Part shown: piece after piece, positions 1 through 64,000 of the stretch | How positions within the stretch are numbered: the stretch's first letter is position 1 | Layout: each line of letters starts with the position of its first letter | Source of the DNA: Candidatus Levyibacteriota bacterium | Lineage (GTDB): Bacteria; Patescibacteriota; Microgenomatia; Levybacterales; UBA12049 | Assembly (NCBI GenBank): GCA_016432345.1 | Contig: CP066685.1 | Location: 496,236-560,235, forward strand | Direction of reading: 5' to 3' | DNA: 64,000 nucleotides | Made by a program: the position numbers and the translations under genes | Notes under the pieces: model-generated | The model's database searches: none | Seen by the model: the letters and a program-made list of their open reading frames with translations, nothing else | Told to the model about the DNA's origin: nothing

Positions 1-894
1 AAGGCGGATATTCATTGGCATACCATTGAAGAACAACTAAAATTTCCTCAAATTCTTAATAAAGAAAATATTGACCTGATGCATTTTCCCTACTTTTCTG
101 TTCCTCTTTTTTATAACAAACCTTTTGTTGTTACGATTCATGACTTAATTTTGCATCATTTTCCAACAGGCCGGGCTTCTACGCTTCCACTACCAGCATA
201 CTGGTTAAAACTATTTGTGTACAGGTTTATTTTGAAAAAATCGGCACAAAAAGCGCGAAGGATACTTACTGTGTCTTATGCAACAAAAGACGAGATTGTT
301 AAGCATTTGCATGTGTCTCAAGATAAAATTATCGTTACATACGAAGGAGTAGATACTAAATCTACAAATACCAAATACCAAATACCAAATACCAAATACT
401 TTTTGTATGTTGGGAATGCGTATCCACACAAGAATCTGGAGAGATTAATAGAAGCATCCACGAGAATCAAGCTAATACTAGTTGGTAGAGAGGATTATTT
501 CTATAAAAGACTAAAGGAGAAAGTAAAAAAAATGGGATTAGAAAAACAAATAGTTTTTTATGGATATGCGACTGACGAAGAACTTTCATTTTTATATAAA
601 AATGCTGAGGCACTAATTATGCCGTCTCTTATGGAAGGATTTGGCTTGCCAGTTTTAGAGGCAATGGCTAATAAATGTTTGGTTTTGGCATCAGATATTC
701 CGGCACATAGAGAAATAGCAGGAGATGCAGTAAGTTATTTTAACCCTCTAGATGTTAGAGATATAGAAAAAAAAATGCAGAACATTCATCCAGATGATAA
801 AGTTCAGAAAGGTTTTGATAGGGCAAAAATGTTTTCATGGGAGAGAATGGCAAAGGAAACTTTAAGTATATATGAAAGTTGCGTTAGTGTATGA
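1..894 (+). CDS. Glycosyltransferase family 1 (GT4-like, GT-B fold), 5' end cut by window edge
   Basis: Frame 1 is open from nt 1 with no stop before the ATG at 79, so the gene begins upstream of the window. The C-terminal half has GT1 hallmarks (FLYVGNAYPHKN, PSLMEGFGLPVLEAMA). It carries the (CAAATAC)5 array at 365-399. Confidence 0.85.
   Translation, partial: KADIHWHTIEEQLKFPQILNKENIDLMHFPYFSVPLFYNKPFVVTIHDLILHHFPTGRASTLPLPAYWLKLFVYRFILKKSAQKARRILTVSYATKDEIVKHLHVSQDKIIVTYEGVDTKSTNTKYQIPNTKYFLYVGNAYPHKNLERLIEASTRIKLILVGREDYFYKRLKEKVKKMGLEKQIVFYGYATDEELSFLYKNAEALIMPSLMEGFGLPVLEAMANKCLVLASDIPAHREIAGDAVSYFNPLDVRDIEKKMQNIHPDDKVQKGFDRAKMFSWERMAKETLSIYESCVSV
365..399 (+). repeat. Perfect heptanucleotide tandem array (CAAATAC)x5, 35 nt, in frame in a GT1 gene
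   Basis: Period-7 identity holds exactly from 365 to 399. It encodes NTKYQIPNTKY directly before the first beta-strand of the C-terminal Rossmann domain (FLYVG). Confidence 0.97.
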
Positions 895-1954
895 TCGAGT
901 AAATAAGTGGGGAGGGGCGGAGAGAGTTTTACTTACTCTTCATGAAATGTTTCCAGACGCTCCGTTATATACTTCTGTATATGATTCAAAGAAGGCGCCA
1001 TGGGCAGATATTTTTGATATTCGAACTTCGTTTTTACAAAAATTGCCGATTTCTTTCCATCACGAATACTACCCATTTTTAATGCCGTTGGCGTTTGAAG
1101 GTTTTTCGTTTGACGATTATGATTTAGTTATTTCTGTAACATCAGAGGCAGCAAAAGGAATTATTACTAAACCACATACTTTACATATTTGTTATTGTCT
1201 GACTCCGACTCGTTATCTGTGGAGTGGTTATGAAAATTATTTTAGAAATCCATTGTTTCAGATACTTTCTTATCCATCGGTTTCTTATCTTCGTGCATGG
1301 GATTTGGTTGCAGCAAAGCGGCCAGATGCGTATATTGCGATTTCGAAAGAAGTTCAAAATAGAATAAAAAAATACTACGATCGAGAATCAGAAGTAATAT
1401 ATCCACCTGTTGAAATACCAAATACCAAATACCAAATACCAAATACTGGCTTCTTTTTAGTTGTTTCACGACTTGTATCATATAAGCGGATTGATATTGC
1501 GATAGAAGCATGTAATAGACTCCGTTTGCCGCTTAAAATTGTAGGTGTAGGATCGGAAGAAAAAAGACTAAAACGAATTGCTGGTTCCACAATTGAATTT
1601 TTAGGAAACTTGACTGATAACGAGCTGGTAAGGTATTATAAAGCGTGTCTTGCGCTTATTTTTCCCGGCAATGAAGATTTTGGGATTGTAATGGGAGAGG
1701 CAAGTCTTTTTAGTAAACCTGTTATTGCATTTAAAGGAGGAGGCGCACTTGAGATTATTAGAGAAGGAAAGACAGGTGCATTTTTTTATCCTCAAACAGC
1801 GCAAGCGTTAACAGATTGTTTAATGATATTTAAATCTAAAAGTTTTAAGGATGAGATTATAAAAGATTGCGCAGTAAGGTTTGGCAAAGATAGGTTTAAA
1901 AAGGCATTTTTTGACATGATTGCTATGTTGTATAAAGAACATAGCAAAAAATAA
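872..1954 (+). CDS. Glycosyltransferase family 1 (GT-B fold)
   Basis: 360-aa ORF with an ATG start that overlaps the upstream gene. The C-terminal Rossmann half shows FFLVVSRLVSYKRID and FPGNEDFGIVMGEA. It carries a CAAATAC array at 1412-1446. Confidence 0.85.
   Translation: MKVALVYDRVNKWGGAERVLLTLHEMFPDAPLYTSVYDSKKAPWADIFDIRTSFLQKLPISFHHEYYPFLMPLAFEGFSFDDYDLVISVTSEAAKGIITKPHTLHICYCLTPTRYLWSGYENYFRNPLFQILSYPSVSYLRAWDLVAAKRPDAYIAISKEVQNRIKKYYDRESEVIYPPVEIPNTKYQIPNTGFFLVVSRLVSYKRIDIAIEACNRLRLPLKIVGVGSEEKRLKRIAGSTIEFLGNLTDNELVRYYKACLALIFPGNEDFGIVMGEASLFSKPVIAFKGGGALEIIREGKTGAFFYPQTAQALTDCLMIFKSKSFKDEIIKDCAVRFGKDRFKKAFFDMIAMLYKEHSKK
1412..1446 (+). repeat. Heptanucleotide tandem array GAAATAC(CAAATAC)x4, 35 nt, in frame in the adjacent GT1 gene
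   Basis: Perfect period-7 identity runs from 1413 to 1446. It encodes IPNTKYQIPNT directly before FFLVVSRL, the same structural position as 365-399. Confidence 0.97.
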
Positions 1955-1955
1955 C

Positions 1956-3038
1956 ATGAAAATTATTGTATTTGCAGGTGGCGTGGGAACACGACTGTGG
2001 CCTGTATCAAGAAAAAACACACCGAAACAATTTGAGAAAATAATTGGAGATAAATCTACTCTCGAACAAACGATTGAGAGGCTTTTATCTTTATATAAAC
2101 CACAAGATATTTATATCGCAACAGGTAAACGATATGAACGCATAATTAAAAAACAGCTTTCTCAAATACCTTATAGTAACTTTATTTTAGAACCAGAAAT
2201 GCGTGATGTTGGTCCAGCGATTGGTTTGGCGGCATCTATACTTGCAAAAAAATATGGAGATGAGCCATTAGCCATTTTGTGGAGCGATCATATTGTAAAA
2301 AATGCCGATGTATTTAAAAAAATCCTCTTTTTGGCAGAAGAAACAATTAAAAGAAAGCAGACCCATTTTATTTTTCTGGCACAAAAACCACGGTTTGCAA
2401 ACCAGAATATGGGTTGGATCGAGGTTGGAGATTTGAAACAGAAGAAAAATGGAGTGTCTGTTTATTTATTTAAAAAACTTATTTATCGCCCAGATCTTTC
2501 GGATGCAACCTTATTTTATAACAATGAAAACTTTGTGTGGAATTTAGGATATTTCGTAACAACTCCCAATTATCTTTGTTCGCTTTTTAAAACATTTACC
2601 CCTGATATGTACGTAAAACTTGAAGAAATTAGTCAAAGTTATGGGAGTACTATGTTTGAGAAAAAACTTAAACTTTTATATCCAACTTTAGAAAAGATAA
2701 GTTTTGATGATGCGATTTTGGTAAAAATGAAGCCTAGTAATGTTCTTGTTATCTCCGGGGATCTTGGGTGGAGCGATGTTGGCGCCTGGGAATCATTGAA
2801 AGAAGCATTAACAGAATCAGCAAACGACAATGTTACGAATGGCAAAGTGCTTCTTGAAGAAAGCCATGATAGCCTTGTTTTTAATTATAATGATCAACTT
2901 GTTGTTGGAATTGATTTAAATCAGATGCTAGTTATTAATACAAGAGATGTTCTTTTAGTATGTCCAAAAACAGCAGTTCCTAAAATTAAAAAGCTGGTAG
3001 AGAGTCTTTCTGGAACTGCGCATGAACATTTAGCGTAA
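1956..3038 (+). CDS. Sugar-1-phosphate nucleotidyltransferase, mannose-1-phosphate guanylyltransferase-like
   Basis: The N-terminus MKIIVFAGGVGTRLWPVSRK matches the NTP-transferase G-x-G-x-R-L-x-P motif. The ATG at 1956 lies 1 nt after the upstream stop, so the longer ORF-track start at 1920 is unlikely. Confidence 0.8.
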   Translation: MKIIVFAGGVGTRLWPVSRKNTPKQFEKIIGDKSTLEQTIERLLSLYKPQDIYIATGKRYERIIKKQLSQIPYSNFILEPEMRDVGPAIGLAASILAKKYGDEPLAILWSDHIVKNADVFKKILFLAEETIKRKQTHFIFLAQKPRFANQNMGWIEVGDLKQKKNGVSVYLFKKLIYRPDLSDATLFYNNENFVWNLGYFVTTPNYLCSLFKTFTPDMYVKLEEISQSYGSTMFEKKLKLLYPTLEKISFDDAILVKMKPSNVLVISGDLGWSDVGAWESLKEALTESANDNVTNGKVLLEESHDSLVFNYNDQLVVGIDLNQMLVINTRDVLLVCPKTAVPKIKKLVESLSGTAHEHLA

Positions 3039-3039
3039 T

Positions 3040-3711
3040 ATGGCTTACCAACAGACAGAGATAACAAAGAGCGTTTATTATGAAATTGATAAAAGAATTT
3101 TAGATATTGTATTTTCCTTATTTCTTCTTATTATATTTTTGCCAATTATTATTATTATTGCATTTCTTATTTGGCTTGATTTTTCGGGTCCAATTCTTGC
3201 AGATACACCAGAGAGGGTTGGGAAAAATGGTAAATTGTTTAAGATGTATAAATTTCGTTCAATGATTCAAAATGCTCATGAAATATTGCGCGAAAATCCA
3301 AAATTTCAGAAATTATTTGATGAGTATAAAAAAGGAAGCTACAAACTTAGAGATGATCCAAGAATAACTAATCTTGGAAAGTATATTCGTAAACACTCTT
3401 TAGATGAGGTTCCTCAACTTATTAATGTATTAAAAGGTGAAATGAGTCTGGTTGGCCCTCGGGCTTATTATCCAGACGAATTGCGGGAACAACAAAAAAA
3501 ATATCCCGAAACAAAAAAAGCAGTTAAAACTGTGCTTTCTGTTAGACCTGGTATTACAGGTTATTGGCAGGTTTCGGGGAGAAGTGCGATAAATTTTGAC
3601 AAACGGATTGAAATGGATGCTGAATATGTGCGAAAGAGGTCAGTTTTTCAAGATTTATGGATAATTGCAAAGACCCCTTGGGCAATGATTTCTGGAAAAG
3701 GAGCGCTATAG
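3040..3711 (+). CDS. Initiating sugar phosphotransferase (bacterial sugar transferase family, WbaP/EpsL-like)
   Basis: It has an N-terminal TM helix and the family signature DEVPQLINVLKGEMSLVGPRAY. Confidence 0.88.
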   Translation: MAYQQTEITKSVYYEIDKRILDIVFSLFLLIIFLPIIIIIAFLIWLDFSGPILADTPERVGKNGKLFKMYKFRSMIQNAHEILRENPKFQKLFDEYKKGSYKLRDDPRITNLGKYIRKHSLDEVPQLINVLKGEMSLVGPRAYYPDELREQQKKYPETKKAVKTVLSVRPGITGYWQVSGRSAINFDKRIEMDAEYVRKRSVFQDLWIIAKTPWAMISGKGAL

Positions 3712-3730
3712 CTTTCTTGATCTCGCAGGA

Positions 3731-3760
3731 TTGACATTAGTTAATTTATTAAGTTATCAT
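3731..3760 (+). promoter_or_regulatory. Sigma-70-type promoter (TTGACA-18 nt-TATCAT), 8 nt upstream of the 3769 ATG
   Basis: A consensus -35 sits at 3731-3736 and a -10-like hexamer at 3755-3760. No Shine-Dalgarno sequence precedes the ATG, which implies a leaderless or near-leaderless mRNA. Confidence 0.45.
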
Positions 3761-3768
3761 TACATGAT

Positions 3769-5736
3769 ATGGATGATTTGCCAAAAATGGAACTTCACTC
3801 TCCAGAAATAACATTAGTAGATAAAAAGAAACGTTTTTCCACAATGAAGCCTAATAAAAAATTAGTATTTATAATACTTATTCCTTTTGTTCTTATTATA
3901 GCTTTAGTAGCTATTGCTATTGTGCCAGCGAAAAAAACATACTTTTCAGCTCAAAAAACGTATAAGCAAGCAAGGGTAGCATGGGACGCTATTAAAAAAC
4001 AAAACATAGATCTTGGAGAAGAAGAACTTAAAAAAACAAAGGTAAGTCTTGAAGATACAAAGAAGGAACTTGAAGGTTTGTCTTTTCTTCGATTTATTCC
4101 TATAGCAAGTTGGTACTACAATGATGCAAATCATTTGTTAAAGGTTGGACTTCATAGCATAGACGCTTCGTTTATTGTGGTTGATGCTATCAAACCATAC
4201 TCGGATATTTTAGGACTTAAAGGAAAAGGTGGCAGTTTTGTCATGGGGAGCGCCGAACAGCGAATTCAGACAGCAATTTTGACTATGGGTAAAATTACTC
4301 CGCGTATAGATGATGTGGCAGAGAATATTGCCTTGGCTAAAACCGAAATAGACGCTGTTGATTCTAATCATTATCCGGCTTTCTTAGGGTTAGGAAAACT
4401 AAATACACAACTTGCTCAAGCGAAGGAATTTATAGATGGAACAACTGTTTTTGTAAATCAAGCGCAGCCGCTTATTAAAGTGTTGCCTTCTCTTTTGGGA
4501 GAGTCTGAACAGAAAAAATATCTTATTTTATTCCAAAATGCCAACGAATTGCGTCCAACAGGGGGATTTCTTACTGCTTATGCTATTTTTAGTATTGATA
4601 AAGGCAAAATTACTGTTGAAAAATCTGATGATATTTATAATTTGGACAATACAATCCCAAATTCTAAAAAGCCAAAAGCGCCGGCCCCAATTCTTAATTA
4701 TCTTGTTGGTGTACCTCTTCTTAATTTACGTGATGCCAACTTATCGCCTGACTTTCTCGAATCAATAAAAACTTTTAAGAGTTTATATGAGTTTTCCAGT
4801 GTCAAAGAGAAAATTGACGGTATTATAGCTTTGGATTCAAATGTTTTAACATCCGTGATTAAAATTTTAGATGACGAGGTATGGGCTGGCGGGATGGAAT
4901 TTACCACAAAAAACGATCCTCGATGTAATTGTCCCCAGGCAATATATAAACTTGAAAGTCTTATTAGCACTCCAAAAAGTTTGGATTTACGAGTTACCTC
5001 ACTTGCTGCTGCGCAGGCGCAACGAAAAGATATTCTTGGTACTTTGTTATATTCAATTATGCAAAAAGCCTTAAAGTCTTCTCCTAAAAAGTACTGGGGC
5101 CCGCTAGTGCAAGATTTGATAACTCAAGCTAATGAGAAGCATGTTCTTTTTGCTCTTAATAATAAAGATGCGCAACGAGGTGTAGAGGCATTAAATATGG
5201 CAGGACAGATAAAAAATGCGGAGGGAGACTATTTCCATTTCAACGACACCAATCTTGGCGGCGCTAAATCAAACCTTTTTGTAAAAGAAACAGTTGATCA
5301 AGATATAAAGGTGGATGGCGATGGCACCATAACAAAGACGGTTACTGTTTTGTATAAAAATCCTTTTCCTCCTTCTGATTGTAATTTGGAAAGAGGCAAT
5401 TTATGTTTAAATGGAATTTTACGCGACTGGTTTCGTTTATATGTTCCAAAGGGAAGCGTACTTATAGATAGTAAGGGTTCGGAGGTAAAAGTAACTACCA
5501 TAGAAGACTTAAACAAGACTGTATTTGAAGGATTTTTAACTGTTCGCCCGCAAGGATCAGCAATATTAACATTAACATATAGCTTGCCATTTAAATTGAA
5601 AGCAGGATCTCCATTACCGCTTCTTATTCAAAAACAGCCTGGAACAGACAAGAATGAATATACAGTTAAAATAAATGGAAGAACTGTTAATACATTTCCA
5701 TTGTTGACAGACAGAGAGTTAGTTATTAAACGATAA
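3769..5736 (+). CDS. DUF4012-like membrane-anchored extracytoplasmic protein
   Basis: 655 aa with a single N-terminal TM segment (LVFIILIPFVLIIALVAIAIV). The motif LFQNANELRPTGGFLTAYAIF recalls the DUF4012 core. Such genes commonly sit beside sugar transferases. Confidence 0.6.
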   Translation: MDDLPKMELHSPEITLVDKKKRFSTMKPNKKLVFIILIPFVLIIALVAIAIVPAKKTYFSAQKTYKQARVAWDAIKKQNIDLGEEELKKTKVSLEDTKKELEGLSFLRFIPIASWYYNDANHLLKVGLHSIDASFIVVDAIKPYSDILGLKGKGGSFVMGSAEQRIQTAILTMGKITPRIDDVAENIALAKTEIDAVDSNHYPAFLGLGKLNTQLAQAKEFIDGTTVFVNQAQPLIKVLPSLLGESEQKKYLILFQNANELRPTGGFLTAYAIFSIDKGKITVEKSDDIYNLDNTIPNSKKPKAPAPILNYLVGVPLLNLRDANLSPDFLESIKTFKSLYEFSSVKEKIDGIIALDSNVLTSVIKILDDEVWAGGMEFTTKNDPRCNCPQAIYKLESLISTPKSLDLRVTSLAAAQAQRKDILGTLLYSIMQKALKSSPKKYWGPLVQDLITQANEKHVLFALNNKDAQRGVEALNMAGQIKNAEGDYFHFNDTNLGGAKSNLFVKETVDQDIKVDGDGTITKTVTVLYKNPFPPSDCNLERGNLCLNGILRDWFRLYVPKGSVLIDSKGSEVKVTTIEDLNKTVFEGFLTVRPQGSAILTLTYSLPFKLKAGSPLPLLIQKQPGTDKNEYTVKINGRTVNTFPLLTDRELVIKR

Positions 5737-5740
5737 ATAT

Positions 5741-6283
5741 ATGAGACATCTTAAAACAGAAGGGATTATTATTAAACGTCGAAATAGTGGCGAGGCAGAT
5801 AGGATTCTTACTGTTTTTACTAAAAATAGCGGCAAGATACTTGTCAAAGCCATTGGTGTTCGCAGAATTATCAGTCGCCGGTCTCCTCATATAGAACTTC
5901 TGAATTATTCTTTTTTAACAGTATATAAAGGTCGAAATCTGCCTATTCTTACCGAGGCGCAGACAATTGATGATTTTTCGTCTTTAAAAACTAATCTTAA
6001 AACAATTGGTATTGCCTATCATCTTTGTGAGCTGATCGACAGTTTGTGCGCCGAAAATCAAGAGCAGGTGTTAGTATTTTCACTTCTTTTGCAAACACTT
6101 ATAAATCTTTCGGAAGGAAAAGATGCCAAGCAAGTTGTTTATGATTTTGAACATAGATTGCTTTTGGAGCTTGGATTTTCTTCACATATTCCATTATTAA
6201 GAACTGTTGATACTCACGCGGCAATTGAAGGTATTTTGGAGAGAAGACTAAAAACTACTCAACTTTTACAACATTTCCTCTAG
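5741..6283 (+). CDS. recO: DNA repair protein RecO (short form)
   Basis: The N-terminal OB-fold pattern TEGIIIKRRNSGEADRILTVFTKNSGKILVKAIGVRR is typical of RecO. At 180 aa it is shorter than canonical RecO. Confidence 0.7.
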   Translation: MRHLKTEGIIIKRRNSGEADRILTVFTKNSGKILVKAIGVRRIISRRSPHIELLNYSFLTVYKGRNLPILTEAQTIDDFSSLKTNLKTIGIAYHLCELIDSLCAENQEQVLVFSLLLQTLINLSEGKDAKQVVYDFEHRLLLELGFSSHIPLLRTVDTHAAIEGILERRLKTTQLLQHFL

Positions 6284-6316
6284 AATTTTTATTCGTATTT
6301 CTGCTATCATACGTCT

Positions 6317-7648
6317 ATGATAGATAATTTAATGGAAAAGCTGGTGGCACTTTGCAAACGCAGAGGTTTTATTTTTCCCGGGAGCGAATTATATGGGGGG
6401 CTAAATGGTACATGGGATTTAGGTCCATTGGGAGTGGCATTTGCCAACAACGTTAAGAAAGAATGGTGGAAAAGTGTTGTACAAGACAGAGAAGATGTTG
6501 TTGGACTTGATTCTGCAATTTTGCATCACCCGCAAGTTTGGGAAGCCTCTGGTCATGTGGCATCTTTTACAGATCCGCTTATTGAATGTAAAGTTTGCCA
6601 CGCGCGATTTCGCGCTGACCACAAAAACAACATTACTTTGCACGAAAAAACGCATCAAGAAAAAAATATTTGGACAGAAGTAAAATCATTTAATCTGATG
6701 TTTAAGACCTTTGTTGGTCCAATTGATGATGAGAAAAATAAGACCTATCTTCGTCCAGAAACAGCTCAAGGTATTTTTATTAATTTTAAGAATGTTTTGG
6801 AAACTACAAGAATAAAAATTCCTTTTGGTATTGCTCAAATTGGTAAGGGTTTTCGAAACGAAATCACCACCGGTAATTTTTTGTTTAGAGTTAGGGAATT
6901 CGAAATGATGGAGCTTGAGTTTTTTGTAAAACCAGGAACAGACAAGAAATGGCACGACTTTTGGAAACAAGAACGATTACAGTGGTATTTATCGCTTGGT
7001 ATAAAAAAAGAAAATATAAAACTTGTGGATTTACCAAAAGAAGATATCGCCCATTATTCAAAAGGCACAACCGAAGTCTGGTATAAATGGCCATTTAGTA
7101 GTTCGTCTGGTAAATCTGATTTTGGCGAACTGGAAGGTATTGCTAATAGAGGAGATTACGATTTAACGCAGCATGCAAAGTACATAGGCAAAGATATTTC
7201 TTATTTTGATCAAGAAGGTAACGAAAGATATGTGCCTTATGTAATTGAACCATCTGTTGGTGTTGGCAGGGCAATTTTGGCATTTTTAATAGATGCCTAT
7301 TATGAAGAAGAAAAACGAGTAGTGCTTAAACTTCATCCAAAACTTGCTCCATGTAAAGTTGCGGTTTTTCCGCTTCTTGGCAATAAAGAAGAGCTTATTG
7401 TAAAAGCAAAAGAAATATATAAAATTCTTAAAGAGTTGTTTGGAGGAGCAGTTATGTTTGATGATAGGGGAAACATTGGCAAACGATATTTATATCAAGA
7501 TGAAATTGGAACGCCTTGGTGTGTAACTGTTGATTTTGAAACATTAAAAGACAATGCAGTAACAGTGCGCGACCGCGATACTACCAAACAAGAACGAATT
7601 GTAATTTCCAAAGTTTCTTCTTTTCTGGAAAAGAAGCTTAATAGTTGA
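6317..7648 (+). CDS. glyQS: Glycine--tRNA ligase (homodimeric class II type)
   Basis: The sequence CKRRGFIFPGSELYGGLNGTWDLGPLG, plus FNLMFKT and RPETAQGIF, is diagnostic of GlyQS-type GlyRS. Confidence 0.93.
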   Translation: MIDNLMEKLVALCKRRGFIFPGSELYGGLNGTWDLGPLGVAFANNVKKEWWKSVVQDREDVVGLDSAILHHPQVWEASGHVASFTDPLIECKVCHARFRADHKNNITLHEKTHQEKNIWTEVKSFNLMFKTFVGPIDDEKNKTYLRPETAQGIFINFKNVLETTRIKIPFGIAQIGKGFRNEITTGNFLFRVREFEMMELEFFVKPGTDKKWHDFWKQERLQWYLSLGIKKENIKLVDLPKEDIAHYSKGTTEVWYKWPFSSSSGKSDFGELEGIANRGDYDLTQHAKYIGKDISYFDQEGNERYVPYVIEPSVGVGRAILAFLIDAYYEEEKRVVLKLHPKLAPCKVAVFPLLGNKEELIVKAKEIYKILKELFGGAVMFDDRGNIGKRYLYQDEIGTPWCVTVDFETLKDNAVTVRDRDTTKQERIVISKVSSFLEKKLNS

Positions 7649-7661
7649 TCTCGCTGTGGGG

Positions 7662-7689
7662 TTGACAATTTTAAGTGTGTTGATACAAT
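7662..7689 (+). promoter_or_regulatory. Sigma-70-type promoter (TTGACA-16 nt-TACAAT)
   Basis: TTGACA lies at 7662-7667 and TACAAT at 7684-7689, 12 nt upstream of the 7702 ATG. Confidence 0.45.
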
Positions 7690-7701
7690 AAAATAAGCTA
7701 T

Positions 7702-8169
7702 ATGCAAAACAAAAATATTGTAATGGCCGCAGGAGTTGTTTTTTTACTTGTTGCGGGTGGAGGATATTTTCTGTTTTTCCAAAAATCGTCTCCAGAGCCA
7801 GTTAAAACGCAAGAAAATATAGAAGAAGAGGTTGTTATTCCAACACTTACTCCACAACAGATTGGATTGGCATTTATTGCCAGAAGCGATAAAAGGGCTG
7901 TTAAGTTTAGTCTAACAGAGGTTTCTGATATTACATCAATTGATTACGAAATATCATATACAGCAAAGGGAGACATTCCACGCGGTGCAATTGGCCATAT
8001 TGATATTAAACCAACGGATGGAAAAACAGAAACAAATTATATTGATTTAGGAACATGCTCGTCGGGCAAATGCAAATATGATGAGGGTGTTGAGTCGGTT
8101 AAACTTTTTTTAAAAATTGCAAAAAATGACGGCAAGAATTATTCTGTAGAAGATTCTCTTAACTTTTAA
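7702..8169 (+). CDS. Hypothetical membrane-anchored/secreted protein
   Basis: 155-aa ORF with an N-terminal hydrophobic anchor (IVMAAGVVFLLVAGGGYFLFF). I recognise no family. Confidence 0.55.
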   Translation: MQNKNIVMAAGVVFLLVAGGGYFLFFQKSSPEPVKTQENIEEEVVIPTLTPQQIGLAFIARSDKRAVKFSLTEVSDITSIDYEISYTAKGDIPRGAIGHIDIKPTDGKTETNYIDLGTCSSGKCKYDEGVESVKLFLKIAKNDGKNYSVEDSLNF

Positions 8170-8251
8170 TTTCTCCAAATACCTATCTTCAGTAAATCTC
8201 TATATATGGTGTTTGTTTTGGGAAAAATCACTATTTTAGTTTGTTTGCCAC

Positions 8252-8314
8252 TTGACAACTTAATTAAAAATACCCAAAATGGGATATAGTGGGATAAGGT
8301 GGGATAGATTGGCG
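8252..8314 (+). promoter_or_regulatory. dcw (Pmra) promoter region with MraZ operator
   Basis: TTGACA lies at 8252-8257. It is followed by TGGGA at 8280, 8290 and 8300 and TGGCG at 8310, with exact 10-nt spacing, ending just upstream of the mraZ ATG at 8325. Confidence 0.75.
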
Positions 8315-8324
8315 AGGCAGGACT

Positions 8325-8768
8325 ATGTTACTTGGACAATATGATGGAAAAGCAGATGAAAAAGGAAGAATAGCATTTCCAAAAAAGTTACGGACTGCAA
8401 TTGGCAATAAGATAATTGTGACGTTTGGATATGAAAATTCGCTTATCGTCGTATCGGAAGAAAATTGGAAATCGCTACTTGAGGGGACAAAAGGAAAGCC
8501 ATTTATTCAAAAAGACGCGCGGGAAACGCAGCGATTTTTACTGGGAGGGGCAAGTTTTGTTGAACTTGACAGCAAAGGAAGGTTTGTATTGCCAGCTTAT
8601 TTACGAGAATTTGCAAAAGTTACGGGAGAAATTGTATTCCTAGGATTGTTTAGATACGTTGAAATTTGGGACAAAAAACGCTGGTTAGAATACATGGAGA
8701 CGCTTCAGAAAAGTATTGACACAATTGCAAAGAGGTTGACAGAGAGGGAAGAAGGATATAAAGGGTGA
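8325..8768 (+). CDS. mraZ: Transcriptional regulator MraZ
   Basis: The sequence has duplicated SpoVT/AbrB-like halves (DEKGRIAFPKKLR and DSKGRFVLPAYLR). It is the first gene of the dcw cluster. Confidence 0.93.
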   Translation: MLLGQYDGKADEKGRIAFPKKLRTAIGNKIIVTFGYENSLIVVSEENWKSLLEGTKGKPFIQKDARETQRFLLGGASFVELDSKGRFVLPAYLREFAKVTGEIVFLGLFRYVEIWDKKRWLEYMETLQKSIDTIAKRLTEREEGYKG

Positions 8769-9652
8769 TGGAAACGTATCATATACCGGTGCTTTTACAG
8801 GAAGTTATATCGTATCTTAACCCGCATAACGGAAAAAAGTATATTGATGCGACACTTGGAGGAGGAGGACACACAGGGGAGATTTTGAGGAGAGGCGGGA
8901 TAGTGTTGGGGATTGATATAGATCAAGATGCTATTAAGTACGTTCAGGAAAATCTCAAAAATTTAAAACAGCTAACTTTGGCGAGGGGGAATTTTAGAAA
9001 CATTGGAGAGATTGCGCGCTTACACGGTTTTAACAGAGTTTCTGGGATACTTTTCGATTTGGGGGTTTCGAGCCATCAATTTGATACAGCAGAAAGAGGA
9101 TTTAGTTTTCAAAAAGATGCACCGCTTGATATGCGGATGGATTCGTTAGGAGCATCAGGGCAGGTGAGAGCATCGGATCTTGTTAATGCTTTAACGAAAG
9201 GAGAACTCTATGAACTTTTTCGTAAACTTGGTGAAGAGCGTTGTGCTTGGGCCATTTCTGAAAGTATTGTTTGCGCCCGTAAAATAAAACCAATTGAAAC
9301 AACGAAAGAATTGGCGGATATTGTTGTAAAAGCAATGCCAAGAAAAATTTTTTCTGGTATTCATCCAGCAACCAAAGCGTTTCAGGCGCTGCGCATGGCG
9401 GTAAATGATGAGTTGGGAAATATTACGGCTGCTCTTCCGCAGGCATTTGATTTGCTTGAGAAGAATGGAAGATTGCTTGTTATTTCTTTTCATTCTTTGG
9501 AAGATCGGATAGTAAAAAATATATTTTTGGATTTGAAGAAAAAGAGTCAAGGAATTATTTTTACAAAAAAGCCAATTGCGCCGATTGAAAAAGAGATTTT
9601 AGCAAATAAAAGGAGCCGAAGCGCAAAACTTCGAGTAATTGAAAAATTATGA
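8765..9652 (+). CDS. rsmH: 16S rRNA (cytosine1402-N4)-methyltransferase RsmH/MraW
   Basis: The sequence shows YHIPVLLQEV, DATLGGGGH, DLGVSSHQFD and SFHSLEDRIVK. Confidence 0.95.
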   Translation: MMETYHIPVLLQEVISYLNPHNGKKYIDATLGGGGHTGEILRRGGIVLGIDIDQDAIKYVQENLKNLKQLTLARGNFRNIGEIARLHGFNRVSGILFDLGVSSHQFDTAERGFSFQKDAPLDMRMDSLGASGQVRASDLVNALTKGELYELFRKLGEERCAWAISESIVCARKIKPIETTKELADIVVKAMPRKIFSGIHPATKAFQALRMAVNDELGNITAALPQAFDLLEKNGRLLVISFHSLEDRIVKNIFLDLKKKSQGIIFTKKPIAPIEKEILANKRSRSAKLRVIEKL

Positions 9653-9936
9653 GGAAGAAAAGTACAGTATTTATGGCAATTGTTATTGCAAGCGTTGTTG
9701 TTTTTTCTATAGGGCAAGTAGCTGTAGCCAATAGCCTTTCAACAACTGGCATAACGTTATCAAAAATAGAAAAAGAAATAAATGCCTATTCTCTGGAAAA
9801 TTCATTATTAAAAGAAAAACTTCTGGTTAAGGAGTCATTGCAGTATATCGCATCAGAAGCGGCAACAATTGGTTTTGCGGAGGTAAAGTCGCAAATAATT
9901 ATTGGCAGTTCTTTGCCAATTGCCATTAAGCCATGA
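9649..9936 (+). CDS. FtsL/DivIC-like small bitopic cell-division protein
   Basis: 95 aa with an N-terminal TM helix followed by a coiled-coil-like segment. It occupies the canonical position between rsmH and ftsI. Confidence 0.6.
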   Translation: MRKKSTVFMAIVIASVVVFSIGQVAVANSLSTTGITLSKIEKEINAYSLENSLLKEKLLVKESLQYIASEAATIGFAEVKSQIIIGSSLPIAIKP

Positions 9937-11609
9937 CGGCAAGACTTCGTTTTACATTTATCTTTATTATTTTTTGCTTCTTTGGTATCACATCAAGGCT
10001 TTTTTACTGGCAGGTTGTAAAAGCAGAAGATCTGTCTAGGCTTGGCCAATCTCAATATGATACTTTTATAAAACTTACACCGAAAAGAGGAGAAATAAAA
10101 ACATCAGATAGATTTTCTCTTGTGGCAAATAAAGTTTCGTTTCTTGTTTTTGCCAATCCAAAAGAGATTAAAGATAAAAAAAAGACTGCTGATACACTCT
10201 CGTCAATTTTACATACGGATATAGCATCAGTTAGTGGATTTTTGTCGCTTGACCGTTTTTGGGTGCCAATAAAATCGGGTGTTGATAACGCTACGAAACA
10301 AACAATAGAGCAAGCAAAAGTTGATGGCGTTGGGTTTGAACAGCAGTCAATACGATTTTACCCGGAAGGGTCAATGTCGGCTCATCTAACAGGTTTTGTG
10401 GGTGAAGATGATGGTGGATTTAAGGGATATTTTGGATTGGAAGGATATTACGATAGGCAGTTGCGCGGAAAGGCGGGAATTGCGGTGCAAATAAAAGATG
10501 CACTGGGAAGGCCAATTCTTTCCAAAATGAATGACAAAACAGGAGTAATAGACGGAAGGAATTTGGTGTTGAGCATTGATAGAGTTGTGCAGTTTACGGC
10601 AGAAAAGCGATTAAAAGATGGCGTTGAAAAATATCAGGCAGCTGGCGGCATGGTTGGTATTATGGATCCAAAGACGGGAAATATTTTAGCAATGGTTTCT
10701 TATCCATCTTTTGATCAACAGGAATTTTGGAAGTTTGATGAAGGTTTATATAAAAACCCTTTTATCTCTAATTTATATGAGCCTGGGTCAACATTTAAGT
10801 CTATGGTTATGGCTGCAGGTATTGACAGTAGCGTTGTAAAACCAGAGACAAAATGTCCAATTTGCGCAAAATCTATTTCTATTGGCGGCTATGAAATAAG
10901 GACATGGAATGATAGATATTATCCTAATTCAACAATGGTAGATGTTATTAAGCATTCAGATAACATCGGTATGGTGTATGTAGGAAGTCAGCTGGGGATA
11001 AATAGACTCCTTTCGTATTTACATAAGTTTGGTATTGGCGCACAAACGGGTATTGATTTACAAGGAGAGGTTGCCCAGGAGTTGCGGGGTGCAGATAGAT
11101 GGTATCCGCTTGATGCTGCGACACTAACATTTGGCCAGGGGATTTCGGTAACACCAATACAGCTTTTAGATGCTTTTTCAGCAATTGCCAACGATGGAAA
11201 ACGAATGGAGCCGCATGTGGTGGCAAAAATTGAAACACCAGATGATCAGACTATCTTAATACCTCCTAAAGTCTTGGAGCAGCCAATTTCTCCAACAACC
11301 GCAAAAGTAATGACCGAGATTTTAGTAAATGCTGTGAGTAATGGCGAGGCGAAATGGGCAAAACCAAAGGGATATAGAATAGCAGGTAAAACTGGTACAG
11401 CACAGATTCCAATTGCAGGACATTATGATCCAAATAAAACAATCGCCTCATTTATTGGTTTTGCGCCAGCAGACAACCCAAAATTTGCCATGCTTGTTAT
11501 TGTTGACCGACCAACTACATCAATTTATGGCTCGGAAACCGCAGCGCCTATATTTTTTGATATCGCAAAAGATCTTTTAACCTACTACAGCATTTCTCCT
11601 ACGGAGTAG
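9933..11609 (+). CDS. ftsI: Class B penicillin-binding protein / peptidoglycan D,D-transpeptidase FtsI
   Basis: It has an N-terminal TM helix and the transpeptidase motifs STFK, SDN (HSDNIG) and KTGTA. Confidence 0.9.
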   Translation: MTARLRFTFIFIIFCFFGITSRLFYWQVVKAEDLSRLGQSQYDTFIKLTPKRGEIKTSDRFSLVANKVSFLVFANPKEIKDKKKTADTLSSILHTDIASVSGFLSLDRFWVPIKSGVDNATKQTIEQAKVDGVGFEQQSIRFYPEGSMSAHLTGFVGEDDGGFKGYFGLEGYYDRQLRGKAGIAVQIKDALGRPILSKMNDKTGVIDGRNLVLSIDRVVQFTAEKRLKDGVEKYQAAGGMVGIMDPKTGNILAMVSYPSFDQQEFWKFDEGLYKNPFISNLYEPGSTFKSMVMAAGIDSSVVKPETKCPICAKSISIGGYEIRTWNDRYYPNSTMVDVIKHSDNIGMVYVGSQLGINRLLSYLHKFGIGAQTGIDLQGEVAQELRGADRWYPLDAATLTFGQGISVTPIQLLDAFSAIANDGKRMEPHVVAKIETPDDQTILIPPKVLEQPISPTTAKVMTEILVNAVSNGEAKWAKPKGYRIAGKTGTAQIPIAGHYDPNKTIASFIGFAPADNPKFAMLVIVDRPTTSIYGSETAAPIFFDIAKDLLTYYSISPTE

Positions 11610-11652
11610 ACTAGCTAATTCGGCCTATAATAGGGTATAATGGAGGAAATTT

Positions 11653-12810
11653 ATGTGGCAGAGTATTAAAAATATATATCACCTTTGCAATGCTTTTTTG
11701 GCAAATGTTTGGTATGGCTTTCCAGCAAAAAAGCTAACAGTTATTGGCGTAACAGGAACTGACGGTAAAACCACTACCACAAATCTTATTTACCATATAC
11801 TTAAAACTTCGGGGAAAGATGTATCAATGATTTCAACAGTTGGGGCAAATATTAATGGAAAGGAGCATGATGTTGGTTTTCATGTTACGACGCCGTCTTC
11901 GTGGCAAATACAAAAGTTTCTAGCAAGAGTAAAAGGATATTTAGTTCTTGAGACTACGTCTCATGCGTTAGATCAAAATAGGATATGGGGTGTAGATTTT
12001 ACAGTAGGAGTTTTAACAAATGTTACTCACGAGCACTTGGACTATCACAAAACTTACGAAAATTATGTAAAAACTAAATCAAAGCTTTTAGAAATAGCAA
12101 AAGTCGCAGTTGTTAATAGAGATGATGTATCGTACGAATATATCTCAAAACTACAGCGCAAAAATCAAAACCTTGTAACTTACGGATTAAAAGAAAATGC
12201 AAATGTAAACCCAAAAGTTTTTTCTTTTAAATCAAAACTATTTGGAGAATTCAACAAGTATAATATTTTAGCTGCGGTTGCAGTATGTAAGTCGCTTGGT
12301 ATTGTTGATTCTGATATTCGAAAAGGTATTGAGACGTTTCGGCTTCCTGCTGGAAGAGCAGAAATTGTTTATAACGAAGGTTTTACAGTAATGATTGATT
12401 TTGCTCATACGCCAAACTCGTTTGCAAAGCTTCTCCTAGAGGTTAAAAAACAAACGAAGGGAAGGCTTATTCATGTGTTTGGCGCGGCGGGGTTGCGAGA
12501 TATATCAAAGCGGCCACTTATGGGAAAAGAATCAGCAAAATATGCGGATATAGTTATTTTAACAGCCGAAGATCCAAGATCAGAATCAATAGAAAAAATT
12601 ATGGATGATATACAAGCAGGAATTAAAGGTAAAAAATTGTATAAAATTGCAAATAGGCAGGAGGCAATAAATACTGCCATAAAAATGGCGAAAAAGGGAG
12701 ATTTTGTTGTTATAACAGGTAAAAGCCATGAGCAGTCAATGAATTATGGTAAAGGCGAGAAACCATGGAACGAGTTTAATGTGGTAAAAAGTGCTCTAAA
12801 AAATTTATGA
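11653..12810 (+). CDS. murE: Mur ligase, MurE-like, lacking the canonical N-terminal domain
   Basis: The P-loop VTGTDGKTTTT starts at about aa 33. MurE-like signatures include TSHALDQNR, HEHLDYH, DFAHTPNS and FGAAGLRDISKRP, and EDPRSE replaces DNPR. A GGAGG Shine-Dalgarno sequence precedes the ATG. Confidence 0.78.
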   Translation: MWQSIKNIYHLCNAFLANVWYGFPAKKLTVIGVTGTDGKTTTTNLIYHILKTSGKDVSMISTVGANINGKEHDVGFHVTTPSSWQIQKFLARVKGYLVLETTSHALDQNRIWGVDFTVGVLTNVTHEHLDYHKTYENYVKTKSKLLEIAKVAVVNRDDVSYEYISKLQRKNQNLVTYGLKENANVNPKVFSFKSKLFGEFNKYNILAAVAVCKSLGIVDSDIRKGIETFRLPAGRAEIVYNEGFTVMIDFAHTPNSFAKLLLEVKKQTKGRLIHVFGAAGLRDISKRPLMGKESAKYADIVILTAEDPRSESIEKIMDDIQAGIKGKKLYKIANRQEAINTAIKMAKKGDFVVITGKSHEQSMNYGKGEKPWNEFNVVKSALKNL

Positions 12811-14231
12811 AAAAGATAAGATCAATACATTTTGTCGGCATAAAAGGAGTGGGAATGACACCATTGGCTATAATTGCTAAGGAAGCTAGATTTATAGTTT
12901 CTGGTTGTGACATAGCCGATGAATTTATAACAGATGAATCATTAAAAAAAGCTGGAATTATGCCACTTATTGGATTTTCAAAGCATCATCTGGAAGATAT
13001 TGATATGGTTATTACAACAGGAGCTCACGGAGGATTTGATAATCCTGAAGTTATACATGCAAAACAAATAAAAATACCAGTTTGGACACAAGGAGAAGCT
13101 GTCGCAGAATTTATGAAAGGAGATTTATTTAATCGTAAACAAATTGGTATTTCTGTTACTGGTTCGCACGGAAAAACAACCACAACGGCGATGATTGCAA
13201 CTGTATTAAAAGAAGCGGGGAAAGACCCTTCATACGTGGTTGGCACTGGTTTTGTGCCTTCTCTTGGCAGTTGTGGACACTATGGGGAAGGTAAATATTT
13301 TGTTGCCGAAGCAGATGAATACGCAAATGAACCAACTTATGATAAAACATCTAAATTCTTATTGCAGCATCCAGAAATTCTTATTTTTACCAATATCGAG
13401 CACGATCATCCAGATTTATATCCAACAGTTGACGATGTTAGAGAGTCATTTTTAGAGTTTGCCAATAATCTTTCAAATAGCGGCATGCTTATTGCATATG
13501 GCGCAGATATACAAACGGAAAAACTATTAAAAAGATATACGGGTAAAGTTATTACATTTGGGTTTACTAAAAATTGTGATTTTGTTATTTCTCGAATAAG
13601 TGGCAGTGGAGAGCAAACATTTTTTTGGTTATCGAGACAGGGGAGTCTTTTGGGCGAATTTTGTCTTTCGATTCCTGGGGATCATAATGTGCTCAACGCA
13701 ACTGCAGCAATTATTGCAGGTTTGGAGTGCGGAATTGCAATTGATGTATTAAAGCAGGCAATTAAAAAGTTTGTTGGAAGCAAACGAAGATTTGAATATG
13801 TCGGCACATTACCTTCTGGAGCAGTGTTATACGATGATTATGCTCATCATCCAACAGAAATAAAAAAGACACTTGCGGCATTTAAAAAGCGATTTCCAAA
13901 ATCAAAATTAGTTTGCATTTTCCAGCCGCATACATATTCTCGAACAAAATCATTATTCGAGGACTTTATTAGTTCATTTCAGTCAGCTGACACAATTATA
14001 ATAAGTAATATCTATTCTTCTTTGCGGGAAAAAGCAGATTTAACAATTTCATCAAAGCTACTGGTTGACAGAATTAAGCTATTTCATAAGGACGTATGGT
14101 TTCTACCAGAGCTTGTTGATGTGATAAAATACGTTCAAGGGCAACAGTATGGAAAAGACACTGTTGTTGTTACTATGGGCGCAGGGGATATCTACAAGAT
14201 AGCGTCTAGTTTATTAGCGTCTAGCGTTTAG
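12807..14231 (+). CDS. murC: UDP-N-acetylmuramate--L-alanine ligase
   Basis: The sequence shows IHFVGIKGVGMTPLA, VTGSHGKTTTTAM and DDYAHHPTEI. Confidence 0.88.
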   Translation: MKKIRSIHFVGIKGVGMTPLAIIAKEARFIVSGCDIADEFITDESLKKAGIMPLIGFSKHHLEDIDMVITTGAHGGFDNPEVIHAKQIKIPVWTQGEAVAEFMKGDLFNRKQIGISVTGSHGKTTTTAMIATVLKEAGKDPSYVVGTGFVPSLGSCGHYGEGKYFVAEADEYANEPTYDKTSKFLLQHPEILIFTNIEHDHPDLYPTVDDVRESFLEFANNLSNSGMLIAYGADIQTEKLLKRYTGKVITFGFTKNCDFVISRISGSGEQTFFWLSRQGSLLGEFCLSIPGDHNVLNATAAIIAGLECGIAIDVLKQAIKKFVGSKRRFEYVGTLPSGAVLYDDYAHHPTEIKKTLAAFKKRFPKSKLVCIFQPHTYSRTKSLFEDFISSFQSADTIIISNIYSSLREKADLTISSKLLVDRIKLFHKDVWFLPELVDVIKYVQGQQYGKDTVVVTMGAGDIYKIASSLLASSV

Positions 14232-14233
14232 TT

Positions 14234-15214
14234 ATGGATACAAAATTAAAAGAACTGGAAAAGATTTTTGGTCAAAATAGAGTTAGGCTGGATGAGCCCA
14301 TGAGCGCTCATACCACTTTTAAAATTGGCGGTAAAGCGCAGTATTACATAGATATTGATAAAACAGACGATATCGTCAAAGCAGTTAAAGCTGCTAAAAC
14401 TCTTGATTTGCCATTTTTTATTTTTGGCAGCGGGTCGAATATTATTGTTGCAGACTGCGGTATAAAAGGACTTATTATTAAAAATAACTGTCGAAAGTTT
14501 GATATTGCTATTCTTAGCGGTCGGGTGAAAAACCAAAAAATTGATGTCGGTAAAGCATTGGTTGTTGCAGAATCTGGTGTAATTATAAATCAGCTTGTTA
14601 GGTTTGCTATAGAAAAAGGTCTAAGTGGACTTGAGTATCAGTTGGGGTTACCAGGGACAGTAGGCGGAGCTGTTTATATGAATTCTAATTTTCCTCGCAA
14701 AGGGGCATATATTGGTGATTGTGTTTTTTCTGCAAAACTTGTGACAAAAGAGGGAGAGATAAAAGAAGTTGATAAAACTTATTTTCATTTCGTCTATGAT
14801 TACAGTGTGTTGCAGGAAACAGGAGATATAGTATTATCAGTGGTGTTTCGTATGACTCCCGCGGACACAAAGGTTTTATGGGAAAGAGGTATGGAGGCAT
14901 TAGAGTATCGTAATAATTCACAGCCAAAAGGTGCATCTGCCGGCTGCACATTTCGCAACATTTCTATTGTTGAGGCAATAAGTATTCCAACACCAGATCG
15001 AATTACTTCCGCAGGTTATCTTATTGATAAAGCAGGGTTTAAAGGAAAACGTATTGGCGATGCTATGATTTCTGATAGACACGCAAATTTTATTCTTAAT
15101 ATGGGGAATGCAAGAGGGGAAGATGTTGTAGAACTTGTTAGACTTATAAAAGATGAAGTATTTAAAAAATTTAATGTTAAGCTTCATTTGGAAGTAAAAA
15201 CAGTAGGGTTTTAA
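14234..15214 (+). CDS. murB: UDP-N-acetylenolpyruvoylglucosamine reductase
   Basis: The FAD-binding N-terminus (HTTFKIGGKA, FIFGSGSNIIV) and the C-terminal segment AGYLIDKAGFKGKRIGDAMISDRHANFI match MurB. Confidence 0.92.
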   Translation: MDTKLKELEKIFGQNRVRLDEPMSAHTTFKIGGKAQYYIDIDKTDDIVKAVKAAKTLDLPFFIFGSGSNIIVADCGIKGLIIKNNCRKFDIAILSGRVKNQKIDVGKALVVAESGVIINQLVRFAIEKGLSGLEYQLGLPGTVGGAVYMNSNFPRKGAYIGDCVFSAKLVTKEGEIKEVDKTYFHFVYDYSVLQETGDIVLSVVFRMTPADTKVLWERGMEALEYRNNSQPKGASAGCTFRNISIVEAISIPTPDRITSAGYLIDKAGFKGKRIGDAMISDRHANFILNMGNARGEDVVELVRLIKDEVFKKFNVKLHLEVKTVGF

Positions 15215-15217
15215 TGT

Positions 15218-16537
15218 ATGGAAAAGTTTATTATAAACGGCGGTAAAAAGTTAAGAGGCGAAATTAGAGTTTCTGGAGCAAAAAATGTTGCGCTTAAAGC
15301 TTTAGTTGCAGCGTGTTTAACCAGTGAGGAAGTAATTATTGATAATGTGCCTCACATTTTGGACGTATTTACGATGATTGAGATTATTAAGGATCTTGGT
15401 GGAAAAGCAATCATGCGTGATCATACTGTTACAGTGCGCGTTGATACCCTGCGTACAAAAATTCCATTTGATAAGGCGGTAGAAGTAAGGACATCGTCTA
15501 TGTTTTTAGCTCCTCTTTTGGCTCGAGCTAAAGAGGCTATTGTTCCAAATCCAGGCGGTTGCCGTATTGGCGCACGACCAATAAATAGGATAATTAAGGG
15601 GTTAAGGCAAATGGGCGCAATTATTACATATAACAGTAAGGACGGCTATTTTCATGCAAAAGCGAAACAACTAAAAGGCGTAACGTATGAATTTAAAAAG
15701 AATACACATACAGGTACTGAAACGATGATTATGGCCTCGGTTTTGGCAAAAGGTAAAACAATACTTAAAAATGCTGCGCTTGAGCCAGAAATTGATGAAC
15801 TTATTGCATTTTTAAATGGTATGGGAGCGAAGATAAAAAGACATTTAAGAACAATTACAATCGAGGGAGTTGAAGAACTCCACGGTGCACATTTTACCAT
15901 TGGTCCAGATCGTAATGAAGCAGTAACTTATGCCATTGCTGGAATAATTACAGAAGGAGAGGTTATAGTTGATGGGATTTTAGCAAAAGATATAAAAGAG
16001 TTTTTAGGAGTCTTAGATAAGGCTGGCGGCGGATACGAAGAAAAAGCAGATGGGATGCGATTTTTTTACAAAGGGAAGCTAAAGCCAACGGATATTTCGA
16101 CAAGTTGTTATCCTGGATTTATGACAGATTGGCAAAGCCCTTGGGCGGTTCTTATGACGAAAGCAAAGGGTACATCGTCAATTCATGAAACAGTTTTTGA
16201 AAGCAGGTTTGGTTATGTAGAGGAGCTAAAAAAAATGGGCGCGCATATTGCATTTTTTAATCCTAAAGTTGATGATCCAAAACGTGTTTATAATTTTAAC
16301 CTTTCTGACGCCAAAAAAGATAGCTATCATGCAATTTCTGTTTCTGGTCCAGCAAAATTGCATAATGCAGTTGTAAACATCACAGATTTACGGGCAGGTG
16401 CGACATTGGTGCTTGCATCGCTTGCCGGAAGCGGTACAAGTGTTGTTTTTGGAGCTGAAAAACTTGACAGAGGATATGAAAAATTTGACAAATGTCTTGT
16501 CCGTTTAGGCGCAGATATTAAACGAGTGAAGGATTAA
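15218..16537 (+). CDS. murA: UDP-N-acetylglucosamine 1-carboxyvinyltransferase
   Basis: The sequence shows ISGAKNVALKALVAA, the active-site loop PGGCRIGARPI with Cys, and TDLRAGATLVLA. Confidence 0.94.
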   Translation: MEKFIINGGKKLRGEIRVSGAKNVALKALVAACLTSEEVIIDNVPHILDVFTMIEIIKDLGGKAIMRDHTVTVRVDTLRTKIPFDKAVEVRTSSMFLAPLLARAKEAIVPNPGGCRIGARPINRIIKGLRQMGAIITYNSKDGYFHAKAKQLKGVTYEFKKNTHTGTETMIMASVLAKGKTILKNAALEPEIDELIAFLNGMGAKIKRHLRTITIEGVEELHGAHFTIGPDRNEAVTYAIAGIITEGEVIVDGILAKDIKEFLGVLDKAGGGYEEKADGMRFFYKGKLKPTDISTSCYPGFMTDWQSPWAVLMTKAKGTSSIHETVFESRFGYVEELKKMGAHIAFFNPKVDDPKRVYNFNLSDAKKDSYHAISVSGPAKLHNAVVNITDLRAGATLVLASLAGSGTSVVFGAEKLDRGYEKFDKCLVRLGADIKRVKD

Positions 16538-16538
16538 T

Positions 16539-17792
16539 ATGCAAGCAGTTATTTTAGCAGCAGGAAAATCAAGTCGTTTTTATCCATTTACAAATTATTC
16601 ACACAAGTCGCTTATTAAAGTTGCGGGTAAACCGCTTATTGTGCATACAATTTTAAGCCTAAGAAAGGCAGGAATTTATGAAATGATTATTGTTGTAGGC
16701 GAAGAAAGCAAAATTCCATCTGTAGTTAAATCTGAAAATCTTGATGTGTCAATAAAATTTGTTGTACAAAAAGAGCCGCTTGGCATGGGTAATGCTGTGC
16801 TTTTGGCAAGGGAGCATATCAAAGGTGATTTTTTACTCCTGAATGCACATCATGTTGATGTTGATTTATTTTTTAATGATCTGATGGGGATTAAAGACGG
16901 GGCAGATGCGGTTTTGTTGTCAGAAGAGCGTGAAGACGCATGGAAATATGGGGTATTACAGGTTGAAGGTCAAAAAGTTCTGGACCTTGTAGAAAAGCCC
17001 AAAAAACAAGATTTATCATCTCATCTTTGCGTGGTTGGAGTTTATCTTTTTTCAAAAATGTTTATTGATACACTTGCAAAAATACCAAGCGAGCATTATC
17101 AATTGGAAACCGCTATTTCGAAGTTTGCCAAAATCCGCACTGTTTTGATGATTAAAGCAAAGCAAAAAACAATTACCTTAAAGTATCCGTGGGATGCACT
17201 TTTGGTTAAAAACTACCTGTTAAATAACCTAAAATCGCATATATCATCCAAAGCAAAAGTTGCCAAATCGGCAGAAATTATTGGCAATGTGTATATAGAT
17301 AATGGAGCAACTATAATGGAGGGGGCATGTATAAAAGGCCCGTCTTATGTTGGCAAAAACGCAGTAGTTGGAACAAAAGCAATTATTAGAAATGGTGTAG
17401 ATGTTGAGCAAGATTGTGTTATAGGAGCAACTATAGAAATAAAAAATAGTTTATTGCAAGATGGCACAACAACACATTCGGGTTTTATAGGGGATTCTGT
17501 AATTGGGAGAAAATGCAAAATCGCCGCGGCATTTGAAACAGCAAATGTGCGAATAGATAGAAAAACAATTGGCGTTTTGGTTGCTGATGAAAAGATTGAC
17601 AGTGGTTTAAATTCTCTTGGGGTGATTATGGGAGATGAAGTGCGAGTTGGCATTCGTGTTTCCATAATGCCAGGAGTTGTTATTGGTCAAAATGCGACCA
17701 TTGGTCCATCAACAACTGTTTCTCGCAATATAAAAGAAAAGGTAACGTATTACACGAAATTTCAGGAGGTTGTTGAGGAGAAAAGAGAATGA
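16539..17792 (+). CDS. GlmU-like bifunctional sugar-1-P nucleotidyltransferase / left-handed beta-helix acyltransferase
   Basis: The N-terminus AVILAAGKSSRF is the NTP-transferase motif. The C-terminal approximately 170 aa consists of hexapeptide repeats (IGNVYIDNGATIMEGACIKGPSYVGKNAVVG...). Confidence 0.7.
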   Translation: MQAVILAAGKSSRFYPFTNYSHKSLIKVAGKPLIVHTILSLRKAGIYEMIIVVGEESKIPSVVKSENLDVSIKFVVQKEPLGMGNAVLLAREHIKGDFLLLNAHHVDVDLFFNDLMGIKDGADAVLLSEEREDAWKYGVLQVEGQKVLDLVEKPKKQDLSSHLCVVGVYLFSKMFIDTLAKIPSEHYQLETAISKFAKIRTVLMIKAKQKTITLKYPWDALLVKNYLLNNLKSHISSKAKVAKSAEIIGNVYIDNGATIMEGACIKGPSYVGKNAVVGTKAIIRNGVDVEQDCVIGATIEIKNSLLQDGTTTHSGFIGDSVIGRKCKIAAAFETANVRIDRKTIGVLVADEKIDSGLNSLGVIMGDEVRVGIRVSIMPGVVIGQNATIGPSTTVSRNIKEKVTYYTKFQEVVEEKRE

Positions 17793-18265
17793 TGAAAAAA
17801 GTTGTGCTTTTTGACATTGACTACACACTTTTTGATACGGAAAAGTTTAAGGGCACTAATTTGCAAACATTTGCACTGTATAAAGAAGCAGTTGATGTTT
17901 TGGAGAAATTGAAAGACACTGTATATCTTGGCATTTTTTCGGAAGGAAATCTTGACCTGCAAAAAACAAAATTAATTAAAACAAAGATTCATAGTAGTTT
18001 TACTAGAAAACACATACATATTGTGGTAAATAAAGAGGAAAGAATAGAACAGGTTTTAAAGAAATATAAAAATTGTTTGGTATTTCTTGTTGATGATAAA
18101 CTTACTGTTTTATGCCAAGCAAAAAAGCTGCTTCCTTCTCTTGTTGCAATTTGGGTAAAACGAGGAATATATGCAGAAAAACAGTTGCCTATTAATGGTT
18201 TTACGCCAGATGCTATAATAGAAAACCTTCGGGAGCTCATCCCGATTATTTTAAAGGATAAATAA
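17789..18265 (+). CDS. HAD-superfamily hydrolase/phosphatase
   Basis: HAD motif I is present as VVLFDIDYTLFD. The 158-aa ORF overlaps both neighbouring genes. Confidence 0.7.
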   Translation: MMKKVVLFDIDYTLFDTEKFKGTNLQTFALYKEAVDVLEKLKDTVYLGIFSEGNLDLQKTKLIKTKIHSSFTRKHIHIVVNKEERIEQVLKKYKNCLVFLVDDKLTVLCQAKKLLPSLVAIWVKRGIYAEKQLPINGFTPDAIIENLRELIPIILKDK

Positions 18266-18268
18266 CGT

Positions 18269-20044
18269 ATGTGTGGAATTTTTGGATACGTAGGCTTTAA
18301 ATCAAATGCTGCTCAAATAGCGCTTGAAGGGTTAAAATTATTGGAGTATCGCGGATACGATTCTTGGGGCGTTGCGGTAAAGCTTGGAAAAAAATTGGTT
18401 GTTGAAAAACATATTGGGAAAATTACTCTAGCTAAAACAGAGCTTCCAAAGAGCAGTCTTGGTATTGGTCACACCCGATGGGCAACTCATGGAGGAGTAA
18501 CAATAACAAATGCGCATCCACATCTGGACTGTAGCGGCGAAATTGCTGTTGTTCACAATGGAATTGTCGAAAATTTCGAAGATTTAAAACATGAATTAGT
18601 TGCAAAAGGTCATGATTTTAAATCAGGAACAGATACAGAAGTTATAGCACATCTTATTGAGGATTATATAGGAAAAGAAAGAAGCCTGCAGGGTTTTGCT
18701 TCGTCTGTGCGGGACGCGTTTAATCGGCTAAAGGGGTTGAGCGCCATTGTGGTCGCGTATGCGCCATCATCAGAAATTATTGCAGTTAAAACAGGTTCGC
18801 CTCTTGTTGTTGGTGTTTTGAAAAACGAATTATTTGTTGCGTCGGATGCGTCTGCTATTGTACAGCATACTAAAAAAGTGTTGTTTCTCGAGGATAGACA
18901 GATGGTTATTTTGGGTAAAAAGTTGCAGTTACTTCGTTTGCCAGAAGGGAAACAAATAATACCAATATTTCATACTATCAATTGGGAATTTGCAAAAGCA
19001 CAAAAAGGCAAGCACAAGCATTTTCTACTCAAAGAAATTCACGAGCAGCCTAAAGTAATTGAAAATATCGCATTACATTATATTGAGGAAACACAACAGT
19101 TGTCAAAACTTATTACTGATGCATTTGGTACTTTTATGCTTGGGTGTGGTTCTGCATCGTATGCTGCGTTGGCAGGCACATATCTTTTTTCCAGAATTGC
19201 CAAGAAACACGTTAACTTTTCGATAGGTTCTGAATTTACTTATCTTGAGGATTATCTAACGCCAGAGAGTTTGCTGATTGCAATTTCGCAGTCTGGTGAA
19301 ACGATCGATGTGGTTGAGCCGGTTGAGAAAGCGAAGAAAAAAGGTTCACAAATTGCAGCGCTGGTGAACGTTTTGGGTTCAACATTGTATCGTCAGGCAA
19401 ATCATAAAATTCTTCTTGGAGCAGGAGTGGAAAAAGCAGTCATTTCCACAAAAAGTTTTATTGCTATGATATCTGTGTTACTTTTGACTGCGTACACGAT
19501 GGCAAAAAGACAAAATGAAGCGCAGGAAATGCTTCGTCTTGCGGCAAATAATATTCGTCTTATATTACAGGATTCGTATGTGAAGCATATAAAAACTCTT
19601 TCCAAAAAACTTAGCCGTACACAATACGTTTTTGTTATTGGACGAGGATTGTCTTATGCCATAGCTCTTGAAACAACGCTTAAGCTAAAAGAAACCAGTT
19701 ATACCCATGCAGAAGGATTTGCAGGAGGTGAGTTAAAACATGGTGTTATCGCTTTAATTGAAAAGGGAACTCCTTGTATTGTAATTGCTCCACAGGATGA
19801 AACTTATAATGAGATTATTTCCAATGCCCAACAAATAAAGGCCAGGGGTGGATATATTGTAGGTATTGGATCTAGAAAAAATGACGTGTTTGATCTTTTT
19901 TTTGAAACAGCCGATGTTGGAGATGCGACCATGCTTCCGCAGGTAGTTATTGCTCAACTTATTGCATATTACACGGCTTTAGCAAAAGGAATTTCTGATC
20001 CAGACAAACCTCGAAATCTTGCCAAAAGTGTGACGGTAAAATAG
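18269..20044 (+). CDS. glmS: Glutamine--fructose-6-phosphate aminotransferase (isomerizing)
   Basis: It has the MCGIFGY N-terminal nucleophile, two SIS domains and a C-terminal PRNLAKSVTVK. Confidence 0.95.
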   Translation: MCGIFGYVGFKSNAAQIALEGLKLLEYRGYDSWGVAVKLGKKLVVEKHIGKITLAKTELPKSSLGIGHTRWATHGGVTITNAHPHLDCSGEIAVVHNGIVENFEDLKHELVAKGHDFKSGTDTEVIAHLIEDYIGKERSLQGFASSVRDAFNRLKGLSAIVVAYAPSSEIIAVKTGSPLVVGVLKNELFVASDASAIVQHTKKVLFLEDRQMVILGKKLQLLRLPEGKQIIPIFHTINWEFAKAQKGKHKHFLLKEIHEQPKVIENIALHYIEETQQLSKLITDAFGTFMLGCGSASYAALAGTYLFSRIAKKHVNFSIGSEFTYLEDYLTPESLLIAISQSGETIDVVEPVEKAKKKGSQIAALVNVLGSTLYRQANHKILLGAGVEKAVISTKSFIAMISVLLLTAYTMAKRQNEAQEMLRLAANNIRLILQDSYVKHIKTLSKKLSRTQYVFVIGRGLSYAIALETTLKLKETSYTHAEGFAGGELKHGVIALIEKGTPCIVIAPQDETYNEIISNAQQIKARGGYIVGIGSRKNDVFDLFFETADVGDATMLPQVVIAQLIAYYTALAKGISDPDKPRNLAKSVTVK

Positions 20045-20047
20045 CGT

Positions 20048-20752
20048 ATGGAAAAAAAATCAATTGTTATTCTTCATGGGTGGGGATTAAGAGGATCTGT
20101 CTATAAAAATCTTGTTTTAATATTAAAGAAAGAGGGATACTCTGTTTACTTCCCCGATCTGCCTGGGTTTGGAGCAGAGTCGTTGACGAAAGACTCAATG
20201 ACACTCGATGATTATGTAACTTTTCTTCGAAAATTCATAGAAAAAAATAAACTTAAAAAACCAATTTTAATTGGTCATTCTTTTGGTGGAAGAGTGGCAA
20301 TTAAGTATGCATGGCGAAATCCACAACATATTTCCAAACTTATTTTAACCGGCGTACCAGTTATTCGCAATACATCATTTAGAAAAAAAATCGCATTTTT
20401 AATTGCAGTTGTGGGAGGAAAAATTTTGAAAGTTTTTAATCTAAAAATACAAGATATTGGAAAAAAAATCTTGTATAGATCGATTAGTGAATGGGATTAT
20501 TATAATGCGGGACCTCTTAGACAGGTGTTTAAAAATATAATCGGAGAGGAGCTTACTGGATATGCAAAAAGTTTAAAAATGCCAGTTATTTTGGTGTGGG
20601 GAAAAGACGATCGTATTGTTCCGTATACGGATGTTGAGAAGATTAAAAAAATTATTTCTCATGCGCAACCTGTTGTTGTTGCAAATACTGGTCATAGGCT
20701 TCCTTACTTGAATTCTAAAGCATTTTATACTGCGATTAAAAATTTTCTATGA
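20048..20752 (+). CDS. Alpha/beta-fold hydrolase
   Basis: It has the HGWG oxyanion region, the nucleophile elbow GHSFGG and a C-terminal GHRLP (His). Confidence 0.75.
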   Translation: MEKKSIVILHGWGLRGSVYKNLVLILKKEGYSVYFPDLPGFGAESLTKDSMTLDDYVTFLRKFIEKNKLKKPILIGHSFGGRVAIKYAWRNPQHISKLILTGVPVIRNTSFRKKIAFLIAVVGGKILKVFNLKIQDIGKKILYRSISEWDYYNAGPLRQVFKNIIGEELTGYAKSLKMPVILVWGKDDRIVPYTDVEKIKKIISHAQPVVVANTGHRLPYLNSKAFYTAIKNFL

Positions 20753-22338
20753 GTATTCTTTCTTTTTTTACTTCTCTTTTTTTTGGTATATGGATTACTC
20801 GTAATATCCTTTTTTGGATATCACTTTGGCAAACAAAAGAGTATCGTTTTGATCGGATGTGGGCGCATATTAAAGATACAGAGCAAGGAAGAGGTCTGTT
20901 TTTATCCCCCTTGTTACTGCTTAAACTTTTAGGAATTTTTGCTTATGGATTTGTTATCTATGAAAATTCATTGCTTCTTTCGTATCAAGTACTGATTGGA
21001 TTACTTTTTTTGTATCAGGCAAAAGATGTCTTTTTGGAAGTTCGTTCTCACACGCTTAAGAGACCAGTATTTACTCCAAAAGCATTTGTTATTTTTCTTC
21101 TTAGCATTATTGTTGCTTCTGTTTTTTTCTTCCTGCCATTTCTTGAAGAGTCTTTATGGTTTCTTATTTTAGATAGAATTGTACCTATTTTTGTTGCTCT
21201 TTTTATTTTCTTTTTTTCTTTTCCAACAGAACTATATAGGGATTTTCAAATAGGCAAAGCAGAGGAGAAAATTCGAAGAAACAAAAAGCTACTTACTATT
21301 GGGATAACAGGCAGTTATGGAAAAAGTTCTACAAAAGAGTATGTTGCTCAGATTTTAAGAAAAAAATTTAGAGTTCTTAAAACAAAAGGAACAAATAATA
21401 CTGCAATTGGTGTGGCAAATACTATTTTGGCGGGACTACAACAAGCAACAGAAATATTTGTTGTTGAGATGGGTGCGTATAAAAGGGGAGAAATTGCACA
21501 AATTTGTAGAATTGTTCATCCCAAAATTGGCATACTTACGGCGGTAAACAAGCAACACGTTTCTCTTTTTGGAAGTTTGGAGAATACGATTGCCACAAAA
21601 TACGAGCTTATAGATTCTTTGCCCAATAATGGTTTGGCTATCTTTAATGGCAATAATATAAATACAGATAATCTATATCTAAAAACAGATAAAAGGAAAG
21701 TGTTGTATGTATGCGAGAAGTCGGTAAAAAATGCTCAGATTGTCGCAACAAATGTACAAGTTAAAAAAACCTCTGTCTCATTTACCATTGTATATAGGAA
21801 AAAAAAGATTCGACTACAAGCGCCAGTCATTGGAAGTCATACTGTTGAAAATATCTTGCCAGCAATTTATCTTGGACTTTATTTGCATATGAAAGATGAG
21901 GAAATAAGAGACGCAGTATCATCATTTACTCCACCGCAACACACCATGACGCGGCACGAACTCGGAGGTGTTAGTTTGATTGACGATACGTTTAATGCAA
22001 ATCCGCAATCAGTACTTGCCGCACTTTTATATATGAGCATATATACTGAAAAAAAAATACTTGTGATGCAACCAATGATTGAGCTTGGAAAAGATGCCCA
22101 TTTGGAACATAAACGAATTGGAAAGGCAGTGGCAGACGTTTGCGACTATTTGTTGTTAACAAATAATAATTATCGTAAAGACATTCTTGAAGGAATTAAA
22201 AAAGGAGAAAAAAAATGCCATGTATATATTGGAAGCGCTTTGGAAATTATAAAATTTATTGAATCGCATACTAAAAAAGGAGATGTGGTTGTTTTTGAAG
22301 GAAAAGAAGCAGGGTTGCCGCTTGAGAAAATTTTATGA
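20749..22338 (+). CDS. murF: UDP-MurNAc-tripeptide--D-alanyl-D-alanine ligase (MurF) with an N-terminal polytopic membrane domain
   Basis: Residues 1 to about 165 form about 5 predicted TM helices. These are followed by the Mur-ligase P-loop ITGSYGKSSTKE, then VVEMGAYKRGEI and DDTFNANPQS. Confidence 0.75.
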   Translation: MSILSFFTSLFFGIWITRNILFWISLWQTKEYRFDRMWAHIKDTEQGRGLFLSPLLLLKLLGIFAYGFVIYENSLLLSYQVLIGLLFLYQAKDVFLEVRSHTLKRPVFTPKAFVIFLLSIIVASVFFFLPFLEESLWFLILDRIVPIFVALFIFFFSFPTELYRDFQIGKAEEKIRRNKKLLTIGITGSYGKSSTKEYVAQILRKKFRVLKTKGTNNTAIGVANTILAGLQQATEIFVVEMGAYKRGEIAQICRIVHPKIGILTAVNKQHVSLFGSLENTIATKYELIDSLPNNGLAIFNGNNINTDNLYLKTDKRKVLYVCEKSVKNAQIVATNVQVKKTSVSFTIVYRKKKIRLQAPVIGSHTVENILPAIYLGLYLHMKDEEIRDAVSSFTPPQHTMTRHELGGVSLIDDTFNANPQSVLAALLYMSIYTEKKILVMQPMIELGKDAHLEHKRIGKAVADVCDYLLLTNNNYRKDILEGIKKGEKKCHVYIGSALEIIKFIESHTKKGDVVVFEGKEAGLPLEKIL

Positions 22339-23570
22339 AACGACCAATTGCCATCGGACTTTCTCCAAATCTTGAAGGAAAAGATATTTTGTTTGCATTT
22401 CGTTTGTTGTGTATGCCAACTCGATGGCTTCGGGGTAATGGAGAGAAAAGGCTAGAAGCCTGGTTTAATACATTTTTCGCCCCGTTTTCTACAATAAGTT
22501 TTGTCAGTGGTCGTGGCGCACTTTTTGCAGTGCTTAAAGCTTTTGATATAAAAGCGGGAGATGAAGTGATTTTGCAGGCGTTTACGTGTTCGGTGGTACC
22601 AAATGCTATATTGGCCTGTGGAGCAACACCTATTTATGCGGATATAACTGATTCGTTGACTTTTGATTCTAAAAGAATAGAGCAAAAGATTTCAAAAAAA
22701 ACAAAAGCAATTATTGTTCAGCATACATTTGGGATACCAAGTGATATGGAGGTAATTTGTAGCATTGCAAAACAGCACAAGCTTTTTGTTATTGAAGACT
22801 GCGCGCATGTAATTGGTGGAGAGTTAAAAGGGCAAAAACTTGGCACGTTTGGAGATGCGGCGATTTTTAGTTTTGGGAGAGATAAGGCATTTTCATCGGT
22901 TTTTGGCGGTGTGGCGATTACAAAAGAAAAAGATGTTGTTAAAAGATTACAACAGATACAGCAATTACAAGCATATCCTTCGGTTTTTTGGTTGTTACAG
23001 CAGTTGTTGCATCCGATTGCAGCGGGTATTGTTTTGCCTCTTTACGATTTTTTTGGAATTGGAAAATTATTGCTTGTTTTGTTTCAGAAATTAAAATTAT
23101 TGTCTTTTCCAATAAAGTCGGAAGAAAAGAAAGGGAAGATGTCTATCTTCTTTGTGAAAAAAATGCCAAACGCGTTGGCAGAATTGGCACTGTTTCAATT
23201 ATCGAGACTCTCGGAGTTTAATAAAAAACGAGCAGAAGCAGCCTCTTCGTATCTGGAAGCGTTTGGAGTTCAAAACAAAATTATTGAGCAACAAAAAATG
23301 CCTCTCTTGCGGTTTCCACTTTTTGTGCAGAATCGAGATAAATTATTATTTTTAGCAAAGAAACAACATATCTATCTTGGAGCATGGTATAGCGAAATTA
23401 TTGATCCGAAAGGAGTGTTCCTTGAAAAGGTATATTATAAAAGAGGGTCATGTCCAAAAGCAGAAAATATTGCTGAAAGAATAATCAATTTGCCAACTTA
23501 TCCAACTTTATCAAAAGGTGAGCGAGAGAGGGTAATTAATTTTATGAAAGTATATGTACGAAATTCGTGA
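22335..23570 (+). CDS. DegT/DnrJ/EryC1/StrS-family PLP-dependent aminotransferase
   Basis: The sequence shows SGRGALFAVLKA, GDEVILQAFTC, VIEDCAHVIGG and FSFGRDKAFSS (candidate PLP Lys). A hydrophobic insertion of about 60 aa precedes the C-terminal domain. Confidence 0.72.
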   Translation: MKRPIAIGLSPNLEGKDILFAFRLLCMPTRWLRGNGEKRLEAWFNTFFAPFSTISFVSGRGALFAVLKAFDIKAGDEVILQAFTCSVVPNAILACGATPIYADITDSLTFDSKRIEQKISKKTKAIIVQHTFGIPSDMEVICSIAKQHKLFVIEDCAHVIGGELKGQKLGTFGDAAIFSFGRDKAFSSVFGGVAITKEKDVVKRLQQIQQLQAYPSVFWLLQQLLHPIAAGIVLPLYDFFGIGKLLLVLFQKLKLLSFPIKSEEKKGKMSIFFVKKMPNALAELALFQLSRLSEFNKKRAEAASSYLEAFGVQNKIIEQQKMPLLRFPLFVQNRDKLLFLAKKQHIYLGAWYSEIIDPKGVFLEKVYYKRGSCPKAENIAERIINLPTYPTLSKGERERVINFMKVYVRNS

Positions 23571-24576
23571 TATTACAAAAAAGAAAATTTGGGATGATTT
23601 TCTTCTGCAAAAAGAGGTAGTTTTTTACCCTTTTTTTCAAGCATGGGAATGGGGAGAGGTACAGCGGCGTATGGCGCGTAGCGTATGGCGAGTAGGAGTC
23701 TTTGACGAGGAAAAGCTTGTGGCAGTTTGTCAGATTGTTAAGGTAGTGGCAAAGCGCGGTACCTATTTGCATCTTCGGCATGGGCCGGTGCTTTTGCCGT
23801 TTGATTGGGAAGTGTTTGATGAAATTATTAATTACTCCAAAAAGTTGGCTGCTGAAGAAAGAGCGTCGTTTATTCGCATAAGTCCGGTTGTACCAAAGGA
23901 GTACGTGGACTTTGCAAATCTGAAAAAACGCGGTTTTCGGGATAGCGCTATGCACAATATGGATGCAGAGATTTGTTGGGTTTTGGATATAACAAAACCA
24001 GAAAATGAGTTGTTGAAAGAAATGAGAAAGTCGCATAGGTATCTTATTAAAAAAGCCCTTGGAATGGGAATAAAGATAATGGTATCCAAAGACACAGTAG
24101 ACCTTACTAAGTTTTTTCCGTTGTATCAAGATTTATCCAAGCGTAAACATTTTGTACCTCATAAAGGAGTACAGGAGGAATTTGATGTGTTTGCCAAAAA
24201 TGATGAGGAATTGCTTTTTTTAGCAACCTATAATGGAAAAGTTATCAGCGGGGCAATCATTGCCTTTGTTGGTAAAATGGCAATTTATCGTCATGGTGCG
24301 TCGGATAATGAATTTCGGGATATTCCGGCATCGTATTTAATCCAGTGGGAAGCAATGCGAGAGGCAAAAAAGCGGGGGATGGCTATATATAATTTTTGGG
24401 GCATTGCATCAAATGATCGAAAAACCCATCCATGGTATGGATTATCGCTTTTTAAAATGGGATTTGGAGGAAAAAGACTTGAATTTCTTCACGCTCAAGA
24501 TTTACCACTAACTTTTTCCTATTGGAAAACAAATCTTATCGAACGCATCTCGACCTGGAGAAAGGGATATTTTTAA
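23554..24576 (+). CDS. FemAB/FemX-family peptidoglycan aminoacyltransferase
   Basis: 340 aa. The segments FFQAWEWGEVQ, KSHRYLIKKA, MAIYRHGASD and YNFWGI resemble FemAB-family (lipid II peptide-branch) transferases. Confidence 0.72.
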   Translation: MYEIRDITKKKIWDDFLLQKEVVFYPFFQAWEWGEVQRRMARSVWRVGVFDEEKLVAVCQIVKVVAKRGTYLHLRHGPVLLPFDWEVFDEIINYSKKLAAEERASFIRISPVVPKEYVDFANLKKRGFRDSAMHNMDAEICWVLDITKPENELLKEMRKSHRYLIKKALGMGIKIMVSKDTVDLTKFFPLYQDLSKRKHFVPHKGVQEEFDVFAKNDEELLFLATYNGKVISGAIIAFVGKMAIYRHGASDNEFRDIPASYLIQWEAMREAKKRGMAIYNFWGIASNDRKTHPWYGLSLFKMGFGGKRLEFLHAQDLPLTFSYWKTNLIERISTWRKGYF

Positions 24577-24655
24577 ACGACTGTCGTTATAAATGTTGTC
24601 AAATCAAGCTAAATAGATATTTAGTAAAATAATAGTAATAGTGTTTAGTCTGAGT

Positions 24656-24685
24656 TTGCGTAGTATGGGGCAATCGGAGTATAAT
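24656..24685 (+). promoter_or_regulatory. Putative internal promoter for mraY (TTGCGT-18 nt-TATAAT)
   Basis: A perfect TATAAT lies at 24680-24685, 8 nt upstream of the mraY ATG. It sits within the only sizeable gap (117 nt) in the dcw cluster. Confidence 0.4.
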
Positions 24686-24693
24686 ATGAAGTT

Positions 24694-25710
24694 ATGGCGC
24701 AGGTGTTGGGGCTGATTATCCTTTCTTTTTTTATCACAGGCATACTTTTGGTTCCGTTTATTGATTTTCTCTATAAAATAAAGCTGCAGCGGCAGGTGCA
24801 AAAAACCAAGGATATGTTTGAAAAGCGGACTCCGCTTTTTGACAAGCATCATGCTTGGAAAGTAGGCACTCCTTTTGGTGGAGGAGTATTAATTATTGTT
24901 GTAGTATCTATTCTTACCCTTTGGGCATACGGCATGTTTGGTATTCTCATAAAGCCATGGGAGCTTTTTGTGCTCCTTTTTTCCTTTATCGGCTTTGGGC
25001 TACTTGGTTTGTACGATGATGTAAAAAAGCTTGTTAATGGCAAAAAAGCATCGGTTTTGGGCTTGCGCTTTCGACATAAATTCCTAATTCAGTGGTTTTT
25101 GGCCTTTATTATTGCCGCAGTTATGTATACTCAACTTGGGTACTCATTTATTTTTATTCATGGTTTTGGGCTGGCGACCATTGGCATTTTATACGTGTTT
25201 TTTGCCGCATTTGTGATTGTATCTTTTACCAACGCATTTAATATTGCCGATGGATTGGATGGTTTGGCAAGCGGTTTACTTTTAATTTGTCTCGGCGCGT
25301 TTTTGGCAATTGCATCATCCCAGCTTGACGATGCTCTGGGAGTATTTATTGCAGTGTTAATGGGAAGCGTCATGGCCTTTTTGTACTTTAATATTTATCG
25401 GGCGCGGCTTTGGCTTGGCGATGTTGGGTCTATGTCTTTGGGAGCGGCGCTTGCGGTAATAGGGCTTTTAACTGGAAAAACTCTTGCCTTGGCAGTTATT
25501 GGAGGAGTATTTGTTATCGAAGTAGGATCGTCTCTTATCCAAATTTTGGGTAAAAATTTTTTGGGTAAAAAAATTTTTCACGCAGCGCCATTTCACCTTT
25601 ATTTGCAAGAGCGAGGTTGGGAAGAACCAAAAATTGTGATGAGGGCTTGGCTGTTAGGGTTTCTCTTTGCCATTATTGGTTTGTATCTTGCATTTATTAA
25701 AGTTGGGTAG
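24694..25710 (+). CDS. mraY: Phospho-N-acetylmuramoyl-pentapeptide transferase
   Basis: The protein is polytopic and carries the signature NAFNIADGLDGLASG and HAAPFHLYLQ. Confidence 0.94.
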   Translation: MAQVLGLIILSFFITGILLVPFIDFLYKIKLQRQVQKTKDMFEKRTPLFDKHHAWKVGTPFGGGVLIIVVVSILTLWAYGMFGILIKPWELFVLLFSFIGFGLLGLYDDVKKLVNGKKASVLGLRFRHKFLIQWFLAFIIAAVMYTQLGYSFIFIHGFGLATIGILYVFFAAFVIVSFTNAFNIADGLDGLASGLLLICLGAFLAIASSQLDDALGVFIAVLMGSVMAFLYFNIYRARLWLGDVGSMSLGAALAVIGLLTGKTLALAVIGGVFVIEVGSSLIQILGKNFLGKKIFHAAPFHLYLQERGWEEPKIVMRAWLLGFLFAIIGLYLAFIKVG

Positions 25711-25719
25711 GCATGAGGC

Positions 25720-26793
25720 ATGAAAAAAATAGACATAGCACTGCTCGCGACCGCATTGCTTCTGACTTTATTTGGTCTTCTTATGATTTATGATGCTTCT
25801 TCATTTATTGCCTTTAGGGATTTTTTAGATAAGTATCATTATATTAAAGAACAATTTCGTTGGGCGACACTTGGTTTTTTGGGACTTTTAGTTTTTTCGT
25901 ATATTGATTATCACAAACTATATTCTCTTGCGTTTCCTGGTCTTATTGTGGCCCTTGTACTTTTACTTTTGGTTTTTGTACCTGGCATTGGCGTTTATGT
26001 TTTGGGGTCGCGCCGTTGGATTAATACTGGTTTTTTTATCTTGCAGCCTGCGGAGTTTGCAAAACTGGCTCTTGCCATTTATTTGTCTGCATGGTTTTCC
26101 AAAAAAGAAAAAGGAAGGTCAATTGCTTTTTTTATGCTTTTAGGTCTTGTTGTTGGGCTTATTATGCTTGAACCAGATATGGGAACAGCCAGCATTGTGC
26201 TTTTTGAGGCTTTAATCGCGTTTTTTTTATCTGGCGGAAGTATTGCTCTTTTTTTTCTGCTTGGGCCAGTTGTGGCTTTATTTGGATTTATTTTTATTAA
26301 ACTTGAGCCATACCGATTTGAACGATTAACGGCATTTTTAAAGCCAATTGATTCTCTTTCTAATTCTTCGTATCATATAAAACAAATTCTTATTGCTTTT
26401 GGTATGGGAGGTTTTGGTGGAGTAGGTTTAGGAAATTCTATACAAAAATATGCGTATCTTCCCGAGAATACAACAGATTCAATTTTTGCAATCATTGCGG
26501 AAGAGCTGGGATTTATTGGTTCGTTTATATTAATACTGGTGTATATAATTCTTATTTGGAGAGGTTTTCTTATAGCTAGTTGCGCCCGTGATACATTTGG
26601 TAAACTTTTGGCAGGAACAATTATTTCGTTTTTGTCAATTCAGATTATTATTAACTTAATGGCGCAAACTGTGCTTATTCCTTTGACTGGTGTGCCGCTG
26701 CCATTTATTTCGTATGGAGGGTCGGCTCTTGTTGTTGATTTGTGCGCAATTGGAATACTGCTTAATATAGCAAAGCAGGGTAATATGTCATAA
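25720..26793 (+). CDS. ftsW: SEDS-family lipid II flippase/peptidoglycan polymerase FtsW
   Basis: It is a SEDS protein of about 10 TM helices (QPAEFAKLALAIYLS, TDSIFAIIAEELGF, PFISYGGSA). It sits between mraY and murG. Confidence 0.88.
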   Translation: MKKIDIALLATALLLTLFGLLMIYDASSFIAFRDFLDKYHYIKEQFRWATLGFLGLLVFSYIDYHKLYSLAFPGLIVALVLLLLVFVPGIGVYVLGSRRWINTGFFILQPAEFAKLALAIYLSAWFSKKEKGRSIAFFMLLGLVVGLIMLEPDMGTASIVLFEALIAFFLSGGSIALFFLLGPVVALFGFIFIKLEPYRFERLTAFLKPIDSLSNSSYHIKQILIAFGMGGFGGVGLGNSIQKYAYLPENTTDSIFAIIAEELGFIGSFILILVYIILIWRGFLIASCARDTFGKLLAGTIISFLSIQIIINLMAQTVLIPLTGVPLPFISYGGSALVVDLCAIGILLNIAKQGNMS

Positions 26794-26797
26794 AGAT

Positions 26798-27907
26798 ATG
26801 AAAATTCTTATTACAGGAGGAGGTCACTTTTCGCCAGCAATGGCAGTAATTGAGTCGTTGCCAAAAGGCATAAGCGTATTGATGGTGGGTCGAAAGTACT
26901 CATTTGAAGGCGACAACGCGCTATCTATTGAGTATATAGTATGTCAAGAAAGAGGTATTCCATTTATTGCATTATCAACCGGAAGATTACAACGTAAGTT
27001 TACAAAATATACAATTTCCTCTCTTTTGAAAATTCCATTTGGATTTTTTAAAGCACAAAAAATAATGCGTGATTTTAAGCCAGATGTGGTGTTGTCGTTT
27101 GGCGGATATATTTCGCTGCCAGTTGTTTTGGCAGCATATGCGTTTAGGACTCCTATTGTGGTGCATGAACAAACGCTTGAAGCAGGAATGGCAAATAAAA
27201 TTGCATCGTATTTTACGAAAAAAGTTTGTATTTCATGGGAATCATCAAGAAAGTTTTTTCCGAAAAAGAAAGTTGTATTAACGGGAAACCCGATTAGAAG
27301 ATTTAAGATTAAAGATTTAAGATTAAAGATTAAAGATGACGAGAAATTGCCGATTATTTATGTAACTGGGGGGAGTTCGGGGTCGCATGCGATTAACCTG
27401 TTGGTTGAAGGATGTATTGAAGGGCTTTTGGAAAATTTCATTGTATTTCATCAAACAGGCGATGCAAAAGAATTTAATGATTTTGAAAGACTTAATACAT
27501 TTAAAAAAACTTTAAAAAGCTCGTTGCAGAAGCGGTATATTTTAGAAAAATTTGTGCCAATGCAGAATGTTGGAGAGGTAATTAATCGAGCGGATCTAAT
27601 TATATCAAGATCGGGAATCAACACAATAACAGAGCTGTTATTTTTTGGTAAACCTGCAATACTTATTCCTATAACATTTTCTCAAAGAAACGAGCAGTTG
27701 AAAAATGCTACTTTTTTGCAAGAACACGGCTTGGCAAAAGTACTGGAACAAGAGACGACAACAAGCGAAACGCTTTATCAGGAAATTTTAGAGATGCTAA
27801 AGCAGAAAAACGAATATATGAAATCCGCAAAAGAGGCAAAAAAGCTTGTTATTCCAGATGCTCGAGAAAGAATACTTGCTGTACTGCAGCAAGTTGTGAA
27901 AAAATAG
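26798..27907 (+). CDS. murG: UDP-GlcNAc:lipid I GlcNAc transferase MurG
   Basis: It is a GT28 GT-B enzyme with ITGGGHFSPA, VHEQTLEAGMANK, LTGNPIR and VTGGSSGSHAIN. It contains the period-7 cassette at 27301-27335. Confidence 0.9.
   Translation: MKILITGGGHFSPAMAVIESLPKGISVLMVGRKYSFEGDNALSIEYIVCQERGIPFIALSTGRLQRKFTKYTISSLLKIPFGFFKAQKIMRDFKPDVVLSFGGYISLPVVLAAYAFRTPIVVHEQTLEAGMANKIASYFTKKVCISWESSRKFFPKKKVVLTGNPIRRFKIKDLRLKIKDDEKLPIIYVTGGSSGSHAINLLVEGCIEGLLENFIVFHQTGDAKEFNDFERLNTFKKTLKSSLQKRYILEKFVPMQNVGEVINRADLIISRSGINTITELLFFGKPAILIPITFSQRNEQLKNATFLQEHGLAKVLEQETTTSETLYQEILEMLKQKNEYMKSAKEAKKLVIPDARERILAVLQQVVKK
27301..27335 (+). repeat. Period-7 array (ATTTAAG ATTAAAG ATTTAAG ATTAAAG ATTAAAG), 35 nt, in frame in murG
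   Basis: There are five units in two variants. It encodes FKIKDLRLKIKD in the interdomain linker just before IIYVTGGSSG. Confidence 0.93.
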
Positions 27908-27912
27908 ATAAC

Positions 27913-28338
27913 ATGAGGTCAAGATCTGCTCCAGCAAGAAGTAAGAAGCGTATTGTAAAAACAATTCTTTTTTCTGCTCTATGTTCGTTTATGTTTTTTA
28001 GCAGTGTTTCTTTATTGTACGTTGTTAAGTTTTGGCAAAAAAAAACATTTATAAGTCCGATTGCAAAAGAAACATTTGACTCAAATATTTACGATATCAA
28101 TAGTCTTCAAACTCTGCTGAAGGATAAAAATATTTCGTTTTCTTCTGTTTCGCCTTTTGATAATGCGTCTTATTTAGTGTATCTTAAAACTGGAGAGGAA
28201 GTGCTATTTTCTTCAAAAAAGCCATACGATATGCAAGTTTCCTCTTTACAACTGATTATCGCCAGGCTTACAATAGAGGGAAAGCGCTTCTCGCGTTTGG
28301 ATTTTCGGTTTGATAAGCCCGCCATAATAATTCGGTAA
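27913..28338 (+). CDS. Short FtsQ/DivIB-like bitopic protein
   Basis: 141 aa with a basic N-terminus followed by a TM helix. It occupies the position between murG and ftsA. Sequence similarity to FtsQ is not demonstrable by eye. Confidence 0.5.
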   Translation: MRSRSAPARSKKRIVKTILFSALCSFMFFSSVSLLYVVKFWQKKTFISPIAKETFDSNIYDINSLQTLLKDKNISFSSVSPFDNASYLVYLKTGEEVLFSSKKPYDMQVSSLQLIIARLTIEGKRFSRLDFRFDKPAIIIR

Positions 28339-28343
28339 AAAGT

Positions 28344-29663
28344 ATGACTGATGGAAAAATAGTTGTTGGTGTAGACATTGGTACTTCAAAGATTGTTACT
28401 CTTATTGCCAAGATAAGCAGTGACGATATTGTTCATGTTTTGGGGGTTTCCGAAATAAAATCCTCGGGAATACGAAAAGGACAAATTGTTGATATAGAAG
28501 ATGCAGTTTCTGCAATTAATGCCTCACTTGAAGCTGCAGAGCGAATGGCTGGATATTCGGTATCTAAAGTTGTTGCTTCAATTGGCGGAAGTCATATAGA
28601 AAGCCAAAATTCAAAAGGCGTTGTAGCTGTTTCAACACCCGAAGGAGAGATAACGCCATCTGATCTGCAGCGTGTGATTGATGCTGCTAGAGCGGTATCA
28701 ATTTCGTCAAGCCGTGAGATTATTCACGTGTTGCCTCGAAACTACACAGTTGATGGACAAGAGGGGATTAAGGATCCAATTGGCATGACAGGGATTAGAC
28801 TTGAAGTGGATACGCATATTATTACAGCATCGGCAACATCCATACGAAATCTGGAAAAAGCGCTCGGCGAAGTAGGTGTTGATGTTGACGCAATTGTTTT
28901 TAGCGGTTATGCCAGCAGTATTTCGGTGTTGTCGGATACAGAGAAAGAACTTGGTGTTATTTTGGCCGATATTGGCGCTGGTACAACAGATATATCAATT
29001 TACGTTGACGGATCGGTTTCGTATTCTTCGGTTTTACCAATTGGCGCGCGGCACATTACCAACGATTTAGCAATTGGATTACGCATATCGCTTGAAAGCG
29101 CCGAAAAGATAAAGCTATATCTTTCCGAAGGGCAAAAAACAAAAACCAGAATTGAATATGACGAAGAGATTGGTCCAAAAGAAAAAGAGTCTAAAGCAGA
29201 TTTTGTGGCAAAAGGAGACGAGGTAGACTTATCCCATCTAAATTTGCCGGAAGAAATTCGCAAAGTCTCAAAAAAAACTTTGATAGATGGAATTATTCGC
29301 CCTAGACTTAATGAAATTTTTACTTTTGTGGGTATCGAGTTAAAAAAGAGCGGTTTTGCCGGCCAAACACCATCTGGTATTGTGGTAACGGGTGGAGGAG
29401 CAAAAACAATTGGTATTTCAGAATCAGCAAAGCGCATGCTGGCAATGCCTGTTAGAGTTGGTTTGCCAAAAGGACTAAAAGGAATAACAGACGAAATAGA
29501 AGATCCTGCATTTTCAACAGCAGTTGGACTTATTTTATGCGGATCGAAAATAGAAGAAACATCGTCGTTGCCGTTTGGTATAACACTCCCTTCATTACCG
29601 GCTCTTCGTTTGGGGAAAATGCCCCAGAAAGTAATTTCGTTTCTTAAATCCTTCATGCCATAA
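28344..29663 (+). CDS. ftsA: Cell division protein FtsA
   Basis: It has the actin-like ATPase motifs VGVDIGTSKI and DIGAGTTDISIY, and a C-terminal amphipathic tail. Confidence 0.93.
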   Translation: MTDGKIVVGVDIGTSKIVTLIAKISSDDIVHVLGVSEIKSSGIRKGQIVDIEDAVSAINASLEAAERMAGYSVSKVVASIGGSHIESQNSKGVVAVSTPEGEITPSDLQRVIDAARAVSISSSREIIHVLPRNYTVDGQEGIKDPIGMTGIRLEVDTHIITASATSIRNLEKALGEVGVDVDAIVFSGYASSISVLSDTEKELGVILADIGAGTTDISIYVDGSVSYSSVLPIGARHITNDLAIGLRISLESAEKIKLYLSEGQKTKTRIEYDEEIGPKEKESKADFVAKGDEVDLSHLNLPEEIRKVSKKTLIDGIIRPRLNEIFTFVGIELKKSGFAGQTPSGIVVTGGGAKTIGISESAKRMLAMPVRVGLPKGLKGITDEIEDPAFSTAVGLILCGSKIEETSSLPFGITLPSLPALRLGKMPQKVISFLKSFMP

Positions 29664-29682
29664 AAACAAAATATTGGAGGTA

Positions 29683-29711
29683 TTGCAAATTTTTTTTTTA
29701 TCTGTTAGGAT
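29683..29711 (+). promoter_or_regulatory. Putative ftsZ-proximal promoter (TTGCAA-17 nt-TAGGAT)
   Basis: The hexamers lie at 29683-29688 and 29706-29711 in the 66-nt ftsA-ftsZ gap. Confidence 0.35.
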
Positions 29712-29729
29712 GGTTTCAACTTTCAAAGT

Positions 29730-30824
29730 ATGTTAATTAAACCTCAAACAGCAAACTTTGCTAAAATCCGCGTGATGGGTATTGGCGGCGGAGGAAATAA
29801 CGCCTTAAATTCTATGATTGCCCAAAGCCAAATTCAGGGAGTTGATTTTATCGCCGTTAACACCGATGCACAGGCATTATTAATGTGTCAATCTGCCACA
29901 AAACTGCAAATTGGTGATAATTTTACCAAAGGGCTTGGTTCTGGAGGCAATCCAGAAGTTGGAAGACAAGCGGCAGAGGAGTCGCAGCAAAAAATTAAAG
30001 ATATTTTAGAAGGAACAGACATGGTGTTTTTGGCTGCTGGAATGGGAGGCGGTACGGGAACAGGCGCAACGCCGATTATTGCTCAAGTTGCCAAAGAAGT
30101 TGGCGCTTTAACAATTGCCGTTGTTACAAAACCGTTTTCATTTGAAGGGACGCGTCGCATGGTAACGGCAGAAGACGGTGTCGAAGGTTTGCGTGATAAA
30201 GTTGATACATTAATTGTTATTCCTAACCAAAGGATATTGGATGTGGTGGATCGAAAACTATCGCTTTTGGAGGCGTTTAAAGTGGCGGATTCTGTGCTTA
30301 CCCAGGGCGTACAGGGAATTTCGGACCTTATTACCATGCCAGGGCTTATTAATGTAGATTTTGCCGATGTAAGAGCCATTATGACAAATGCAGGATCGGC
30401 TTTAATGGGTATTGGAGCTGGTGTTGGAGAAAACAGAGCGCAGACTGCTGCCAGAACCGCTATTTCCTCGCCGCTTTTGGAGATTTCCATGGATGGAGCG
30501 AGAGGAGTTTTATTTAATATTATTGGAGGTCCAGATCTAACCATGTCTGAAGTTGATGAGGCGGCAAAAATTATCGCAGCGGCGGCTGATCCTGATGCCA
30601 ATATTATTTTTGGCGCAACGATTGATGAATCCATGCGGGATCAACTTAAAATTACGGTGGTGGCAACAGGGTTTGACCAGACAAAACAGCGACTTAAAGA
30701 ATTTATTGTCCCAGAAAAAAAGACCGAAGAACAAAAGCCTATGGTTACTTCTTCTTCCCAAAAATCAGAAAACGACGAAGAAGACGTTTTCGAAATCCCC
30801 GCTTTTTTGAGGCAAAGGAATTAA
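29730..30824 (+). CDS. ftsZ: Cell division GTPase FtsZ
   Basis: It has the tubulin signature [17 protein letters not shown], and a C-terminal conserved peptide [11 protein letters not shown]. Confidence 0.97.
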
Positions 30825-30985
30825 TTATTAGTTTTTAGGTTAGACATAATCCTATATTATTTGATTTACACCTCTTTTTTTGTTATTATAGTTTCTCTTA
30901 ATAAATTATCGTGAGTTATTTTGATGCATTATGAGTATTGCAGAACAATTCTCGCTTTTTTACGTCAGCGTAATTAAATCATTTG

Positions 30986-32830
30986 TTATTGATTTGAATA
31001 GTCAATAATAAACGTTTCACAAAACTTTTTTTGAGATAAACTTTCCACATTAAAATCATGAAGAGTAAAATCAGAAGCATATCTCTTGAGGGCAAACTGG
31101 GAACAAACAGCGTCTTGGTAGATGTTATATACTGAACCAGAGTCTGAAAGCTGCACGATTGAAAGGCTTTTTTTAGGTATTTTTAGAGCATCGCAATCAT
31201 CTCCAGCATTCAAAATATAGGTTCGGCCATTTTCGAGTTGCTTAGTATGTTTGCAGTCAGTAAAAGAAATGTTTTTATACGTATAGTTGTGAGTTAAAAA
31301 TGCATTTCTAAAATATTCTGCTGTTTGTCTATTATAATTGTTTGAGTAAAAAATAAAATCCTTATAGGGGGTTTTGGGAGAATTGCTAATTATAGTTAAC
31401 GGTATATTTTTTTCTATTGCTATGGCTGCATATCGAGCTATAAGACGAGAACTAAAATTCGCGCCTTCCGACATGTAGACTGGTTGAATAAAAAAATAAA
31501 TATATAAGAAATTAGCAACTAATATCGCGTAGATAATTATGATAATAATTGTTGAAACGATAAGATATTTTTGATTTTTTGTAAAAGTTATTGTATGCCA
31601 AATTCCTATACCGATGAAAAGAATTAAAAAAGGAATATATAACGACGATCTCATTGCATAGGAAATACCAACAGTACTTACTACAGAAGGTAGAGGAGAG
31701 ATTACCAATAATGATGTTAGAAATAACCACAATTTTCTTTTATGCGCAAAGAGATAACAAAACCCAATAACAAAAAAAATATAGTCTGCCACATAGAAAT
31801 ATCCATGGTTGAATAGCGCAAACCGCAGCGTATATTCATTTTGGAAAAACAATTGGTTTGGTGAAAATGCACCAAAATACTTTGTTAGTATATTTTTTCC
31901 AGCAATGGTTATTTTGTTAATAAGAAAGTTTGTTGCGGGGTTTTGTATTGCAAGTTGTCTTGTCATATTTACTTCTGCAGCTATCTCACTGGATGAAATA
32001 AACCTTGTTTCTCCAAGTCTTGCTGAAGTGTTTTGGTTTTTTATGGAGATGAGAAACGAAAAAAATATAATAAAGCAAAAAGAAAGTAGTGTTATATATT
32101 GTTTTATATATCGTTTGTGATCTATTTCGCGCCATGTGTAAAAAGCAATAATAAAAAAATAAGGAAGAAATGTAATTTTATATGCCATATATGTGTAAAA
32201 ACCAAACGCTAATGGAATAATGGCATAGAGCTTTTTCCACCCTGACGTTTTTAGTAAAAGATACAAACTAGATATATAAAAAAATACTGCAAGTGATGCT
32301 TCGAATGCTGCCCTACCAAAAAAAATATTCCAAGGATTGAAACTTGCAAGAAGTCCAACAATAAATGCCGGTGATTTACCAACTAATTGTAACGTAATTA
32401 GAAATAATACAACCGAAAGTAAGGAATTAATAACCGCATAGAAGATATGCGCGGCAAAAAGAGAAGAGGGAAGCGGCCCAATAACAGGCGCAAGTAATGT
32501 ATATGGTAATTCTGCTTGCGCCGGTTCATCGGGTATTGGTGCAAACGAGAAGGGATTCCATTTGCCGCTTACATCGTGCCCTGTATAATATACAGCTTTT
32601 GCGTTTAGGACAAAAATCATATTGTCTTGAACAATTCCTATTGGAATTTTGTCCAGCCATATTGTTCGAACAGAAAGGGAAATAAAAAATAAAAGGAATC
32701 CAAGGAAAAGTGGTTTTGCAATTAACTTTTTTAGTATCACTGGTTTTATTTTTTCAGATTTTGCCAACAGTGTCAATAAAATTTTTGAAAAATCAGTTGC
32801 CAAAGAAACTAGCGGAGTTCGGCGAGGCAA
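30986..32830 (-). CDS. Polytopic membrane glycosyltransferase, GT39/ArnT/PMT-like (GT-C fold)
   Basis: It has about 12 TM helices over the N-terminal roughly 430 aa and a soluble C-terminal domain. The start is uncertain: the TTG at 32830 reads through an antisense ileS-derived 35-mer, and the GTG at 32740 (VILKKLIAKPLF...) is an alternative. Confidence 0.6.
   Translation of the reverse strand: MPRRTPLVSLATDFSKILLTLLAKSEKIKPVILKKLIAKPLFLGFLLFFISLSVRTIWLDKIPIGIVQDNMIFVLNAKAVYYTGHDVSGKWNPFSFAPIPDEPAQAELPYTLLAPVIGPLPSSLFAAHIFYAVINSLLSVVLFLITLQLVGKSPAFIVGLLASFNPWNIFFGRAAFEASLAVFFYISSLYLLLKTSGWKKLYAIIPLAFGFYTYMAYKITFLPYFFIIAFYTWREIDHKRYIKQYITLLSFCFIIFFSFLISIKNQNTSARLGETRFISSSEIAAEVNMTRQLAIQNPATNFLINKITIAGKNILTKYFGAFSPNQLFFQNEYTLRFALFNHGYFYVADYIFFVIGFCYLFAHKRKLWLFLTSLLVISPLPSVVSTVGISYAMRSSLYIPFLILFIGIGIWHTITFTKNQKYLIVSTIIIIIIYAILVANFLYIYFFIQPVYMSEGANFSSRLIARYAAIAIEKNIPLTIISNSPKTPYKDFIFYSNNYNRQTAEYFRNAFLTHNYTYKNISFTDCKHTKQLENGRTYILNAGDDCDALKIPKKSLSIVQLSDSGSVYNIYQDAVCSQFALKRYASDFTLHDFNVESLSQKKFCETFIIDYSNQ
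32773..32807. repeat. 35-bp direct repeat, copy 1 (ectopic copy of the ileS 5' coding segment)
   Basis: The sequence TCAATAAAATTTTTGAAAAATCAGTTGCCAAAGAA is 35/35 identical to 33838-33872. Confidence 0.95.
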
Positions 32831-32854
32831 GCCCGCATTTCTACGGCAGGGGAA

Positions 32855-33061
32855 TTAGCGTAAGAGAAGATAGCCTTCAATAAGGATGCCGCTTGCAATA
32901 AGGAGTGAAACAAGCAGTATTATTACAATAATAAAAAAAGGCACGGGGATTTTGGTGGCGTTGTATGCTCTTCGGGCAGAATAGATAACTAATCCTAAAC
33001 ATATAAGGAGCAACAGAAAAAATAGGAAGATAAATGTGTGTAACAGGATGTATTGAATCAT
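32855..33061 (-). CDS. Small two-TM membrane protein
   Basis: 68 aa with two hydrophobic helices. Its ATG overlaps the stop of the upstream gene (ATGA), which suggests co-translation. Confidence 0.55.
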   Translation of the reverse strand: MIQYILLHTFIFLFFLLLLICLGLVIYSARRAYNATKIPVPFFIIVIILLVSLLIASGILIEGYLLLR

Positions 33062-33687
33062 ACTTTGTTATGACTACCAGCTTCGATAGTGATACTTTGG
33101 ATGGCATCTTCTATTTCCTGGGCGTTTTCCGGTGTTTTAAAGAAAAATGGTTCATCACGTTCTAATTTATGAAACCGCACCGTAACATTTTCGATTCGTA
33201 AATAGTCGTAAAGCAAATTTGATGGACTTCTATCGATTTCCTGCTGGTGTATTTGTTCTAAAAAAATAACTTCGGAATAAAAACCGGAAATGCGAAAAAA
33301 CCGTTTGTGCACAATTGATTTGTTGGTAACAATATAAAATTGATAGTACCACGAAAGAAATGTATAGAGTTCGATTAACAGTATGGTCGCCATACCGGCA
33401 ATTGTCGCAATAAGCAGAAGCGTTTGTTTATTTGCAAAAAGAGATGTGAAGTTAAGTGTATTAGTTACAACTAGGAAAAAAGCGGTAAAGATAAAAATTT
33501 CAGTTAATATCCGAGCAAGCATGGAAAGTAAATATGTTACCGGATGTTCCCGTTGAGTGCAAAACACATTTTCTCCCGGAGCGCATTTTACCAGCGGGAA
33601 ATCCTGGAGTCTTTTTCCTGATTTATCAAAAAGTACATGCGAAATACTTGTTTCTTTCTTTTGTTTGAAGCTGCCAATTATATCCAT
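33058..33687 (-). CDS. Membrane protein with bacterial PH (YdbS/YdbT-like, bPH_2) domain
   Basis: 209 aa. Two central TM helices are followed by YYQFYIVTNKSIVHKRFF...IDRSPSNLLYDY, which is typical of bPH_2. A good RBS (AAGGTGGA) lies 7 nt upstream of the ATG. Confidence 0.6.
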   Translation of the reverse strand: MDIIGSFKQKKETSISHVLFDKSGKRLQDFPLVKCAPGENVFCTQREHPVTYLLSMLARILTEIFIFTAFFLVVTNTLNFTSLFANKQTLLLIATIAGMATILLIELYTFLSWYYQFYIVTNKSIVHKRFFRISGFYSEVIFLEQIHQQEIDRSPSNLLYDYLRIENVTVRFHKLERDEPFFFKTPENAQEIEDAIQSITIEAGSHNKV

Positions 33688-33767
33688 TGTTATCCACCTT
33701 GGTGGTATTATACCATTTTTCCTGTTTTGCTTGATGTGGGGTATTTTTTCGGTTACAATCTAAAGAC

Positions 33768-36581
33768 ATGTTAAAACCAGTCACCTCGCAAGTTGATTTT
33801 CCCAAACTCGAGGAAGAAATTATACAGTTTTGGAAAATCAATAAAATTTTTGAAAAATCAGTTGCCAAAGAAGCGCCAAAAGGTAATTGGACATTTTTAG
33901 ATGGGCCGCCTTTTATTACAGGGCTTCCTCATTATGGTAGTTTGCTTTCTAGTATTCCCAAAGATTTATTTCCCCGTTTTAAAACCATGCAGGGGTATAG
34001 GGTTAGACGTGTTTGGGGTTGGGATTGTCATGGTCTTCCGGCGGAAAATAAAGTGGAAAACAAATTGAGTATTACCCGCAAAAAAGATATTGAAGAAAAA
34101 ATAGGAGTTAAAAAATTTATTGACGAATGTAAATTGTATGTTAAGGATGTGTCTTCGGAATGGGAATGGTATGTAGACCACGTTGGCCGCTGGGTTGATT
34201 TTAAAAATGCCTACAAAACCATGGACTTACCATATATGGAGACAGTGATGTGGGTATTTAAACAAATGTACGACAAGGGTTATATTTACAAAGGTCTTCG
34301 GGTGTCGCTTTATTGCCCACATTGCTCAACGCCAATATCAAACTTTGAGGTTGCGATGGATGTTGATAATTATAAAGAGATAACTGATGCGGCAACAACA
34401 TATAAATTTGAGTTGCAAGATGAACTAAAGACGTTTATTCTTGCTTGGTCAACAACTCCCTGGAATAAAATTGTTACTCCTGCGTTGGCAGTTAATCCAA
34501 AATTGACTTATGTAAAAGTTAAGCAAGGTAACGAAAATTATATTTTAGCTAAAACAACTCTAAAAATACTTACTGGAGATTACAAAATTGTGGAAGAATT
34601 TAAAGGGGCAAAACTTGTGGGCATGCAGTATGTTCCGCATTACGATTATTATCCAATCGAAAAAGGCAAACAAGCATTTGTGATTATTCCTGGTGATTTT
34701 GTTACAGCAGAAGAAGGCACAGGAGTTGTAACAATTGCTGCTTATGGGGAAGAAGATTTAAAAGCCATGCAGGAAAATAATATCCATATTGAAATGCATC
34801 TGGACGAAGAAGGAACAATCAAACAAGATGTAGCACTTTTTGGCGGGATGTACTATCTTAAGGCGAATAAAGCCGTCAACGAAGATTTGGCAAAGAGGGG
34901 TTTAATTTATAAAGACGAGCAGTTGCCTCACAATGTTCCATTATGTTGGCGGTGTCATACTCGTTTGTATTATGGGCCGCAGAATGCCTGGTACGTGAAT
35001 GTGCAGAAATTAAAAAAAGAAATGAAGGAAACAAATGAGACTACTAATTGGTTTCCCAAACATTTTAAATATGGCCGATTTTTAAAAAGCTTAGAAGCAG
35101 CGCCAGATTGGTGTATTTCAAGAAGTCGTTATTGGGGATCGCCTGTGCCGGTATGGGAGTGTACATGCGGACAGCGGATAGTACCCGGTTCAATTAGAGA
35201 ATTAGAAGAATTCTCCGGTAAAAAAATTACAGATTTGCACAAACCCGAAATTGACGAAGTAATTATTAAATGTTTATCATGCGGCAAGAATGCAAAACGG
35301 GTCACCGAAGTTTTGGATAGCTGGATCGAAGCAGGTTCTGCGTCGTTTGCCGAACGCCATTTTCCTTTTAATAAAAGCGTAAAACTTACCGATTTTTTCC
35401 CACCCGATTTTATTGTGGAATATACAGGACAAATCCGCGCCTGGTTTTATGTGTTGCATGTGATTACAAATGCTTTGTATAAATCAAACGCCTACAAAAA
35501 TGTTGTGGTAACAGGAGTTATTTTAGGGACCGATGGCAGGAAGATGAGTAAAAATTACGGCAATTATCCAGATCCGAAAGAAATGCTGCAAAAATATGGC
35601 GGTGATGCACTGCGACTTTACTTAATGGGAAGTCCTGTGATGCATGGAGAAGATATCCTTATTTCTGAAGAACAATACAAACAACAAGTTAAAGGCACCA
35701 TACTTATTTTGTGGAATGTGTACAATTTTTTCGTATCAAATGCGATCGTTGACCAGTATCAAGTGTTAAGTATAAAGTATAAAGTATCAGAGAATATATT
35801 AGATCAATGGATCGTTTCATTGCTACAGAAGTTGATAAAAGAAATAACAGATGCTTTAGAAAAATACGATACTATTTTGGCTATAAAAGAAGCAGAAGGA
35901 TTTGTTGGTGATCTTTCGACTTGGTACATCAGGCGAAGTAGAGATAGGGTGGGAGCTGCGGTAGAAAATAGTAAAGATAAAAGGGCGTTTTATGAAACAA
36001 CATATTATGTGTTAACAACTCTTTGTAAACTTCTTGCGCCCATTATGCCATTTATTACAGAAGAGATGTATAAAAATTTAACAGGGGAGGAATCGGTTCA
36101 TTTATCGGATTGGCCGCGAACAGATCAAAGATTAAAGATCAAAGATCAAAGAATAGAAATCGAAATGGAGCAAGGTATACAACTTGCGTCAAAAGTGCAT
36201 GCTTTACGAAAACAGACAAATATCAAAGTTCGTATCCCTCTTAGAAAATTATCATACAAAGGACCAGAGGAACTTATAAAAGAAGTAAAGAAGGTTGTTT
36301 TGGATGAGGTGAATGTATACGAATTAGTTTATGCGGGCAAGAGTGATAATTATGAAGTTTCTGGTGATACAAGTCAAAAAAATCAGGATATCGAAGCAGG
36401 AAAAGCGCGGGATATTATTCGAAGTATTCAAGAAGAGCGAAAAAAACTTGGCACCAGCCTTGATGAATATGTTGATGTTGTTATCGAATCCTGGCCAAAA
36501 GAATTTGAAAATACAATCAAAAAGAAAGCGCTAGTTAAAACGCTTATTAAAGGTAATCAATTTAACGTTGTTAGAATATGA
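33768..36581 (+). CDS. ileS: Isoleucine--tRNA ligase (type 2, eukaryote/archaeal-like)
   Basis: The sequence shows GPPFITGLPHYG (HIGH variant), KMSKNYGN (KMSKS), a CP1 editing domain and WCISRSRYWG. It contains period-7 cassettes at 35755-35789 and 36123-36157. Confidence 0.95.
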   Translation: MLKPVTSQVDFPKLEEEIIQFWKINKIFEKSVAKEAPKGNWTFLDGPPFITGLPHYGSLLSSIPKDLFPRFKTMQGYRVRRVWGWDCHGLPAENKVENKLSITRKKDIEEKIGVKKFIDECKLYVKDVSSEWEWYVDHVGRWVDFKNAYKTMDLPYMETVMWVFKQMYDKGYIYKGLRVSLYCPHCSTPISNFEVAMDVDNYKEITDAATTYKFELQDELKTFILAWSTTPWNKIVTPALAVNPKLTYVKVKQGNENYILAKTTLKILTGDYKIVEEFKGAKLVGMQYVPHYDYYPIEKGKQAFVIIPGDFVTAEEGTGVVTIAAYGEEDLKAMQENNIHIEMHLDEEGTIKQDVALFGGMYYLKANKAVNEDLAKRGLIYKDEQLPHNVPLCWRCHTRLYYGPQNAWYVNVQKLKKEMKETNETTNWFPKHFKYGRFLKSLEAAPDWCISRSRYWGSPVPVWECTCGQRIVPGSIRELEEFSGKKITDLHKPEIDEVIIKCLSCGKNAKRVTEVLDSWIEAGSASFAERHFPFNKSVKLTDFFPPDFIVEYTGQIRAWFYVLHVITNALYKSNAYKNVVVTGVILGTDGRKMSKNYGNYPDPKEMLQKYGGDALRLYLMGSPVMHGEDILISEEQYKQQVKGTILILWNVYNFFVSNAIVDQYQVLSIKYKVSENILDQWIVSLLQKLIKEITDALEKYDTILAIKEAEGFVGDLSTWYIRRSRDRVGAAVENSKDKRAFYETTYYVLTTLCKLLAPIMPFITEEMYKNLTGEESVHLSDWPRTDQRLKIKDQRIEIEMEQGIQLASKVHALRKQTNIKVRIPLRKLSYKGPEELIKEVKKVVLDEVNVYELVYAGKSDNYEVSGDTSQKNQDIEAGKARDIIRSIQEERKKLGTSLDEYVDVVIESWPKEFENTIKKKALVKTLIKGNQFNVVRI
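33838..33872. repeat. 35-bp direct repeat, copy 2 (native ileS codons 24-35, WKINKIFEKSVAKE)
   Basis: It is identical to 32773-32807. It lies in the conserved N-terminal region of IleRS, upstream of the PPFITGLPHYG (HIGH-type) motif. Confidence 0.95.
35755..35789 (+). repeat. Degenerate period-7 array (AGTATCA AGTGTTA AGTATAA AGTATAA AGTATCA), 35 nt, in ileS
   Basis: It has five units of consensus AGTRTYA. It encodes QYQVLSIKYKVS. Confidence 0.8.
36123..36157 (+). repeat. Period-7 array (GATCAAA GATTAAA GATCAAA GATCAAA GAATAGA), about 35 nt, in ileS
   Basis: It has four clear units and one degenerate unit. It encodes DQRLKIKDQRI and shares AGATTAAAGAT(T/C)AAAGAT (17/18 nt, same reading frame, peptide RLKIKD) with the murG array. 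Confidence 0.88.
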
Positions 36582-37660
36582 GGTTTGGGGTACTGTCCGC
36601 TATAGATTGGAGTCTTCTTGTTCCTTCCTTAATTCTTGTTATTTTTAGCTTGGCAACTCTTTTTTCTATTAGCGTCTCTTATTTTTTAAGCCAGCTTTTT
36701 TACGTTTTGCTTTCTCTGGTTGTTTTTATTATTTTTTCTCAAGTTCATTATAAAGCAATACATTTGTATAGTTTACCCATTTATATTTTTTCTCTTCTTG
36801 CATTTTTGTTTGTTTTGTTTATCGGATTTGAAAGCAGGGGCGCTGTGAGGTGGATAGATATTTTGGGATTTCGTCTCCAGTTTTCCGAAATTCTAAAACC
36901 GTTTCTTATTGTATCGTTTGCTTCTTTTTTGGCAGATAGAAAAAATGCCTCTTTTTATTCGTTTATTTTAAGTCTTTGTTTTTTGTTTCCTATTGCTCTT
37001 TTTATCTTTCTTCAGCCAGATTTAGGGACAGCCATTGTGTATATATTGGTAGTTTTTGCGACAATACTTGTTTTTGGGTTTAGATTGCGGTTGTTTTTGG
37101 GAATTCTTGGGATATTTATTTTGCTTCTGCCTGTTTTTTGGCAATTTTTGCGTGATTATCAAAGATACAGAATCTTAACATTTTTGCGGCCCGAAGGCGA
37201 TCCGCTTGGTACATCGTATAATGGTATACAGGCGATGATTGCGGTTGGGTCGGGAGCGCTTTTTGGCAAGGGTTTGGGGCAAGGGACTCAATCTATTTTA
37301 CGTTTTTTGCCCGAGCGGCATACAGATTTTATTTTTGCCACAATTTGTGAAAGTTTTGGTTTTATAGGAGGATTAATTGTTATTTTTGTTTTTGCCTTTT
37401 TGCTTTACAGAATTTATATTTTGTATCTAAGCGTTGATGATAGTTTTCGTAAAACTTTCTGTATTGCTGCATTTTTTCTTCTTTTGACGCAGTTTTTTAT
37501 TAATGTTGGTATGAATATAGGGTTAGTGCCAATTGTTGGTATAACACTGCCGTTTGTGTCGTATGGAGGAAGTTCTGTTTTATCAAGTTTTATTCTTCTT
37601 GGCATACTTTCTAGCTTTAGCTATAGGCTTAAAAATAGAGAGACTCTGGAAATTCGCTAG
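36578..37660 (+). CDS. rodA: SEDS-family protein RodA (second FtsW/RodA paralogue)
   Basis: It is polytopic, with FSEILKPFLIVSFA, PERHTDFIFATICESFGF and PFVSYGGSS. Its start overlaps ileS in an ATGA arrangement. Confidence 0.8.
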   Translation: MRFGVLSAIDWSLLVPSLILVIFSLATLFSISVSYFLSQLFYVLLSLVVFIIFSQVHYKAIHLYSLPIYIFSLLAFLFVLFIGFESRGAVRWIDILGFRLQFSEILKPFLIVSFASFLADRKNASFYSFILSLCFLFPIALFIFLQPDLGTAIVYILVVFATILVFGFRLRLFLGILGIFILLLPVFWQFLRDYQRYRILTFLRPEGDPLGTSYNGIQAMIAVGSGALFGKGLGQGTQSILRFLPERHTDFIFATICESFGFIGGLIVIFVFAFLLYRIYILYLSVDDSFRKTFCIAAFFLLLTQFFINVGMNIGLVPIVGITLPFVSYGGSSVLSSFILLGILSSFSYRLKNRETLEIR

Positions 37661-37687
37661 ATAGTTTGTTATAATTATCTTTTGTGT

Positions 37688-38059
37688 ATGAATTACGTTA
37701 TTGTTGAAGCTGGTGGAAAGCAATATAAAGCATCGGTTGGAGATGTTTTAGAAATAGATAGACTTTCCGTCGAAAAAGATAAGGAGATTTCTTTTGATAA
37801 GGTACTTTTTTTGCGAACCGATGGACAGGTTCAAATTGGTAAGCCGACACTTTCTGACGTGCGGGTAAGGGGGAAGGTTTTGGATCACATAAAGGGAGAA
37901 AAAATTAGAGTAAGTAAATATAAAGCCAAAGTTAGACATCGAAGAACAACAGGTTTTCGCGCTGCTCTTACCAAAGTGCAAATAGTAGGAATTGACTTTT
38001 TAGGCAGTACGAAAACAGAAGAGAAGAAGAAAATAAAGGGAGATGTTCTGATATCTTGA
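37688..38059 (+). CDS. rplU: 50S ribosomal protein L21
   Basis: MNYVIVEAGGKQYKASVGDVLEID is the canonical L21 N-terminus. The ATG at 37688 is preferred over the TTG at 37682. A Lys-rich C-terminal extension of about 25 aa is present. Confidence 0.92.
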   Translation: MNYVIVEAGGKQYKASVGDVLEIDRLSVEKDKEISFDKVLFLRTDGQVQIGKPTLSDVRVRGKVLDHIKGEKIRVSKYKAKVRHRRTTGFRAALTKVQIVGIDFLGSTKTEEKKKIKGDVLIS

Positions 38060-38064
38060 CTTCT

Positions 38065-38099
38065 GTGAAAATTATGATTAAAATATAAATAATTTTCAC
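38065..38099 (+). other. Perfect 10-bp inverted repeat (hairpin, 15-nt loop) in the rplU-rpmA spacer
   Basis: GTGAAAATTA at 38065-38074 pairs with TAATTTTCAC at 38090-38099. A third AATTTTTCAC copy follows at about 38114. Confidence 0.6.
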
Positions 38100-38144
38100 A
38101 AAGAATAATTTTTAATTTTTCACTTTAACTTTTAATTTATTTTT

Positions 38145-38396
38145 ATGGCGCATACAAAAGCACAAGGGTCAGTAAAAGGAAATCGAGATTCAATTGCGAA
38201 GCGCTTGGGCGTTAAGCTTTTTGGCGGGGAAAAAACTAAACCTGGCAGTATTCTTATCCGTCAAAAAGGATCAAAATTTTTTCCAGGCAATGGAGTTTCT
38301 ATGGGAAAAGACTTTACTCTTTTTGCGACTATTGTTGGCTTAGTAAACTTTAAGACACTTCGAGGAAAAAAAATTGTGGAGGTACAGCACGCATAA
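38145..38396 (+). CDS. rpmA: 50S ribosomal protein L27
   Basis: The N-terminus is [24 protein letters not shown]. There is no N-terminal propeptide. Confidence 0.95.
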
Positions 38397-38407
38397 CATT
38401 TTTAGGT

Positions 38408-39250
38408 ATGGAAAATCAAGAAAGAATATTTGAACTAGAAGTATCACTGCTCCAGCCAAATCCTCTTCAACCGCGAGGCATTATTACCACAGAATCAATT
38501 TCGGAGCTTGTTGAGTCAATAAAAGAGCAGGGAATTTTAGAACCATTAGTGGTGGCAAAAACACCGGCTGGATATCAAATTATTGCTGGAGAGCGTAGAT
38601 TTAGAGCTGCCAGATTGGCAGGTTTTGCAAAAGTACCAGTTGTGGTGAAAGAAACCACTCCTCAAGGCATGCTGGAAATGTCTATTGTGGAAAATGTTCA
38701 GCGAGAAGACCTAAACCCAATTGAGAGAGCGCTTGCTTACAAACGGCTCATTGACGAATTTGGTCTTGGCACCAATGAGGTTGCAAAACGGGTTGGAAAA
38801 AGCGCTCCCACAGTATCTAATACCATTAGACTTTTGTCCCTGCCTGATGCCATAAAAGATGCGCTTGTGGCAGGTGTTATCACCGAAGGACATGTTAGAC
38901 CTCTTATTTCTCTGGGCGATATCAAGCTAATGCTTGAGCTTTTTAAAAAAATCCTCAAAGAAAACAGCACTGTTCGTCAGACAGAAGAACTGGCACGGCA
39001 AGTAAGAGGAGAAGTGCAAAAAAACGTGGGCGGCCGAACAGAAAAAGATAAGTTATGGATTCCAGAACTTGATGAAATAGCAAAAAAGCTAGAAAAAACA
39101 CTTGGGTTTGATACAGTCAGTGTTTTTCAATCCCGAAGCCAAGCCCGTGTTACTTTTGTGATTAGAGGAGATGTTGATATTACAACACCTAAGATTAAAT
39201 ACTTAAAAGAGCTGCTTACAAAAGAAGATGCAACACTGCAGCAAAACTAA
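38408..39250 (+). CDS. parB: ParB/Spo0J-family partition protein (no adjacent parA)
   Basis: It has the ParB box GERRFRAARLAG and the HTH segment NEVAKRVGKSAPTVSNTIRLLSLP. Confidence 0.88.
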   Translation: MENQERIFELEVSLLQPNPLQPRGIITTESISELVESIKEQGILEPLVVAKTPAGYQIIAGERRFRAARLAGFAKVPVVVKETTPQGMLEMSIVENVQREDLNPIERALAYKRLIDEFGLGTNEVAKRVGKSAPTVSNTIRLLSLPDAIKDALVAGVITEGHVRPLISLGDIKLMLELFKKILKENSTVRQTEELARQVRGEVQKNVGGRTEKDKLWIPELDEIAKKLEKTLGFDTVSVFQSRSQARVTFVIRGDVDITTPKIKYLKELLTKEDATLQQN

Positions 39251-39251
39251 T

Positions 39252-39824
39252 TTATTTAAAAGGGTTTTTAACAAGCCTCATTTGATTAACAGGCAAGTAA
39301 ACAAAAACCGATTTTCCAATTATTTCATTTTCTTTTATAAATCCCCATTCGCGGGAATCAGAGCTTGCTGGTCGGTTGTCGCCCAAAACAAGGTATGAAT
39401 TATTAGACACTGTAACTGGAATACCTTCTTTCATAAAAGCGCCGCCGTATGTTTTAACTTCGGGTGATAAATATGCGCTCTCATCGAGTTTTTGGTTATT
39501 TACATACACATTGCCATCTTTTATTTCAATCGAGTCCCCTGCAGTGCCAATAATTCTTTTTATGTAATCTTTTTTAAATTCCTCATTTTCTTGATTTGGC
39601 GCTTGAAACACGATCACATCTCCTCTTTTTATTTTTTCGATACGTAAAGAAATAATGCTGGTTAGGACGTACTCTTTATCTACGAAAGTTGGGTGCATAG
39701 AAGATCCGCTTACCTGGTATGGCCGAAAAAAGAAAATATAGGTGATAAGAAAAAGAACACCCGCAATAATAATGGTTTGGGCAATATCAAGCAGGTACGA
39801 GAAAATTTTTTGAATAATTATCAT
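39252..39824 (-). CDS. lepB: Signal peptidase I
   Basis: S26 motifs SGSSMHPTF and GDNRPASSDSREWG are present. The ATG at 39824 is preferred because the upstream TTG of the ORF track is itself the TTGACA of a promoter (TTGACA-17-GAGAAT-7-ATG). Confidence 0.88.
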   Translation of the reverse strand: MIIIQKIFSYLLDIAQTIIIAGVLFLITYIFFFRPYQVSGSSMHPTFVDKEYVLTSIISLRIEKIKRGDVIVFQAPNQENEEFKKDYIKRIIGTAGDSIEIKDGNVYVNNQKLDESAYLSPEVKTYGGAFMKEGIPVTVSNNSYLVLGDNRPASSDSREWGFIKENEIIGKSVFVYLPVNQMRLVKNPFK

Positions 39825-39887
39825 ATAATTTATTCTCGCAGAAGCTATTTGCTTTGTCAATTAGAGGTAAAGTATAATAAGTGAAAT

Positions 39888-39959
39888 GGACCTGTGGTTC
39901 AGTGGTAGAGCGTTCGCTTCACATGCGAAAGGCCGATGGTTCGAATCCATCCAGGTCCA
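39888..39959 (+). tRNA. tRNA-Val (anticodon CAC)
   Basis: Manual cloverleaf: acceptor GGACCTG/CAGGTCC, D arm GTTC/GAGC, anticodon stem TTCGC/GCGAA with loop TTCACAT, and T arm GATGG-TTCGAAT-CCATC. CCA is not encoded. Confidence 0.93.
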
Positions 39960-40662
39960 CAGATTGAGATAATCTAATCCATGTTTCTGCAGTTGCCGCG
40001 ATATCTTTCCAGCGTTTTCCTAAAAGGGCGCCGACATGGCTTACTCCTTTGAATTTAAAATAGTCCGCATTATAGTATTTTGCAATTTCTAGACTAACTT
40101 TTGGTGTTATATCAACGTCTGCTCCGCCAGAAATAACTAATACTCTTGCTTTAATTTTTTCTTTGTTTATTGATAATCCGCTTCGTAGTTGTTTAATTAC
40201 TTTTCCAGATTCATCCCGCCACTGCGGGTGAGCCCATAAAATTGTTTTTTTCGTTGCCTCGGGCATGCAGTCAGTGGTATCTTGTAATGTGGATTCTGTG
40301 CTCCATTTTATAACATCCGGCACATGTGTAGATTTTTTAATTGGCCAAGGTGGAGCGCTGTTTACCAATACAATTTTAGCAACATCTTCGACTTCTCCAA
40401 TTTTTTGGGCCAGCCAGCCGCCCATGCTTGCGCCTATCACAATTGGTTTTTGTTTGATTGTCGCAACTATTTTTTGTAGCTGTTTGACATAGTCAAAAAT
40501 ACTAACATCCTTGAGGGGTTTTTTGTTTCCGTTGAGTGTTGGCGCATAGCATCTATATTCGTGTGACTCAAAATATATTTTCCAGTATTCCCATTCCCAT
40601 CCGCCGCCGCCTGCGCCGTGGATAAAAATAATTGGCGGTTTTTTGTTTATTTTTCTTTCCAT
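39919..40662 (-). CDS. Alpha/beta-fold hydrolase, last gene of the TPP-riboswitch operon
   Basis: It has IFIHGAGGGGWEW and the nucleophile elbow GASMGGW. Its start overlaps the permease stop by 16 nt. Its 3' 41 nt are antisense to tRNA-Val. Confidence 0.7.
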   Translation of the reverse strand: MERKINKKPPIIFIHGAGGGGWEWEYWKIYFESHEYRCYAPTLNGNKKPLKDVSIFDYVKQLQKIVATIKQKPIVIGASMGGWLAQKIGEVEDVAKIVLVNSAPPWPIKKSTHVPDVIKWSTESTLQDTTDCMPEATKKTILWAHPQWRDESGKVIKQLRSGLSINKEKIKARVLVISGGADVDITPKVSLEIAKYYNADYFKFKGVSHVGALLGKRWKDIAATAETWIRLSQSVDLDGFEPSAFRM

Positions 40663-41402
40663 GGTAAAAGCATTTTTTCGAGAATACTAACCAAGATAAA
40701 AAGCAGCATGCTCAGTAGCGTTGTTACAAAAATCGTGGCAAAAACAAGTGAAATTGCGTAGGCGTTTGCAGCGGTTTGAATAAAAACACCTAGTCCCTTT
40801 TCTGCGCCAACATATTCCCCAACCATCGCCCCGGTAATGCTGTATGTTACGGCAATTTTAAGCCCTGAAAAAAAAGCCGGGAGAGCGGAGGGGAATTTAA
40901 GTAATCGCATAGTGTCTATATATGATGCGTTCATAGTTTTAAAAAGGTTTATAAATTCTTTATCAATGCGGGAAAATCCATCGGACATAGCAATTGTAAT
41001 TGGAAAGTAACAAAAAAGTGTTACTACAACAACTTTTGACCATATATCAAACCCAAGCCATATTAAAAGAAGGGGCGCAAGAGCAATAATGGGAATAGTT
41101 TGCGATGTTACTAAAATTGGATAGACTGCCCGTTTTACCCATGAAGATGTATCCAGTAAAACCGCAGTTGTTATACCAATAACAATTGCAGTAAAAATAC
41201 CAATAAGCGTTTCTATTAATGTTTGTTGTACGTGGGGAAGGATAATATTCCAGTTTCGAAAAAAAGCTTGCATAATAACAATGGGTGATGGAAGAAGTTG
41301 GTTGCTAATTTGTGACGTTTGCACGAATATTTCCCACACTGTAAAAAGTGTTGTAAAAAGGACAAAGGCAGGACCAAGATTAATGATTGTTTTTAGTTTC
41401 AT
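40647..41402 (-). CDS. ABC transporter permease (ThiX/SsuC/TauC-like)
   Basis: It has 6 TM helices and the binding-protein-dependent permease signature region. Its start overlaps the ATPase stop in an ATGA arrangement. Confidence 0.85.
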   Translation of the reverse strand: MKLKTIINLGPAFVLFTTLFTVWEIFVQTSQISNQLLPSPIVIMQAFFRNWNIILPHVQQTLIETLIGIFTAIVIGITTAVLLDTSSWVKRAVYPILVTSQTIPIIALAPLLLIWLGFDIWSKVVVVTLFCYFPITIAMSDGFSRIDKEFINLFKTMNASYIDTMRLLKFPSALPAFFSGLKIAVTYSITGAMVGEYVGAEKGLGVFIQTAANAYAISLVFATIFVTTLLSMLLFILVSILEKMLLPWKEK

Positions 41403-42160
41403 AGATTAAGAAGTAGCTGTTCAAGTAGTTGTTCGATTTCAACTGTTTTTTTGTCTTTTAGAAACTCGTGTTTTCTTGGTCTTGGAAGGTTAATATTTAC
41501 TTCTTTAATAATTGTTGCGGGACTGCTGCTTAAAACATATATCCTGTCGGAAAGAAGAATAGCTTCTCTTATATCATGAGTTACAAATAAAACGCTTGAT
41601 TTATATGTTTGCCAAACATCTAAAAGCCACATTTGCATAGAAAGTCTAGTTAGCGCATCAAGCGCTCCAAAGGGTTCGTCCATAAGTAGAAACTGATTAT
41701 TAAAAAGTATAGTTCTTAAAAGCGCCACCCGCTGCGCCATGCCTCCAGAAAGTGCATGAGGATAATAGTTGGCATAATCTGAAAGTCCAAATTTTTTAAG
41801 CATGTTACATGCTTCTTGTTTGGCTTTTTTTTCTGAAATGCGTTTTAGAGTTAGCCCCAACATAACGTTTTCCAAAACAGTTTTCCAGGGTAGAAGGAGT
41901 GGTTTTTGCAGCATGTAGCCTGACTTTCCAAGTAGTTTTTGGTTTTTTTGTTTATCTATGTATATTGTTCCAGTGGTTTGTTTTTCAAGGCCCGCAAGGA
42001 TATTAAGAAGTGTTGTTTTGCCGCAGCCGCTTGGTCCAATAATACTTACAAATTCACCATAATTAATGCGCATGGAAATTGAGGAAACGGTGTATGTTAG
42101 GGAACTGTTTAGAGAAAATGTTTTTGATAGATTTTTAACTTCTAGTTTGGGAGTCGTCAT
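41399..42160 (-). CDS. ABC transporter ATP-binding protein (ThiZ/NitT/TauT family)
   Basis: It has Walker A GPSGCGKTT, the signature LSGGMAQRVAL and Walker B FLLMDEPFGALD. The ATG at 42160 (MTTPKLEVKNL) is preferred because the longer ORF overlaps the upstream gene. Confidence 0.9.
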   Translation of the reverse strand: MTTPKLEVKNLSKTFSLNSSLTYTVSSISMRINYGEFVSIIGPSGCGKTTLLNILAGLEKQTTGTIYIDKQKNQKLLGKSGYMLQKPLLLPWKTVLENVMLGLTLKRISEKKAKQEACNMLKKFGLSDYANYYPHALSGGMAQRVALLRTILFNNQFLLMDEPFGALDALTRLSMQMWLLDVWQTYKSSVLFVTHDIREAILLSDRIYVLSSSPATIIKEVNINLPRPRKHEFLKDKKTVEIEQLLEQLLLNL

Positions 42161-42168
42161 GAAGCGCG

Positions 42169-43206
42169 CTACTTGAAAAACTGATTTGTGTATAACTTGG
42201 TAAAATCTAATGTCGTTACTGCCGAGCCTGATGCATCTTTTATTTGGCCTGTACTTAAAATAAACTTTGGAAATTCTGTCCAGGCTTTTTCGTCTTGAAC
42301 TCCCCATGGTTTATCTGGGTCCGTGTAACGAGGACTTAGATATTTTTGGCTTTCGACAACAAATTCTTTGTCATCAAACATTCCTTTTTGCGCAGAGTCA
42401 ATAAGGATTTGCGCCGACTCTTCTGGATTTTGTATAGCAAAATTATATCCTTTGGTGGTTGCTTTGATAAACTTTCTCAAAATCTCTGGCCTTCCTTTTA
42501 TTTGTGTGGGGCCGGAAATAAGGACCGGGGTATAGTAATCGGGAATACCATATTTTATAAGGGAAAATGAAACAAGTTTTACTCCCTGTCGTTTTGCTTG
42601 CACGCCTGTCCAGGCATCAAAAATCCAAACAAAATCAATTTTTTTGGTTTCTAAGGCTTTTATGCCGTCTATATCCAGCATGACTGTTTTAAAATTTCCT
42701 TTTCCATTATTTTTTTTGATCATTTCTGAAATAACTGCATTTTCAAACGGAGCGCCAAACCCGCCATAGATTTTTCCATCAAGATCTTTTGGAGTTTTTA
42801 TGCCAGAGTTTTCTGTTGCGGCAAGAGAGGAGGTGTTATGTCGAATAATTGTGGCAATTGATACCACAGGATTGCCAGAGGCAACAGATGTAACAACGCC
42901 TTCTGTATAACTTACGCCAACATCTGCTTTATTCGTTGAAACTAATATTTCGGATGAAACGTTTCCAGAATAGGGAAGAATTTTAACTTCGATTCCTTCG
43001 TTTTTGTAGTATCCTTTTTTTTGCGCCACATAAATACCTGTGTGGTTGGTATTGGGCGTATAGTCTAGGGCAAGCGTTACTGCTGTCAGTTTGGGCGTTT
43101 CTATTGGCGGTTTTGCAGGTTTTCTATTTTGTAACAAAAATAATCCTACTAGACCAAGAAGAACAATAAATGTTGCAAAAATGTATTTTATAGGTAGTTT
43201 TATCAT
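42169..43206 (-). CDS. NMT1/THI5-like periplasmic substrate-binding protein (ThiY-like)
   Basis: It has an N-terminal anchor and LALDYTPNTNHTGIYVAQKKGYYKNEGIEV, typical of NMT1/ThiY binding proteins. The ATG at 43206 is preferred because the ATG at 43221 lies inside the riboswitch. Confidence 0.8.
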   Translation of the reverse strand: MIKLPIKYIFATFIVLLGLVGLFLLQNRKPAKPPIETPKLTAVTLALDYTPNTNHTGIYVAQKKGYYKNEGIEVKILPYSGNVSSEILVSTNKADVGVSYTEGVVTSVASGNPVVSIATIIRHNTSSLAATENSGIKTPKDLDGKIYGGFGAPFENAVISEMIKKNNGKGNFKTVMLDIDGIKALETKKIDFVWIFDAWTGVQAKRQGVKLVSFSLIKYGIPDYYTPVLISGPTQIKGRPEILRKFIKATTKGYNFAIQNPEESAQILIDSAQKGMFDDKEFVVESQKYLSPRYTDPDKPWGVQDEKAWTEFPKFILSTGQIKDASGSAVTTLDFTKLYTNQFFK

Positions 43207-43292
43207 TTCCTTCGTCGGCATTACCCGAACAGGTTCAAAGGGTCGTCGCCTTAAGCAACCTCTCAGCCCATCTATTGAGCTCCCCTATTTAT
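43207..43292 (-). promoter_or_regulatory. TPP (THI-box) riboswitch
   Basis: The minus strand reads ...AUAGGGGAGCUCAAUAGAUGGGCUGAGAGGUUGCUUAAGGCGACGACCCUUUGAACCUGUUCGGGUAAUGCCGACGAAGGAAAUG. The conserved CUGAGA, ACCCUUUGAACCUG and GGUAAUGCC..CG.AGG blocks are all present. Its 3' end contains the SD/start codon. Confidence 0.85.
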
Positions 43293-43298
43293 GTGATT

Positions 43299-43327
43299 AT
43301 AATAAAACATGTTGATTTGTTTGTCAA
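43299..43327 (-). promoter_or_regulatory. Promoter of the riboswitch operon (TTGACA-17 nt-TATTAT)
   Basis: On the minus strand, TTGACA lies at 43327-43322 and overlaps the TPK stop codon. TATTAT lies at 43304-43299, just upstream of the aptamer. Confidence 0.55.
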
Positions 43328-43965
43328 CTCCGATTTAAAATGTGGACAAAAAGCAATTGTCCTTCCCCCATATCTACAGATACTTCTTTTTGGGTGAATA
43401 TATTACTGATGCCGCGTGATTTGCCAAAAAAAAGCGATTCGTTTTTCAAAGAGTATTTTAGATTTATTGTTGTAATATGAGAAACTTCTTTACTAAGCGG
43501 AATAAGGGAAAGCAGGTCATTTATGTCTCCTTTTATTTGTACCAGCTTTGGACCCTTTTCTACCCAGGCAATAATTGCGCCGTGAATGTACCTAACGGGT
43601 ATATTGGTACCAGCAAGAAGTGAAATGTTTGCTAAAATATGATCTATTCGATTACCCTCGATACCGCCAATAATGTCTATTTCTGTGGCATTATTGTCAA
43701 TTGCGTATTGTATGGCAAGTTCGGTGTCTGCTTCGTTTTTGGTTGCGGGATAAGTAACAAAAACAGTCCCCCTTTTTTTTAGCAAATCGCGTGTTTTTGT
43801 ATCTATAGAATCCATATCGCCAATAACAGCTTCGGGTATATAATTCCATTCCAAAGCGGTTTTGGCGCCAGAGTCGGCGGCGATTATTTTGTCGGCTATC
43901 TTTAGTGATTGGGTAATAATTTTTCCTTTTTCTATCCTACCGCCGGTAAAAATAACGTAGCGCAT
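43324..43965 (-). CDS. thiN: Thiamine pyrophosphokinase
   Basis: MRYVIFTGGRI...IIAADSGA...VIGDMDSI and the C-terminal thiamine-binding beta domain match TPK. The ATG at 43965 is preferred over the TTG at 44004. Confidence 0.82.
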   Translation of the reverse strand: MRYVIFTGGRIEKGKIITQSLKIADKIIAADSGAKTALEWNYIPEAVIGDMDSIDTKTRDLLKKRGTVFVTYPATKNEADTELAIQYAIDNNATEIDIIGGIEGNRIDHILANISLLAGTNIPVRYIHGAIIAWVEKGPKLVQIKGDINDLLSLIPLSKEVSHITTINLKYSLKNESLFFGKSRGISNIFTQKEVSVDMGEGQLLFVHILNRS

Positions 43966-44061
43966 AGAATGTATTCTACAAAAAAAATGAAGCAGTGTAT
44001 ACAACCTATAGTTTGCTTTTAGTTGGAAGAGATGGTATACTTTTGTACTTAATCATAAAAT

Positions 44062-45190
44062 ATGAGAGCAAGACAAGAATTAGAGACAAGACTAAATTTA
44101 GAAAAAAGGGATAATTCTGTTGAACAATATTTAAATGAGATAGGTAGGTATAGTTTGTTGTCTCGCGAAGAAGAGATAGGGTTTGGTAAAAAAGCGGATA
44201 GAGGGAGATATGCTTCAGCGCTACTTGGATATATATCAGGAGAAGAAATTGTTTGTAAGGGGTCATCGCCTGTTGCTCTTGATTTACTAAATGAATTTAG
44301 ACTTTGGCCATATGCCGAACTTGTTTTTGAGGATAAGAAACCAGAGCAAGAAATGAAGTTAGATAGAAGGTTGGCAAGGTCGGTGATAGGAATAAAAGTT
44401 TTAGATGAAGATGCTTTTGTTGATCGGCTTAGGGATTTGCAAGGTTGTTTACAAGAATATGTTTTAGATGGAGTTGAAGCAGAAAAAGAAATGATAAATG
44501 GAAATCTCCGTTTGGTTGTTTCGGTGGCCAAAAAATATATCGGCAGAGGGGTATCTTTTTTGGATATGATTCAAGATGGAAATGAAGGTTTAATAAAAGG
44601 GAGTAAAAAAATATCAATGGGAAAAAGGGTATAAGCTTTCTACATATTTAACACCTTGGATAATCCAGGGAGTAACACGGGCAATTGCCAATTACGGACA
44701 AATAGTTAGAGTTCCTGTGCAGGTGCATGATGACGCAAAAAAAGTCGCTTTTGTAGAAGGAAAACTTATGCAGGAAGGACTTGGACAAGAACCGACAGCA
44801 GAACAAATTGCCGCTGATCCAGCAGCAAAATTAAGCGTGGAAGCAATAAGAAGAGTTATGTTTGTTCGAACAACTATTGGTAGGATTTTAAGTCTTGATG
44901 AGCCGTCAGAATCAGATGGATATGAAGGAACAAAATTAAGTGATTTTGTACAGTCGGAGGACCCTGCGGTTGAAGATGAGGCGCTTAGAAATGTGCAAGG
45001 AGGAGAGGCAAAAAAAATTTTAGGGACTTTTACACCCAACGAGGAAAAAATCTTAAATTTATTATTTGGGTTGAAAGATGGGGTACCAAGAAGAGAATTG
45101 GATGTTGCAGAAATATTGGGTATTACACAACAGCGAGTTAGTGCTGTTAGAGCTAAAGTCCTGAAAAGATTAAGAGATAGTTTAAGGTAA
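44062..45190 (+). CDS. rpoD: RNA polymerase sigma-70 factor (RpoD/SigA-like), interrupted by a 1-nt frameshift
   Basis: Frame 1 (44062-44634) encodes regions 1.2 to 2.2 (NLRLVVSVAKKY, FLDMIQDGNEGLIKG) and then terminates. The +1 frame, open from 44597, continues with VKKYQWEKGYKLSTYLTPWIIQGVTRAIANYGQIVRVPVQV (regions 2.3-2.4) and regions 3-4 up to 45190. The junction lies at AAAAGGGAGTAAAAAAA (44595-44611). Confidence 0.85.
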
Positions 45191-45215
45191 TAAAAATAGT
45201 TTTTGAAGCGATGAT

Positions 45216-48200
45216 TTATAACATTTTCCTCATTTTAAGATAAGATAATCCTGTTGCTCCAAATAACAAAACCCCAGCAATCGGCAAAAAATTTATTTTA
45301 TTTTTTTCTTGCAGAGTTGGTTTATCTGCAGATTTGGATTCGACAGTTTGCTGATCTAATTTTGATTCTTTTTTGAGTTCTTCTTTTGGTTTTGGTTCTA
45401 TTTTTGCTCCCAGCACATTTTCTTTAAAGCCCGCTGCCGCGCCTTGTTCGGAAAATCCAATTGGCGTAGCGGCAATTTCGTTGGAGTAATCTCCTGGGGT
45501 ACATCCATTGCCCGCCCGTACTCTAAAATAATATGTCTGTCCGCCGGAGAGATTTTCTACCACAAAATTGGTTGTTCCTTTTCCTCCAATGTTGGGGTTG
45601 CCATACTGCAATTTTCCAGGCTCTGTTCCATAGGCAATAAGGTAATACGAAATTGGCCCCGCCCCTTCTTTCCATGATAGTGCGACGGTGTTGATGCCGG
45701 CAAAAGTGGAAGTGAGGGTAGGCGCGCTTTGTGGCTTTTCGTCGTTGCAAGTTGCAGCAGAGGTGGAGTTTGAAGATGTAGAAGATGAGGAACTAGAACT
45801 TGAAGCAGTTACTGTCGGTGTTGGTGTCGGAGTCGGAGTTGGAGTAGGTGTTGGTGTGGGAGTGAGCGTTGGGTCGCTGGCAAGGGTAATACTTCGTTCG
45901 TCGGTTACCTGCTCGGGCGAGCCGCGGGAAATAAGGCGGTAGTAGTAGGTTTTTCCAGGCAGCAAATCGGTGATTGTTACAGAATGGTTTTTTGTTTTTG
46001 TTGGTTTTTCGTCGGTTCCATTGTCGTATCCATATTTAGTTCCAGAGCCTTTGACTTTTTTTGACTGGCTGCCAAAAACAACGCGACTATACGATGGTCT
46101 ATCGGTTGTCCAGGTAACAGTAAAAGAAGTCGCGGTATTTTCGGCAACGGTTATTGACGTATCGTCAATTTTTGGGGCGATTTCATATTCTTCTGTGAGC
46201 GTGTCGCTTAGATTACCTGCAGTATCTTTTGCTACCGTTTTGAGTGTTACACTGCTGCCGTCAATTATAATTGGCGCAACGTAGATGAGTCTGGCGCTGG
46301 AGGTGGAAGGATCTGTTCCATCGAGGGTATAAAAAATGGTAGGTTTATTAGGTGCATCAAGACTTGTAATTTCAATTGATCGTGGTTTTAGATATTTATC
46401 TCCTGGAATGTCCACTGTAGGTTTGGTTGGAGGAATGCCATCTGTTGGAGTGGTAGTTTGTTGGTTATTCCATTTGTCTGATGAGATATCTTTAATGCCA
46501 GTTCCTGTTCCATTTCCTTTGAGGGTAACAATCGGTGTTTTTCCTGCGTCATTTGGTTCTGTTGTTTCTTCAATAGTTATTGTAACTTTGTTTTTCTCAT
46601 TGCCATCTCGTTTTGCGGTAACAACTTTGTATCCTTCAACATTAAAATCAGAATTATTGCTTGATTCATTTACTGTGTTCGCGTTTACATCCCGTACAAA
46701 AGTTACCTCAATTTTATCTATTTTGCCGTTGTTATTGGTATCAAGGGTTTTGGTGCTTTTTATTTGCGGTGGTGTGGTATCAGTTGGTGTTGTATCGTTG
46801 CTTTCGCCATTTTGTTTATATCCCAGAGAAAACGTCGCCGGCTCATCATTTTTTGTTTGGCTCGAAATTTTGTTTACAGTTGCGCTGCCAGTTGCTGTAT
46901 GTCGATACGTTTCAAGCTTAAATTGGTTTATGACAGCGCTTGTTGTTGCAACAGTAATGCTATATGTGTCGTTATTTGGTTTAGGTATTAGCAGCATTTT
47001 ATAGTCTGGACTTGTAGTTTCGCTTATTGGATCTTTAATGCCATGCTCTAGATAATAGATAGCGTTTGGTATATCGGTATAGGTGGTTGTGCCATTACTG
47101 CCTGCTTTTTGACCACTGCTATTTGTTAGATATATGTCAACATCTGGGTCTACAACAACTATTAGATACGAAAGATTCGTATTAGAAGGGATAAATCGTC
47201 TCATGGAAAGAAAAGTATCGTTGTATGAGGCTAAAGTTGTCCTCTCATCGTAAAAAGGATCGTTAATATCAAAAGTTGTTCCATTGATTCCCTTGGCAAC
47301 AATAAAATGTCCTGGTTCTTCAAGTATTACTGGATTATTACTATCTAATTGGTTTTTTAATTTAGTTTTGTCATTGTCGCCCCACACAAATTCTAAGGCA
47401 TCAAAATCAGTGATATTATTTACTGTTTTTGCAAGTTTGGATAAGTCGGCTATGGCTGCCCAATTTACTTTGCCTCGTATATAGCCACCATCGCCACCTT
47501 CATAATTTTTTAACCAAAGATTTAGAGTATCTGGTTGGAGATCAGATCCATCTGGCAATTTTTTAATACCATAGTAATTAAGTATCATTGCAGCCGATGT
47601 CATAGCACATCCCCAGCGATTGATTGTTGTTGCTTCTCCAGTTTTTGCCCAATCGGTTGCAGTGTCATATTCTAATCCCTGCCACGGCTCCGAAGTTTGC
47701 TTAAGTAGCGGAACATCGAGCGGAGAATCGATGTTCGTAACAACAATGTTATCAAACCAGACTTCTGAATCTGGATCTGCGCCAACGCTTGCTTGAAGAC
47801 CAATTGTTCCACCATCAAAATAAGGCGAAGAATCCTCCAATTTCCAGATTTCATCATTGTTAATAAATAATTTAATTACATTTTTAGAAAATTCTATTTT
47901 AAAATGGTATGTTTGGTTATCCTGAAAAGAATATGATTTTTGTTCTACTCGATAGTAACTTCCTATAACTTTTTGAAAGTATATAGTTGATCCGTAAGTC
48001 ATAAAGTCATACCAATTAGAGGAGTCTAAATACTTAAATAGGATGTTTCTATTAGCTATAGCTGTGTTTTTATATTCCATATCAAAGCTGTACGAGTATC
48101 CAATAAAGCCAGAAAGATCAAAATTGTTTGGAATAATTTCAGTTGTGCAACTTGGACCGTTTATTCTAATACCAGCCTTGCCATTTTCTATATTCCAAGT

Positions 48201-48404
48201 AGTAGGGATACCCCCGTACAAACAGGACTTTGATGTATTTGAGTATTGTGTGTTTCTTTTAACAGCCCAATTATTTAAATTTCCTGTATCAAAGTTTTCT
48301 TGGAATACTTTATGAGAGGCAAAGCTTTGTGAAGTAAAAAATAGACTAATAAAAGCCAAAAAAATAAAAACAAAAAGAAACCTGAGGGCCATCAGTTTCT
48401 TCAC
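45216..48404 (-). CDS. Large multidomain surface protein: signal peptide, LamG/ConA-like lectin, C39-like cysteine peptidase, Ig/FN3-like repeats, (TP)n/poly-Ser linker, FN3 and C-terminal anchor
   Basis: 1062 aa. The C39-like core carries Cys in RWGCAMTSAAMILNYYG and His in PGHFIVAKG. FYTLDGTDPS is chitobiase-C-like. TVTWTTDRPSYSRVVFG and LSWKEGAGPISYYLIAYG are FN3-like. The C-terminus LPIAGVLLFGATGLSYLKMRKML is a hydrophobic segment followed by a basic tail. Confidence 0.8.
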   Translation of the reverse strand: MKKLMALRFLFVFIFLAFISLFFTSQSFASHKVFQENFDTGNLNNWAVKRNTQYSNTSKSCLYGGIPTTWNIENGKAGIRINGPSCTTEIIPNNFDLSGFIGYSYSFDMEYKNTAIANRNILFKYLDSSNWYDFMTYGSTIYFQKVIGSYYRVEQKSYSFQDNQTYHFKIEFSKNVIKLFINNDEIWKLEDSSPYFDGGTIGLQASVGADPDSEVWFDNIVVTNIDSPLDVPLLKQTSEPWQGLEYDTATDWAKTGEATTINRWGCAMTSAAMILNYYGIKKLPDGSDLQPDTLNLWLKNYEGGDGGYIRGKVNWAAIADLSKLAKTVNNITDFDALEFVWGDNDKTKLKNQLDSNNPVILEEPGHFIVAKGINGTTFDINDPFYDERTTLASYNDTFLSMRRFIPSNTNLSYLIVVVDPDVDIYLTNSSGQKAGSNGTTTYTDIPNAIYYLEHGIKDPISETTSPDYKMLLIPKPNNDTYSITVATTSAVINQFKLETYRHTATGSATVNKISSQTKNDEPATFSLGYKQNGESNDTTPTDTTPPQIKSTKTLDTNNNGKIDKIEVTFVRDVNANTVNESSNNSDFNVEGYKVVTAKRDGNEKNKVTITIEETTEPNDAGKTPIVTLKGNGTGTGIKDISSDKWNNQQTTTPTDGIPPTKPTVDIPGDKYLKPRSIEITSLDAPNKPTIFYTLDGTDPSTSSARLIYVAPIIIDGSSVTLKTVAKDTAGNLSDTLTEEYEIAPKIDDTSITVAENTATSFTVTWTTDRPSYSRVVFGSQSKKVKGSGTKYGYDNGTDEKPTKTKNHSVTITDLLPGKTYYYRLISRGSPEQVTDERSITLASDPTLTPTPTPTPTPTPTPTPTVTASSSSSSSSTSSNSTSAATCNDEKPQSAPTLTSTFAGINTVALSWKEGAGPISYYLIAYGTEPGKLQYGNPNIGGKGTTNFVVENLSGGQTYYFRVRAGNGCTPGDYSNEIAATPIGFSEQGAAAGFKENVLGAKIEPKPKEELKKESKLDQQTVESKSADKPTLQEKNKINFLPIAGVLLFGATGLSYLKMRKML
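45813..45863 (-). repeat. Coding hexanucleotide repeat encoding (Thr-Pro)8-Thr linker, followed by a poly-Ser run
   Basis: TPTPTPTPTPTPTPTPT is encoded with varied synonymous codons. The adjacent SSSSSSSSTSS run is at about 45769-45810. Confidence 0.9.
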
Positions 48405-48435
48405 AATAATTTAGTTTAGTCAGGAATTGTATTAT

Positions 48436-48464
48436 TTGTCAAGCTAGGAGAATAATGTTAGAAT
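48436..48464 (+). promoter_or_regulatory. Promoter (TTGTCA-17 nt-TAGAAT), 6 nt upstream of the GTG start
   Basis: The hexamers lie at 48436-48441 and 48459-48464. There is no SD, which implies a leaderless transcript. Confidence 0.4.
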
Positions 48465-48470
48465 TAATCT

Positions 48471-49211
48471 GTGAGTAAATCAGATAGAAGAAAAAAACAT
48501 GAGGATTTTCATAAAAATACCCATATACAAAAGAGACTAATAAATGTAAATAATTTTACATACAGAATTATTATCTCTGTCATAAATAAATATTTAAAAG
48601 GAAAAAAGAAAATTTTAGATATTGGTTGTGGTGCTGGCACTATATGTTTATATTTAGCGGGTAAAGGATATGATGTGCTTGGAATAGACATTTCTCAAAA
48701 TGCTATTAATTCGTGCAATGAAAGTGCTAAAGTTTTGGGATTAGAAAATGTTAATTTTGAAAGAAAAACATTTCCCACAGAAATTCCTAATGATAAATTT
48801 GATTATATTATTTGCAGTGAGGTTATAGAGCACCTTGAGGACGATGATTTTGCTCTAAAAAAAATATATGCGCTTCTTAAACCTAATGGTATTGCCATTT
48901 TTTCTACTCCTTCAGAAAATGCTCCACTTTATAAACTTGGTTTAGCAAAGGAATTTGATGATAAAGTTGGTCATTTAAGACGATATACCGTGGAAAAATT
49001 GGTAGCGAAATGTAAAACAAACAATTTTTCTATTCTAGAAACAAGAAAAACAGAGGGTGTTTTAAGAAATTTTTTATTCCTAAATCCAGTTGCAGGTAAA
49101 TTTGTTCGTTTTATTAAATTTTTTATTTCTGATATCGTGACTTTTTTTGATGAAATATCCTTGAGATTATTTGGAGAATCACAAATTTTCGTAGTTGTTA
49201 AAAAGTTATGA
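48471..49211 (+). CDS. Class I SAM-dependent methyltransferase
   Basis: SAM motif I is ILDIGCGAGTICLYLA, and the post-I acidic residue is in VLGIDIS. The gene uses a GTG start; there is no in-frame ATG before motif I. Confidence 0.82.
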   Translation: MSKSDRRKKHEDFHKNTHIQKRLINVNNFTYRIIISVINKYLKGKKKILDIGCGAGTICLYLAGKGYDVLGIDISQNAINSCNESAKVLGLENVNFERKTFPTEIPNDKFDYIICSEVIEHLEDDDFALKKIYALLKPNGIAIFSTPSENAPLYKLGLAKEFDDKVGHLRRYTVEKLVAKCKTNNFSILETRKTEGVLRNFLFLNPVAGKFVRFIKFFISDIVTFFDEISLRLFGESQIFVVVKKL

Positions 49212-49951
49212 TCTCCTTTTTTTTTGGGAGGGGTTACAATTTTGAAGCGCATATAGTTTTAACTATAAATAAATTTTATATAGCAGTTTTTTTGTTTTTG
49301 CTGATTGTTATTCCTTTTATTACGTTTACATTGCAAAAAAAGAGCAGTGAGCCGTCTGTTACGAATTTTATACCTACTATTGCTCCGAGCGCCACAGAGA
49401 AGACTACCGCAACAATTACGGAATTTGTGCCGGTATCGGAAAGTCCACAGGATAATCAACAATTGACACCTCCGCCATTTTATCCAGGTTTGTCATGGAC
49501 ACTTGTAGACAAACAAGAACTAAAAAAAAGTATAGGTGATTATAAGGTTCATTATTCAAGCAAAAATCACGATGGTAATTTTTCTCTTTCTGGCAAAGAG
49601 TGGGTGGGGGTAAAACAAAAAATCTCACAAGTTGAATTAAACAAAATGGAAGGTGATTTTACTAATTACTATAACGACAAGCTTACAAAGCTTGGGTGGG
49701 AATCTTCAACAGAAACAAATGGATTTTTGCTTCAATCTATAGCTGCTGATGGTCCTAGTGGCGGTATTTGGGGATATGTTAAAGTAGAAAACGAAACAAC
49801 ATTAGAAGCCATTATTTTACAAAAAGAAACGCCAACTTCTCTTTTTTCTCCTCCAGAAGGAGATCCTGATCCATGTCCTTGTGATATTACCTTTCGAATA
49901 TTTGTAAGTAATCCCCAAGACCTTACAAAAGTTTTACCTACATCTCCTTAA
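49208..49951 (+). CDS. Hypothetical membrane-anchored extracytoplasmic protein
   Basis: 247 aa with one TM helix (FYIAVFLFLLIVIPFITF) and a Thr/Pro-rich linker. I recognise no family. Confidence 0.5.
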   Translation: MISFFFGRGYNFEAHIVLTINKFYIAVFLFLLIVIPFITFTLQKKSSEPSVTNFIPTIAPSATEKTTATITEFVPVSESPQDNQQLTPPPFYPGLSWTLVDKQELKKSIGDYKVHYSSKNHDGNFSLSGKEWVGVKQKISQVELNKMEGDFTNYYNDKLTKLGWESSTETNGFLLQSIAADGPSGGIWGYVKVENETTLEAIILQKETPTSLFSPPEGDPDPCPCDITFRIFVSNPQDLTKVLPTSP

Positions 49952-49952
49952 T

Positions 49953-50981
49953 ATGACTATACTTTTTTTTGCCAGGTTGTTTTGGCCTCATGGGGGTGGG
50001 GTGGAGACGCATGTTTTGGAAGTGGGGAAAAGGTTAATTGGAAAAGGATATAAGGTTGTAGTTGTTACCGAATTATTAGCAAAGACAAAAGAAAAAGAAA
50101 ATATAGGGGGGATTGAGATTTTTAGAATTCCGGTTGGGAAAGATAATTGGTTTAAGAAATTTAGAATTTGGAAGTGGTTTTGGCAAAACAGAAAGTTAAT
50201 CCAGCAAGCAGATATTGCGCATGCTCACGACGTTTTCTTTTGGTACCTGCCTTTTCGTTTTCTCTATCTTAACAAACCAATCTATACTACCTTCCATGGC
50301 TACGAAACAAAATTCCCTCCGGCAAAGAAAGCAATTTTCGTTCGTAGGCTAAGCGAGAAGCTCTCTTGGGGAAACATTTGTGTAGGAGACTATATTAAAA
50401 AGTGGTACAAGACAAAACCGAACTACATTACTTACGGAGGCGTGAACGTCCACCTCGGAGGAGTCATGGTTTCGCAAGCTCAGCAGCCTGCCACCATCCG
50501 AGGTGAAGACCAAAAACTTAACATACTTTTCATCGGGAGATTGGAGGAGGATATTGGGATTAGCTTGTATTTACAAGCTATACGAAAGATGAAAAAGACC
50601 AGAAATGTAGATGTTATTTTTTTGGGAGATGGGAGTTTTCGACATGAGGCAGAGAAGTTGGGCAGAGTTACAACATTTCAAGAGAAGTTTGTCGTCCAGG
50701 CAGATGTGGTATTTGCCTCTTCATATCTTTCGATGCTGTCTGCCATGGCTGCCAAAAAACCAGTTGTTGCCGTGTATACAAATTCTCTAAAAAAAGATTA
50801 CTTAACTATGACACCGTTTGCAAAGTTTATAACGATTGTTGATTCTCTTGATAAGATTGTGGATACAGTAAAAAATTTAGAGAAAACAAACCAGATGGTC
50901 GATCAGGCATATGACTGGGTAAAAGGTCAGACATGGGAGAAGATAGTTAATCTATATATAAAATTGTGGAAGATGAATTAA
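49953..50981 (+). CDS. Glycosyltransferase family 1 (GT-B)
   Basis: The sequence shows FWPHGGGVETHV and ILFIGRLEEDIG. A locally GC-rich stretch lies at about 50434-50510 in the interdomain linker. Confidence 0.8.
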   Translation: MTILFFARLFWPHGGGVETHVLEVGKRLIGKGYKVVVVTELLAKTKEKENIGGIEIFRIPVGKDNWFKKFRIWKWFWQNRKLIQQADIAHAHDVFFWYLPFRFLYLNKPIYTTFHGYETKFPPAKKAIFVRRLSEKLSWGNICVGDYIKKWYKTKPNYITYGGVNVHLGGVMVSQAQQPATIRGEDQKLNILFIGRLEEDIGISLYLQAIRKMKKTRNVDVIFLGDGSFRHEAEKLGRVTTFQEKFVVQADVVFASSYLSMLSAMAAKKPVVAVYTNSLKKDYLTMTPFAKFITIVDSLDKIVDTVKNLEKTNQMVDQAYDWVKGQTWEKIVNLYIKLWKMN

Positions 50982-51041
50982 CTATGATCTTTCGAAAGAT
51001 CAAAAGAAATTCAGATTAGATTGATTTGACAGTAATAAATT

Positions 51042-51992
51042 ATGAAGATAAGTTTTATTTCGACTGTTTACAATGAGGAGAAGACGATTGGATGGATGCT
51101 AGAGAGTTTGGCAAAACAGACGAGGATGCCAGACGAGATGATTATTGTAGATGGAGATTCAACCGACAGTACGCTGTCGGTAATTTTCAATTTTCAATTT
51201 TCAATTTTCAATCAAAACACAAAAAATAAATTTTCAAAAATAAAAATACTTACAAAAAAAGGGAATCGGGCGGTGGGACGAAATGAGGCGATAAGAAATG
51301 CGACAGGCGATATTATTGTATGTTCGGATGCGGGATGCCAGTTGGATAAGGATTGGGTGAAGAATATTGTGAAGCCGTTTGAAAATCCAAAAGTAGATGT
51401 TGTCGCAGGGTACTATGCAGCAAAGCCACAATCGATCTTTCAAAAATGCCTGGTGCCATATGTGCTTGTTATGCCAGATAAGATTGACCCTAAAAATTTT
51501 CTTCCGGCATCCCGCACAATGGCATTTAGAAAATCTATTTGGGAAAAAGTTGGTGGGTTTCCAGAAAGATACTCGCATAACGAAGATTATGTTTTTGCAA
51601 AGAAGTTAAAGCACATTGGAGTAAATATCGTTTTTGCCAAAGATGCCATTGTTTACTGGATGCCTCGAAAGAATCTAAAGCAAGCATTCATTATGTTTTT
51701 CCGCTTTGCCTTTGGCGACGCAGAAGCTCGTATTTTTCGCCCAAAAGTTTTTTTGATTTTCGTTCGTTATTTATTTGTATTTTTTCTCATTTTTTTACTT
51801 ATTGGTTTTCAACTATACGCTATACGCTATACGCTATACGCTATGTTTTTATTGTACGTGACGTGGTCTGTTTGGAAGAACTACAAATACGTTGCAGACT
51901 GGCGCGCAATCGTAATTTTGCCTATACTACAAATAACTGCTGATATTGCAGTAATTTTGGGAACGATATGGGGTATACAACACAGGCAATAA
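51042..51992 (+). CDS. Glycosyltransferase family 2 with C-terminal TM region
   Basis: The sequence shows ISFISTVYNEE, IIVDGDSTDST, GRNEAIRNA and CSDAG, with C-terminal hydrophobic helices. It carries cassettes at 51183-51213 and 51813-51844. Confidence 0.85.
   Translation: MKISFISTVYNEEKTIGWMLESLAKQTRMPDEMIIVDGDSTDSTLSVIFNFQFSIFNQNTKNKFSKIKILTKKGNRAVGRNEAIRNATGDIIVCSDAGCQLDKDWVKNIVKPFENPKVDVVAGYYAAKPQSIFQKCLVPYVLVMPDKIDPKNFLPASRTMAFRKSIWEKVGGFPERYSHNEDYVFAKKLKHIGVNIVFAKDAIVYWMPRKNLKQAFIMFFRFAFGDAEARIFRPKVFLIFVRYLFVFFLIFLLIGFQLYAIRYTLYAMFLLYVTWSVWKNYKYVADWRAIVILPILQITADIAVILGTIWGIQHRQ
51183..51213 (+). repeat. Perfect heptanucleotide array (AATTTTC)x4.4 in a GT2 gene
   Basis: Period-7 identity holds from 51183 to 51213. 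It encodes IFNFQFSIFN just after the DGDSTDST motif. Confidence 0.95.
51813..51844 (+). repeat. Perfect heptanucleotide array (CTATACG)x4.6 in the same GT2 gene
   Basis: Period-7 identity holds from 51813 to 51844. It encodes LYAIRYTLYAM within the C-terminal hydrophobic region. Confidence 0.95.
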
Positions 51993-53191
51993 AAGGGATT
52001 TCGTGGGTTGGTCTTCTTCGGGGAACGACGCGAATTGTATCATTTGCAAAAATTGCCATTCTGGCCAGAATTTTAACCCCAGCCCAATTTGGCGTGTATG
52101 GCATTGCCGCACTTGCCCTGTCTTTTTTAGATGTCCTGACCGAGACAGGAGTAAATGTTATTTTAATACAAGAAAAAGACGATATTGACCGACATATCAG
52201 TTCGGCATGGATTGTGTCGATAGCGCGAGGAATTTTAATGTCGGGGGTTATATTGGTTATGGCGCCGTTTGTTGCTGGTTTTTTCCAAAGCCCTGATTCG
52301 CTTTTTTTGTTGCAGCTAATTAGTATTGTGCCTTTGCTTCGCGGATTTATTAACCCTTCGGTGGTAAAGTTTCAAAGAGATTTACAGTTTAAGAAAGAGT
52401 TTTTATACCGGTCGGTGTTGTTCGTAATCGATGCTGGTACGGCGGTTGCAGTTGCCTTTGCCACTCATCAAGCGGCAAGTATTGTGGTTGGGTTGATTGT
52501 GGGGGTGGTTGTCGAAGCAGTATTGTCTTTTGTTGTTGCGAAGCCAAGGCCAACACTGCGGTTTGAAAACGAGTATATTGCCAAGATATTTCATAGGGGA
52601 AAATGGGTAACATTGTCGGGAGTATTCCAGTACTTATTCCAAAATGTCGACAACATTGTGGTTGGTAAGTTGCTTGGTACTGGGTCGCTTGGGCTTTATC
52701 AGCTTGGGTATTCCATATCTATTTTACCAATTAGCGAAGTGGCAGATGTGGTATCTCGGGTGACTTTTCCTGTTTATACAAAGATAGCAGATGATACCGA
52801 CAGGCTTCGTAAAGCATTTATGCGGACTGTTATGATTATTGCATGCGTTACGATTCCTTTTGGGATTATTTTGTTTTTCTTTTCCGAACAGCTAATTACT
52901 CTTGTATTTGGAAAGCAGTGGGTGGGTGTTGTTCCCGCTCTTCGAGTTTTGGCTATTTTTGGCGTTATTCGCGCAGTGTTTGGTTTTTGCGCCACGCTTT
53001 TTTTGGCAGTTGGAAAGCAAGAATATATTACCGTGGCAACGCTTGCAAGTATTACAGCCATGGGATTAGTTATTGTGCCGTTTGTTAATTCGTTTGGGTT
53101 GATTGGCGCAGCGTATGCAGCACTTGTTGGGTCAGTTTTTGGGAGCATTGTTTTTAGTTTTTTTACCATTAAGGTTTTGTATTCTAAATGA
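51968..53191 (+). CDS. Polysaccharide biosynthesis protein / Wzx-like MOP-family flippase
   Basis: 407 aa with about 12 TM helices. The N-terminus KGISWVGLLRGTTRIVSFAKIAILARILTPAQFG is typical of PST-family flippases. Confidence 0.78.
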   Translation: MGYTTQAIKGISWVGLLRGTTRIVSFAKIAILARILTPAQFGVYGIAALALSFLDVLTETGVNVILIQEKDDIDRHISSAWIVSIARGILMSGVILVMAPFVAGFFQSPDSLFLLQLISIVPLLRGFINPSVVKFQRDLQFKKEFLYRSVLFVIDAGTAVAVAFATHQAASIVVGLIVGVVVEAVLSFVVAKPRPTLRFENEYIAKIFHRGKWVTLSGVFQYLFQNVDNIVVGKLLGTGSLGLYQLGYSISILPISEVADVVSRVTFPVYTKIADDTDRLRKAFMRTVMIIACVTIPFGIILFFFSEQLITLVFGKQWVGVVPALRVLAIFGVIRAVFGFCATLFLAVGKQEYITVATLASITAMGLVIVPFVNSFGLIGAAYAALVGSVFGSIVFSFFTIKVLYSK

Positions 53192-54288
53192 AAATTGCAT
53201 TTTTTCATGAATTACCGTTTGGGGGGGCGCATCGCGTGGTTGTAGAATACGGAAAAATACTTTCCAAAAACCACGATGTCGATGTGTTTTATGTGGACAG
53301 GGAGGAAGAAAAAAATCTGGAGTCGATTTTTAATAAGTCTTATTTTTTTCGGTTTTCCCAAAAAAGCGGTCGTGGGTGGTGGGGGACACGTTTGTATAAC
53401 GATACTTTAGGGCTTTTTTTCTTGTCTATTTTGCATTGGCGGATAGCTCGGTTAATTGACGAGCAGAAATACGATTTTGTTTTTGTGCATCCGTCAAAAT
53501 TTACCCAAGCCCCTTTTGTGTTGCGGTTTCTTAAAAGCCCAATCATATATTTTTGCCAAGAGCCGCTTAGACTAGCATACGATCCATTTATATCAAGACT
53601 TCCAGACGTTTCGCTGCCAAAAATGTTATATGAGAAATCTGTGCGTTTTATGAGAAAAGTTATTGATAGGTCAAATGTTGGATTTTGTGATTTTATTTTG
53701 GTAAATTCGTCTTTTTCTAAAAAAACTATACAGCAAGCATATGGTAAAGATGCAACAGTTTGTTATTTGGGCGTAGATGAGAATAATTTTAAACAAATAC
53801 CAAGTAAAAATGAATACGATGTACTTTTTGTTGGACAAAAAATAGCTGTTGAGGGGTATGATTTATTGGAAGAGGCGTTGTCTTATTTTCCCAAAAAAAT
53901 AAAAGTAAAAGTTATTGAAAGAAATTTACAGGGAGAGGGGATAGCAGATAGACAACTTGCAGAAGAAATAAATAGCGCAAAAATTGTTGTGGCTTTAAGT
54001 CGAAATGAACCATTTGGATTAACTGTTTTGGAGGCAATGGCCTGTGGCGCGCCGGTTGTTGCGGTAAAAGAAGGAGGATATATTGAGACAGTTATAGATG
54101 GGGAGACAGGATTTTTAATTGACAGAAATCCAAATGAGTTGTATGAAAAAATTAGTATACTTCTTGCAGATGGAAAGTTAAGAGAAAGATTTGGAGAATA
54201 TGGCAAGCATCATGTTTTACAAAATTGGACATGGGAAAAAAGTGTCGAGAGATTTTTAAAAATAATTTCGCAAGGAGGGGAAAAATAA
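53188..54288 (+). CDS. Glycosyltransferase family 1 (GT-B)
   Basis: The sequence shows VLFVGQK and SRNEPFGLTVLEAMACGAPVVA (E-x7-E region). Confidence 0.85.
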   Translation: MKIAFFHELPFGGAHRVVVEYGKILSKNHDVDVFYVDREEEKNLESIFNKSYFFRFSQKSGRGWWGTRLYNDTLGLFFLSILHWRIARLIDEQKYDFVFVHPSKFTQAPFVLRFLKSPIIYFCQEPLRLAYDPFISRLPDVSLPKMLYEKSVRFMRKVIDRSNVGFCDFILVNSSFSKKTIQQAYGKDATVCYLGVDENNFKQIPSKNEYDVLFVGQKIAVEGYDLLEEALSYFPKKIKVKVIERNLQGEGIADRQLAEEINSAKIVVALSRNEPFGLTVLEAMACGAPVVAVKEGGYIETVIDGETGFLIDRNPNELYEKISILLADGKLRERFGEYGKHHVLQNWTWEKSVERFLKIISQGGEK

Positions 54289-55088
54289 TTATTTCAATTA
54301 TTATTGTTCACTACAAAGTAGAAAAAGAGCTTTTTGATTGTTTAAATTCAATTGAAAAATCACAACAAAAAAGTATTTACGAAATTATTGTGATTGATAA
54401 CAATGAAGAGCCGACAATAAAATCAGAGCTTTCTAAAAAATTTCCTAATGTAATTTACATTAAGACAAATAAAAATATAGGTTTTGGAGCGGCCAATAAT
54501 CTTGGCGCAAAAGTGGCAAAAGGCGAATTTTTATTTTTTCTAAATCCCGATACAAAAGTTTTTCTTAATACAATTGATGCGTTGATTAATTTTTTAAAAA
54601 ATCATCACCATGCAGGAATTGTGGCGCCGCTTCTTCTTAATAAAAAATGTAATCCTTATTCATTACAAGGAAGTGCAGTGTTGACACCATTTCGGGCAAT
54701 TATGTGTTTGTCATTTATTCAAAAACTTTTCCCAGAAAATATAATATACAAAGAGTATTACCTTTTAGATTGGGATAAGAAGTTTATAAGAGAAGTTGAT
54801 GTGATTCCTGGGACAGCATTTCTTGTGAGGAAAAAAATCTTTGAAGAAGTCGGTGGGTTTGACGAGCGATTTTTTCTTTTTTTCGAAGAAAATGATTTGT
54901 GCATGCGTGTTAAAGAATTTGGATACAAAATATATATAACGCCAAATGCAAAAGTTATGCATCTGTGGGGTGAAAGCACCAAAAGTTTGCCAAATACAAA
55001 GGAAATATTTAAAAAAAGCAGAGAGTATTATTTTCAAAAGTACTTCGGTTTTTTCTGGGCATCTGTTGTTGAGCTATTTTGCAGATGA
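54225..55088 (+). CDS. Glycosyltransferase family 2
   Basis: The sequence shows ISIIIVHYK, VIDNN, GFGAANNLG and FLNPDT. The start is uncertain: TTG at 54225 or ATG at 54231 would overlap the upstream gene by about 60 nt. A strong AAGGAGG SD at 54272-54278 points instead to ATA at 54285 or ATT at 54288. Confidence 0.8.
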   Translation: MDMGKKCREIFKNNFARRGKIIISIIIVHYKVEKELFDCLNSIEKSQQKSIYEIIVIDNNEEPTIKSELSKKFPNVIYIKTNKNIGFGAANNLGAKVAKGEFLFFLNPDTKVFLNTIDALINFLKNHHHAGIVAPLLLNKKCNPYSLQGSAVLTPFRAIMCLSFIQKLFPENIIYKEYYLLDWDKKFIREVDVIPGTAFLVRKKIFEEVGGFDERFFLFFEENDLCMRVKEFGYKIYITPNAKVMHLWGESTKSLPNTKEIFKKSREYYFQKYFGFFWASVVELFCR

Positions 55089-55100
55089 TACAATATAGTT

Positions 55101-55850
55101 ATGATTAGCGCTGTTATTCTTACCAAAAACGAAGAGGAGAATATAGAGGTTTGTATAAAAGGACTTCGGTGGTGCAATGAGGTAATTGTTGTTGATGATA
55201 ATTCAACCGACAAAACAAGAGAAATTGCAGAAAAATTAGGCGCCAAAGTAATTGATCATAGTTTAAATAATAATTTTTCTGAAGCGCGGAATTATGGATT
55301 GGAACAGACAAAAGGGGAATGGGTTTTATTTGTTGATGCAGACGAGCGGATTTCGGATTCGTTAGCTTTCGAAATAGGCAGTATGCTTACCATGCAGGCG
55401 GTTGACGCATATGATGCATTTTACATAAGAAGGATAGATACGATATGGGGAAGACAGCTGTTGCATGGAGAAAATGGTATGGTAAAGTTTATTCGGTTGG
55501 CCAAAAAAACAAAAGGTGAATGGAAAGGGGCGGTGCATGAAACATGGCAAATAAAAGGAAGGGTCGGACAGTTGAAGAATCCTCTTTATCATTATCCGCA
55601 CCAGACAGTTTCGGAGTTTTTAACAGAAATAAATTATTATACTACCATTCGGGCGCAGGAATTATACAAAAAAAGAGTAAAAGTGCATGTGTGGGATATA
55701 ATTTTGTATCCAAAGGCAAAGTTTTTTGTTAATTATGTTTTAAAAAGAGGTTTTCTTGATGGTATGCCAGGATTAGTTGTTGCGATACTCATGAGTTTTC
55801 ATTCCTATCTTGTCCGCGGTAAATTGTGGTTGCTATGGCAGAAAAAATAG
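55101..55850 (+). CDS. Glycosyltransferase family 2 (WaaE/Kdo-core-type)
   Basis: The sequence shows ISAVILTKNEEENI, VVDDNSTDKT, RNYGL and FVDADE. Confidence 0.85.
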   Translation: MISAVILTKNEEENIEVCIKGLRWCNEVIVVDDNSTDKTREIAEKLGAKVIDHSLNNNFSEARNYGLEQTKGEWVLFVDADERISDSLAFEIGSMLTMQAVDAYDAFYIRRIDTIWGRQLLHGENGMVKFIRLAKKTKGEWKGAVHETWQIKGRVGQLKNPLYHYPHQTVSEFLTEINYYTTIRAQELYKKRVKVHVWDIILYPKAKFFVNYVLKRGFLDGMPGLVVAILMSFHSYLVRGKLWLLWQKK

Positions 55851-56962
55851 TTAAGGTTTTTTTCGTTTTTCTTCTTTTGTTGTTTCCACTGGGGGAGATT
55901 GCCCGTTTTGACCTGGGGAATAATATTGCAGTGCATGCTTTTGATATGGTAGCTGTTTTTGCGCTTTTTGCCAAAAAACTTCCAAAGTTTATTCTTTTTT
56001 TTGTGGTGACATTAATTGTTTCTCTTCTTGTTAATATTAATAATTACCAAACAAATGAATTAATTACTGCATCTTTTTATCTTTTAAGATGGGTTGGGTA
56101 CGCGGGACTCTATGTTGTTGTTTCTAATTTTGATAAACAGTTTAAAAATAAAATCATTCAACTTTTAGTTGGGGTCGGTGCAATAATAGTTGGGCTTGGG
56201 TACATACAGTATTTTTTGTATCCCAATCTTCGTAACTTGTATTATGCAGGGTGGGACGAACATTTATATAGAATGTTTAGTACATTTTTAGATCCGAATT
56301 TTGCCGGGGCATTTTTTGTGATGTATTTCATGTTTGTTTTGGGAAAGGCTTTAGAAAATGGACAAAGTAAATATTATTACACCATATTAGGTGTTTTAAC
56401 ACTGGAAGCAATTTTTCTGACCTACTCTCGGAGCGCATATATTATGTTTGGTGTTGCCCTAACGGTTTTTTTCTTGTTGAAAAAGCAAAAAAAGTTATTG
56501 TTTTGGTGGATACTGGGGCTTGTTTTATTATTGCCAGTTTTGTTTTTATTCTCGCCAAAATCTGAAGGGACAAATTTGTTACGGACAACTTCATCTAATG
56601 CCAGGGTTTTAGCAATGGATCAGGCAATAACCATTATTAAAGATAATCCAATTTTTGGCGTTGGGTTTAATGCCTATAGATACGAGCAAGAAAAGCGTGG
56701 GTATTTAGGGCAATCGACAAAAGAAAACCATGCGGGTGCTGGGACAGATAATAGCTTCTTGTTTGTTTTGGCGACAACGGGAGCAATTGGATTTAGCGCA
56801 TATTTTTATCTGTGGTATTCGATTGTCCGTAGACAAAAAAGTATTGTAGCGCTTTCATCAATTGCTGGGCTTTTTGTGAACGCATTTTTTATTAACAGTT
56901 TGTTTTATCCAATTATTATGGCGTGGATATGGATTTTAACAGGTATTACTGAGAACGAGTAA
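55826..56962 (+). CDS. O-antigen ligase/polymerase-like (Wzy_C) polytopic membrane protein
   Basis: It has about 10 TM helices with a central loop, LTYSRSAYIMFG...NHAGAGTDNSF, characteristic of the O-antigen ligase family. The start may be the ATG at 55835. Confidence 0.7.
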   Translation: MVAMAEKIVKVFFVFLLLLFPLGEIARFDLGNNIAVHAFDMVAVFALFAKKLPKFILFFVVTLIVSLLVNINNYQTNELITASFYLLRWVGYAGLYVVVSNFDKQFKNKIIQLLVGVGAIIVGLGYIQYFLYPNLRNLYYAGWDEHLYRMFSTFLDPNFAGAFFVMYFMFVLGKALENGQSKYYYTILGVLTLEAIFLTYSRSAYIMFGVALTVFFLLKKQKKLLFWWILGLVLLLPVLFLFSPKSEGTNLLRTTSSNARVLAMDQAITIIKDNPIFGVGFNAYRYEQEKRGYLGQSTKENHAGAGTDNSFLFVLATTGAIGFSAYFYLWYSIVRRQKSIVALSSIAGLFVNAFFINSLFYPIIMAWIWILTGITENE

Positions 56963-57668
56963 CAGTTATTTCTTTTTCGGTTTTATTACCTGCTTCGTCT
57001 GTGGCAATAACTTTAATTTTATTCTCTCCGTTTTGTAAAGGCAAATCATACGAAAACTTTCCCTCGTTATCTACAATTGCCCATAGGTCGTTTACTGTTA
57101 TTTGTGTGCCTGTATCTGTTTTGCCTTTTACAGTTACGGTTTTATCATCTTTTCCAAAAGATTGTTTGTCGTTTGGTGATTCAAGATTAAGCGCTGGAGC
57201 GTCTTTTTTAAATATAATTGTGTAAGAATTTGAGAAGTCGCTTTCTTGTTGTTTTGATGAAGGATCGTTTTGTATTGCTTTCGCCTGAATAAAATTTTCC
57301 CCTTGTTTGAGTTGGATATCTGCAAAAGAAAAAGTGTTTTTTTTGTCAACTTTTTTCTCGTCTTCTTTTTCTCCGTTAAGAAAAAGTTGTATGGTTTGGT
57401 TTTCTAAAGCGCTGCCGCTAATGGCGATTGTGGCGCTGTTTGTGGCGCTTGGCAGGGCATCCAAAACTGGCGGGGCAACATACACATTTTTTGGTTTTGC
57501 TACTTCTTGCGTGTCCTTTGCTCCTAGAAGGAAATATGAAACATTTGCTAAAAGCGGTATGCCAAACTTAGCAAGGAATCCTAAAACAGCAACAATTCCG
57601 ATAATGCTAAGTAGTATTGACTGTTTTGTTTGCCGTTCTACTCTTCTTGATAATCGTGATTGCGTCAT
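56946..57668 (-). CDS. Hypothetical membrane-anchored protein with Ig-like beta-sandwich repeats
   Basis: 240 aa with an N-terminal TM helix and two repeats of the type ...GENFIQAKA... and ...GENKIKVIATDEAGN... Confidence 0.55.
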   Translation of the reverse strand: MTQSRLSRRVERQTKQSILLSIIGIVAVLGFLAKFGIPLLANVSYFLLGAKDTQEVAKPKNVYVAPPVLDALPSATNSATIAISGSALENQTIQLFLNGEKEDEKKVDKKNTFSFADIQLKQGENFIQAKAIQNDPSSKQQESDFSNSYTIIFKKDAPALNLESPNDKQSFGKDDKTVTVKGKTDTGTQITVNDLWAIVDNEGKFSYDLPLQNGENKIKVIATDEAGNKTEKEITVTRSQ

Positions 57669-57690
57669 ATAGAATAGTATTACTTTATAA

Positions 57691-57763
57691 GCCGATGTAG
57701 CTCAGTTGGTAGAGCGGCGCTTTCGTAAAGCGTAGGTCGCAGGTTCGATCCCCGCCATCGGCT
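57691..57763 (+). tRNA. tRNA-Thr (anticodon CGT)
   Basis: Manual cloverleaf: acceptor GCCGATG/CATCGGC, D arm GCTC/GAGC, anticodon stem GCGCT/AGCGT with loop TTCGTAA, and T loop TTCGATC. There is one A-C mismatch in the T stem, and CCA is not encoded. Confidence 0.88.
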
Positions 57764-58386
57764 CACCTTTTTGTTTCGAGAAATTTTTTACCATGTCCGA
57801 CTGTAGTGTTGATAGGCACATTATTTTTACACAGTGGGCAATTAGCTTCATCATAATTTTGGGTAAATAATTCGTCTAAGGCATAAAATGGAATTCCCAT
57901 ACTTTCGGAATTAACGTTTTTTGGATCTCTATTAACCATTACTCCGACTGCTATAGCATATCCTCCATGTTCTTGCACGCTATTTATGACTTTTTTTACA
58001 GAGCCGCCGGTGGTTGTTAGGTCTTCCACAATCAAGACATTTTTGTCTTTTACAAATCTTTCGTAGCCGCGGGTAAAGATTTGATTTTTTTCCAGAGTTT
58101 TTTCGGTATATACGCCAAAAATCTTTTTATTTTTTAATTTTGATAAATGATATGCAGTCCATTGCGATAAAATTATTCCGCCTAAAGCCGGGCCAACAAC
58201 CACATCTATATCCATATCTTTAAATTTTTCTGCAAATAATTTTCCAACTTGGGACGCTTTATCGGTGTGAGGATACATGGCGTCTTTATTAATATAAATT
58301 GGCGAGTGTTTACCAGATGTTAAAACAAAATGATCGTTGGTAATTAGCGCACCGGTTTCTTTAAGTATGTCAAAAACAGTTTTCAT
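57763..58386 (-). CDS. pyrE: Orotate phosphoribosyltransferase
   Basis: It has the PRPP-binding motif VLIVEDLTTTGGS and a type I PRTase fold, and sits in pyr context. Confidence 0.85.
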   Translation of the reverse strand: MKTVFDILKETGALITNDHFVLTSGKHSPIYINKDAMYPHTDKASQVGKLFAEKFKDMDIDVVVGPALGGIILSQWTAYHLSKLKNKKIFGVYTEKTLEKNQIFTRGYERFVKDKNVLIVEDLTTTGGSVKKVINSVQEHGGYAIAVGVMVNRDPKNVNSESMGIPFYALDELFTQNYDEANCPLCKNNVPINTTVGHGKKFLETKR

Positions 58387-59180
58387 CGGTAGGAATTAAT
58401 TATATTGCGCATTTCGCAGGCTTTTTGGCAGGCTTTTTCCACAAAATCTGCATCTTTTCCTGCATATATTATTTCTCTTGAGCTATTGCAGATAAGATTA
58501 TTTCCATTTTTATCAATCCCTGCTGTTACGGCTTTTTCTATAGAGGCTCCTTGCGCTCCAATTCCGGCAGTTAAAATTGGACTCTTTGGAAATAGTGTTC
58601 TAACATTTTTAAGAGCTTCTGGATCTGTTGCGCCAACAAACAGCGCGATATTTGGAAACATCCATTTTTTTACTTCTTCCGCAGTATGTATATTTTCGAA
58701 AGTTGAGGCGTCTTTATTGGATGTTTTTATAATAATAATTGGCGATTTATCTTTGTACTCAAAAAATGGCTCAACAGAATCTTTCCCAAGAAACGGAAGA
58801 ATAGTTACGGCATCCGCGTCCCAATATTCAAACATCGCTTTGGCATACATTTTGGCGGTATTTGGTACATCGGCCCTTTTTGCATCAAGAATAATTGGAA
58901 TATGTCCAAAAGAAAAATGTAGATATTCAATAGTTTTTTTAAGTTGTTTAAGCGAGTCTAACCCATACGCTTCGTAAAATGCAATATTTAATTTGTAAGC
59001 GCAGACCACGTCTGCTGTAGCGTTGATAATTGATTTATTAAAGGTGAAAATTGGTTCTTTTTCCGCTTTTAAGTGTTGTGGGAGTTTTTCAAGATCGGTA
59101 TCCAGTCCAACACAAAGGAGGGAATTATTTTTCTTTGTTGCTTTGTCCAGTTTTTCCTGAAATTTAGTTTTTATTGTCAT
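58383..59180 (-). CDS. pyrF: Orotidine 5'-phosphate decarboxylase (long/type 2 form)
   Basis: The sequence shows LCVGLDTD and IILDAKRADVPNT (DxKxxD). Its start overlaps pyrE in an ATGA arrangement. Confidence 0.85.
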   Translation of the reverse strand: MTIKTKFQEKLDKATKKNNSLLCVGLDTDLEKLPQHLKAEKEPIFTFNKSIINATADVVCAYKLNIAFYEAYGLDSLKQLKKTIEYLHFSFGHIPIILDAKRADVPNTAKMYAKAMFEYWDADAVTILPFLGKDSVEPFFEYKDKSPIIIIKTSNKDASTFENIHTAEEVKKWMFPNIALFVGATDPEALKNVRTLFPKSPILTAGIGAQGASIEKAVTAGIDKNGNNLICNSSREIIYAGKDADFVEKACQKACEMRNIINSYR

Positions 59181-59188
59181 AGCAACCT

Positions 59189-60268
59189 CTATAAGGACAG
59201 TCCTTTAAAAATTTCGTGCGCAAGATATGGGTTCCACATGGCGGCTGTTGCAGATTGGACAACATCTGCGCCGGCTTTTCGGTACTCCAGATAATCATTT
59301 GGATTCATTACTCCGCCAACACCAACTATTTCGTATTTATAGCCATTTTTTTGACGGATAGTATTTAATTTGCGGGTCATTTCCAAACCAGCCCATTTAA
59401 TTCCTGCTCCGCCAACGCCGCTTCTTAGCCTATTTTTTCCCGGAAGAGCCTGTTTTCCTTGCTGGTCTACAACTTCAACTTGAAGCGTGTTGATGGCCGA
59501 GATGGCTTGGGCATACTCATTTGCGATTTCTGCCAGTACTTCGATATCTTTATCTAATTTATAGTGGCCGACTTTTAGAATAAGCGGGGTATTGCCAATT
59601 GCTTCTCGTATTGCTTCGCAGACTTTTTGGGTAACGTCCAGGCTGTAACAAACCAACCCTTCGTTGCCGATGTTTGGGCACGAAAGATTTGCCTCCAGCG
59701 CTTTTGCGCCGGTGTCGTTGGCTAATTTTGCGGTGAGGGCAAAGTCTTTTATAAAATCTTCTTGGGTTTGGTTTTCTTTAACTGTGCCCATAAAACTTAA
59801 GATCATTAGTTGCCCTTTTTTTGCATAAGCAACAGCTTTATGCGCGTCTGGCTGCCAGATATTTGGATTTTGCGATGGCACACCGAAAGAATTGGTGATA
59901 GTTATGTTTTTGACTGCTTTTTCTTTGCCGATATTTTTTATCACCACTTGTCGCAACTTTTCGGGATGAAGGTCGCCTTTTATATCAACCGAGACCACAT
60001 TGGGGAAGGGGTGAGAAGGGAAAAAAGCCGCCCGAACTGTTTTGTAGCATGAAACATCAAATCCCCATTCAAAAGCTGTTTTTATAAATTGGCTGTTTAA
60101 GAGTGGTCCAGCCGGAATACCAAAGGGAAGGTTGATATTAAAGCCTAAAAACTTGTATGTTTTTTTAATATCCCGTTGGGGTGGGGTGATATTTTGAGAA
60201 AGAATTGGCGGACCTTTGGCAAAGTTTTCATCAAAGGATATGTTTGGATCATAAAACGCTGGTTGCAT
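59189..60268 (-). CDS. pyrD: Dihydroorotate dehydrogenase-like flavoenzyme
   Basis: It has a TIM-barrel DHOD pattern (NLPFGIPAGPL, NLSCPN with Cys, GVGGV). The ATG at 60268 is preferred over the TTG at 60307, which would overlap atpC. Confidence 0.72.
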   Translation of the reverse strand: MQPAFYDPNISFDENFAKGPPILSQNITPPQRDIKKTYKFLGFNINLPFGIPAGPLLNSQFIKTAFEWGFDVSCYKTVRAAFFPSHPFPNVVSVDIKGDLHPEKLRQVVIKNIGKEKAVKNITITNSFGVPSQNPNIWQPDAHKAVAYAKKGQLMILSFMGTVKENQTQEDFIKDFALTAKLANDTGAKALEANLSCPNIGNEGLVCYSLDVTQKVCEAIREAIGNTPLILKVGHYKLDKDIEVLAEIANEYAQAISAINTLQVEVVDQQGKQALPGKNRLRSGVGGAGIKWAGLEMTRKLNTIRQKNGYKYEIVGVGGVMNPNDYLEYRKAGADVVQSATAAMWNPYLAHEIFKGLSL

Positions 60269-60278
60269 TATATCATTA

Positions 60279-62954
<2,676 letters not shown>

Positions 62955-62970
<16 letters not shown>

Positions 62971-64000
62971 ACTTTTTTGAAATCCTCCAGCGTTTTTTTT
63001 AAAAGTTTAGTTGTTTCTTCGTTAATTTTATTTCCTGTGCTTAGTTCTTCCAGTACTTTTGCTTTGTGTGTTTTTGTGTATTCATGAAGTTCTTTTTCGA
63101 ATCTTTGCACCTGTTCAACTGGCACATCGTCCAAAAAGCCATTACTTACAGCCCAAAGACTTAATACTTCTAAACTTTCTGGAAGTGGCTGGTATTGCGG
63201 CTGTTTTAAAATTTCAGTCATCCGTTTACCTTTTTCCAGTTGTTTTTGAGTGGCGGCATCTAATTCACTGCCAAATTGAGCAAAGGCTGCTAATTCTCGG
63301 TATTGAGCTAGTTCGAGACGCATTTTTCCAGAAACAGATTTCATGGTGCCAGATTGAGCGGCCCCGCCGACCCGAGAAACAGAATTACCAACATTAATAG
63401 CAGGTCGAATACCAATATTAAATAAATCTCCCTGCAAAAAAATCTGCCCGTCGGTAATGGAAATAACATTGGTTGGGATGTAAGCTGAAATATCACCAGC
63501 CTGGGTTTCGATAATGGGAAGAGCGGTAATCGAACCATCGCCGTTTTTTTTGTTTAATCTTACAGCGCGTTCAAGTAATCTACTATGCAAGTAAAAAATA
63601 TCACCAGGATAAGCCTCGCGGCCAGCGGGACGACGTAGCACTAAAGACAATTGACGATATGCCCAGGCGTGTTTGGTAAGATCGTCATAGACCACTAGCA
63701 CATCTTCGCCTTTTTCCATAAAGTATTCGGCTATAGCTGCGCCAGCATAAGGAGCTAAGTATTGCAAAGCCGCCGGATCAGGCGCATTGGCCGCCACAAT
63801 TATAGTGTATGAATCTGCGTTTTCTTCTTTGAGTCTGTTGATAATTTGGGCAACAGTTGATTGCTTTTGACCAATTGCCACATAGACGCAGATAACACCT
63901 TTGGTGCGTGGAGCGTGGCTCGTGGATTTTTCGTGGGTAGATCGTTGATTAATAATAGTGTCAATGGCAATAGCTGTTTTGCCCAAACCTCGATCTCCGA
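62955..64000 (-). CDS. atpA: F1 ATP synthase alpha subunit, 5' end beyond the window
   Basis: The reading frame is open to nt 64000. The P-loop GDRGLGKT lies at the edge, the Leu of GLGK being the TTG mis-called as a start in the ORF track. It contains a 12-aa insert directly after the P-loop helix (63902-63936). Confidence 0.95.
63902..63936 (-). repeat. Degenerate GC-rich period-7 segment (plus strand TGGTGCG TGGAGCG TGGCTCG TGGATTT TTCGTGG) in atpA
   Basis: There are three clear TGGNNCG units plus two decayed units. It encodes most of a 12-aa (36-nt) insert, [12 protein letters not shown], relative to E. coli and B. subtilis alpha subunits (INQ-x5-ICIYV). It is locally much more GC-rich than its flanks. 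Confidence 0.7.

Follow-up and report, generated by a model that had tools for sequence, protein, structure and literature searches.

Heptanucleotide arrays in ileS, murG and other coding sequences of a Levybacteria genome and its relatives

The IleRS gene (ileS) of a Candidatus Levyibacteriota genome contains a tandem array of seven-nucleotide units resembling an array in murG, and both genes are essential. A sequence-only reading of the 64,000-nt stretch analysed here (the window) took such shared units in unrelated genes to indicate a common source: a mobile or templated cassette, gene conversion, or a sequence-specific repeat-generating process. We asked what kind of element the ileS tract is and how it relates to murG. 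The tract is probably a translated heptanucleotide microsatellite, of a class that pervades the coding sequence of this Levybacteria genome and its relatives.

The ileS and murG arrays

The host gene ileS (33768..36581, plus strand) encodes a type-2-like IleRS of 937 aa with Pfam tRNA-synt_1 and Anticodon_1 domains. The product matches at 100% a protein encoded on a contig of 762,565 nt in a Candidatus Levyibacteriota MAG, and its top PDB match is 8c8v. TRF placed the array, site C, at 36122..36152 (plus strand; AGATCAA, period 7, 4.4 copies, 91% matches), which confirmed an in-frame period-7 array in ileS. Its units are, in order, AGATCAA, AGATTAA, AGATCAA, AGATCAA and AGA(ATAG); of the units first read from the sequence, the last, GAATAGA, is degenerate. 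Read directly, positions 36121..36160 are acAGATCAAAGATTAAAGATCAAAGATCAAAGAATAGaaa, and the tract translates in the ileS frame as T-D-Q-R-L-K-I-K-D-Q-R-I. The surroundings (residues 780–794) form a coil between helices 761–772 and 795–816 in the AlphaFold model. A second array, site B (35755..35789, plus strand; TRF period 7, 4.7 copies, 84%), is a degenerate (AAGTATM)n tract encoding QYQVLSIKYKVS in another modelled coil (residues 662–676, AlphaFold); in the relative L001 this site holds a perfect (AAGTATC)5.7 array of equal length.

The murG gene (26798..27907, plus strand) has the N and C Pfam Glyco_transf_28 domains and stands among its dcw cluster neighbours (mraY, ftsW, murG, ftsA, ftsZ). 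Its array (27292..27339, plus strand) occupies the GT-B interdomain linker and was called by TRF either at period 7 with 6.4 copies (27292..27337) or at period 14 with 3.2 copies at 93%. The units, AGATTTA/AGATTAA, encode RRFKIKDLRLKIKD, and TTA or GAC stands for TAA precisely where the unit register would make TAA in-frame. Same-register murG arrays were also present in the relatives L090, L092, L053 and L077, and 31 of the 120 MurG homologues have 7-aa periodicity at this linker. The murG unit AGATTWA has the same register in L090, so that descent is the probable source of this unit and a recent copy is not. No ileS was found within 10 kb of P0149 or P0218, two murG genes with AGATTT-type arrays.

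The 18-nt stretch said to be common to the two genes in the same frame is present as AGATTAAAGATYAAAGAT, and both arrays encode RLKIKD from AGA TTA AAG ATY AAA GAT in identical codon register; exact identity, without the Y wildcard, extends over only 12 nt (AAGATTAAAGAT). With up to two mismatches, the 18-mer AGATYAAAGATYAAAGAT matched only the ileS and murG arrays in the window, giving seven overlapping matches versus 0.05 expected from shuffles, so that its frequency lies above the composition expectation.

A mobile or templated cassette of ~35 nt inserted in ileS and murG would account for one 18-mer family in one frame of two unrelated genes, and small GC-rich in-frame inserts in relatives indicate that in-frame mini-insertions do occur in the lineage. 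We aligned 120 IleRS and 120 MurG homologues, the 80 related loci and PDB 8c8v. Neither an insertion of 7 aa nor the lineage-specific one of ~12 aa that had been anticipated was present at the ileS or murG arrays: the site C tract is +2 aa relative to both the solved IleRS 8c8v and array-free orthologues, and the murG linker differs by 0 aa from array-free orthologues. At the arrays there were no terminal repeats, no inverted repeats within ±170 nt and no target duplications, and ileS and murG had no similarity beyond the array edges. The 18-mer occurred at only two loci in the window and in none of the 80 related loci, and the 1.3 Mb of sequence from related genomes contained no GATYAAAGATYAAA. 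Orthologous sites of other species already hold arrays of other units. Given no insertion, flank similarity, inverted repeats or further copies in the window or the 80 loci, a mobile cassette as common source is very improbable. The murG–ileS pair is also not special, since about three of the 21 window array pairs would be expected to have units within one mismatch, the background among different-genome, different-site pairs being 13%, and two were seen. The resemblance is probably the outcome of a narrow unit family, with exchange between arrays possibly adding to it, and not of a shared inserted cassette.

Period-7 arrays in the window and its relatives

Beyond the ileS and murG pair, the window contains five further period-7 arrays, site B included, plus a weak intergenic one. 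A GT4 glycosyltransferase gene (Pfam Glycos_transf_1 / Glyco_transf_4) carries (CAAATAC)5 at 365..399 (plus strand, exact 35-nt run), directly before the GT4 C-terminal domain and with the peptide NTKYQIPNTKY. Its adjacent paralogue has (AAATACC)4.9 at 1413..1446 (plus strand, exact 34-nt run) in the equivalent linker, with the same unit and the peptide EIPNTKYQIPNT; the two arrays have an identical stretch of 34 nt and flanks that are not identical. Two arrays lie in one GT2 glycosyltransferase gene: (AATTTTC)4.4 at 51182..51212 (plus strand, exact 31-nt run; peptide VIFNFQFSIFN) and, in the membrane part, (CTATACG)4.6 at 51813..51844 (plus strand, exact 32-nt run; peptide QLYAIRYTLYA). The first is followed by ~21 nt of degenerate units (~51213..51233), a three-unit, 7-aa insertion relative to orthologues. 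The weak (TAATTTT) tract between rplU and the L27 start (38106..38138, plus strand; TRF period 7, 4.9 copies, 74% matches) is possibly of the same class, outside a gene. Counting this tract, seven of eight window arrays are coding, and glycosyltransferases host five of the seven others.

Triplet shuffling of the window predicted 0.005 period-7 arrays, versus the seven observed, which comprise five different units. All seven are near-exact and four are exact, with none at other periods of at least 8 and nothing comparable at periods 8–15. The lineage set, consisting of the window and 80 related Levybacteria genomes (loci; ~1.3–1.36 Mb), held 46 period-7 arrays versus 6, 9, 1 and 0 at periods 5, 6, 8 and 9–15, respectively. 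Exact arrays of at least three copies in the related loci numbered 18 at period 7 and 0–2 at periods 5, 6 and 8–21. Period 7 was the sole over-represented repeat period across the window and the 80 related loci, and no factor tested in them accounted for this choice.

Nearly all of these arrays (45/46) are sense-strand tracts inside long ORFs, and 44/46 are in-frame; minus-strand ORFs contain none, though they make up 25% of coding DNA. The hosts are IleRS, MurG, GT4 and GT2 glycosyltransferases, the L21 tail and a FemAB protein, and the positions are variable loops and interdomain linkers. Typical arrays span ~29–37 nt with 4–6 units, and exact run lengths are bimodal, with chance lengths of up to 15 nt, a second peak at 29–37 nt and few at 21–28 nt. 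The arrays run through all three frames in turn and produce 7-aa periodic, strand-turn-strand-like peptides.

The consensus unit profile is A44 A40 W W W T29 C38 (n = 46). A-A-W-W-W-T-C units are mostly stop-free in all three frames, as are 36 of the 46 consensus units; in an AT-rich unit, C is the one base that can link a run of T to a following run of A and create no TAA, TAG or TGA. In murG and ileS, T-for-C variants are confined to units with TAA out of frame. We rejected composition and stop-avoidance as the full cause, since such nulls gave 1.6–6% of unit pairs within one mismatch (4.5–6% with array composition) versus 13–14% observed, and 18–40% CAA-containing units (40% with array composition) versus 83%. 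The unit family is narrower than the null; a preference for certain sequences, selection on the peptide or common ancestry contributes as well. Of the sequence-specific repeat-generating process proposed earlier, the process stood, with a specificity for period 7 and not for GATYAAA. Chance similarity in an AT-rich genome, where units are alike by composition (GC ~37%), has a negligible probability: besides the shuffle results for 18-mers and arrays, a composition-only null placed 1.3–1.4% of unit pairs within one mismatch, an order below the observed value.

Concerted change, mutability and origin of the arrays

Orthologous arrays keep position, register and length constant while all units are altered jointly, which is concerted evolution. 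At GT2 site 1, orthologous arrays with the same start and length consist of AATTTTC in L053 and of AATTTCC or AAATTTC in L004, L063 and L023; the window (AATTTTC) and L004 (AATTTCC) both have 31 nt. At GT2 site 2, CTATACG in the window is replaced in L004 by a CTATTAT array that covers identical codons at equal length. A further IleRS site, D, has array-like periodic peptides in 15 species; in the DNA of the 13 species viewed, an AATT core stands in the same register in most and the other three positions co-vary. This core encodes the F/L, I and N of an x-hydrophobic-x-hydrophobic-x-N pattern. The IleRS proteins of L013 and L016 are 92% identical and have GAATTAA and AAATTAA arrays, respectively. 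Compared with array-free orthologues, most arrays differ by 0 to +2 aa, and their sites are held at essentially constant length.

No copy-number change was found at three arrays in eight strain-level genomes of one population, so the arrays are not highly mutable over short times. The sole indel in the ~14 kb common to these strains was a 49-nt insertion unrelated to the arrays; upstream of position 8650 the alignment is unreliable because gene content differs in two strains. A flank-anchored metagenome scan for the L004 GT2 array returned one contig with an identical 31-nt array. Candidate unit-step events were seen in other comparisons. The murG gene of L077 has a one-unit frameshift within its array, the other ORFs of the locus being normal, and the A_AAT_TTC found there may, judged by sequence, permit programmed −1 frameshifting by the ribosome. 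The L037 GT4 gene has a frameshift inside a degenerate array, and 99.9%-identical IleRS alleles are separated by a 17-aa indel between half-arrays.

These observations are, in our judgement, reasonably well explained if the arrays are coding heptanucleotide microsatellites that arise by misalignment in a 7-base register combined with selection. Strand misalignment during replication or repair would create and homogenise the arrays, through slippage together with short templated conversion among neighbouring units. Plain slippage predicts 21-nt gains, and the 0 to +2 aa of most arrays therefore calls for conversion or compensating events. Three units added to a chance seed of 1.5–2 units would yield the usual array of ~5 units, and selection would pass only in-frame, stop-free and length-compatible products. 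Arrays of the same genome would probably swap sequence as well.

Such exchange leads to a possible, if doubtful, direct kinship of the pair, in which ectopic conversion or template switching within this genome copied murG units into ileS as its AGATYAA units, or ileS units into murG. Gene conversion, raised in the sequence-only reading, has general statistical support: identical units occurred in 6/45 same-genome, different-site pairs (13%) versus 20/872 different-genome, different-site pairs (2.3%), a ~6-fold enrichment within genomes (Fisher p = 0.001, permutation p = 0.005), from which arrays may exchange sequence. The pairs in this statistic are non-independent, and one genome supplies three of the six identical pairs; orthologous array pairs had identical units in 6/118. 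Pairs within one mismatch, by contrast, show no significant within-genome excess (17.8% vs 13%, p = 0.36). Individual cases also point to exchange: L053 has AATTTTC in murG, GT4 and GT2 and a degenerate form in IleRS, sites C and D of the L040 IleRS have 35 identical nt in common, the variant end unit included, and the 34-nt identity of the two window GT4 arrays is of the same kind. For the pair itself, the site C unit has one mismatch to the window murG unit and two to the L001 site C unit, and the probable closest relative differs at both sites (P0002 IleRS and P0170 MurG, which we infer to be from one genome). The murG and ileS units nevertheless differ (T vs C), their exact overlap is only those 12 nt, and the shared register of the murG unit with L090 speaks for inheritance.

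Selected functional elements are an unlikely source of the arrays. They could be a useful strand-turn-strand peptide, heptamers bound as DNA or RNA, for example by one cold-shock-domain protein per heptamer, or phase-variation switches of glycosyltransferases. Persistence of sites over deep divergence (IleRS site D in 15 species, the murG linker in 31/120 homologues) and the hydrophobic pattern encoded by the site D core speak for such elements, and CspB binds heptamer repeats (reviewed in PMC4679880). Identity at 7-nt spacing that includes synonymous positions, however, is not producible by protein-level selection, and five units in one window are contrary to a sequence-specific binder. As in neuO-type phase variation, the unit is not divisible by 3 and lies within a coding region, and copy number sets the frame; the concentration in glycosyltransferases (5/7 window arrays) and the occurrence of both frameshifted alleles (L077, L037) in GT-B enzymes would suit a switch. 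We found no common ON/OFF alleles or long hypermutable tract, since the arrays have 4–6 units and the eight strains are invariant. Hosts of phase-variable repeats would be dispensable and connected with the surface or with host interaction, which glycosyltransferase hosts would fit; the hosts here include ileS, murG and L21, and single-copy essential ileS and murG are unlikely on/off switches.

It is similarly improbable that a dedicated or idiosyncratic Microgenomates process writes ~30–35-nt patches as tandem heptamers and spreads units between unlinked loci; a template-switching polymerase, a repair pathway or a templated element may be candidates. In that case the arrays would not be ordinary slippage products; they would form a class of sequence that spreads itself and overprints loops where essential proteins tolerate it, a notion that we consider equally unlikely. 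The peaked size, constant protein length, within-genome excess of identical units and lack of arrays in minus-strand genes may be compatible with such patch-writing.

Comparison with known repeat systems

In a repeat whose unit length is not divisible by three, each one-unit slip shifts the reading frame, and essential genes are therefore expected to lose such repeats. In this CPR (candidate phyla radiation) lineage, non-triplet repeats within ileS, murG and glycosyltransferases are common, old and kept perfect, and literature searches on Patescibacteria or CPR gave nothing specific about heptanucleotide or heptamer repeats. If confirmed genome-wide, they would offer a natural system for the 7-base-register preference of bacterial replication or repair, open since the 2007 SSR surveys, in which a mutational bias is seen overwriting protein loops without length change. 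They would also bear on CPR annotation: KFQISNF, EFRIQNS, KLKTQNS and RLKIKD would be by-products of nucleotide repeats and not protein motifs, and a murG split at such an array in metagenome-assembled genomes (MAGs) may be a real slippage allele. The data further suggest that dispersed micro-arrays within one genome can evolve in concert.

The nearest parallels are prokaryotic heptanucleotide long SSRs and the (AAGACTC)n tract of neuO in the E. coli K1 prophage CUS-3 ('poly-psi'), a tract that changes by strand slippage, has 3–53 units, yields full-length protein only if the copy number is divisible by 3, and is OFF in 66% of genomes (PMC13001214). In both systems a tandem 7-nt unit lies within coding sequence and is read through all three frames, giving a heptad peptide and frame-limited copy numbers, and the neuO unit is stop-free, fits A-A-x-x-x-T-C and is one mismatch from AAAACTC of the Levybacteria set. 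The neuO array opens a phage cargo gene that is non-essential (5′ end) and switches at high frequency, whereas the Levybacteria arrays are internal, have 4–6 units and a fixed length, and occupy many loci per genome, essential genes too.

Among prokaryotic SSRs with long units, the heptanucleotide class is the most frequent, and a ~7-nt polymerase contact has been put forward as favouring their slippage (Mrazek, Guo and Shah 2007, according to PMC4679880 and PMC4692102); a preferred size of ~4 units is reported for GGGNATC repeats. Like these long SSRs, where period 7 is prominent among 5–11-nt units, the Levybacteria arrays have head-to-tail 7-nt units beyond chance and an enrichment of period 7 over neighbouring periods. 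Prokaryotic long SSRs are described as mostly intergenic and under-represented in ORFs, with coding units expected to be divisible by 3 (PMC4679880, PMC4692102). In contrast, 45/46 Levybacteria arrays are in ORFs, and the CPR lineage falls outside those surveys.

The TAACTGA/STRR heptamers of Beggiatoaceae and cyanobacteria are likewise tandem, with 2–6 copies, and their strains differ by indels in 7-nt steps. Their rare ORF copies take a stop-free orientation and encode LSVISYQ-type peptides in variable surface loops. Each of those genomes has one dominant unit with forward stops, mostly between genes and chiefly upstream of start codons; the Levybacteria have many units per genome (five in 64 kb), stop-free or interrupted, and nearly all coding.

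Rickettsia palindromic elements are short palindromic selfish DNA found in-frame at tolerant sites of essential genes. They resemble only the GC-rich mini-inserts of the relatives, and the heptamer arrays are neither palindromic nor insertions. GC-rich palindromes were rejected as a cause of the arrays, as none is present in the window and the arrays thus occur without them. Tandem repeats of Borgs create disordered protein regions according to the abstract of PMC9879509. They resemble the present arrays in being recent, fast-evolving perfect tandem repeats in ORFs that add peptide repeats, whereas the Levybacteria unit is 7 nt and protein length is conserved. Borg coding repeats reportedly are longer, are insertions and have units divisible by 3.

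Period-7 arrays in ileS and murG

The 937-aa ORF at 33768..36581 was identified as an isoleucyl-tRNA synthetase (IleRS; Pfam tRNA-synt_1 and Anticodon_1). At 36122..36152 (site C) it carries a tandem array of AGATCAA, AGATTAA, AGATCAA, AGATCAA and AGA (TRF period 7, 4.4 copies, 91% matches), read in frame as DQRLKIKDQRI, so the period-7 tract described in the sequence-only reading is present. The murG ORF (26798..27907; N- and C-terminal Glyco_transf_28 domains in Pfam) contains a longer array of AGATTTA and AGATTAA units at 27292..27339, encoding RRFKIKDLRLKIKD. The claim of an 18-nt sequence family common to the two genes in the same frame also held: RLKIKD is encoded by AGA TTA AAG ATY AAA GAT in an identical codon register in both, and the family had seven overlapping matches in the window, located at these two arrays only, against 0.05 in shuffled sequences. 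When Y is not treated as a wildcard, exact identity extends over at most 12 nt, and the similarity between the genes ended at the array edges.

A mobile or templated cassette had been proposed as one possible common source, to be tested by looking for a lineage-specific insertion of about 12 aa in IleRS. Against the solved IleRS structure 8c8v, the ileS tract, PRTDQRLKIKDQRIEIEM, aligned over PACDQT-KV-NEKLEKEM with two additional residues. The interval between WP and EM at site C comprised 18 residues in array-free orthologues and 20 in those with an array (22 in one), and the modal length of the murG linker was the same with or without an array (34 residues in the cut segment); thus, the predicted insertion is absent. 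No inverted repeats flank the ileS array and, with the similarity confined to the arrays, an inserted or mobile cassette was not borne out. Of 24 IleRS arrays, 18 likewise differed from the median orthologue by 0–2 aa in length. Expansions are found elsewhere, as in a window GT2 glycosyltransferase, which has seven extra residues corresponding to three degenerate units beside its perfect array; the second array of the GT2 protein takes the place of some residues of a membrane segment without changing its length. Sites B (35755..35789) and C form coil between long helices in an AlphaFold model of the window IleRS (mean pLDDT 75.7).

TRF and further period scans revealed seven period-7 arrays with five different units in the 64-kb window. 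Besides site C and murG, these were five copies of CAAATAC at 365..399 in a GT4 glycosyltransferase, 4.9 copies of the same unit at 1413..1446 in the adjoining GT4 gene, the degenerate AAGTATM array of ileS site B, and 4.4 copies of AATTTTC (51182..51212) and 4.6 of CTATACG (51813..51844) in a single GT2 gene. A weak eighth period-7 tract (38106..38138) lies between rplU and the start of L27. Among periods 5–21, none but period 7 gave an exact array of at least three copies in the window, and triplet shuffling gave an expectation of 0.005 period-7 arrays; therefore, a repeat-generating process does exist, as had been suggested, but it is specific for the period and not for GATYAAA. The sole notable array of another period in the window was a period-6/12 repeat of GTCGGA (45813..45863; 8.3 copies, 79% matches) in a 1062-aa minus-strand ORF (45216..48404) of multi-domain surface type (Peptidase_C39-like, CHB_HEX_C, fn3). 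In mraY, the period-15 repeat AAATTTTGGGTAAAA occurs in 2.5 copies (25541..25577).

Distribution and unit family of the arrays in Levybacteria

Apart from an identical protein in a Candidatus Levyibacteriota MAG, the IleRS nearest to that of the window had 76% identity. The comparison set, drawn from a scan of species-representative genomes, comprised 80 related loci (1.3 Mb), which belong to Levybacteria and to a small number of other Microgenomates. With the window included, arrays of at least four copies and at least 86% identity numbered 46 at period 7; the counts were 6 at period 5, 9 at period 6 and 1 at period 8, and periods 9–15 had none. Exact arrays of at least three copies in the related loci showed the same preference (18 at period 7 vs 0–2 at each of periods 5, 6 and 8–21). 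Hosts were IleRS (four recurrent sites), MurG, the GT4 family (interdomain linker), GT2 (two sites), the C-terminal tail of L21 and a FemAB protein.

Forty-five of the 46 period-7 arrays lie inside long ORFs on the sense strand. None of these 45 was in a minus-strand ORF, though 25% of coding bases (about 31% outside ileS) are on that strand, a deficit of uncertain significance given that the arrays are non-independent through orthology. It may reflect sampling or may hint at an origin coupled to replication or transcription. All seven window arrays are on the plus strand, about a third of the coding DNA there is on the minus strand, and GC skew is positive along the whole window.

When the consensus units of the 46 arrays are rotated into register, their profile is A(44) A(40) W W W T(29) C(38), and 36 of them are stop-free in all three frames. 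Because TAA, TAG and TGA are stops, a T run in an AT-rich unit can be joined to a following A run only via C, and the reverse orientation would contain TGA; stop avoidance thus accounts for the TCAA core, for C being commoner than G and for the arrays lying in sense orientation. In arrays whose consensus does include TAA, such as AGATTAA in murG, direct reading showed TTA or GAC in the unit whose register would frame TAA; the T variant of the ileS array is placed in a unit whose register does not frame TAA. The arrays are therefore translated and under selection. In a null model that took its base composition from the arrays themselves, CAA was present in 40% of units vs 83% observed, and 4.5–6% of unit pairs were within one mismatch vs 13–14% observed, so composition and stop avoidance do not fully explain the unit family. 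Peptide tolerance probably contributes to the narrowness of the family, as the AATT core encodes F/L, I and N of an x-hydrophobic-x-hydrophobic-x-N pattern; other contributors may be common descent of the arrays or a preference of the process for certain sequences.

Concerted change, exchange and stability

Between orthologous arrays, start, register and length are conserved, but all units of an array are altered alike. GT2 site 1 begins directly after GTCGGT and spans 31 nt in both the window (AATTTTC) and the related locus L004 (AATTTCC), and at GT2 site 2 CTATACG in the window corresponds to CTATTAT in L004 on the same codons. Array-like periodic peptides occur at a further IleRS site (site D) in 15 species; in the DNA of the 13 viewed, most have the AATT core in one register, with the other three positions co-varying per array. 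IleRS proteins 92% identical (loci L013 and L016) carry GAATTAA and AAATTAA arrays, respectively. The murG arrays of the window and loci L090, L092 and L053 have one register, xxATTxx, and a 7-aa periodicity of the MurG linker was present in 31 of the 120 closest homologues. The arrays are old and undergo continual homogenisation; they are not fresh insertions. Site B of one IleRS (L022) encodes SKSQIPS SKSQVPN HKSQAPA, a triple repeat of 21-nt period that may derive from a diverged heptamer array.

Gene conversion had been offered as another source of the murG and ileS units. Units within one mismatch made up 13% of pairs from different genomes and different sites; therefore, about three of the 21 window pairs are expected to match, and two did, so the murG–ileS pair is unremarkable by this measure. 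Identical units were found in 6 of 45 pairs of different sites within a genome, 6 of 118 pairs of orthologous arrays in different genomes and 20 of 872 unrelated pairs, a within-genome enrichment with Fisher p = 0.001 and permutation p = 0.005. In locus L053 the unit AATTTTC recurs in three distinct glycosyltransferases, and the two IleRS arrays of L040 have 35 nt in common, end variant included. The enrichment and these two cases make exchange among the arrays of one genome plausible in general. The site C unit resembles the murG unit of the window more than it does the site C units of relatives, but the window murG unit is common to L090 in the same register; evidence for direct exchange between this pair is weak and mixed. 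Gene conversion between arrays of a genome is thus possible, but no special murG–ileS link emerged.

Three observations favour change in unit steps. In the murG of Levyibacteriota MAG OFTM197 (L077, 1557..1600), the frame changes inside an (AAATTTC)4.7 array, corresponding to one missing unit, and a stop directly follows; the remaining ORFs of the locus look intact. This array has A_AAT_TTC, a canonical −1 slippery pattern, and recoding is conceivable. In L037 (21209..21300), a frameshift within a degenerate period-7 tract at the interdomain linker divides the GT4 gene orthologous to window 49953..50981 into two ORFs. IleRS alleles of 99.9% identity differ by 17 aa located between two half-arrays. 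Three arrays were identical in eight strain-level genomes of one population, which counts against high mutability. The sole indel among eight strains over about 14 kb was a 49-nt insertion in L083 (L004 population; ~17250..17299), TATATACATTCATCTTACTCACCCCCGAATAATAGGTAAGTGAAAAAAA, which truncates a GT4 gene from 364 to 322 aa.

Possible origin, known heptamer repeats and other inserts

Exact period-7 run lengths were bimodal: chance accounts for those up to 15 nt, and four runs fell at 21–28 nt and 17 at 29–37 nt. The 29–37 nt size would result if a chance seed of 1.5–2 units gained three units in frame, or if a patch-wise process were at work, and the length data fit both routes. We infer a mechanism in which misalignment in a 7-base register would generate the arrays and selection would retain stop-free, length-compatible and loop-tolerated outcomes.

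Heptanucleotides are reported to be the commonest long-unit SSR class in prokaryotes, and a polymerase contact of about 7 nt has been proposed to favour slippage; such SSRs lie mostly between genes, whereas repeats within coding sequence should have a unit length that is a multiple of three (PMC4679880, PMC4692102). TAACTGA repeats have occasional ORF-internal copies, in a stop-free orientation and in variable surface loops. The nearest known case is neuO, with (AAGACTC)n in its 5′ coding region, which is translated only at copy numbers divisible by three and is switched by slippage (PMC13001214); AAGACTC fits the unit profile of the Levybacteria arrays. The Levybacteria arrays differ in five respects: they are short, internal, in essential genes, of constant length and stable among strains. 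Literature searches returned no description of heptamer arrays of this type in candidate phyla radiation (CPR) bacteria.

Small GC-rich in-frame inserts were observed in relatives, in murG (L001 5681..5694), in ileS (L003 2506..2519, L045 11606..11619 and L004 12008..12037) and at L069 15324..15337; none was found in the window. Some are palindromic, such as TCCGCCAGCTGGCGGA, which reads PPAGG from either strand; another is the 30-nt CCCGGCCTCGCCAAGCGAAGCGGGGCGGGC, and a third group consists of SGQA-type elements containing TCAGGRCAAGC. Several lie at the exact centre of a heptamer array (KFQISNF-PGLAKRSGAG-KFQISN, QFS-PPAGG-FNFQLP, KYQVSSI-PSARAQGEG-KYQVSK and KFRIQNS-RLAAKRA-EFRIQK). By their appearance, the inserts may form another class of mini-insertion, either selfish or templated, beside the arrays. 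In L090 (12950..20538), the dcw cluster is broken after ftsA by an island encoding RadC, a type I restriction-modification system (HsdM, HsdS and HsdR), KilA-N, an RVT_3 domain protein and a Y1 transposase fragment.

Follow-up and report, generated by a model that had tools for sequence, protein, structure and literature searches.

What does an alpha/beta hydrolase do in a TPP riboswitch-controlled importer operon, and what does the importer carry? The operon examined here lies in a 64 kb stretch of DNA (the window) out of the complete 762 kb genome of a Candidatus Levyibacteriota bacterium, a CPR organism with a small genome from groundwater. CPR bacteria scavenge cofactors, and their vitamin B1 supply is poorly documented. 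The pump and the riboswitch are ordinary; the hydrolase in the operon is the unusual part. In a first-pass annotation, the importer was taken to carry the pyrimidine moiety of thiamine, with the hydrolase replacing YlmB or TenA. We favor another reading, which we regard as about evenly balanced between right and wrong: the locus would be a TPP-riboswitch-controlled module for salvage of intact thiamine, with the hydrolase as an accessory that unmasks a thiamine-related ester or amide.

The features are collected in Table 1. Behind the riboswitch, the minus strand encodes an NMT1-family binding protein, an ABC ATPase, a permease and the alpha/beta hydrolase, with overlapping stops and starts. 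The ATPase stop and the permease start share ATGA, and the hydrolase begins (ATG at 40662) 16 nt within the permease ORF. Pfam and Rfam matches together with the sequence confirm the gene order and overlaps originally described, namely a four-gene operon behind a THI-box with a translationally coupled hydrolase. The binding-protein ORF extends over 42169-43221, though its true start is probably the ATG at 43206, which is conserved with the related locus L001 (MKKLPI against MIKLPI); the in-frame ATG further upstream, at 43221, is not. Similarly, the ATPase ORF spans 41399-42307, and its true start is probably the ATG at 42160, 8 nt past the binding-protein stop. At its 3′ end the operon is bounded by the convergent tRNA-Val(CAC) gene, which shares 41-42 nt with the hydrolase ORF, such that the C-terminal 16 residues of the hydrolase are antisense to the tRNA. 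A syntenic tRNA follows the thiamine pyrophosphokinase (TPK) gene in the related loci L001, L081, L095 and L173. The promoter-like site comes solely from a consensus scan, and this consensus may not be that of the host sigma factors; it overlaps the TPK stop codon and ends about 3 nt ahead of the aptamer match.

Table 1. Features of the riboswitch-controlled operon and its flanks (window coordinates)
Feature	Coordinates	Strand	Evidence
tRNA-Val(CAC)	39888..39960	+	Rfam tRNA 70.9 bits; ARAGORN
alpha/beta-fold serine hydrolase	39919..40662	-	Abhydrolase_6 45.4 bits (threshold 26.3), 2.1e-11; Abhydrolase_1 7.8e-11
ABC transporter permease (ThiX-like)	40647..41402	-	BPD_transp_1 113.9 bits, 9.7e-33
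ABC transporter ATPase (ThiZ-like)	41399..42160	-	ABC_tran 108 bits, 7.6e-31
binding protein (ThiY-like, NMT1/THI5 family)	42169..43206	-	Pfam NMT1 224 bits, 2.7e-66
TPP riboswitch aptamer (THI element)	43190..43296	-	RF00059, 67.2 bits
promoter-like site TTGACA-17 nt-TATTAT	43299..43327	-	11/12 consensus positions, best match in 39700-44300
thiamine pyrophosphokinase (TPK/ThiN)	43324..43965	-	TIGR01378 151.3 bits, cut-off 76.4

The RF00059 match covers the full model (1-105 of 105) with an E-value of 4.9e-11 for the whole window, above the gathering threshold of 54.3 bits. The THI-box aptamer first proposed at 43292-43207 of the minus strand falls within this match in the Infernal/Rfam check. 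Both ligand-contacting core motifs, CUGAGA (J3/2) and ACCUG...GGGUAAUGCC...CG.AGG (P4/P5), are present, and they are invariant in the aptamers of the window, L001, L081 and L095, though the MAFFT alignment of the four is wrong in the variable P3 stem. Aptamers preceding the same gene in relatives score 64.3 (L095), 59.9 (L173), 51.5 (L001) and 46.1 bits (L081). The match directly abuts the binding-protein start codon, and CGAAGGAAAUG, which comprises an AGGA motif and the start codon, is found inside its 3′ part. According to the covariance-model alignment, the AUG (43206-43204) belongs to the 3′ strand of P1; the AGGA is in the 3′ strand of P4. The 2-nt spacing between the two is short for a Shine-Dalgarno site. 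The start codon is also contained within the aptamer match in L001 and L081, and no terminator-like site was seen after the aptamer on the same strand. With AGGA and AUG inside the match, the riboswitch is predicted, as had been suggested, to act by translational control of the binding-protein gene, which we grade as likely. The P1 helix is weak, with two to three of its five pairs non-canonical in the covariance-model alignment. The minimum-free-energy fold of the window sequence features a 10-bp closing helix of GUUUUAUUAU with AUGAUAAAAC that includes the AUG. We do not rely on this helix as a regulatory element; the folds of four relatives are mutually inconsistent, with z-scores of -0.6 to -1.8. 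Its 5′ strand may be untranscribed, because it overlaps the predicted -10 hexamer.

The NMT1, BPD_transp_1 and ABC_tran matches, contiguous or overlapping behind RF00059, bear out the architecture of a ThiXYZ-type importer. The ATPase is 65-76% identical to those of L001, L081 and L095, and the binding protein carries an N-terminal membrane anchor. The latter aligns with PDB 4NMY from C. difficile at 44.6% identity over 280 residues (231.7 bits, E = 1.1e-67), against 28.1% identity (104.5 bits, E = 5.4e-29) for FAMP-bound ThiY from B. halodurans (3IX1). The deposited 4NMY structure contains bound thiamin (PMC10586155). Judged by likeness to 4NMY and by linkage to TPK, the ligand is probably thiamine.

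The adjacent TPK contains both expected domains, TPK_catalytic (PF04263, 85.7 bits) and TPK_B1_binding (PF04265, 50.4 bits). In the window its gene precedes the riboswitch and so escapes riboswitch control. The protein shares only 35-40% identity with the TPKs encoded inside the operons of close relatives, and 52% with the TPK of L177. TPK lies within or adjoins this transporter subfamily in L001, L081, L093, L095, L173 and L177, and in the non-CPR locus L174; L093 and L095 are two further low-GC loci recovered by a metagenome scan. The gene is inside the operon in relatives, displaced in the window and absent from the neighborhoods of L083 and L090. TPK is the sole thiamine enzyme linked to the transporter in any lineage seen, and its place within the relatives' operons supports the earlier suggestion that it completes a minimal salvage route. 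The closeness to 4NMY, the TPK genes inside relatives' operons and the existence of hydrolase-free versions argue that the transporter core serves import and pyrophosphorylation of intact thiamine, rather than pyrimidine salvage, with the ligand assigned from sequence.

The hydrolase itself has an intact triad of Ser79 (in GASMGG), Asp182 and His209. These residues are invariant in 53 homologues, as are HGAGGG and residues W148, R149, E151 and S152 of the WRDESG motif; D150 is nearly so. The AlphaFold2 model (pLDDT 94.3) matches esterase folds. Foldseek identifies SABP2, hydroxynitrile lyase, PNAE and monoacylglycerol-lipase types as the top solved folds (E ~1e-14 to 1e-12, TM ~0.7), the nearest sharing ~16% identity, and SABP2 is the best PDB profile match (E = 1.2e-12). 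The fold, the GxSxG elbow and the conserved Asp and His identify the protein as an alpha/beta-fold serine hydrolase. A BioH-, MenH- or SABP2-type methylesterase was considered and set aside: the resemblance is of fold only, and scores fall far under the NCBIfam equivalog cut-offs (15.6 versus 206.95 bits for BioH, 19.3 versus 208.55 for MenH). No signal peptide is predicted for any of 15 CPR-clade hydrolases, the window protein included. The best description of the enzyme is a TPP-regulated cytoplasmic esterase with an accessory role. No characterized member was found for the family (~370 species-level homologues), and a literature search found nothing relevant tying alpha/beta hydrolases to TPP riboswitches or thiamine salvage.

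The gene follows the permease directly in all eight low-GC (CPR-like) lineages with readable context, at 47-74% identity, and the slot is kept where TPK has moved (the window) or is missing nearby (L083, L090). The hydrolase has diverged roughly as fast as the transporter genes. The linkage represents one ancestral insertion, so the eight cases are not eight independent events. L173 and L177 encode binding protein, ATPase, permease and TPK without a hydrolase. L173 is nested in the hydrolase-bearing clade with bootstrap support of 100/100 (neighbor-joining, 100 replicates), and it has lost the gene, without replacement. The hydrolase is dispensable to the operon, because the operon of sister lineages works without it. 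Outside the clade, ~370 homologues from Armatimonadota, Chloroflexota and Xanthomonadales share the cap-domain and active-site motifs, and none of ~82 homologue loci in other phyla has a TPP riboswitch, ThiXYZ or TPK nearby. The absence of thiamine context and the shared motifs suggest that the ancestral family substrate was probably not thiamine-specific. A regular-expression scan of all retrieved loci (1.26 Mb, later extended to 1.89 Mb) for the pair of best-conserved TPP motifs returned aptamers in Levyibacteriota-like loci only, and seven non-CPR loci (133 kb) scanned with Rfam yielded none. Neighbor clustering of 80 genome loci identifies an OsmC-like protein, a glycine-zipper lipoprotein and fructosamine kinase as conserved neighbors, which are uninformative for thiamine; most of what the clustering recovered was artefactual, antisense ORFs of high-GC genomes. 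The anticipated association of this hydrolase with THI-box operons elsewhere thus holds in Levyibacteriota-like genomes and fails in other phyla.

How far these patterns constrain function depends on the alternatives. Under the first-pass model, ThiXYZ imports FAMP, an aminopyrimidine or HMP, and the hydrolase stands in for YlmB and/or TenA. Amidases and formamidases are known among alpha/beta hydrolases, and the binding protein shares a Pfam family with FAMP-binding ThiY. The operon does lack ylmB and tenA, as was pointed out: neither M20 nor TenA matches occur there or elsewhere in the 64 kb window. Many FAMP-using organisms, moreover, have no recognizable YlmB (PMC10470507). Yet the binding protein is far nearer to thiamin-bound 4NMY, and TPK, the only linked thiamine enzyme, needs intact thiamine and cannot use pyrimidines. 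The model also calls for TenA, ThiD, ThiE and a thiazole source, none of which is present in the window or related loci. The genes tenA, ylmB (M20), thiD and thiE are absent from the 53 ORFs scanned in the window (48 outside the operon), their families have no matches in L081, L083, L173 or L177, and thiM is likewise missing from the window and related loci. To our knowledge, CPR genomes mostly lack cofactor biosynthesis. Replacement of YlmB or TenA is further opposed by the hydrolase-free operons of L173 and L177 and by the lack of thiamine links outside the low-GC clade, and we consider pyrimidine salvage very unlikely. It is unlikely, too, that the hydrolase clears a toxic thiamine analogue or damaged vitamer, or dephosphorylates imported TMP for TPK. 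The gene is co-regulated with uptake, and we know of no TPK-only organism that can directly use TMP; however, phosphatase activity is not typical of Ser-Asp-His alpha/beta hydrolases, the locus offers no analogue-resistance context, and homologues outside the clade have no thiamine linkage.

That same lack of linkage favors a third explanation, a reasonable possibility though short of an even chance, in which a general-purpose esterase was acquired horizontally and inserted into this operon in a compact genome, where it is co-transcribed with no role in thiamine metabolism. The family is widespread, its non-CPR contexts are OsmC, glycine-zipper lipoproteins, fructosamine kinase or simply variable, and its conserved motifs are identical throughout. 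Among solved structures its closest relatives are carboxylesterases and lipases of a generic kind, L173 lost the gene without replacement, and L177 has none. Against this, the slot and the permease overlap are maintained down to 47% identity through three different downstream rearrangements, the hydrolase is flanked by two functionally linked genes in five lineages, and it is conserved as well as the transporter.

Our preferred reading of intact-thiamine salvage with an accessory hydrolase would operate as follows. When TPP is plentiful, the aptamer would fold and block ribosome loading at the binding-protein start, because the AGGA and AUG lie in the 3′ strands of P4 and P1; expression of the coupled ATPase, permease and hydrolase would presumably drop with that of the binding protein. 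When TPP is scarce, the membrane-anchored binding protein would capture thiamine, the ThiX/ThiZ-like ABC system would import it, and TPK would convert it to TPP. The hydrolase gene would have been inserted between permease and TPK in an ancestor of the clade. Its product would most likely unmask a co-imported thiamine-related ester or amide to the usable vitamin, thereby widening the usable range of the importer. The more specific proposal that the HGAGGG/WRDESG hydrolase is a new thiamine-salvage esterase or amidase, freeing thiamine from masked or modified natural B1 for TPK, is tentative and rather doubtful.

The locus packs riboswitch-gated import and activation into a compact module, built on the branch of the ThiY/NMT1 family that binds thiamin and has been studied less, and it counters the habit of annotating every ThiXYZ system as a pyrimidine importer. 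If the hydrolase does act on a thiamine derivative, thiamine salvage would gain a new step, and with it another exchangeable vitamer. A masked substrate would constitute a new environmental vitamer for ultra-small CPR bacteria, which secreted homologues in other phyla possibly process extracellularly. If the hydrolase is unrelated to thiamine, the operon would be a clean case of gene hitchhiking under riboswitch control in a streamlined genome.

Among known systems, the hydrolase resembles the small-cap carboxylesterases SABP2, MES, PNAE, BioH and monoacylglycerol lipase in fold, Ser-Asp-His triad and GxSxG elbow, but differs from the SABP2 type in its low identity (~16%) and in the invariant HGAGGG and WRDESG motifs of its own family. 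The binding protein finds its counterpart in C. difficile 630, the source of 4NMY, where a TPP riboswitch is located upstream of an ABC transport operon (PMC11477304), presumably the one encoding 4NMY; unlike the window, that system has no alpha/beta hydrolase or TPK reported in PMC10586155 or PMC11477304. Bacillus ThiXYZ similarly combines an NMT1-family binding protein, permease and ATPase under a THI-box/TPP riboswitch. In the passages of PMC5627462 that cite Jenkins et al. 2007 and Bale et al. 2010, ThiXYZ-YlmB-TenA salvages base-degraded thiamine. That pathway needs YlmB (an M20 amidohydrolase), TenA, ThiD and ThiE, none seen in the window, whereas the enzyme linked to the window importer is TPK, which implies an intact-thiamine substrate. 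With minimal salvage in auxotrophs (ThiT, ThiBPQ or PnuT with TPK/ThiN and a TPP riboswitch), the locus shares the logic of import, one-step pyrophosphorylation and feedback by TPP. It departs from those systems in using an NMT1-type binding protein, not TbpA or ECF-ThiT, and in the extra hydrolase in part of the clade; the four-gene operons of L173 and L177 follow exactly this minimal-salvage logic.

The operon consists of a TPP riboswitch followed by genes for an NMT1/THI5-family substrate-binding protein, an ABC ATPase, a permease and an alpha/beta hydrolase, and a thiamine pyrophosphokinase (TPK) gene adjoins the riboswitch. The host is a Candidatus Levyibacteriota member of the candidate phyla radiation (CPR), and the window has a GC content of 37%. 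This layout had been proposed in a first-pass annotation from the sequence alone, and it is borne out by the matches to RF00059, Pfam and TIGR01378 and by the gene overlaps, including the hydrolase start codon within the permease ORF. The long N-terminal extensions that the ORF finder gives to the binding protein and the ATPase are artefacts, and the conserved or downstream starts were preferred. The binding-protein start is conserved (MIKLPIKY in the window, MKKLPI in the related locus L001), and an in-frame ATG upstream of it, at 43221, is missing in the relatives.

Features of the operon and of other genes discussed, in window positions
Feature	Position	Strand	Evidence or remark
TPP riboswitch	43190-43296	-	RF00059, 67.2 bits (gathering score 54.3), E 4.9e-11, full model matched
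Promoter-like site	43327-43299	-	TTGACA-17 nt-TATTAT, 11/12 positions; predicted transcript start about 43292
NMT1/THI5-family binding protein	start ATG 43206	-	Pfam NMT1 2.7e-66
ABC ATPase	start ATG 42160	-	start 8 nt past binding-protein stop codon
Permease		-	BPD_transp_1; start overlaps ATPase stop as ATGA
Alpha/beta hydrolase, 247 residues	39919-40662	-	Abhydrolase_6 2.1e-11; ATG 40662, 16 nt inside permease ORF
TPK	43324-43965	-	TIGR01378, 151.3 bits (cut-off 76.4); directly upstream of riboswitch
tRNA-Val(CAC)	39888-39960		convergent with hydrolase ORF
Second alpha/beta hydrolase	20048-20752	+	Abhydrolase_1 8.3e-28
dcw/mur cluster	9933-30824	+	complete
Sigma-70 gene	44062-45190	+	split by frameshift near 44610-44720
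Predicted surface protein, 1062 residues	45216-48404	-	Peptidase_C39_2, Fn3, CHB_HEX_C and purple-acid-phosphatase N-terminal domains

The RF00059 element is the sole riboswitch identified by an Rfam scan of the whole 64 kb window. In the covariance-model alignment, the conserved CGAAGGAA falls in the 3' strand of P4 and the junction that follows, and the AUGAU containing the binding-protein start codon falls in the 3' strand of P1. The aptamers of four related loci are arranged in the same way, with RF00059 scores of 64.3 (L095), 59.9 (L173), 51.5 (L001) and 46.1 bits (L081); a longer P3 stem puts the last two slightly below the gathering score. AGGA or AGGGA lies 2-7 nt upstream of the AUG in these four loci; the window's spacing of 2 nt is short by the standards of Shine-Dalgarno sites. 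In the model alignment P1 is a weak helix, with two to three of its five pairs non-canonical, and free-energy folding of the window proposes a closing helix of 10 bp in which the AUG takes part. The 5' strand of this helix coincides in position with the -10 hexamer of the promoter-like site that ranked first in a consensus scan, and would be contained in the RNA only upon read-through from TPK. Free-energy folds of the four relatives' aptamers are mutually inconsistent. Since there is no space for a terminator, and no terminator-like element was found on the operon strand across 39700-44300, the most economical mechanism of control, we infer, is that the folded aptamer itself occludes the ribosome-binding region.

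Among all PDB sequences, the binding protein matches best to 4NMY, a C. difficile NMT1-family protein crystallized with thiamin (PMC10586155; E 1.1e-67, 231.7 bits, 44.6% identity), and is more distant from 3IX1, the FAMP-binding ThiY of B. halodurans (104.5 bits, 28.1% identity). A review reports that an ABC transport operon of C. difficile is preceded by a TPP riboswitch (PMC11477304); that this operon and 4NMY form one system is our inference and is stated in neither paper. The binding-protein subfamily comprises 3446 proteins at E <= 1e-20, many of them from Ktedonobacteria and Patescibacteria, and Rfam scans place a TPP riboswitch in front of the transporter operons of related loci L173, L174 and L175. 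TPK is the recurrent companion enzyme of this transporter subfamily, encoded within the operon in L001, L081, L093, L095, L173 and L177, and adjoining the transporter in convergent orientation in L174, a non-CPR locus of 51% GC. The enzyme uses only intact thiamine. No thiD, thiE, thiM, tenA or M20 amidohydrolase gene was detected among the 53 ORFs scanned in the window (48 outside the operon) or in any related locus; ylmB and tenA, correctly described in the first-pass annotation as missing from the operon, are likewise missing from those 53 ORFs. The recurrence of a TPK limited to intact thiamine, together with the lack of pyrimidine-salvage genes, suggests that thiamine itself is what the core module takes up and then pyrophosphorylates. 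A module in which riboswitch-gated import of thiamine works together with TPK is well supported and, in our judgment, likely.

The hydrolase immediately follows the thi-type permease in every lineage with readable context (eight) of the low-GC clade, that is, CPR-like, Levyibacteriota-like loci of 36-45% GC. Identity to the window hydrolase is 74% in L081, 71% in L095, 70% in L001 and L093, 55% in L083-85, 52% in L090 and 47% in L091. The permease and hydrolase ORFs overlap in seven of the eight lineages, L091 having a 9-nt gap. TPK comes directly after the hydrolase in L001, L081, L093, L095 and probably in the fragment L109, completing an operon of riboswitch, binding protein, ATPase, permease, hydrolase and TPK. 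The permease-hydrolase pair is kept despite a varying downstream gene (a tRNA in the window, a toxin-antitoxin pair in L083, nothing in L090), and the hydrolase identities of 70-74% are comparable to those of the permease (72-79%), ATPase (65-76%) and binding protein (69-85%). The linkage is real and old, and stems from a single insertion.

The hydrolase is nonetheless dispensable: the operons of L173 and L177 contain binding protein, ATPase, permease and TPK without it. L173 is syntenic on both flanks with hydrolase-bearing relatives: one flank has a sigma-70 gene and an ORF of 256 residues that belongs to no known family, the other has signal peptidase, ParB, L27, L21, RodA and IleRS. Neighbor-joining trees built on 526 columns of concatenated permease and ATPase make L173 the sister of hydrolase-bearing L081 and group the two with the window, L001 and L095 in one clade (100/100 bootstraps each). 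L173 has therefore lost the hydrolase secondarily. We note that its TPK overlaps the syntenic tRNA by 41 nt at the 3' end. The window TPK was also compared with those of L001 (L001:10657-11331), L081 (L081:8720-9358), L095 (L095:8693-9346) and L173 (L173:8509-9183); these in-operon enzymes are 62-72% identical among themselves and only 35-40% identical to the window TPK, which shares 52% identity with the L177 and 43% with the L174 enzyme. A deletion between the hydrolase and tRNA-Val seems to have removed the original TPK, and a TPK of another lineage, which lies upstream of the riboswitch and seems to escape its control, to have taken its place.

The hydrolase has a GASMGG nucleophile elbow. 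Across 53 homologues, Ser79, Asp182, His209 and the HGAGGG oxyanion-hole motif are invariant, as are W148, R149, E151 and S152 of the cap-domain motif WRDESG, D150 being nearly so. The AlphaFold2 model is confident (pLDDT 94.3, pTM 0.91) except for the last 16 residues (SQSVDLDGFEPSAFRM), which are antisense to tRNA-Val(CAC). The ORF and the tRNA overlap by 41-42 nt (39919-39960), and homologues do without this tail. Among solved structures it comes nearest to small-cap carboxylesterases, namely SABP2, hydroxynitrile lyases, polyneuridine aldehyde esterase and monoacylglycerol lipases, with about 16% identity and a TM of about 0.7, and all NCBIfam equivalogs score far under their cut-offs. The protein thus represents an uncharacterized family of esterase-like serine hydrolases. 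A second alpha/beta hydrolase in the window, flanked by a GlmS-like gene and a Mur ligase in the dcw/mur cluster, is only distantly related to it (31% identity across 99 residues).

Among GTDB species representatives the family counts 373 relatives, chiefly from Armatimonadota, Chloroflexota (Ardenticatenaceae, Caldilineaceae) and Xanthomonadales/Lysobacterales. Linkage to THI-box transporter operons in other genomes, put forward as a test in the first-pass annotation, holds within the low-GC clade and fails outside it: no ThiXYZ-like gene, TPK or TPP aptamer lies near the homologue in 79 non-Levyibacteriota genome loci or three more contexts (L086, L088, L092). The neighbors in Xanthomonadales are an OsmC-like protein and a glycine-zipper lipoprotein, and in five gammaproteobacterial loci a fructosamine kinase; other loci show nothing conserved. 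In L016, L017, L030, L086 and L087 the homologue is directly downstream of the fructosamine-kinase family gene (PF03881), with an 11-nt gap in L086 and L087, the two with gene calls read. This arrangement may hint at the substrate on which the family originally acted. Signal-peptide or lipoprotein-like N-termini occur in at least 11, and up to about 17, of 38 non-CPR homologues and in none of the 15 CPR-clade hydrolases, the window's included. One locus labelled 'Patescibacteria group bacterium' (L046, DATMVT010000258.1) has 65% GC and Xanthomonadales-type neighbors, and is probably mis-binned.

The function of the hydrolase is much less certain than that of the thiamine import and TPK module. 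Its retention pattern favors a thiamine-related accessory function; unmasking of a thiamine derivative and other thiamine-linked hydrolase roles are, taken together, slightly probable. In the simplest version, the enzyme would cleave a co-imported thiamine-related ester or amide to a product usable by TPK. A generic esterase merely riding in the operon is favored by active-site motifs unchanged across the family and by the absence of any thiamine context in the other phyla examined, and the retention beside the permease argues against it; we consider this reading doubtful. The first-pass annotation had instead related the transporter to a pyrimidine-moiety (FAMP/HMP) importer and put the hydrolase forward as a candidate substitute for YlmB and/or TenA. 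Of all the readings, pyrimidine salvage with the hydrolase acting as FAMP deformylase or in place of TenA has the least support and is very unlikely, given a binding protein allied to 4NMY rather than 3IX1, TPK as the only enzyme linked to the transporter, and the existence of hydrolase-free operons.

Beyond the operon, tblastn with the intact L081 sigma-70 orthologue aligns its residues 60-223 in one frame and its residues 222-401 in a second; gene decay to a pseudogene, an assembly error or recoding could explain the split into two ORFs. The predicted surface protein has a (TP)n linker and a C-terminal anchor. In L173 an orthologue sharing these domains is next to the sigma-70 gene adjoining the operon, and L081 has a same-length ORF (1046 residues) in the matching position, with no Pfam matches on record. 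The dcw/mur cluster encodes PBP, MurE/F-like ligases, MurB, MurA, GlmU-like, GlmS, FemAB, MraY, FtsW, MurG, FtsA and FtsZ, and the window ends carry pyrE, pyrF and pyrD-like genes of pyrimidine biosynthesis and F-type ATP synthase genes. The cluster and the pyr genes show that the organism retains peptidoglycan and some nucleotide synthesis though its genome is small.

TPP riboswitches, ThiXYZ-type importers and TPKs are already known. New are the evidence pointing to this ThiY branch as a thiamine rather than a pyrimidine system, and an uncharacterized HGAGGG/WRDESG hydrolase family embedded in the thiamine operon of one CPR clade.

Follow-up and report, generated by a model that had tools for sequence, protein, structure and literature searches.

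A sigma factor gene that is spread over two reading frames raises the question of whether it has been misassembled, has been lost or is still expressed in full by some form of recoding. Such a gene was found in the small genome of a groundwater bacterium of the Candidatus Levybacteria (contig of 762,565 bp), where it occupies positions 44062-45190 of the plus strand of the window, which is the whole stretch of 64 kb that was analysed and the readable part of this genome. An initial annotation of the letters had described a sigma-70 gene split by a 1-nt frameshift near a run of seven adenines (A7), and the frames match this description in every detail.

The two frames are separated by a single 1-nt frame change. 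The upstream ORF (44062..44634, plus strand), in frame 0, starts at the ATG at 44062, reads ...DGNEGLIKGSKKISMGKRV, or in fuller form ...DMIQDGNEGLIKGSKKISMGKRV, and stops after 190 aa at a premature TAA (44632..44634). Region 1.2 and regions 2.1-2.2 are encoded in it, separated by a non-conserved stretch specific to the lineage, and it ends in an out-of-frame tail of 10-11 codons that includes ISMGKRV. Its delineation rests on the frames, on Pfam matches to r1_2 and r2 and on the exact protein in NCBI and Logan. The downstream reading frame (44597..45190, plus strand), in +1, is open from just past two adjacent stop codons (TAA TAA, 44591..44596) to its own stop at 45188-90, begins with KGVKKYQWEKGYKLSTYLTPWIIQGVTRAIANYGQIVRVPVQV... 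and encodes regions 2.3-2.4, 3 and 4.2. Its earliest start codon is the GTG at 44717, and downstream fragments of 155 and 157 aa are annotated from 44717 onward. In NCBI, both halves are listed as hypothetical proteins, QQG40479.1 for the upstream ORF and QQG40480.1 for the downstream part (HYV37_02820, HYV37_02825). A sigma factor made of two polypeptides was considered and rejected, as a downstream product starting at GTG 44717 would miss region 2.3-2.4.

Since the +1 frame is closed at 44591-96 and frame 0 stops at 44632-34, these stops bound the frame change on its 5' and 3' sides, and it has to lie within the 35 nt of 44597-44631, along which run A4G3 (44595-601), A7 (44605-11) and A5G3 (44622-29). 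Removal of one base either from A4G3A (44595-44602) or from A7 yields a protein of 375 aa that is colinear with SigA/RpoD structures, which bears out the length of about 375 aa given by the initial annotation. The two repaired proteins are identical except for residue 181, which is V after a deletion in A4G3A (...LIKGVKKY...) and S after a deletion in A7 (...LIKGSKKY...). The junction-spanning peptides predicted for the frame-restored protein are GLIKGSKKYQWEK or GLIKGVKKYQWEK, and a -2 shift or an insertion of two nucleotides would give GLIKGSKKKYQWEK. From the frames and the repair translations, the stretch with the extra nucleotide is AAAAGGGAGTAAAAAAA (A4G3AGTA7, 44595..44611, plus strand). 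A Ty1-like AAA-AGG-G +1 site at 44623-29, with AGG being a relatively infrequent codon (5.0/1000), was also considered as the ancestral junction and was rejected, because VKKYQWEK of the +1 frame fits the family consensus and SKKISMGK of frame 0 does not.

Where within this stretch the base was inserted can be narrowed down only in part. Residue 181 corresponds to a position of canonical RpoD at which Val is conserved to at least 95%, in agreement with a deletion in A4G3A. The residue is Thr in the two closest positional orthologues, so Ser, and with it a deletion in A7, is equally plausible as Val. A7 is the run more prone to mutation of the two. As judged from these residues, the inserted base can be placed only to 44595-44611 and is not assignable to A7 or A4G3A. 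The 64-kb window holds 135 A/T runs of at least 7 bases, 128 of them inside other, intact ORFs, and from these counts the chance of meeting such a run in a 35-nt interval is estimated at about 9%, so the association of the lesion with A7 is only suggestive.

The extra base is genuine and is present in the DNA of a natural population. Six Logan contigs, which are independent short-read assemblies of other sequencing runs (five SRR121134xx, one SRR4343430), match the window at 100% identity along 1,354-4,463 bp, A4G3AGTA7 included, and run unbroken through the site. The exact 190-aa product was called on all six (SRR12113419, SRR12113385, SRR12113433, SRR12113428, SRR12113425 and SRR4343430). 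Short reads resolve runs such as A7 and G3 reliably. Coding sequence makes up 95% of the rest of the window, where no other gene is visibly split, and 128 A/T runs of at least 7 bases lie in intact ORFs, so homopolymers are not a general source of error in this assembly.

Sequence comparison assigns 44062-45190 to the sigma-70 family. Pfam searches with the repaired protein returned Sigma70_r2 (1.1e-15, residues 145-208, across the junction) and Sigma70_r1_2 (4.7e-10), while the match to region 4 was weak (20.3 bits at a cut-off of 24.1) and region 3 was not detected. Aligned to solved SigA/RpoD chains, the repaired protein has no gap over the junction, the best chain being 7ckq_F (E=1.6e-51, colinear over residues 139-372). 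Both the r2 match and the gapless structure alignment across the junction are far beyond chance.

Within this family, the gene is far removed from the housekeeping type. The NCBIfam RpoD models score low on the repaired protein (TIGR02997, 202 bits vs 384.5; NF006666, 201 vs 572; NF004208, 200.5 vs 555), and the next-best models after RpoD are RpoS, SigB and SigC. The 120 best database homologues are all canonical RpoDs, with a top identity of 41-42% that extends over the C-terminal two thirds only, and the window sigma deviates from them at 38 of the 103 columns that are at least 95% conserved (37 of 102 invariant columns in an earlier count, when subfamily members had not yet been added to the alignment). 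Residues of promoter recognition are among those changed. In region 2.4, the first Trp of the WW dyad is replaced by Pro and the neighbouring Arg by Ile; the block ADQARTIRIPVHM of canonical RpoD reads ANYGQIVRVPVQV, and in region 4.2 TRERIRQIE of RpoD is changed to TQQRVSAVR. Over nine marker positions, WRQRHRERQ of RpoD becomes PIYQQQQSA, and the near-invariant residues of regions 2.3-2.4 and 4.2 that mark RpoD (the WW dyad, the R436-equivalent and TRERIRQIE) are not kept as a set. Regions 2.1-2.2 share about 82% identity with the RpoD consensus (own count on the alignment) and about 64% with five canonical RpoDs.

The nearest canonical match, P0001, represents the Levybacteria RpoD type, a protein of about 360 aa with region 1.1. 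P0001 shares at least 85% identity with more than 120 clusters, many of which NCBI names RpoD of Candidatus Levybacteria, and nine entries with this name share 83-98% mutual identity. The window sigma is only 34-40% identical to this type (P0001; P0458 = MBI2031564.1), depending on the method. Both belong to the same superfamily and share the region order 1.2/2/3/4 as well as the conserved core-binding regions 2.1-2.2, whereas the window sigma lacks region 1.1, has extra, lineage-specific sequence inserted after region 1.2 and before region 2.1, occupies another locus, is frameshifted and has altered determinants of -10/-35 recognition. It is thus best classed as a divergent accessory paralogue and not as the housekeeping sigma. 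The premise of the initial annotation that the housekeeping gene itself might be broken was mistaken in view of scores of about 200 bits, changes at 38 of 103 invariant columns and 34-40% identity to Levybacteria RpoD. No second sigma gene was found in the 64-kb window. Given the class-wide conservation of Levybacteria RpoD, a canonical rpoD of about 360 aa presumably does the housekeeping work from elsewhere in the 762,565-bp genome.

Group-2-like sigma factors (RpoS, cyanobacterial SigB-E and Streptomyces HrdA-D) are likewise derived from RpoD, keep regions 1.2-4.2 and have no region 1.1, and the window sigma is presumably dispensable as they are. Compared with classical group-2 sigmas, it is far more divergent in regions 2.4 and 4.2, and its family evolves extremely fast. 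A connection to anti-phage defence was rejected, as the match to MzaA reflects generic sigma homology alone and no partner proteins are present.

Relatives of the window sigma are scarce. When 1.84 billion cluster representatives were searched exhaustively with HMMER, the two fragments of the window itself came first, and no orthologue above about 45% identity was found either there or in 5.8 billion clustered proteins. Partly matching relatives (P0132-P0134) are 37-45% identical to the window sigma. The best full-length colinear relatives (P0135, P0136, P0142, P0143, P0177 and P0249) are 34-37% identical and share with the window sigma the lineage-specific stretch that separates region 1.2 from region 2.1; each is a singleton from a short Logan contig. 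A sigma-based scan of genome contigs yielded nothing, a profile built from the subfamily alignment retrieved canonical RpoDs in overwhelming number and missed 4 of 6 of its own member sequences, and a metagenome scan with the neighbouring secreted protein gave distant Fn3 matches only.

The window sigma is convergent to a gene for a secreted protein of 1062 aa (45216..48404, minus strand) with a C39-like peptidase domain, Fn3 and CHB_HEX_C according to Pfam and with PT/S-rich linkers, and a surface-glycan cluster lies nearby. Positional orthology was defined as a sigma gene convergent to a homologue of this secreted protein, and three relatives qualify. In L008, the sigma (P0143, 394 aa) is intact and the secreted neighbour is 65% identical. 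In L010, an intact sigma (P0136, 394 aa) is accompanied by a secreted neighbour with 62% identity and is preceded by a tandem second sigma paralogue of 388 aa. In L011, a GTDB representative contig, the sigma (374 aa) is again intact, the secreted neighbour is 65% identical overall (74% in the best segment), and genes for a thiamine transporter and a thiamin pyrophosphokinase are found nearby as well. Comparison with orthologues in relatives, proposed as a check by the initial annotation, showed that all three are single intact ORFs through the position equivalent to the frameshift, and the frameshift is therefore lineage-specific.

The same comparison revealed how fast the sigma genes change. 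Flanking proteins of the window and L011 are well conserved (ParB 84%, ThiY-like protein 74%, permease 70%, signal peptidase 66%, ATPase 65%), whereas the window sigma and the L011 sigma share 29-31% identity. Overall, the sigma positional orthologues are 29-35% identical vs 62-84% for adjacent genes. By these alignments, the window sigma belongs to a fast-evolving family of RpoD-derived paralogues, and the tandem copy together with the divergence suggests an accessory family with gene turnover.

How old the lesion is can be approached through the state of the two halves. Mismatches at invariant columns are as common or commoner in the intact orthologues (42/103 in L011, 41/103 in P0143, 49/103 in the tandem copy of L010), and few mismatches upstream of the junction with many downstream are a pattern common to the window sigma and the intact orthologues. 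The unusual residues thus characterize the whole family, intact members included, and did not arise through decay once the gene was broken. Identity downstream of the junction relative to that upstream amounts to 0.80 for the window sigma, inside the family spread of 0.92 +/- 0.18. No further stop codon is present in the 190 + 197 codons, while the alternative frames contain 16-20 stops each. About 6% of the possible single substitutions would create a stop, so that at a neutral divergence above about 0.08 substitutions per site the frame would have acquired one with 95% probability. Almost all of the divergence was accumulated while the gene was read as one ORF. The lack of secondary lesions and of excess downstream divergence thus means that the break is recent or that the downstream frame is still translated. 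For a dN/dS comparison, the closest relative is too distant, the best being below 45% identity.

Taken together, the locus is probably a recent frameshift pseudogene of an accessory, hypervariable RpoD-like sigma factor. The ORF is disrupted in comparison with intact orthologues, and the lesion is real in the DNA, as expected of a recent pseudogene. The single nucleotide was most probably inserted by replication slippage in the A-rich stretch 44595-44611, became fixed in the population and recently inactivated the accessory sigma. The truncated product of 190 aa is predicted to be non-functional, and full-length protein would arise only from background errors of decoding or transcription. A pseudogene had been among the options of the initial annotation and is the best supported of them through the real lesion and the intact orthologues; the surprise attached to it there depended on the wrong assumption of a housekeeping sigma. 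Some observations fit a pseudogene less well. The gene is otherwise pristine, which would suit a still-translated gene as well as a very young pseudogene, the canonical rpoD of this genome is presumed and not directly seen, and pseudogenes appear to be rare in this compact genome, with no other broken gene in the 64-kb window.

An alternative explanation is that the gene is still functional and that full-length sigma is made by slippage of RNA polymerase or of the ribosome on A7, either through transcripts with A6 or A9 or through +1/-2 slippage of tRNA-Lys on AAA AAA A. Such a bypass could either correct the lesion through simple leakiness or serve to hold expression down deliberately. Although unlikely, it would agree with the two halves both being intact and no more diverged than the intact orthologues, with the perfect +1 re-pairing of tRNA-Lys on A7, and with a Shine-Dalgarno-like GGGAG 1-4 nt upstream of the AAA codons in a prfB-like arrangement. 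Precedents exist for poly-A tracts at which interrupted genes are rescued (PMC4256274, PMC5009743), and those from endosymbionts have been reviewed (PMC5009743). In Citrobacter rodentium (C. rodentium), 20-25% frameshifting takes place at the A11 tract of tssM1 (PMC4256274). Even compensatory frameshifting at a very low level can suffice biologically, as for the G7 run of the HSV thymidine kinase (PMC5009743).

The properties of the site speak against such a rescue. The run has 7 bases, against 9-11 A or T at the slippage sites known from bacteria (PMC5009743, PMC4256274). In genome-wide data from E. coli and Buchnera, insertions into transcripts at A/T runs climb exponentially with run length (PMC5574713). 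Transcript errors at A/T runs were overwhelmingly insertions, of which about 80% were of a single nucleotide, whereas deletions were rarely tied to homopolymers and G/C runs did not slip (PMC5574713). The template at this locus needs -1 or +2, a change seen less often among transcript errors (PMC5574713). Compared with the known cases of poly-A slippage (Buchnera, Blochmannia, tssM1 with A11, dnaX/mxiE with A9/T9), the locus shares a frameshift near an A run in a small AT-rich genome, but differs by A7 in place of 9-11 bases, by the need for a deletion or an insertion of two nucleotides and by its lack of conservation in orthologues (PMC5009743, PMC4256274, PMC5574713).

Ribosomal frameshifting meets similar difficulties. 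As in the +1 frameshifting of prfB (RF2), AAA re-pairs to AAA in +1 and the SD-like GGGAG lies at a short distance upstream, but the window site offers neither a stop codon nor an especially rare codon in the A-site (ATA 24.6, GGG 10.1 and AGT 9.8 per 1000) and has no counterpart in the orthologues. Of the 60 ORFs of the window, only 11 have an SD-like motif upstream, which makes an internal SD-like stimulator doubtful. No stimulatory RNA structure was found, RNA folding around the site being close to shuffled controls upstream (z = 0.15) and marginal downstream (z = -1.2 to -1.9), and the frameshift is missing from all three positional orthologues.

Nothing that was found argues for programmed recoding. 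The rescue by slippage or +1 frameshifting contemplated by the initial annotation thus gained no support from any tested feature, and low-level leakiness is the part of it that is compatible with the data. It is rather doubtful that full-length sigma is still made at a low and possibly regulated level through RNA polymerase slippage or +1/-2 ribosomal slippage on GGGAGU-A7. With equal reserve, such slippage might be imagined to limit or switch the output of a hypervariable accessory sigma whose gene neighbours include a giant surface protein and a surface-glycan cluster. If true, the locus would, to our knowledge, be without precedent both as a recoded sigma factor and as a recoding event in a bacterium of the candidate phyla radiation (CPR).

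Phase variation is a further, very improbable explanation, according to which slipped-strand mispairing at A7 toggles the accessory sigma and the sampled population is in the OFF state; adjacent surface-protein and glycan genes might perhaps be toggled as well. The lesion does lie in or beside a homopolymer, the sigma adjoins a giant secreted protein and a surface-glycan cluster, i.e. functions that are often phase-variable, and the family is fast-evolving with gene turnover. However, tracts of contingency loci typically have at least 8 bases, for which A7 is short, and the 128 comparable runs in other genes are stably in frame. Moreover, a single allele was present in all six assemblies (at least six runs) with unbroken contigs, a comparison made at the level of assemblies.

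It is also highly improbable that the 190-aa product, whose regions 1.2-2.2 make up the core-binding portion, has been retained for a function of its own, for example as a competitor for binding of core RNA polymerase. The upstream part is the best conserved, as seen from the identities of regions 2.1-2.2 to the RpoDs, and it has its own start and stop codons. This reading implies a dispensable downstream half, hardly to be expected either, as the downstream frame is fully open, which would be surprising had it been dispensable for long. The conserved upstream and divergent downstream parts recur in the intact orthologues, so there is no sign of selective retention, and the compact domain of region 2 is interrupted halfway by the break. 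The idea that an artefact of sequencing or assembly hides an intact gene, the assembly error among the options of the initial annotation, is almost certainly wrong and is refuted by the identical site in six independent short-read assemblies and by 64 kb without any other homopolymer-associated break, even though homopolymer indels are the classic type of error and the source is a metagenome-assembled genome.

The frameshifted sigma gene thus adds one more example to a kind of feature that is already known. In annotations, HYV37_02820 and HYV37_02825 should be treated as halves of one frameshifted sigma-70 gene and not as two hypothetical proteins, and the window sigma should not be taken for the rpoD of the organism. 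More noteworthy is a by-product of the analysis, namely that some Levybacteria have a family of RpoD-derived sigma factors that evolves several times faster than the adjacent genes, has lost the canonical residues of -10/-35 recognition and resides beside cell-surface genes. Turnover in this family includes a tandem duplication in one relative and the frameshift in the source genome. Had the genome no other sigma factor, or were the frameshift bypassed, the locus would exemplify natural recoding in an ultra-small bacterium, but nothing tested points that way.

In the literature, nothing specific was found on sigma factors in CPR bacteria or on the source genome. Promoter-like sites near the gene were no more frequent than in shuffled sequence. 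Terminator-like hairpins were also counted near the gene, and 7 were found vs 0.8 expected from the shuffles.

RpoD-derived sigma factor genes related to the frameshifted gene of the window (44062-45190, + strand) were located on the contigs of four relatives (L011:10518-11642, L010:27-2385, L008:221-1405 and L007:72-1274). Identity between positional orthologues is only 29-35% for the sigma factors, whereas it reaches 62-84% for the flanking genes; the family evolves at a rate far above that of its genomic neighbours. Canonical -10 and -35 recognition residues have been lost to a varying degree among the members, and in one relative (L010) the gene is present as a tandem duplicate. The sigma genes adjoin a gene for a giant secreted protein, or glycosyltransferase genes instead in L007. 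Taken together, the rapid divergence, the residue loss, the duplication and the surface-related neighbours suggest a hypervariable accessory sigma factor with a link to cell-surface genes.

When a word-indexed protein search was run with the sigma subfamily alignment, four of the six sequences in that alignment (P0135, P0136, P0142 and P0143) were missing from the output, which canonical RpoDs had filled. For a family that a large, conserved superfamily outnumbers in this way, failure to appear in such a search thus counts for little as evidence.

The giant secreted protein (1062 aa; 45216-48404, - strand) has a 3-keto-disaccharide-hydrolase/LamG-like N-terminal part and further contains C39-like peptidase, CHB_HEX_C and Fn3 domains, a (TP)n linker and a poly-Ser stretch. 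Relatives keep it at 62-74% identity, in every case convergent to the variable sigma gene. Downstream of it lies a surface-polysaccharide cluster (48471-57000, + strand), which encodes glycosyltransferases of families GT4 and GT2, a Polysacc_synt_3 flippase and a methyltransferase. The methyltransferase found at the corresponding site in L011 shares 29% identity with this last enzyme and is no orthologue of it.

Directly upstream of the sigma gene, a compact thiamine-salvage module was found, consisting of genes for an NMT1/THI5-like binding protein and an ABC transporter (40647-43221, - strand) preceded by a TPP riboswitch (43190-43296, - strand; Rfam RF00059, 67 bits), and an adjoining thiamin pyrophosphokinase gene (43324-44004, - strand). 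The orthologous sigma gene of L011 is flanked by the same thiamine genes in changed order. The public record of this 39,695-bp contig (CAZIZQ010000004.1) is titled 'uncultured Gammaproteobacteria bacterium'. As its genes are syntenic with the Levybacteria window at 65-84% identity, the taxonomic label of the bin is probably wrong.

Shine-Dalgarno-like motifs are rare in the window, being found upstream of 11 of 60 open reading frames. In their place, a box resembling TATAAT or TACAAT precedes the start codon of several genes by just 5-12 nt (examples of this start-region pattern are the open reading frames at 33768, 37682, 11653, 55101 and 24694). The position of these boxes suggests that the corresponding mRNAs may be leaderless or have a very short leader, and also that the main sigma factor of the genome would have canonical -10 promoter specificity.

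Elsewhere in the window, tRNA-Val(CAC) (39888-39960, + strand) overlaps by about 42 nt with the putative 3' end of the longest alpha/beta-hydrolase open reading frame (39919-40662, - strand) on the opposite strand.

What the first reader, a model, noticed from the sequence alone, without database searches (positions are those of the whole stretch)
51183..51213. Perfect (AATTTTC)n array in a GT2 glycosyltransferase
A 31-nt perfect period-7 run, plus a degenerate fifth unit AATCAAA, encodes IFNFQFSIFN right after the nucleotide-sugar-binding DGDSTDST segment. A change of one unit would truncate the enzyme. This is a candidate ON/OFF switch in the second polysaccharide locus.
Basis: partly seen in the sequence, partly recalled or inferred. 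Interest (0 to 1): 0.7.

Follow-up and report, generated by a model that had tools for sequence, protein, structure and literature searches.

The report
In-frame heptamer repeat, doubtful switch
The perfect 7-base repeat in this glycosyltransferase gene is real, but it is one of many such short repeats written in frame into all kinds of genes (including essential ones) in this group of ultra-small bacteria, so it is more likely a by-product of a 7-base DNA slippage bias than a dedicated ON/OFF switch.

Summary
A perfect (AATTTTC)4.4 tract lies at 51182-51212 in a 316-aa GT2 gene of a Candidatus Levyibacteriota (CPR) genome, and ±1 or ±2 units truncate the protein to 57-71 aa.

The same gene holds a second perfect heptamer array, (CTATACG)4.6 at 51813-51844. 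Period 7 is the only period with perfect arrays of at least 3 units in the window. In 1.44 Mb of related DNA, period 7 gives 73 arrays against 2, 2 and 5 for periods 6, 8 and 9, and 92% lie inside ORFs.

Equally perfect 4-5-copy arrays sit in IleRS, ArgRS and GuaA genes, which cannot be switches. At the GT2 site, orthologues carry arrays with lineage-specific units or non-repetitive sequence, mostly in a 60- or 66-nt segment. The array encodes helix 44-57.

Perfect arrays at this site are always 27-34 nt, and none of about 100 GT2 genes is frameshifted there. One relative (L102) has a 2-unit deletion and frameshift at the second array site.

Best reading: a clade-wide in-frame heptamer microsatellite class. 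A true contingency switch is possible (about 0.2) but unsupported.

The parts
51182..51212 (+). Array 1: perfect (AATTTTC)4.4, 31 nt. It encodes VIFNFQFSIFN (aa 47-57), most of helix H44-57 of the GT-A domain.
51813..51844 (+). Array 2: perfect (CTATACG)4.6, 32 nt. It encodes LYAIRYTLYAM (aa 258-268), the start of a C-terminal membrane helix. ±1 or ±2 units give products of 270-302 aa.
51042..51992 (+). GT2 glycosyltransferase ORF (316 aa) with a GT-A fold and C-terminal membrane helices. Substrate unknown.
365..399 (+). Perfect (CAAATAC)5 array in GT4 ORF 79-894, at the inter-domain linker (TNTKYQIPNTKY).
1413..1446 (+). Perfect (AAATACC)4.9 array, the same unit as at 365-399, in a second and only distantly related GT4 ORF (872-1954). 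It sits at the equivalent linker and the flanks are unrelated.
27292..27337 (+). Degenerate heptamer array (GATTAAA/GATTTAA, 6.4 copies, 87% matches) in MurG, at the inter-domain linker. In-frame stops are avoided by unit variants.
35755..35787 (+). Degenerate heptamer array (AGTATAA, 4.7 copies) in IleRS, just before the anticodon-binding domain.
36122..36152 (+). Degenerate heptamer array (AGATCAA, 4.4 copies, 91% matches) in IleRS, within the anticodon-binding domain.
38106..38138 (.). Degenerate heptamer array (TAATTTT, 4.9 copies, 74% matches) lying between ORFs 37682-38059 and 38408-39250.
51968..53191 (+). Wzx-like flippase (Polysacc_synt_3) overlapping the GT2 stop. The GT2-flippase pair is conserved in L081. 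Given as context for what an OFF state would affect.

Best explanation
The (AATTTTC)4.4 tract is one instance of a lineage-wide class of short heptanucleotide microsatellites embedded in frame in protein-coding DNA of Levybacteria (CPR).

Shown:
- Period 7 alone is in excess.
- The arrays lie overwhelmingly in ORFs.
- They recur at the same permissive positions (helices and inter-domain linkers) of GT2, GT4, MurG, IleRS and other proteins.
- At the two GT2 sites, most array-bearing lineages have the same segment length as array-free orthologues (60 or 66 nt at site 1, 75 nt at site 2; this window has 81 nt at site 1).
- Units are lineage-specific, yet the arrays stay perfect across divergences at which synonymous sites are saturated.
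- Coding arrays are almost always 4-5 copies.

Inferred:
- A replication or repair misalignment bias in 7-nt register creates and re-homogenises the arrays. This is the polymerase-footprint slippage idea attributed to Mrazek et al. 2007. It could act through ±3-unit contraction and expansion, through misalign-copy-realign conversion, or both.
- Purifying selection passes only arrays that are in frame, free of stops in all three phases of the unit, and compatible with a helix of about 10-12 residues.

Under this reading the array encodes an ordinary structural helix of the enzyme. It is not a regulatory device. Occasional ±1 or ±2-unit slips produce null alleles as a mutational by-product, as seen once in L102.
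For: - Period-7 specificity. The window has 4 perfect arrays of at least 3 units at period 7 and none at periods 4-15 otherwise, with 0 expected. In 1.37 Mb of related loci the counts are 24 for period 7 against 2, 3, 1 and 0 for periods 5, 6, 8 and 9. TRF gives 73 against 2, 2 and 5, and 67 of the 73 lie in ORFs of at least 150 aa.
- Essential genes carry equally perfect arrays: IleRS-type genes in L005 (32 nt), L008 (34 nt) and L070 (24 and 28 nt), and ArgRS and a GuaA-type GATase (33 nt each, antisense phase). MurG and IleRS in the window carry decayed ones.
- Same site, different units. Nine of the 24 perfect arrays lie at GT2 site 1, with units AATTTCC, AATTTCA, AATCTCA, AAAATTA and TCAAAAG. 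The segment is mostly 60 or 66 nt with or without an array. Site 2 is 75 nt in nearly all of 81 lineages, and about 12 have arrays with differing units.
- DNA-level maintenance. Between the window and L081 the genes are 68% identical in nucleotides and identical-aa codons match 47% of the time, but 10 of 10 match in the array. The longest identical run is 31 nt (the array), against 13 nt for the next longest. Five (AATTTCC) lineages are 50-61% identical in protein, with third-position identity of 0.34-0.47.
- Copy number is capped. Near-perfect coding arrays are 20-37 nt, mostly 27-35. All 21 uninterrupted arrays from an unbiased metagenome scan are 27-34 nt.
- Structure. Array 1 is helix 44-57 and array 2 is the start of a membrane helix.
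- Literature. Heptanucleotides are reported as the most abundant long-SSR class in most bacterial genomes, and a polymerase-slippage cause has been proposed.
Against: - The mechanism is inferred, not shown. Simple slippage does not by itself explain why arrays leave segment length unchanged, or why they stay perfect with the same unit in lineages with saturated synonymous sites.
- Persistent perfection is also what second-order selection for mutability would produce.
- All four perfect arrays in this window are in glycosyltransferase genes, whereas the MurG and IleRS arrays here are decayed. Taken alone, that pattern fits contingency loci. Perfect IleRS arrays in relatives weaken it.
- L102 shows that unit-level indels giving frameshifts do occur at these arrays.
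- No read-level or same-species data could be examined.
- Density was not compared with non-CPR genomes.
Confidence: 0.6

Rival explanations
1. True contingency locus. Slipped-strand mispairing changes the number of AATTTTC units at appreciable frequency, switching the GT2 between full-length and a roughly 60-aa stub. This varies a surface glycan within the population of an episymbiotic bacterium.
For: - The tract is perfect, its unit is not divisible by 3, and it lies early in the ORF. ±1 or ±2 units truncate the protein.
- The gene lies in a glycan cluster.
- All four perfect arrays of the window are in GT genes.
- The array is kept perfect at the DNA level over deep divergence.
- A natural 2-unit deletion and frameshift exists at array site 2 in L102.
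Against: - Identical-type perfect arrays occur in IleRS, ArgRS and GuaA-type genes.
- There are only 4.4 copies, against 13-24 in the hmw heptanucleotide switch.
- Copy number is invariant across lineages, at 27-34 nt in all 21 unbiased arrays, and L081 is identical.
- None of 24 perfect GT-gene arrays that were not selected on protein integrity is out of frame, which gives a 95% upper bound of about 12%.
- None of 82 orthologues is frameshifted at site 1.
- There is no bias towards the 5' end: array 2 and the GT4 arrays are in the middle or late part of their genes.
Confidence: 0.2
2. The arrays spread between genes as DNA, either by ectopic gene conversion between paralogous glycosyltransferase genes or as a small mobile cassette. 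They do not arise locally.
For: - An identical 34-nt (AAATACC) array occurs in two adjacent, distantly related GT4 genes with unrelated flanks.
- TCGGT plus (AATTTCC)4.x was found in at least 5 different GT2 subfamilies and in two reading phases.
- A genuinely dispersed palindromic mini-element shares the same permissive sites.
Against: - In arrays found without a flank requirement, TCGGT occurs only at the homologous GT2 site, where it encodes Ser-Val (4 of 13). Arrays in other genes have unrelated flanks.
- Units differ between loci and between lineages.
- Array-bearing segments mostly have the same length as array-free ones, so they are not insertions.
Confidence: 0.08
3. The periodic DNA, or its mRNA, is itself functional and under direct selection. 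It could be a binding site for a heptamer-reading protein or a translation-rate element.
For: The array is conserved at the DNA level beyond codon constraint. Two intergenic arrays in relatives abut start codons, as reported for TAACTGA repeats in Beggiatoaceae, where binding of cold-shock proteins to heptamer repeats was discussed.
Against: - Units are highly diverse, so there is no common motif.
- Arrays occur in either orientation relative to the gene.
- Many orthologues lack any periodicity at the same place.
Confidence: 0.07

Closest known systems
SSR contingency loci in LOS/LPS glycosyltransferase genes of Haemophilus, Neisseria and Campylobacter (for example lic2A, lgtC, lgtA, wlaN; recalled from my own knowledge)
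   Same: A perfect repeat whose unit is not divisible by 3 lies inside a glycosyltransferase ORF. One unit more or less gives a frameshift and truncation.
   Different: Those tracts are longer and polymorphic between and within strains, OFF alleles are common among isolates, and they are confined to contingency-type genes. Here there are 4.4 copies, the copy number is invariant across lineages, no OFF allele occurs at this site, and the same arrays occur in aminoacyl-tRNA synthetase genes.
hmw1A/hmw2A heptanucleotide (ATCTTTC)n phase-variable SSR of H. influenzae (PMC8262952)
   Same: A tandem 7-nt unit of similar AT-rich composition.
   Different: It lies in the promoter rather than the ORF, has 13-24 copies, grades transcription, and has been shown experimentally to vary.
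Over-represented heptanucleotide long SSRs of bacterial genomes (Mrazek et al. 2007, as summarised in PMC4679880 and PMC4692102)
   Same: There is a sharp excess of period 7 over neighbouring periods with many different units. The slippage explanation proposed there fits this case.
   Different: Repeats with units not divisible by 3 are described there as mostly non-coding. Here 92% are inside ORFs, they mostly leave segment length unchanged, they are capped at about 4-5 copies, and they recur at homologous protein sites across deep divergence.
Cyanobacterial STRR, Xanthomonas/Nostoc GGGNATC and Beggiatoaceae TAACTGA heptamer repeats
   Same: They are tandem heptamers. Some intergenic arrays in relatives also abut start codons.
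   Different: In those systems one or a few fixed units are reiterated at many intergenic loci. Here the units are diverse and the arrays are mostly coding.
Hypervariable 9-mer (PTD) repeat gene of a Gracilibacterium (PMC6851277)
   Same: A tandem repeat inside a CPR gene, discussed there in terms of slipped-strand mispairing.
   Different: The 9-nt unit is always in frame, the array is very long and hypervariable, and it affects a single gene.

Membership tests
SSR contingency locus (slipped-strand phase variation) | A perfect tandem repeat, with a unit not divisible by 3, inside the ORF or promoter | tested here: met
   (AATTTTC)4.4 with 100% matches at 51182-51212 inside the GT2 ORF
SSR contingency locus (slipped-strand phase variation) | Gain or loss of one unit abolishes the product | tested here: met
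   In silico, ±1 or ±2 units give 57-71 aa and ±3 units stay in frame
SSR contingency locus (slipped-strand phase variation) | Repeat number varies within or between populations, including out-of-frame alleles | tested here: inconclusive
   No second sample of this species exists in the collections searched. Proxies are negative at this site: L081 has the same 31 nt, 21 of 21 unbiased arrays are 27-34 nt, and no site-1 frameshift occurs in 82 orthologues or in the further GT2 genes. One 2-unit deletion and frameshift occurs at site 2 in L102. Read-level heterogeneity cannot be tested with these tools.
SSR contingency locus (slipped-strand phase variation) | Tract length in the range that gives high slippage rates | tested here: not met
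   4.4 copies here. No perfect coding array exceeds about 5 copies. The characterised heptanucleotide switch hmw works at 13-24 copies.
SSR contingency locus (slipped-strand phase variation) | Repeats concentrated in contingency-type genes (surface, restriction-modification) rather than housekeeping genes | tested here: not met
   Perfect arrays occur in IleRS-type genes (L005, L008, L044, L070), ArgRS (L098) and a GuaA-type GATase (L103). Decayed arrays occur in MurG and IleRS of the window.
Over-represented heptanucleotide long SSRs of bacteria (Mrazek 2007) | A sharp excess of period 7 relative to neighbouring periods | tested here: met
   Window: 4 against 0, with 0 expected. Relatives: 24 against 2, 3, 1 and 0. 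TRF: 73 against 2, 2 and 5.
Over-represented heptanucleotide long SSRs of bacteria (Mrazek 2007) | Many different unit sequences | tested here: met
   More than 15 distinct units among the 24 perfect arrays, and lineage-specific units at homologous sites
Over-represented heptanucleotide long SSRs of bacteria (Mrazek 2007) | Units not divisible by 3 lie mainly outside coding regions | tested here: not met
   67 of 73 arrays lie in ORFs of at least 150 aa.
Sequence-specific dispersed heptamer repeats (STRR, TAACTGA, GGGNATC) | One or a few fixed heptamers reiterated at many, mostly intergenic, loci | tested here: not met
   Units are diverse and the arrays are mostly coding. Only two intergenic arrays in relatives abut start codons.
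GT2 glycosyltransferase (GT-A fold) | Pfam PF00535 above the gathering score, and a GT-A fold with a DxGS/DxD nucleotide-sugar site | tested here: met
   PF00535 at 87.1 bits against a cutoff of 23.3. AF2 model pLDDT 88.8. Foldseek probability 1.00 to GT2 structures, with the best full-length matches being membrane GT2s 6yv7 and Chlorella virus hyaluronan synthase.

The most novel reading that the evidence does not exclude
Levybacteria, and perhaps other Microgenomates, have an active homogenising process in 7-nt register. It writes and maintains perfect heptanucleotide arrays of fixed size (about 30-34 nt) inside protein-coding genes, including essential ones. As a result, short helical or linker segments of many proteins are encoded by self-perpetuating microsatellites. 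In dispensable glycosyltransferase genes these frameshift-prone tracts would then act as low-frequency surface-glycan switches, which would be the first SSR phase variation described in the CPR.
Probability: 0.3. Interest if true: 0.65.

Novelty: new variant of a known kind. Interest (0 to 1): 0.4.

Why it matters
If the switch reading were right, it would be the first evidence that CPR episymbionts vary their surface glycans by slipped-strand phase variation. That would bear on how they attach to hosts and evade phage. My evidence points instead to something more general. A whole CPR lineage tolerates microsatellites with units not divisible by 3 inside coding DNA, including aminoacyl-tRNA synthetase genes, and actively keeps them perfect at recurrent protein sites.

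This has three consequences:
- It gives a concrete natural system for testing the long-standing but untested idea that bacterial DNA polymerases slip preferentially in 7-nt register.
- It shows how selection filters such mutations into helix-encoding segments.
- It warns against calling phase-variable genes from repeat presence alone in these genomes.

Tried and rejected
1. Within-species length variants. In the 90%-identity protein clusters of orthologues, three pairs differed by exactly 7 aa (3 units). All proved to be alternative start-codon calls with identical array regions.
2. Exact-protein look-up of the window GT2 found no other contig. A metagenome scan with this species' flanks and any array length found nothing. 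No population data are therefore available.
3. I first thought perfect arrays were confined to dispensable GT genes and decayed ones to essential genes, as in the window. This was rejected when perfect 32-34-nt arrays turned up in IleRS-type genes of relatives and in ArgRS and GuaA-type genes.
4. Insertion model. Array-bearing and array-free orthologues mostly have the same segment length, 60 or 66 nt at site 1 and 75 nt at site 2. The arrays are therefore not simple insertions.
5. Cassette or flank signature. The TCGGT left flank was imposed by my search pattern. It is not a property of arrays in non-homologous genes.
6. Four metagenome hits in short ORFs were checked as possible OFF alleles. 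L099 and L106 are intergenic arrays in an unrelated organism with large PAS-domain proteins. L084 and L088 are degenerate arrays.
7. Rfam and tRNA scans of the window showed nothing at or near the arrays.
8. Literature searches found no report of heptamer arrays or SSR phase variation in CPR. Mrazek 2007 itself is not held in the library and is cited only through two papers that summarise it.

Full report
OBSERVATION. The window has 37% G+C. Its GT2 protein is 100% identical to a protein annotated from a Candidatus Levyibacteriota MAG on a 762,565-bp contig. At 51182-51212 there is a perfect 31-nt run, AATTTTC x4.4, followed by AATCAAA. The run lies in ORF 51042-51992 (+, 316 aa), which matches Pfam Glycos_transf_2 at E=1.7e-24. 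It encodes VIFNFQFSIFN (aa 47-57) directly after IIVDGDSTDST. In 300 third-order Markov simulations of the window no perfect period-7 run reached 21 nt. In silico, -2, -1, +1 and +2 units give products of 57, 64, 64 and 71 aa, and ±3 units keep the frame.

The array is not alone.
- The same ORF has a second perfect heptamer array, (CTATACG)4.6 at 51813-51844 (aa 258-268).
- Two GT4 genes at the start of the window carry perfect (AAATACC) arrays at 365-399 and 1413-1446.
- Decayed heptamer arrays lie in MurG (27292-27337) and IleRS (35755-35787, 36122-36152).
- Among periods 1-15, period 7 is the only one with perfect arrays of at least 3 units, apart from one (ATT)5.

CLADE-WIDE PATTERN. I fetched 80 related loci (1.37 Mb) from species-representative genomes through the GT2 family.
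- Perfect arrays of at least 3 units number 24 for period 7, against 2, 3, 1 and 0 for periods 5, 6, 8 and 9.
- A TRF census that tolerates imperfection, over 1.44 Mb, gives 73 arrays for period 7 against 2, 2 and 5 for periods 6, 8 and 9. Of the 73, 67 lie inside ORFs of at least 150 aa.
- Near-perfect coding arrays are 20-37 nt long, mostly 27-35 nt, and no perfect coding array is longer.
- The 24 perfect arrays are distributed as follows: 9 at the same site of the GT2 orthologue, 1 at GT2 site 2, 7 in GT4 genes, 5 in IleRS-type genes (L005 32 nt, L008 34 nt, L044 21 nt, L070 24 and 28 nt), and 2 intergenic arrays directly upstream of start codons.

THE GT2 SITES IN ORTHOLOGUES. The segment between DGGSxDxT and KxGNR is mostly 60 or 66 nt. 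This holds whether it carries a perfect array, a decaying array or no periodicity at all.
- Perfect arrays: AATTTCC in L005, L015, L023, L044 and L057; AATTTCA in L006; AATCTCA in L011; AAAATTA in L010; TCAAAAG in L040.
- No periodicity: for example L058 and L078.
- Contracted 42-48-nt states exist. The window and L081 have 81 nt.
- P0035 reads SVISN-KNVK where L044 reads SVISN[FQFPISN]KNVK, a difference of exactly 3 units.

Site 2 is 75 nt in nearly all of 81 lineages. About a dozen of them have arrays there with related but lineage-specific units: CTATACG, TTTATAC, ACTTAAT, TCTATTA and CTTTCTG.

The AlphaFold model has mean pLDDT 88.8. It places array 1 in helix 44-57, the helix after the nucleotide-binding loop, and array 2 at the start of membrane helix 259-284. 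Foldseek confirms a GT-A GT2, and the best full-length matches are membrane-embedded GT2s. In most lineages the arrays therefore occupy ordinary helix-coding sequence without changing its length. They are not insertions.

DNA-LEVEL MAINTENANCE. L081 (P0004) is 66-67% identical in protein. It carries exactly the same perfect 31-nt (AATTTTC)4.4 array, and its flanks have diverged. Across the two genes, third codon positions are 50% identical and identical-aa codons match 47% of the time, but 10 of 10 match in the array. The array is the longest identical run at 31 nt, against 13 nt for the next. Five lineages that share a perfect (AATTTCC) array are only 50-61% identical in protein, with third-position identity of 0.34-0.47. 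Something keeps or re-creates the periodicity at the DNA level. Selection on the protein cannot produce a 7-nt period, because the unit is read in all three phases.

TESTS OF THE SWITCH HYPOTHESIS.
(a) No second sample of this species exists. The nearest protein is 69% identical, the exact-protein look-up was empty, and a metagenome scan with the flanks and any array length found nothing.
(b) All 80 related loci have the GT2 in one frame. That set was ranked by protein match, however, and is biased against frameshifts.
(c) For an unbiased sample I scanned metagenome contigs for TCGGT plus three AATTTYM units only, and found 30 contigs. All 21 uninterrupted arrays are 27-34 nt. They lie in at least five different GT2 subfamilies at the same structural site, in a GT4 linker, in a membrane protein, and in antisense phase in ArgRS and a GuaA-type amidotransferase. 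Two are intergenic in an unrelated organism. None of the genes is frameshifted at the array that was searched for.
(d) I counted perfect GT-gene arrays of at least 27 nt that were not selected on protein integrity: 4 in the window, 4 in neighbouring genes of relatives, and 16 in the metagenome set. None of the 24 is out of frame, which gives a 95% upper bound of about 12%.
(e) The characterised heptanucleotide switch at hmw works at 13-24 copies.
(f) In favour of slippage: L102 has an intact site-1 array. At site 2 it lacks exactly 14 nt (2 units) relative to L010, L021 and L001, which frameshifts the gene after residue 244. I cannot exclude that this is an assembly error.

MECHANISM. The literature held here reports that heptanucleotides are the most abundant long-SSR class in most bacterial genomes. 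It also reports that a slippage bias set by the polymerase footprint was proposed, and that units not divisible by 3 are normally rare in coding DNA. My best explanation (0.6) is that Levybacteria show a strong form of this bias. Misalignment in 7-nt register creates and re-homogenises the arrays, through ±3-unit contraction and expansion, through misalign-copy-realign conversion, or both. Selection then passes only arrays that are in frame, free of stops in all three phases, and compatible with a helix of about 10-12 residues at a permissive site.

Several features fit a selection filter:
- The MurG array alternates GATTAAA with GATTTAA exactly where GAT-TAA would be a stop.
- Copy number is quantised, with nearly all coding arrays at 4.x copies, whereas intergenic arrays are 3.4, 4.6, 5.6 and 7.3 copies.
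- Coding-strand units are rich in A and poor in G.

The GT2 array is then a structural helix encoded by a microsatellite. Frameshift nulls are a by-product.

Rivals:
- A true contingency switch (0.2).
- Spread of arrays by ectopic conversion or as a cassette (0.08). This is weakened because the TCGGT flank is confined to the homologous site.
- A functional periodic DNA or RNA element (0.07).

COMPARISON AND NOVELTY. The finding resembles SSR contingency loci in two defining features and fails or is inconclusive on three (see the membership test). It belongs with the known heptanucleotide SSR excess. It differs in being overwhelmingly coding, in mostly leaving segment length unchanged, in being capped at 4-5 copies, in recurring at homologous protein sites, and in being present in essential genes. 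I found no report of this in CPR. The nearest CPR precedent is a 9-mer hypervariable repeat in a Gracilibacterium. I rate it a new variant of a known kind, with interest 0.4.

CAVEATS. All sequences are consensus assemblies, so minority alleles are invisible. The related loci are centred on a glycan cluster, so gene-category statistics are biased. I did not compare array density with non-CPR genomes. The proposed mechanism is inference.

Noticed in passing
window ~50446-50505 (inside GT4 ORF 49953-50981); also L001:10160-10215, L001:10352-10371, L001:9002-9037, L029:10160-10215, L029:9490-9530, L081:77-123, L048:7531-7578: A dispersed miniature GC-rich inverted-repeat element of about 40-60 nt, with conserved ends CACCTCGGAGGAGTC...CCGAGGTG, is inserted in frame in protein-coding genes. 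In the window it encodes ..VHLGGVMVSQAQQPATIRGE.. at the GT4 inter-domain linker. The 56-nt copy is 100% identical between L001 and L029, whose GT2 proteins are only 72% identical. It folds as a hairpin (z = -2 to -6). It resembles Rickettsia palindromic elements and occupies the same permissive sites as the heptamer arrays.
   Followed up: partly
L007:~10160-10189, L012:10155-10174, L070:10155-10174, L016:10153-10192, L086 and L089 at the array: Other short GC-rich palindromic inserts of 20-40 nt sit in frame in the middle of the GT2 site-1 heptamer array, with array halves on both sides. No other copies were found in the loci held.
   Followed up: partly
window 365-399 and 1413-1446: Two adjacent, distantly related GT4 genes carry the identical (AAATACC) array at the structurally equivalent linker, just before the first strand of the C-terminal domain. 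The flanking DNA is unrelated. This could reflect ectopic conversion between arrays or independent origin.
   Followed up: partly
L102 (OBEQ010909974.1), minus strand, ~8330-8480: A natural 14-nt (2-unit) deletion inside the GT2 site-2 heptamer array frameshifts the gene after residue 244. It is the only frameshifted GT2 allele seen among about 100 genes. An assembly error cannot be excluded.
   Followed up: yes
L005:15399-15449 and L035:14595-14619: Intergenic heptamer arrays abut the start codon of the downstream gene, at 0 and 3 nt. On the gene strand they read (TATAAGT)7.3 and (AACCTAA)3.6. The placement recalls the TAACTGA repeats upstream of start codons in Beggiatoaceae.
   Followed up: no
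L011:9965-12556, L015:9980-12559, L101 (861-aa ORF): In three relatives the GT2 and the downstream Wzx-like flippase form one continuous ORF of about 860 aa. In the window the two genes overlap by 25 nt in different frames.
   Followed up: no
L091, L100, L110 versus L092, L109 and others: The same DNA, ATCGGT(AATTTCC)n, is read in two different phases in different GT2 subfamilies (..AIG-NFQFPISNFQF.. and ..AS-VISNFQFPISN..). Both give the same cyclic peptide. A heptamer array yields the same periodic peptide in every reading phase, and only the exit frame matters.
   Followed up: no
L099:~1139-1170 and 7539-7559; L106:1939-1968, 2224-2251, 2272-2306: (AATTTTC)3.4-5.6 arrays occur in intergenic DNA of an unrelated organism, on contigs with a 1574-aa PAS-domain protein. 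Heptamer arrays with this unit are therefore not confined to CPR.
   Followed up: no
window 45216-48404 (-), with repeats at 45813-45863: A 1062-aa protein with Peptidase_C39-like, fn3, CHB_HEX_C and other surface-type domains lies next to the glycan cluster. It contains a period-6/12 (GTCGGA) in-frame repeat.
   Followed up: no
window 43190-43296 (-), 39888-39960 (+), 57691-57764 (+): A TPP riboswitch, tRNA-Val(CAC) and tRNA-Thr(CGT). None is related to the finding.
   Followed up: no
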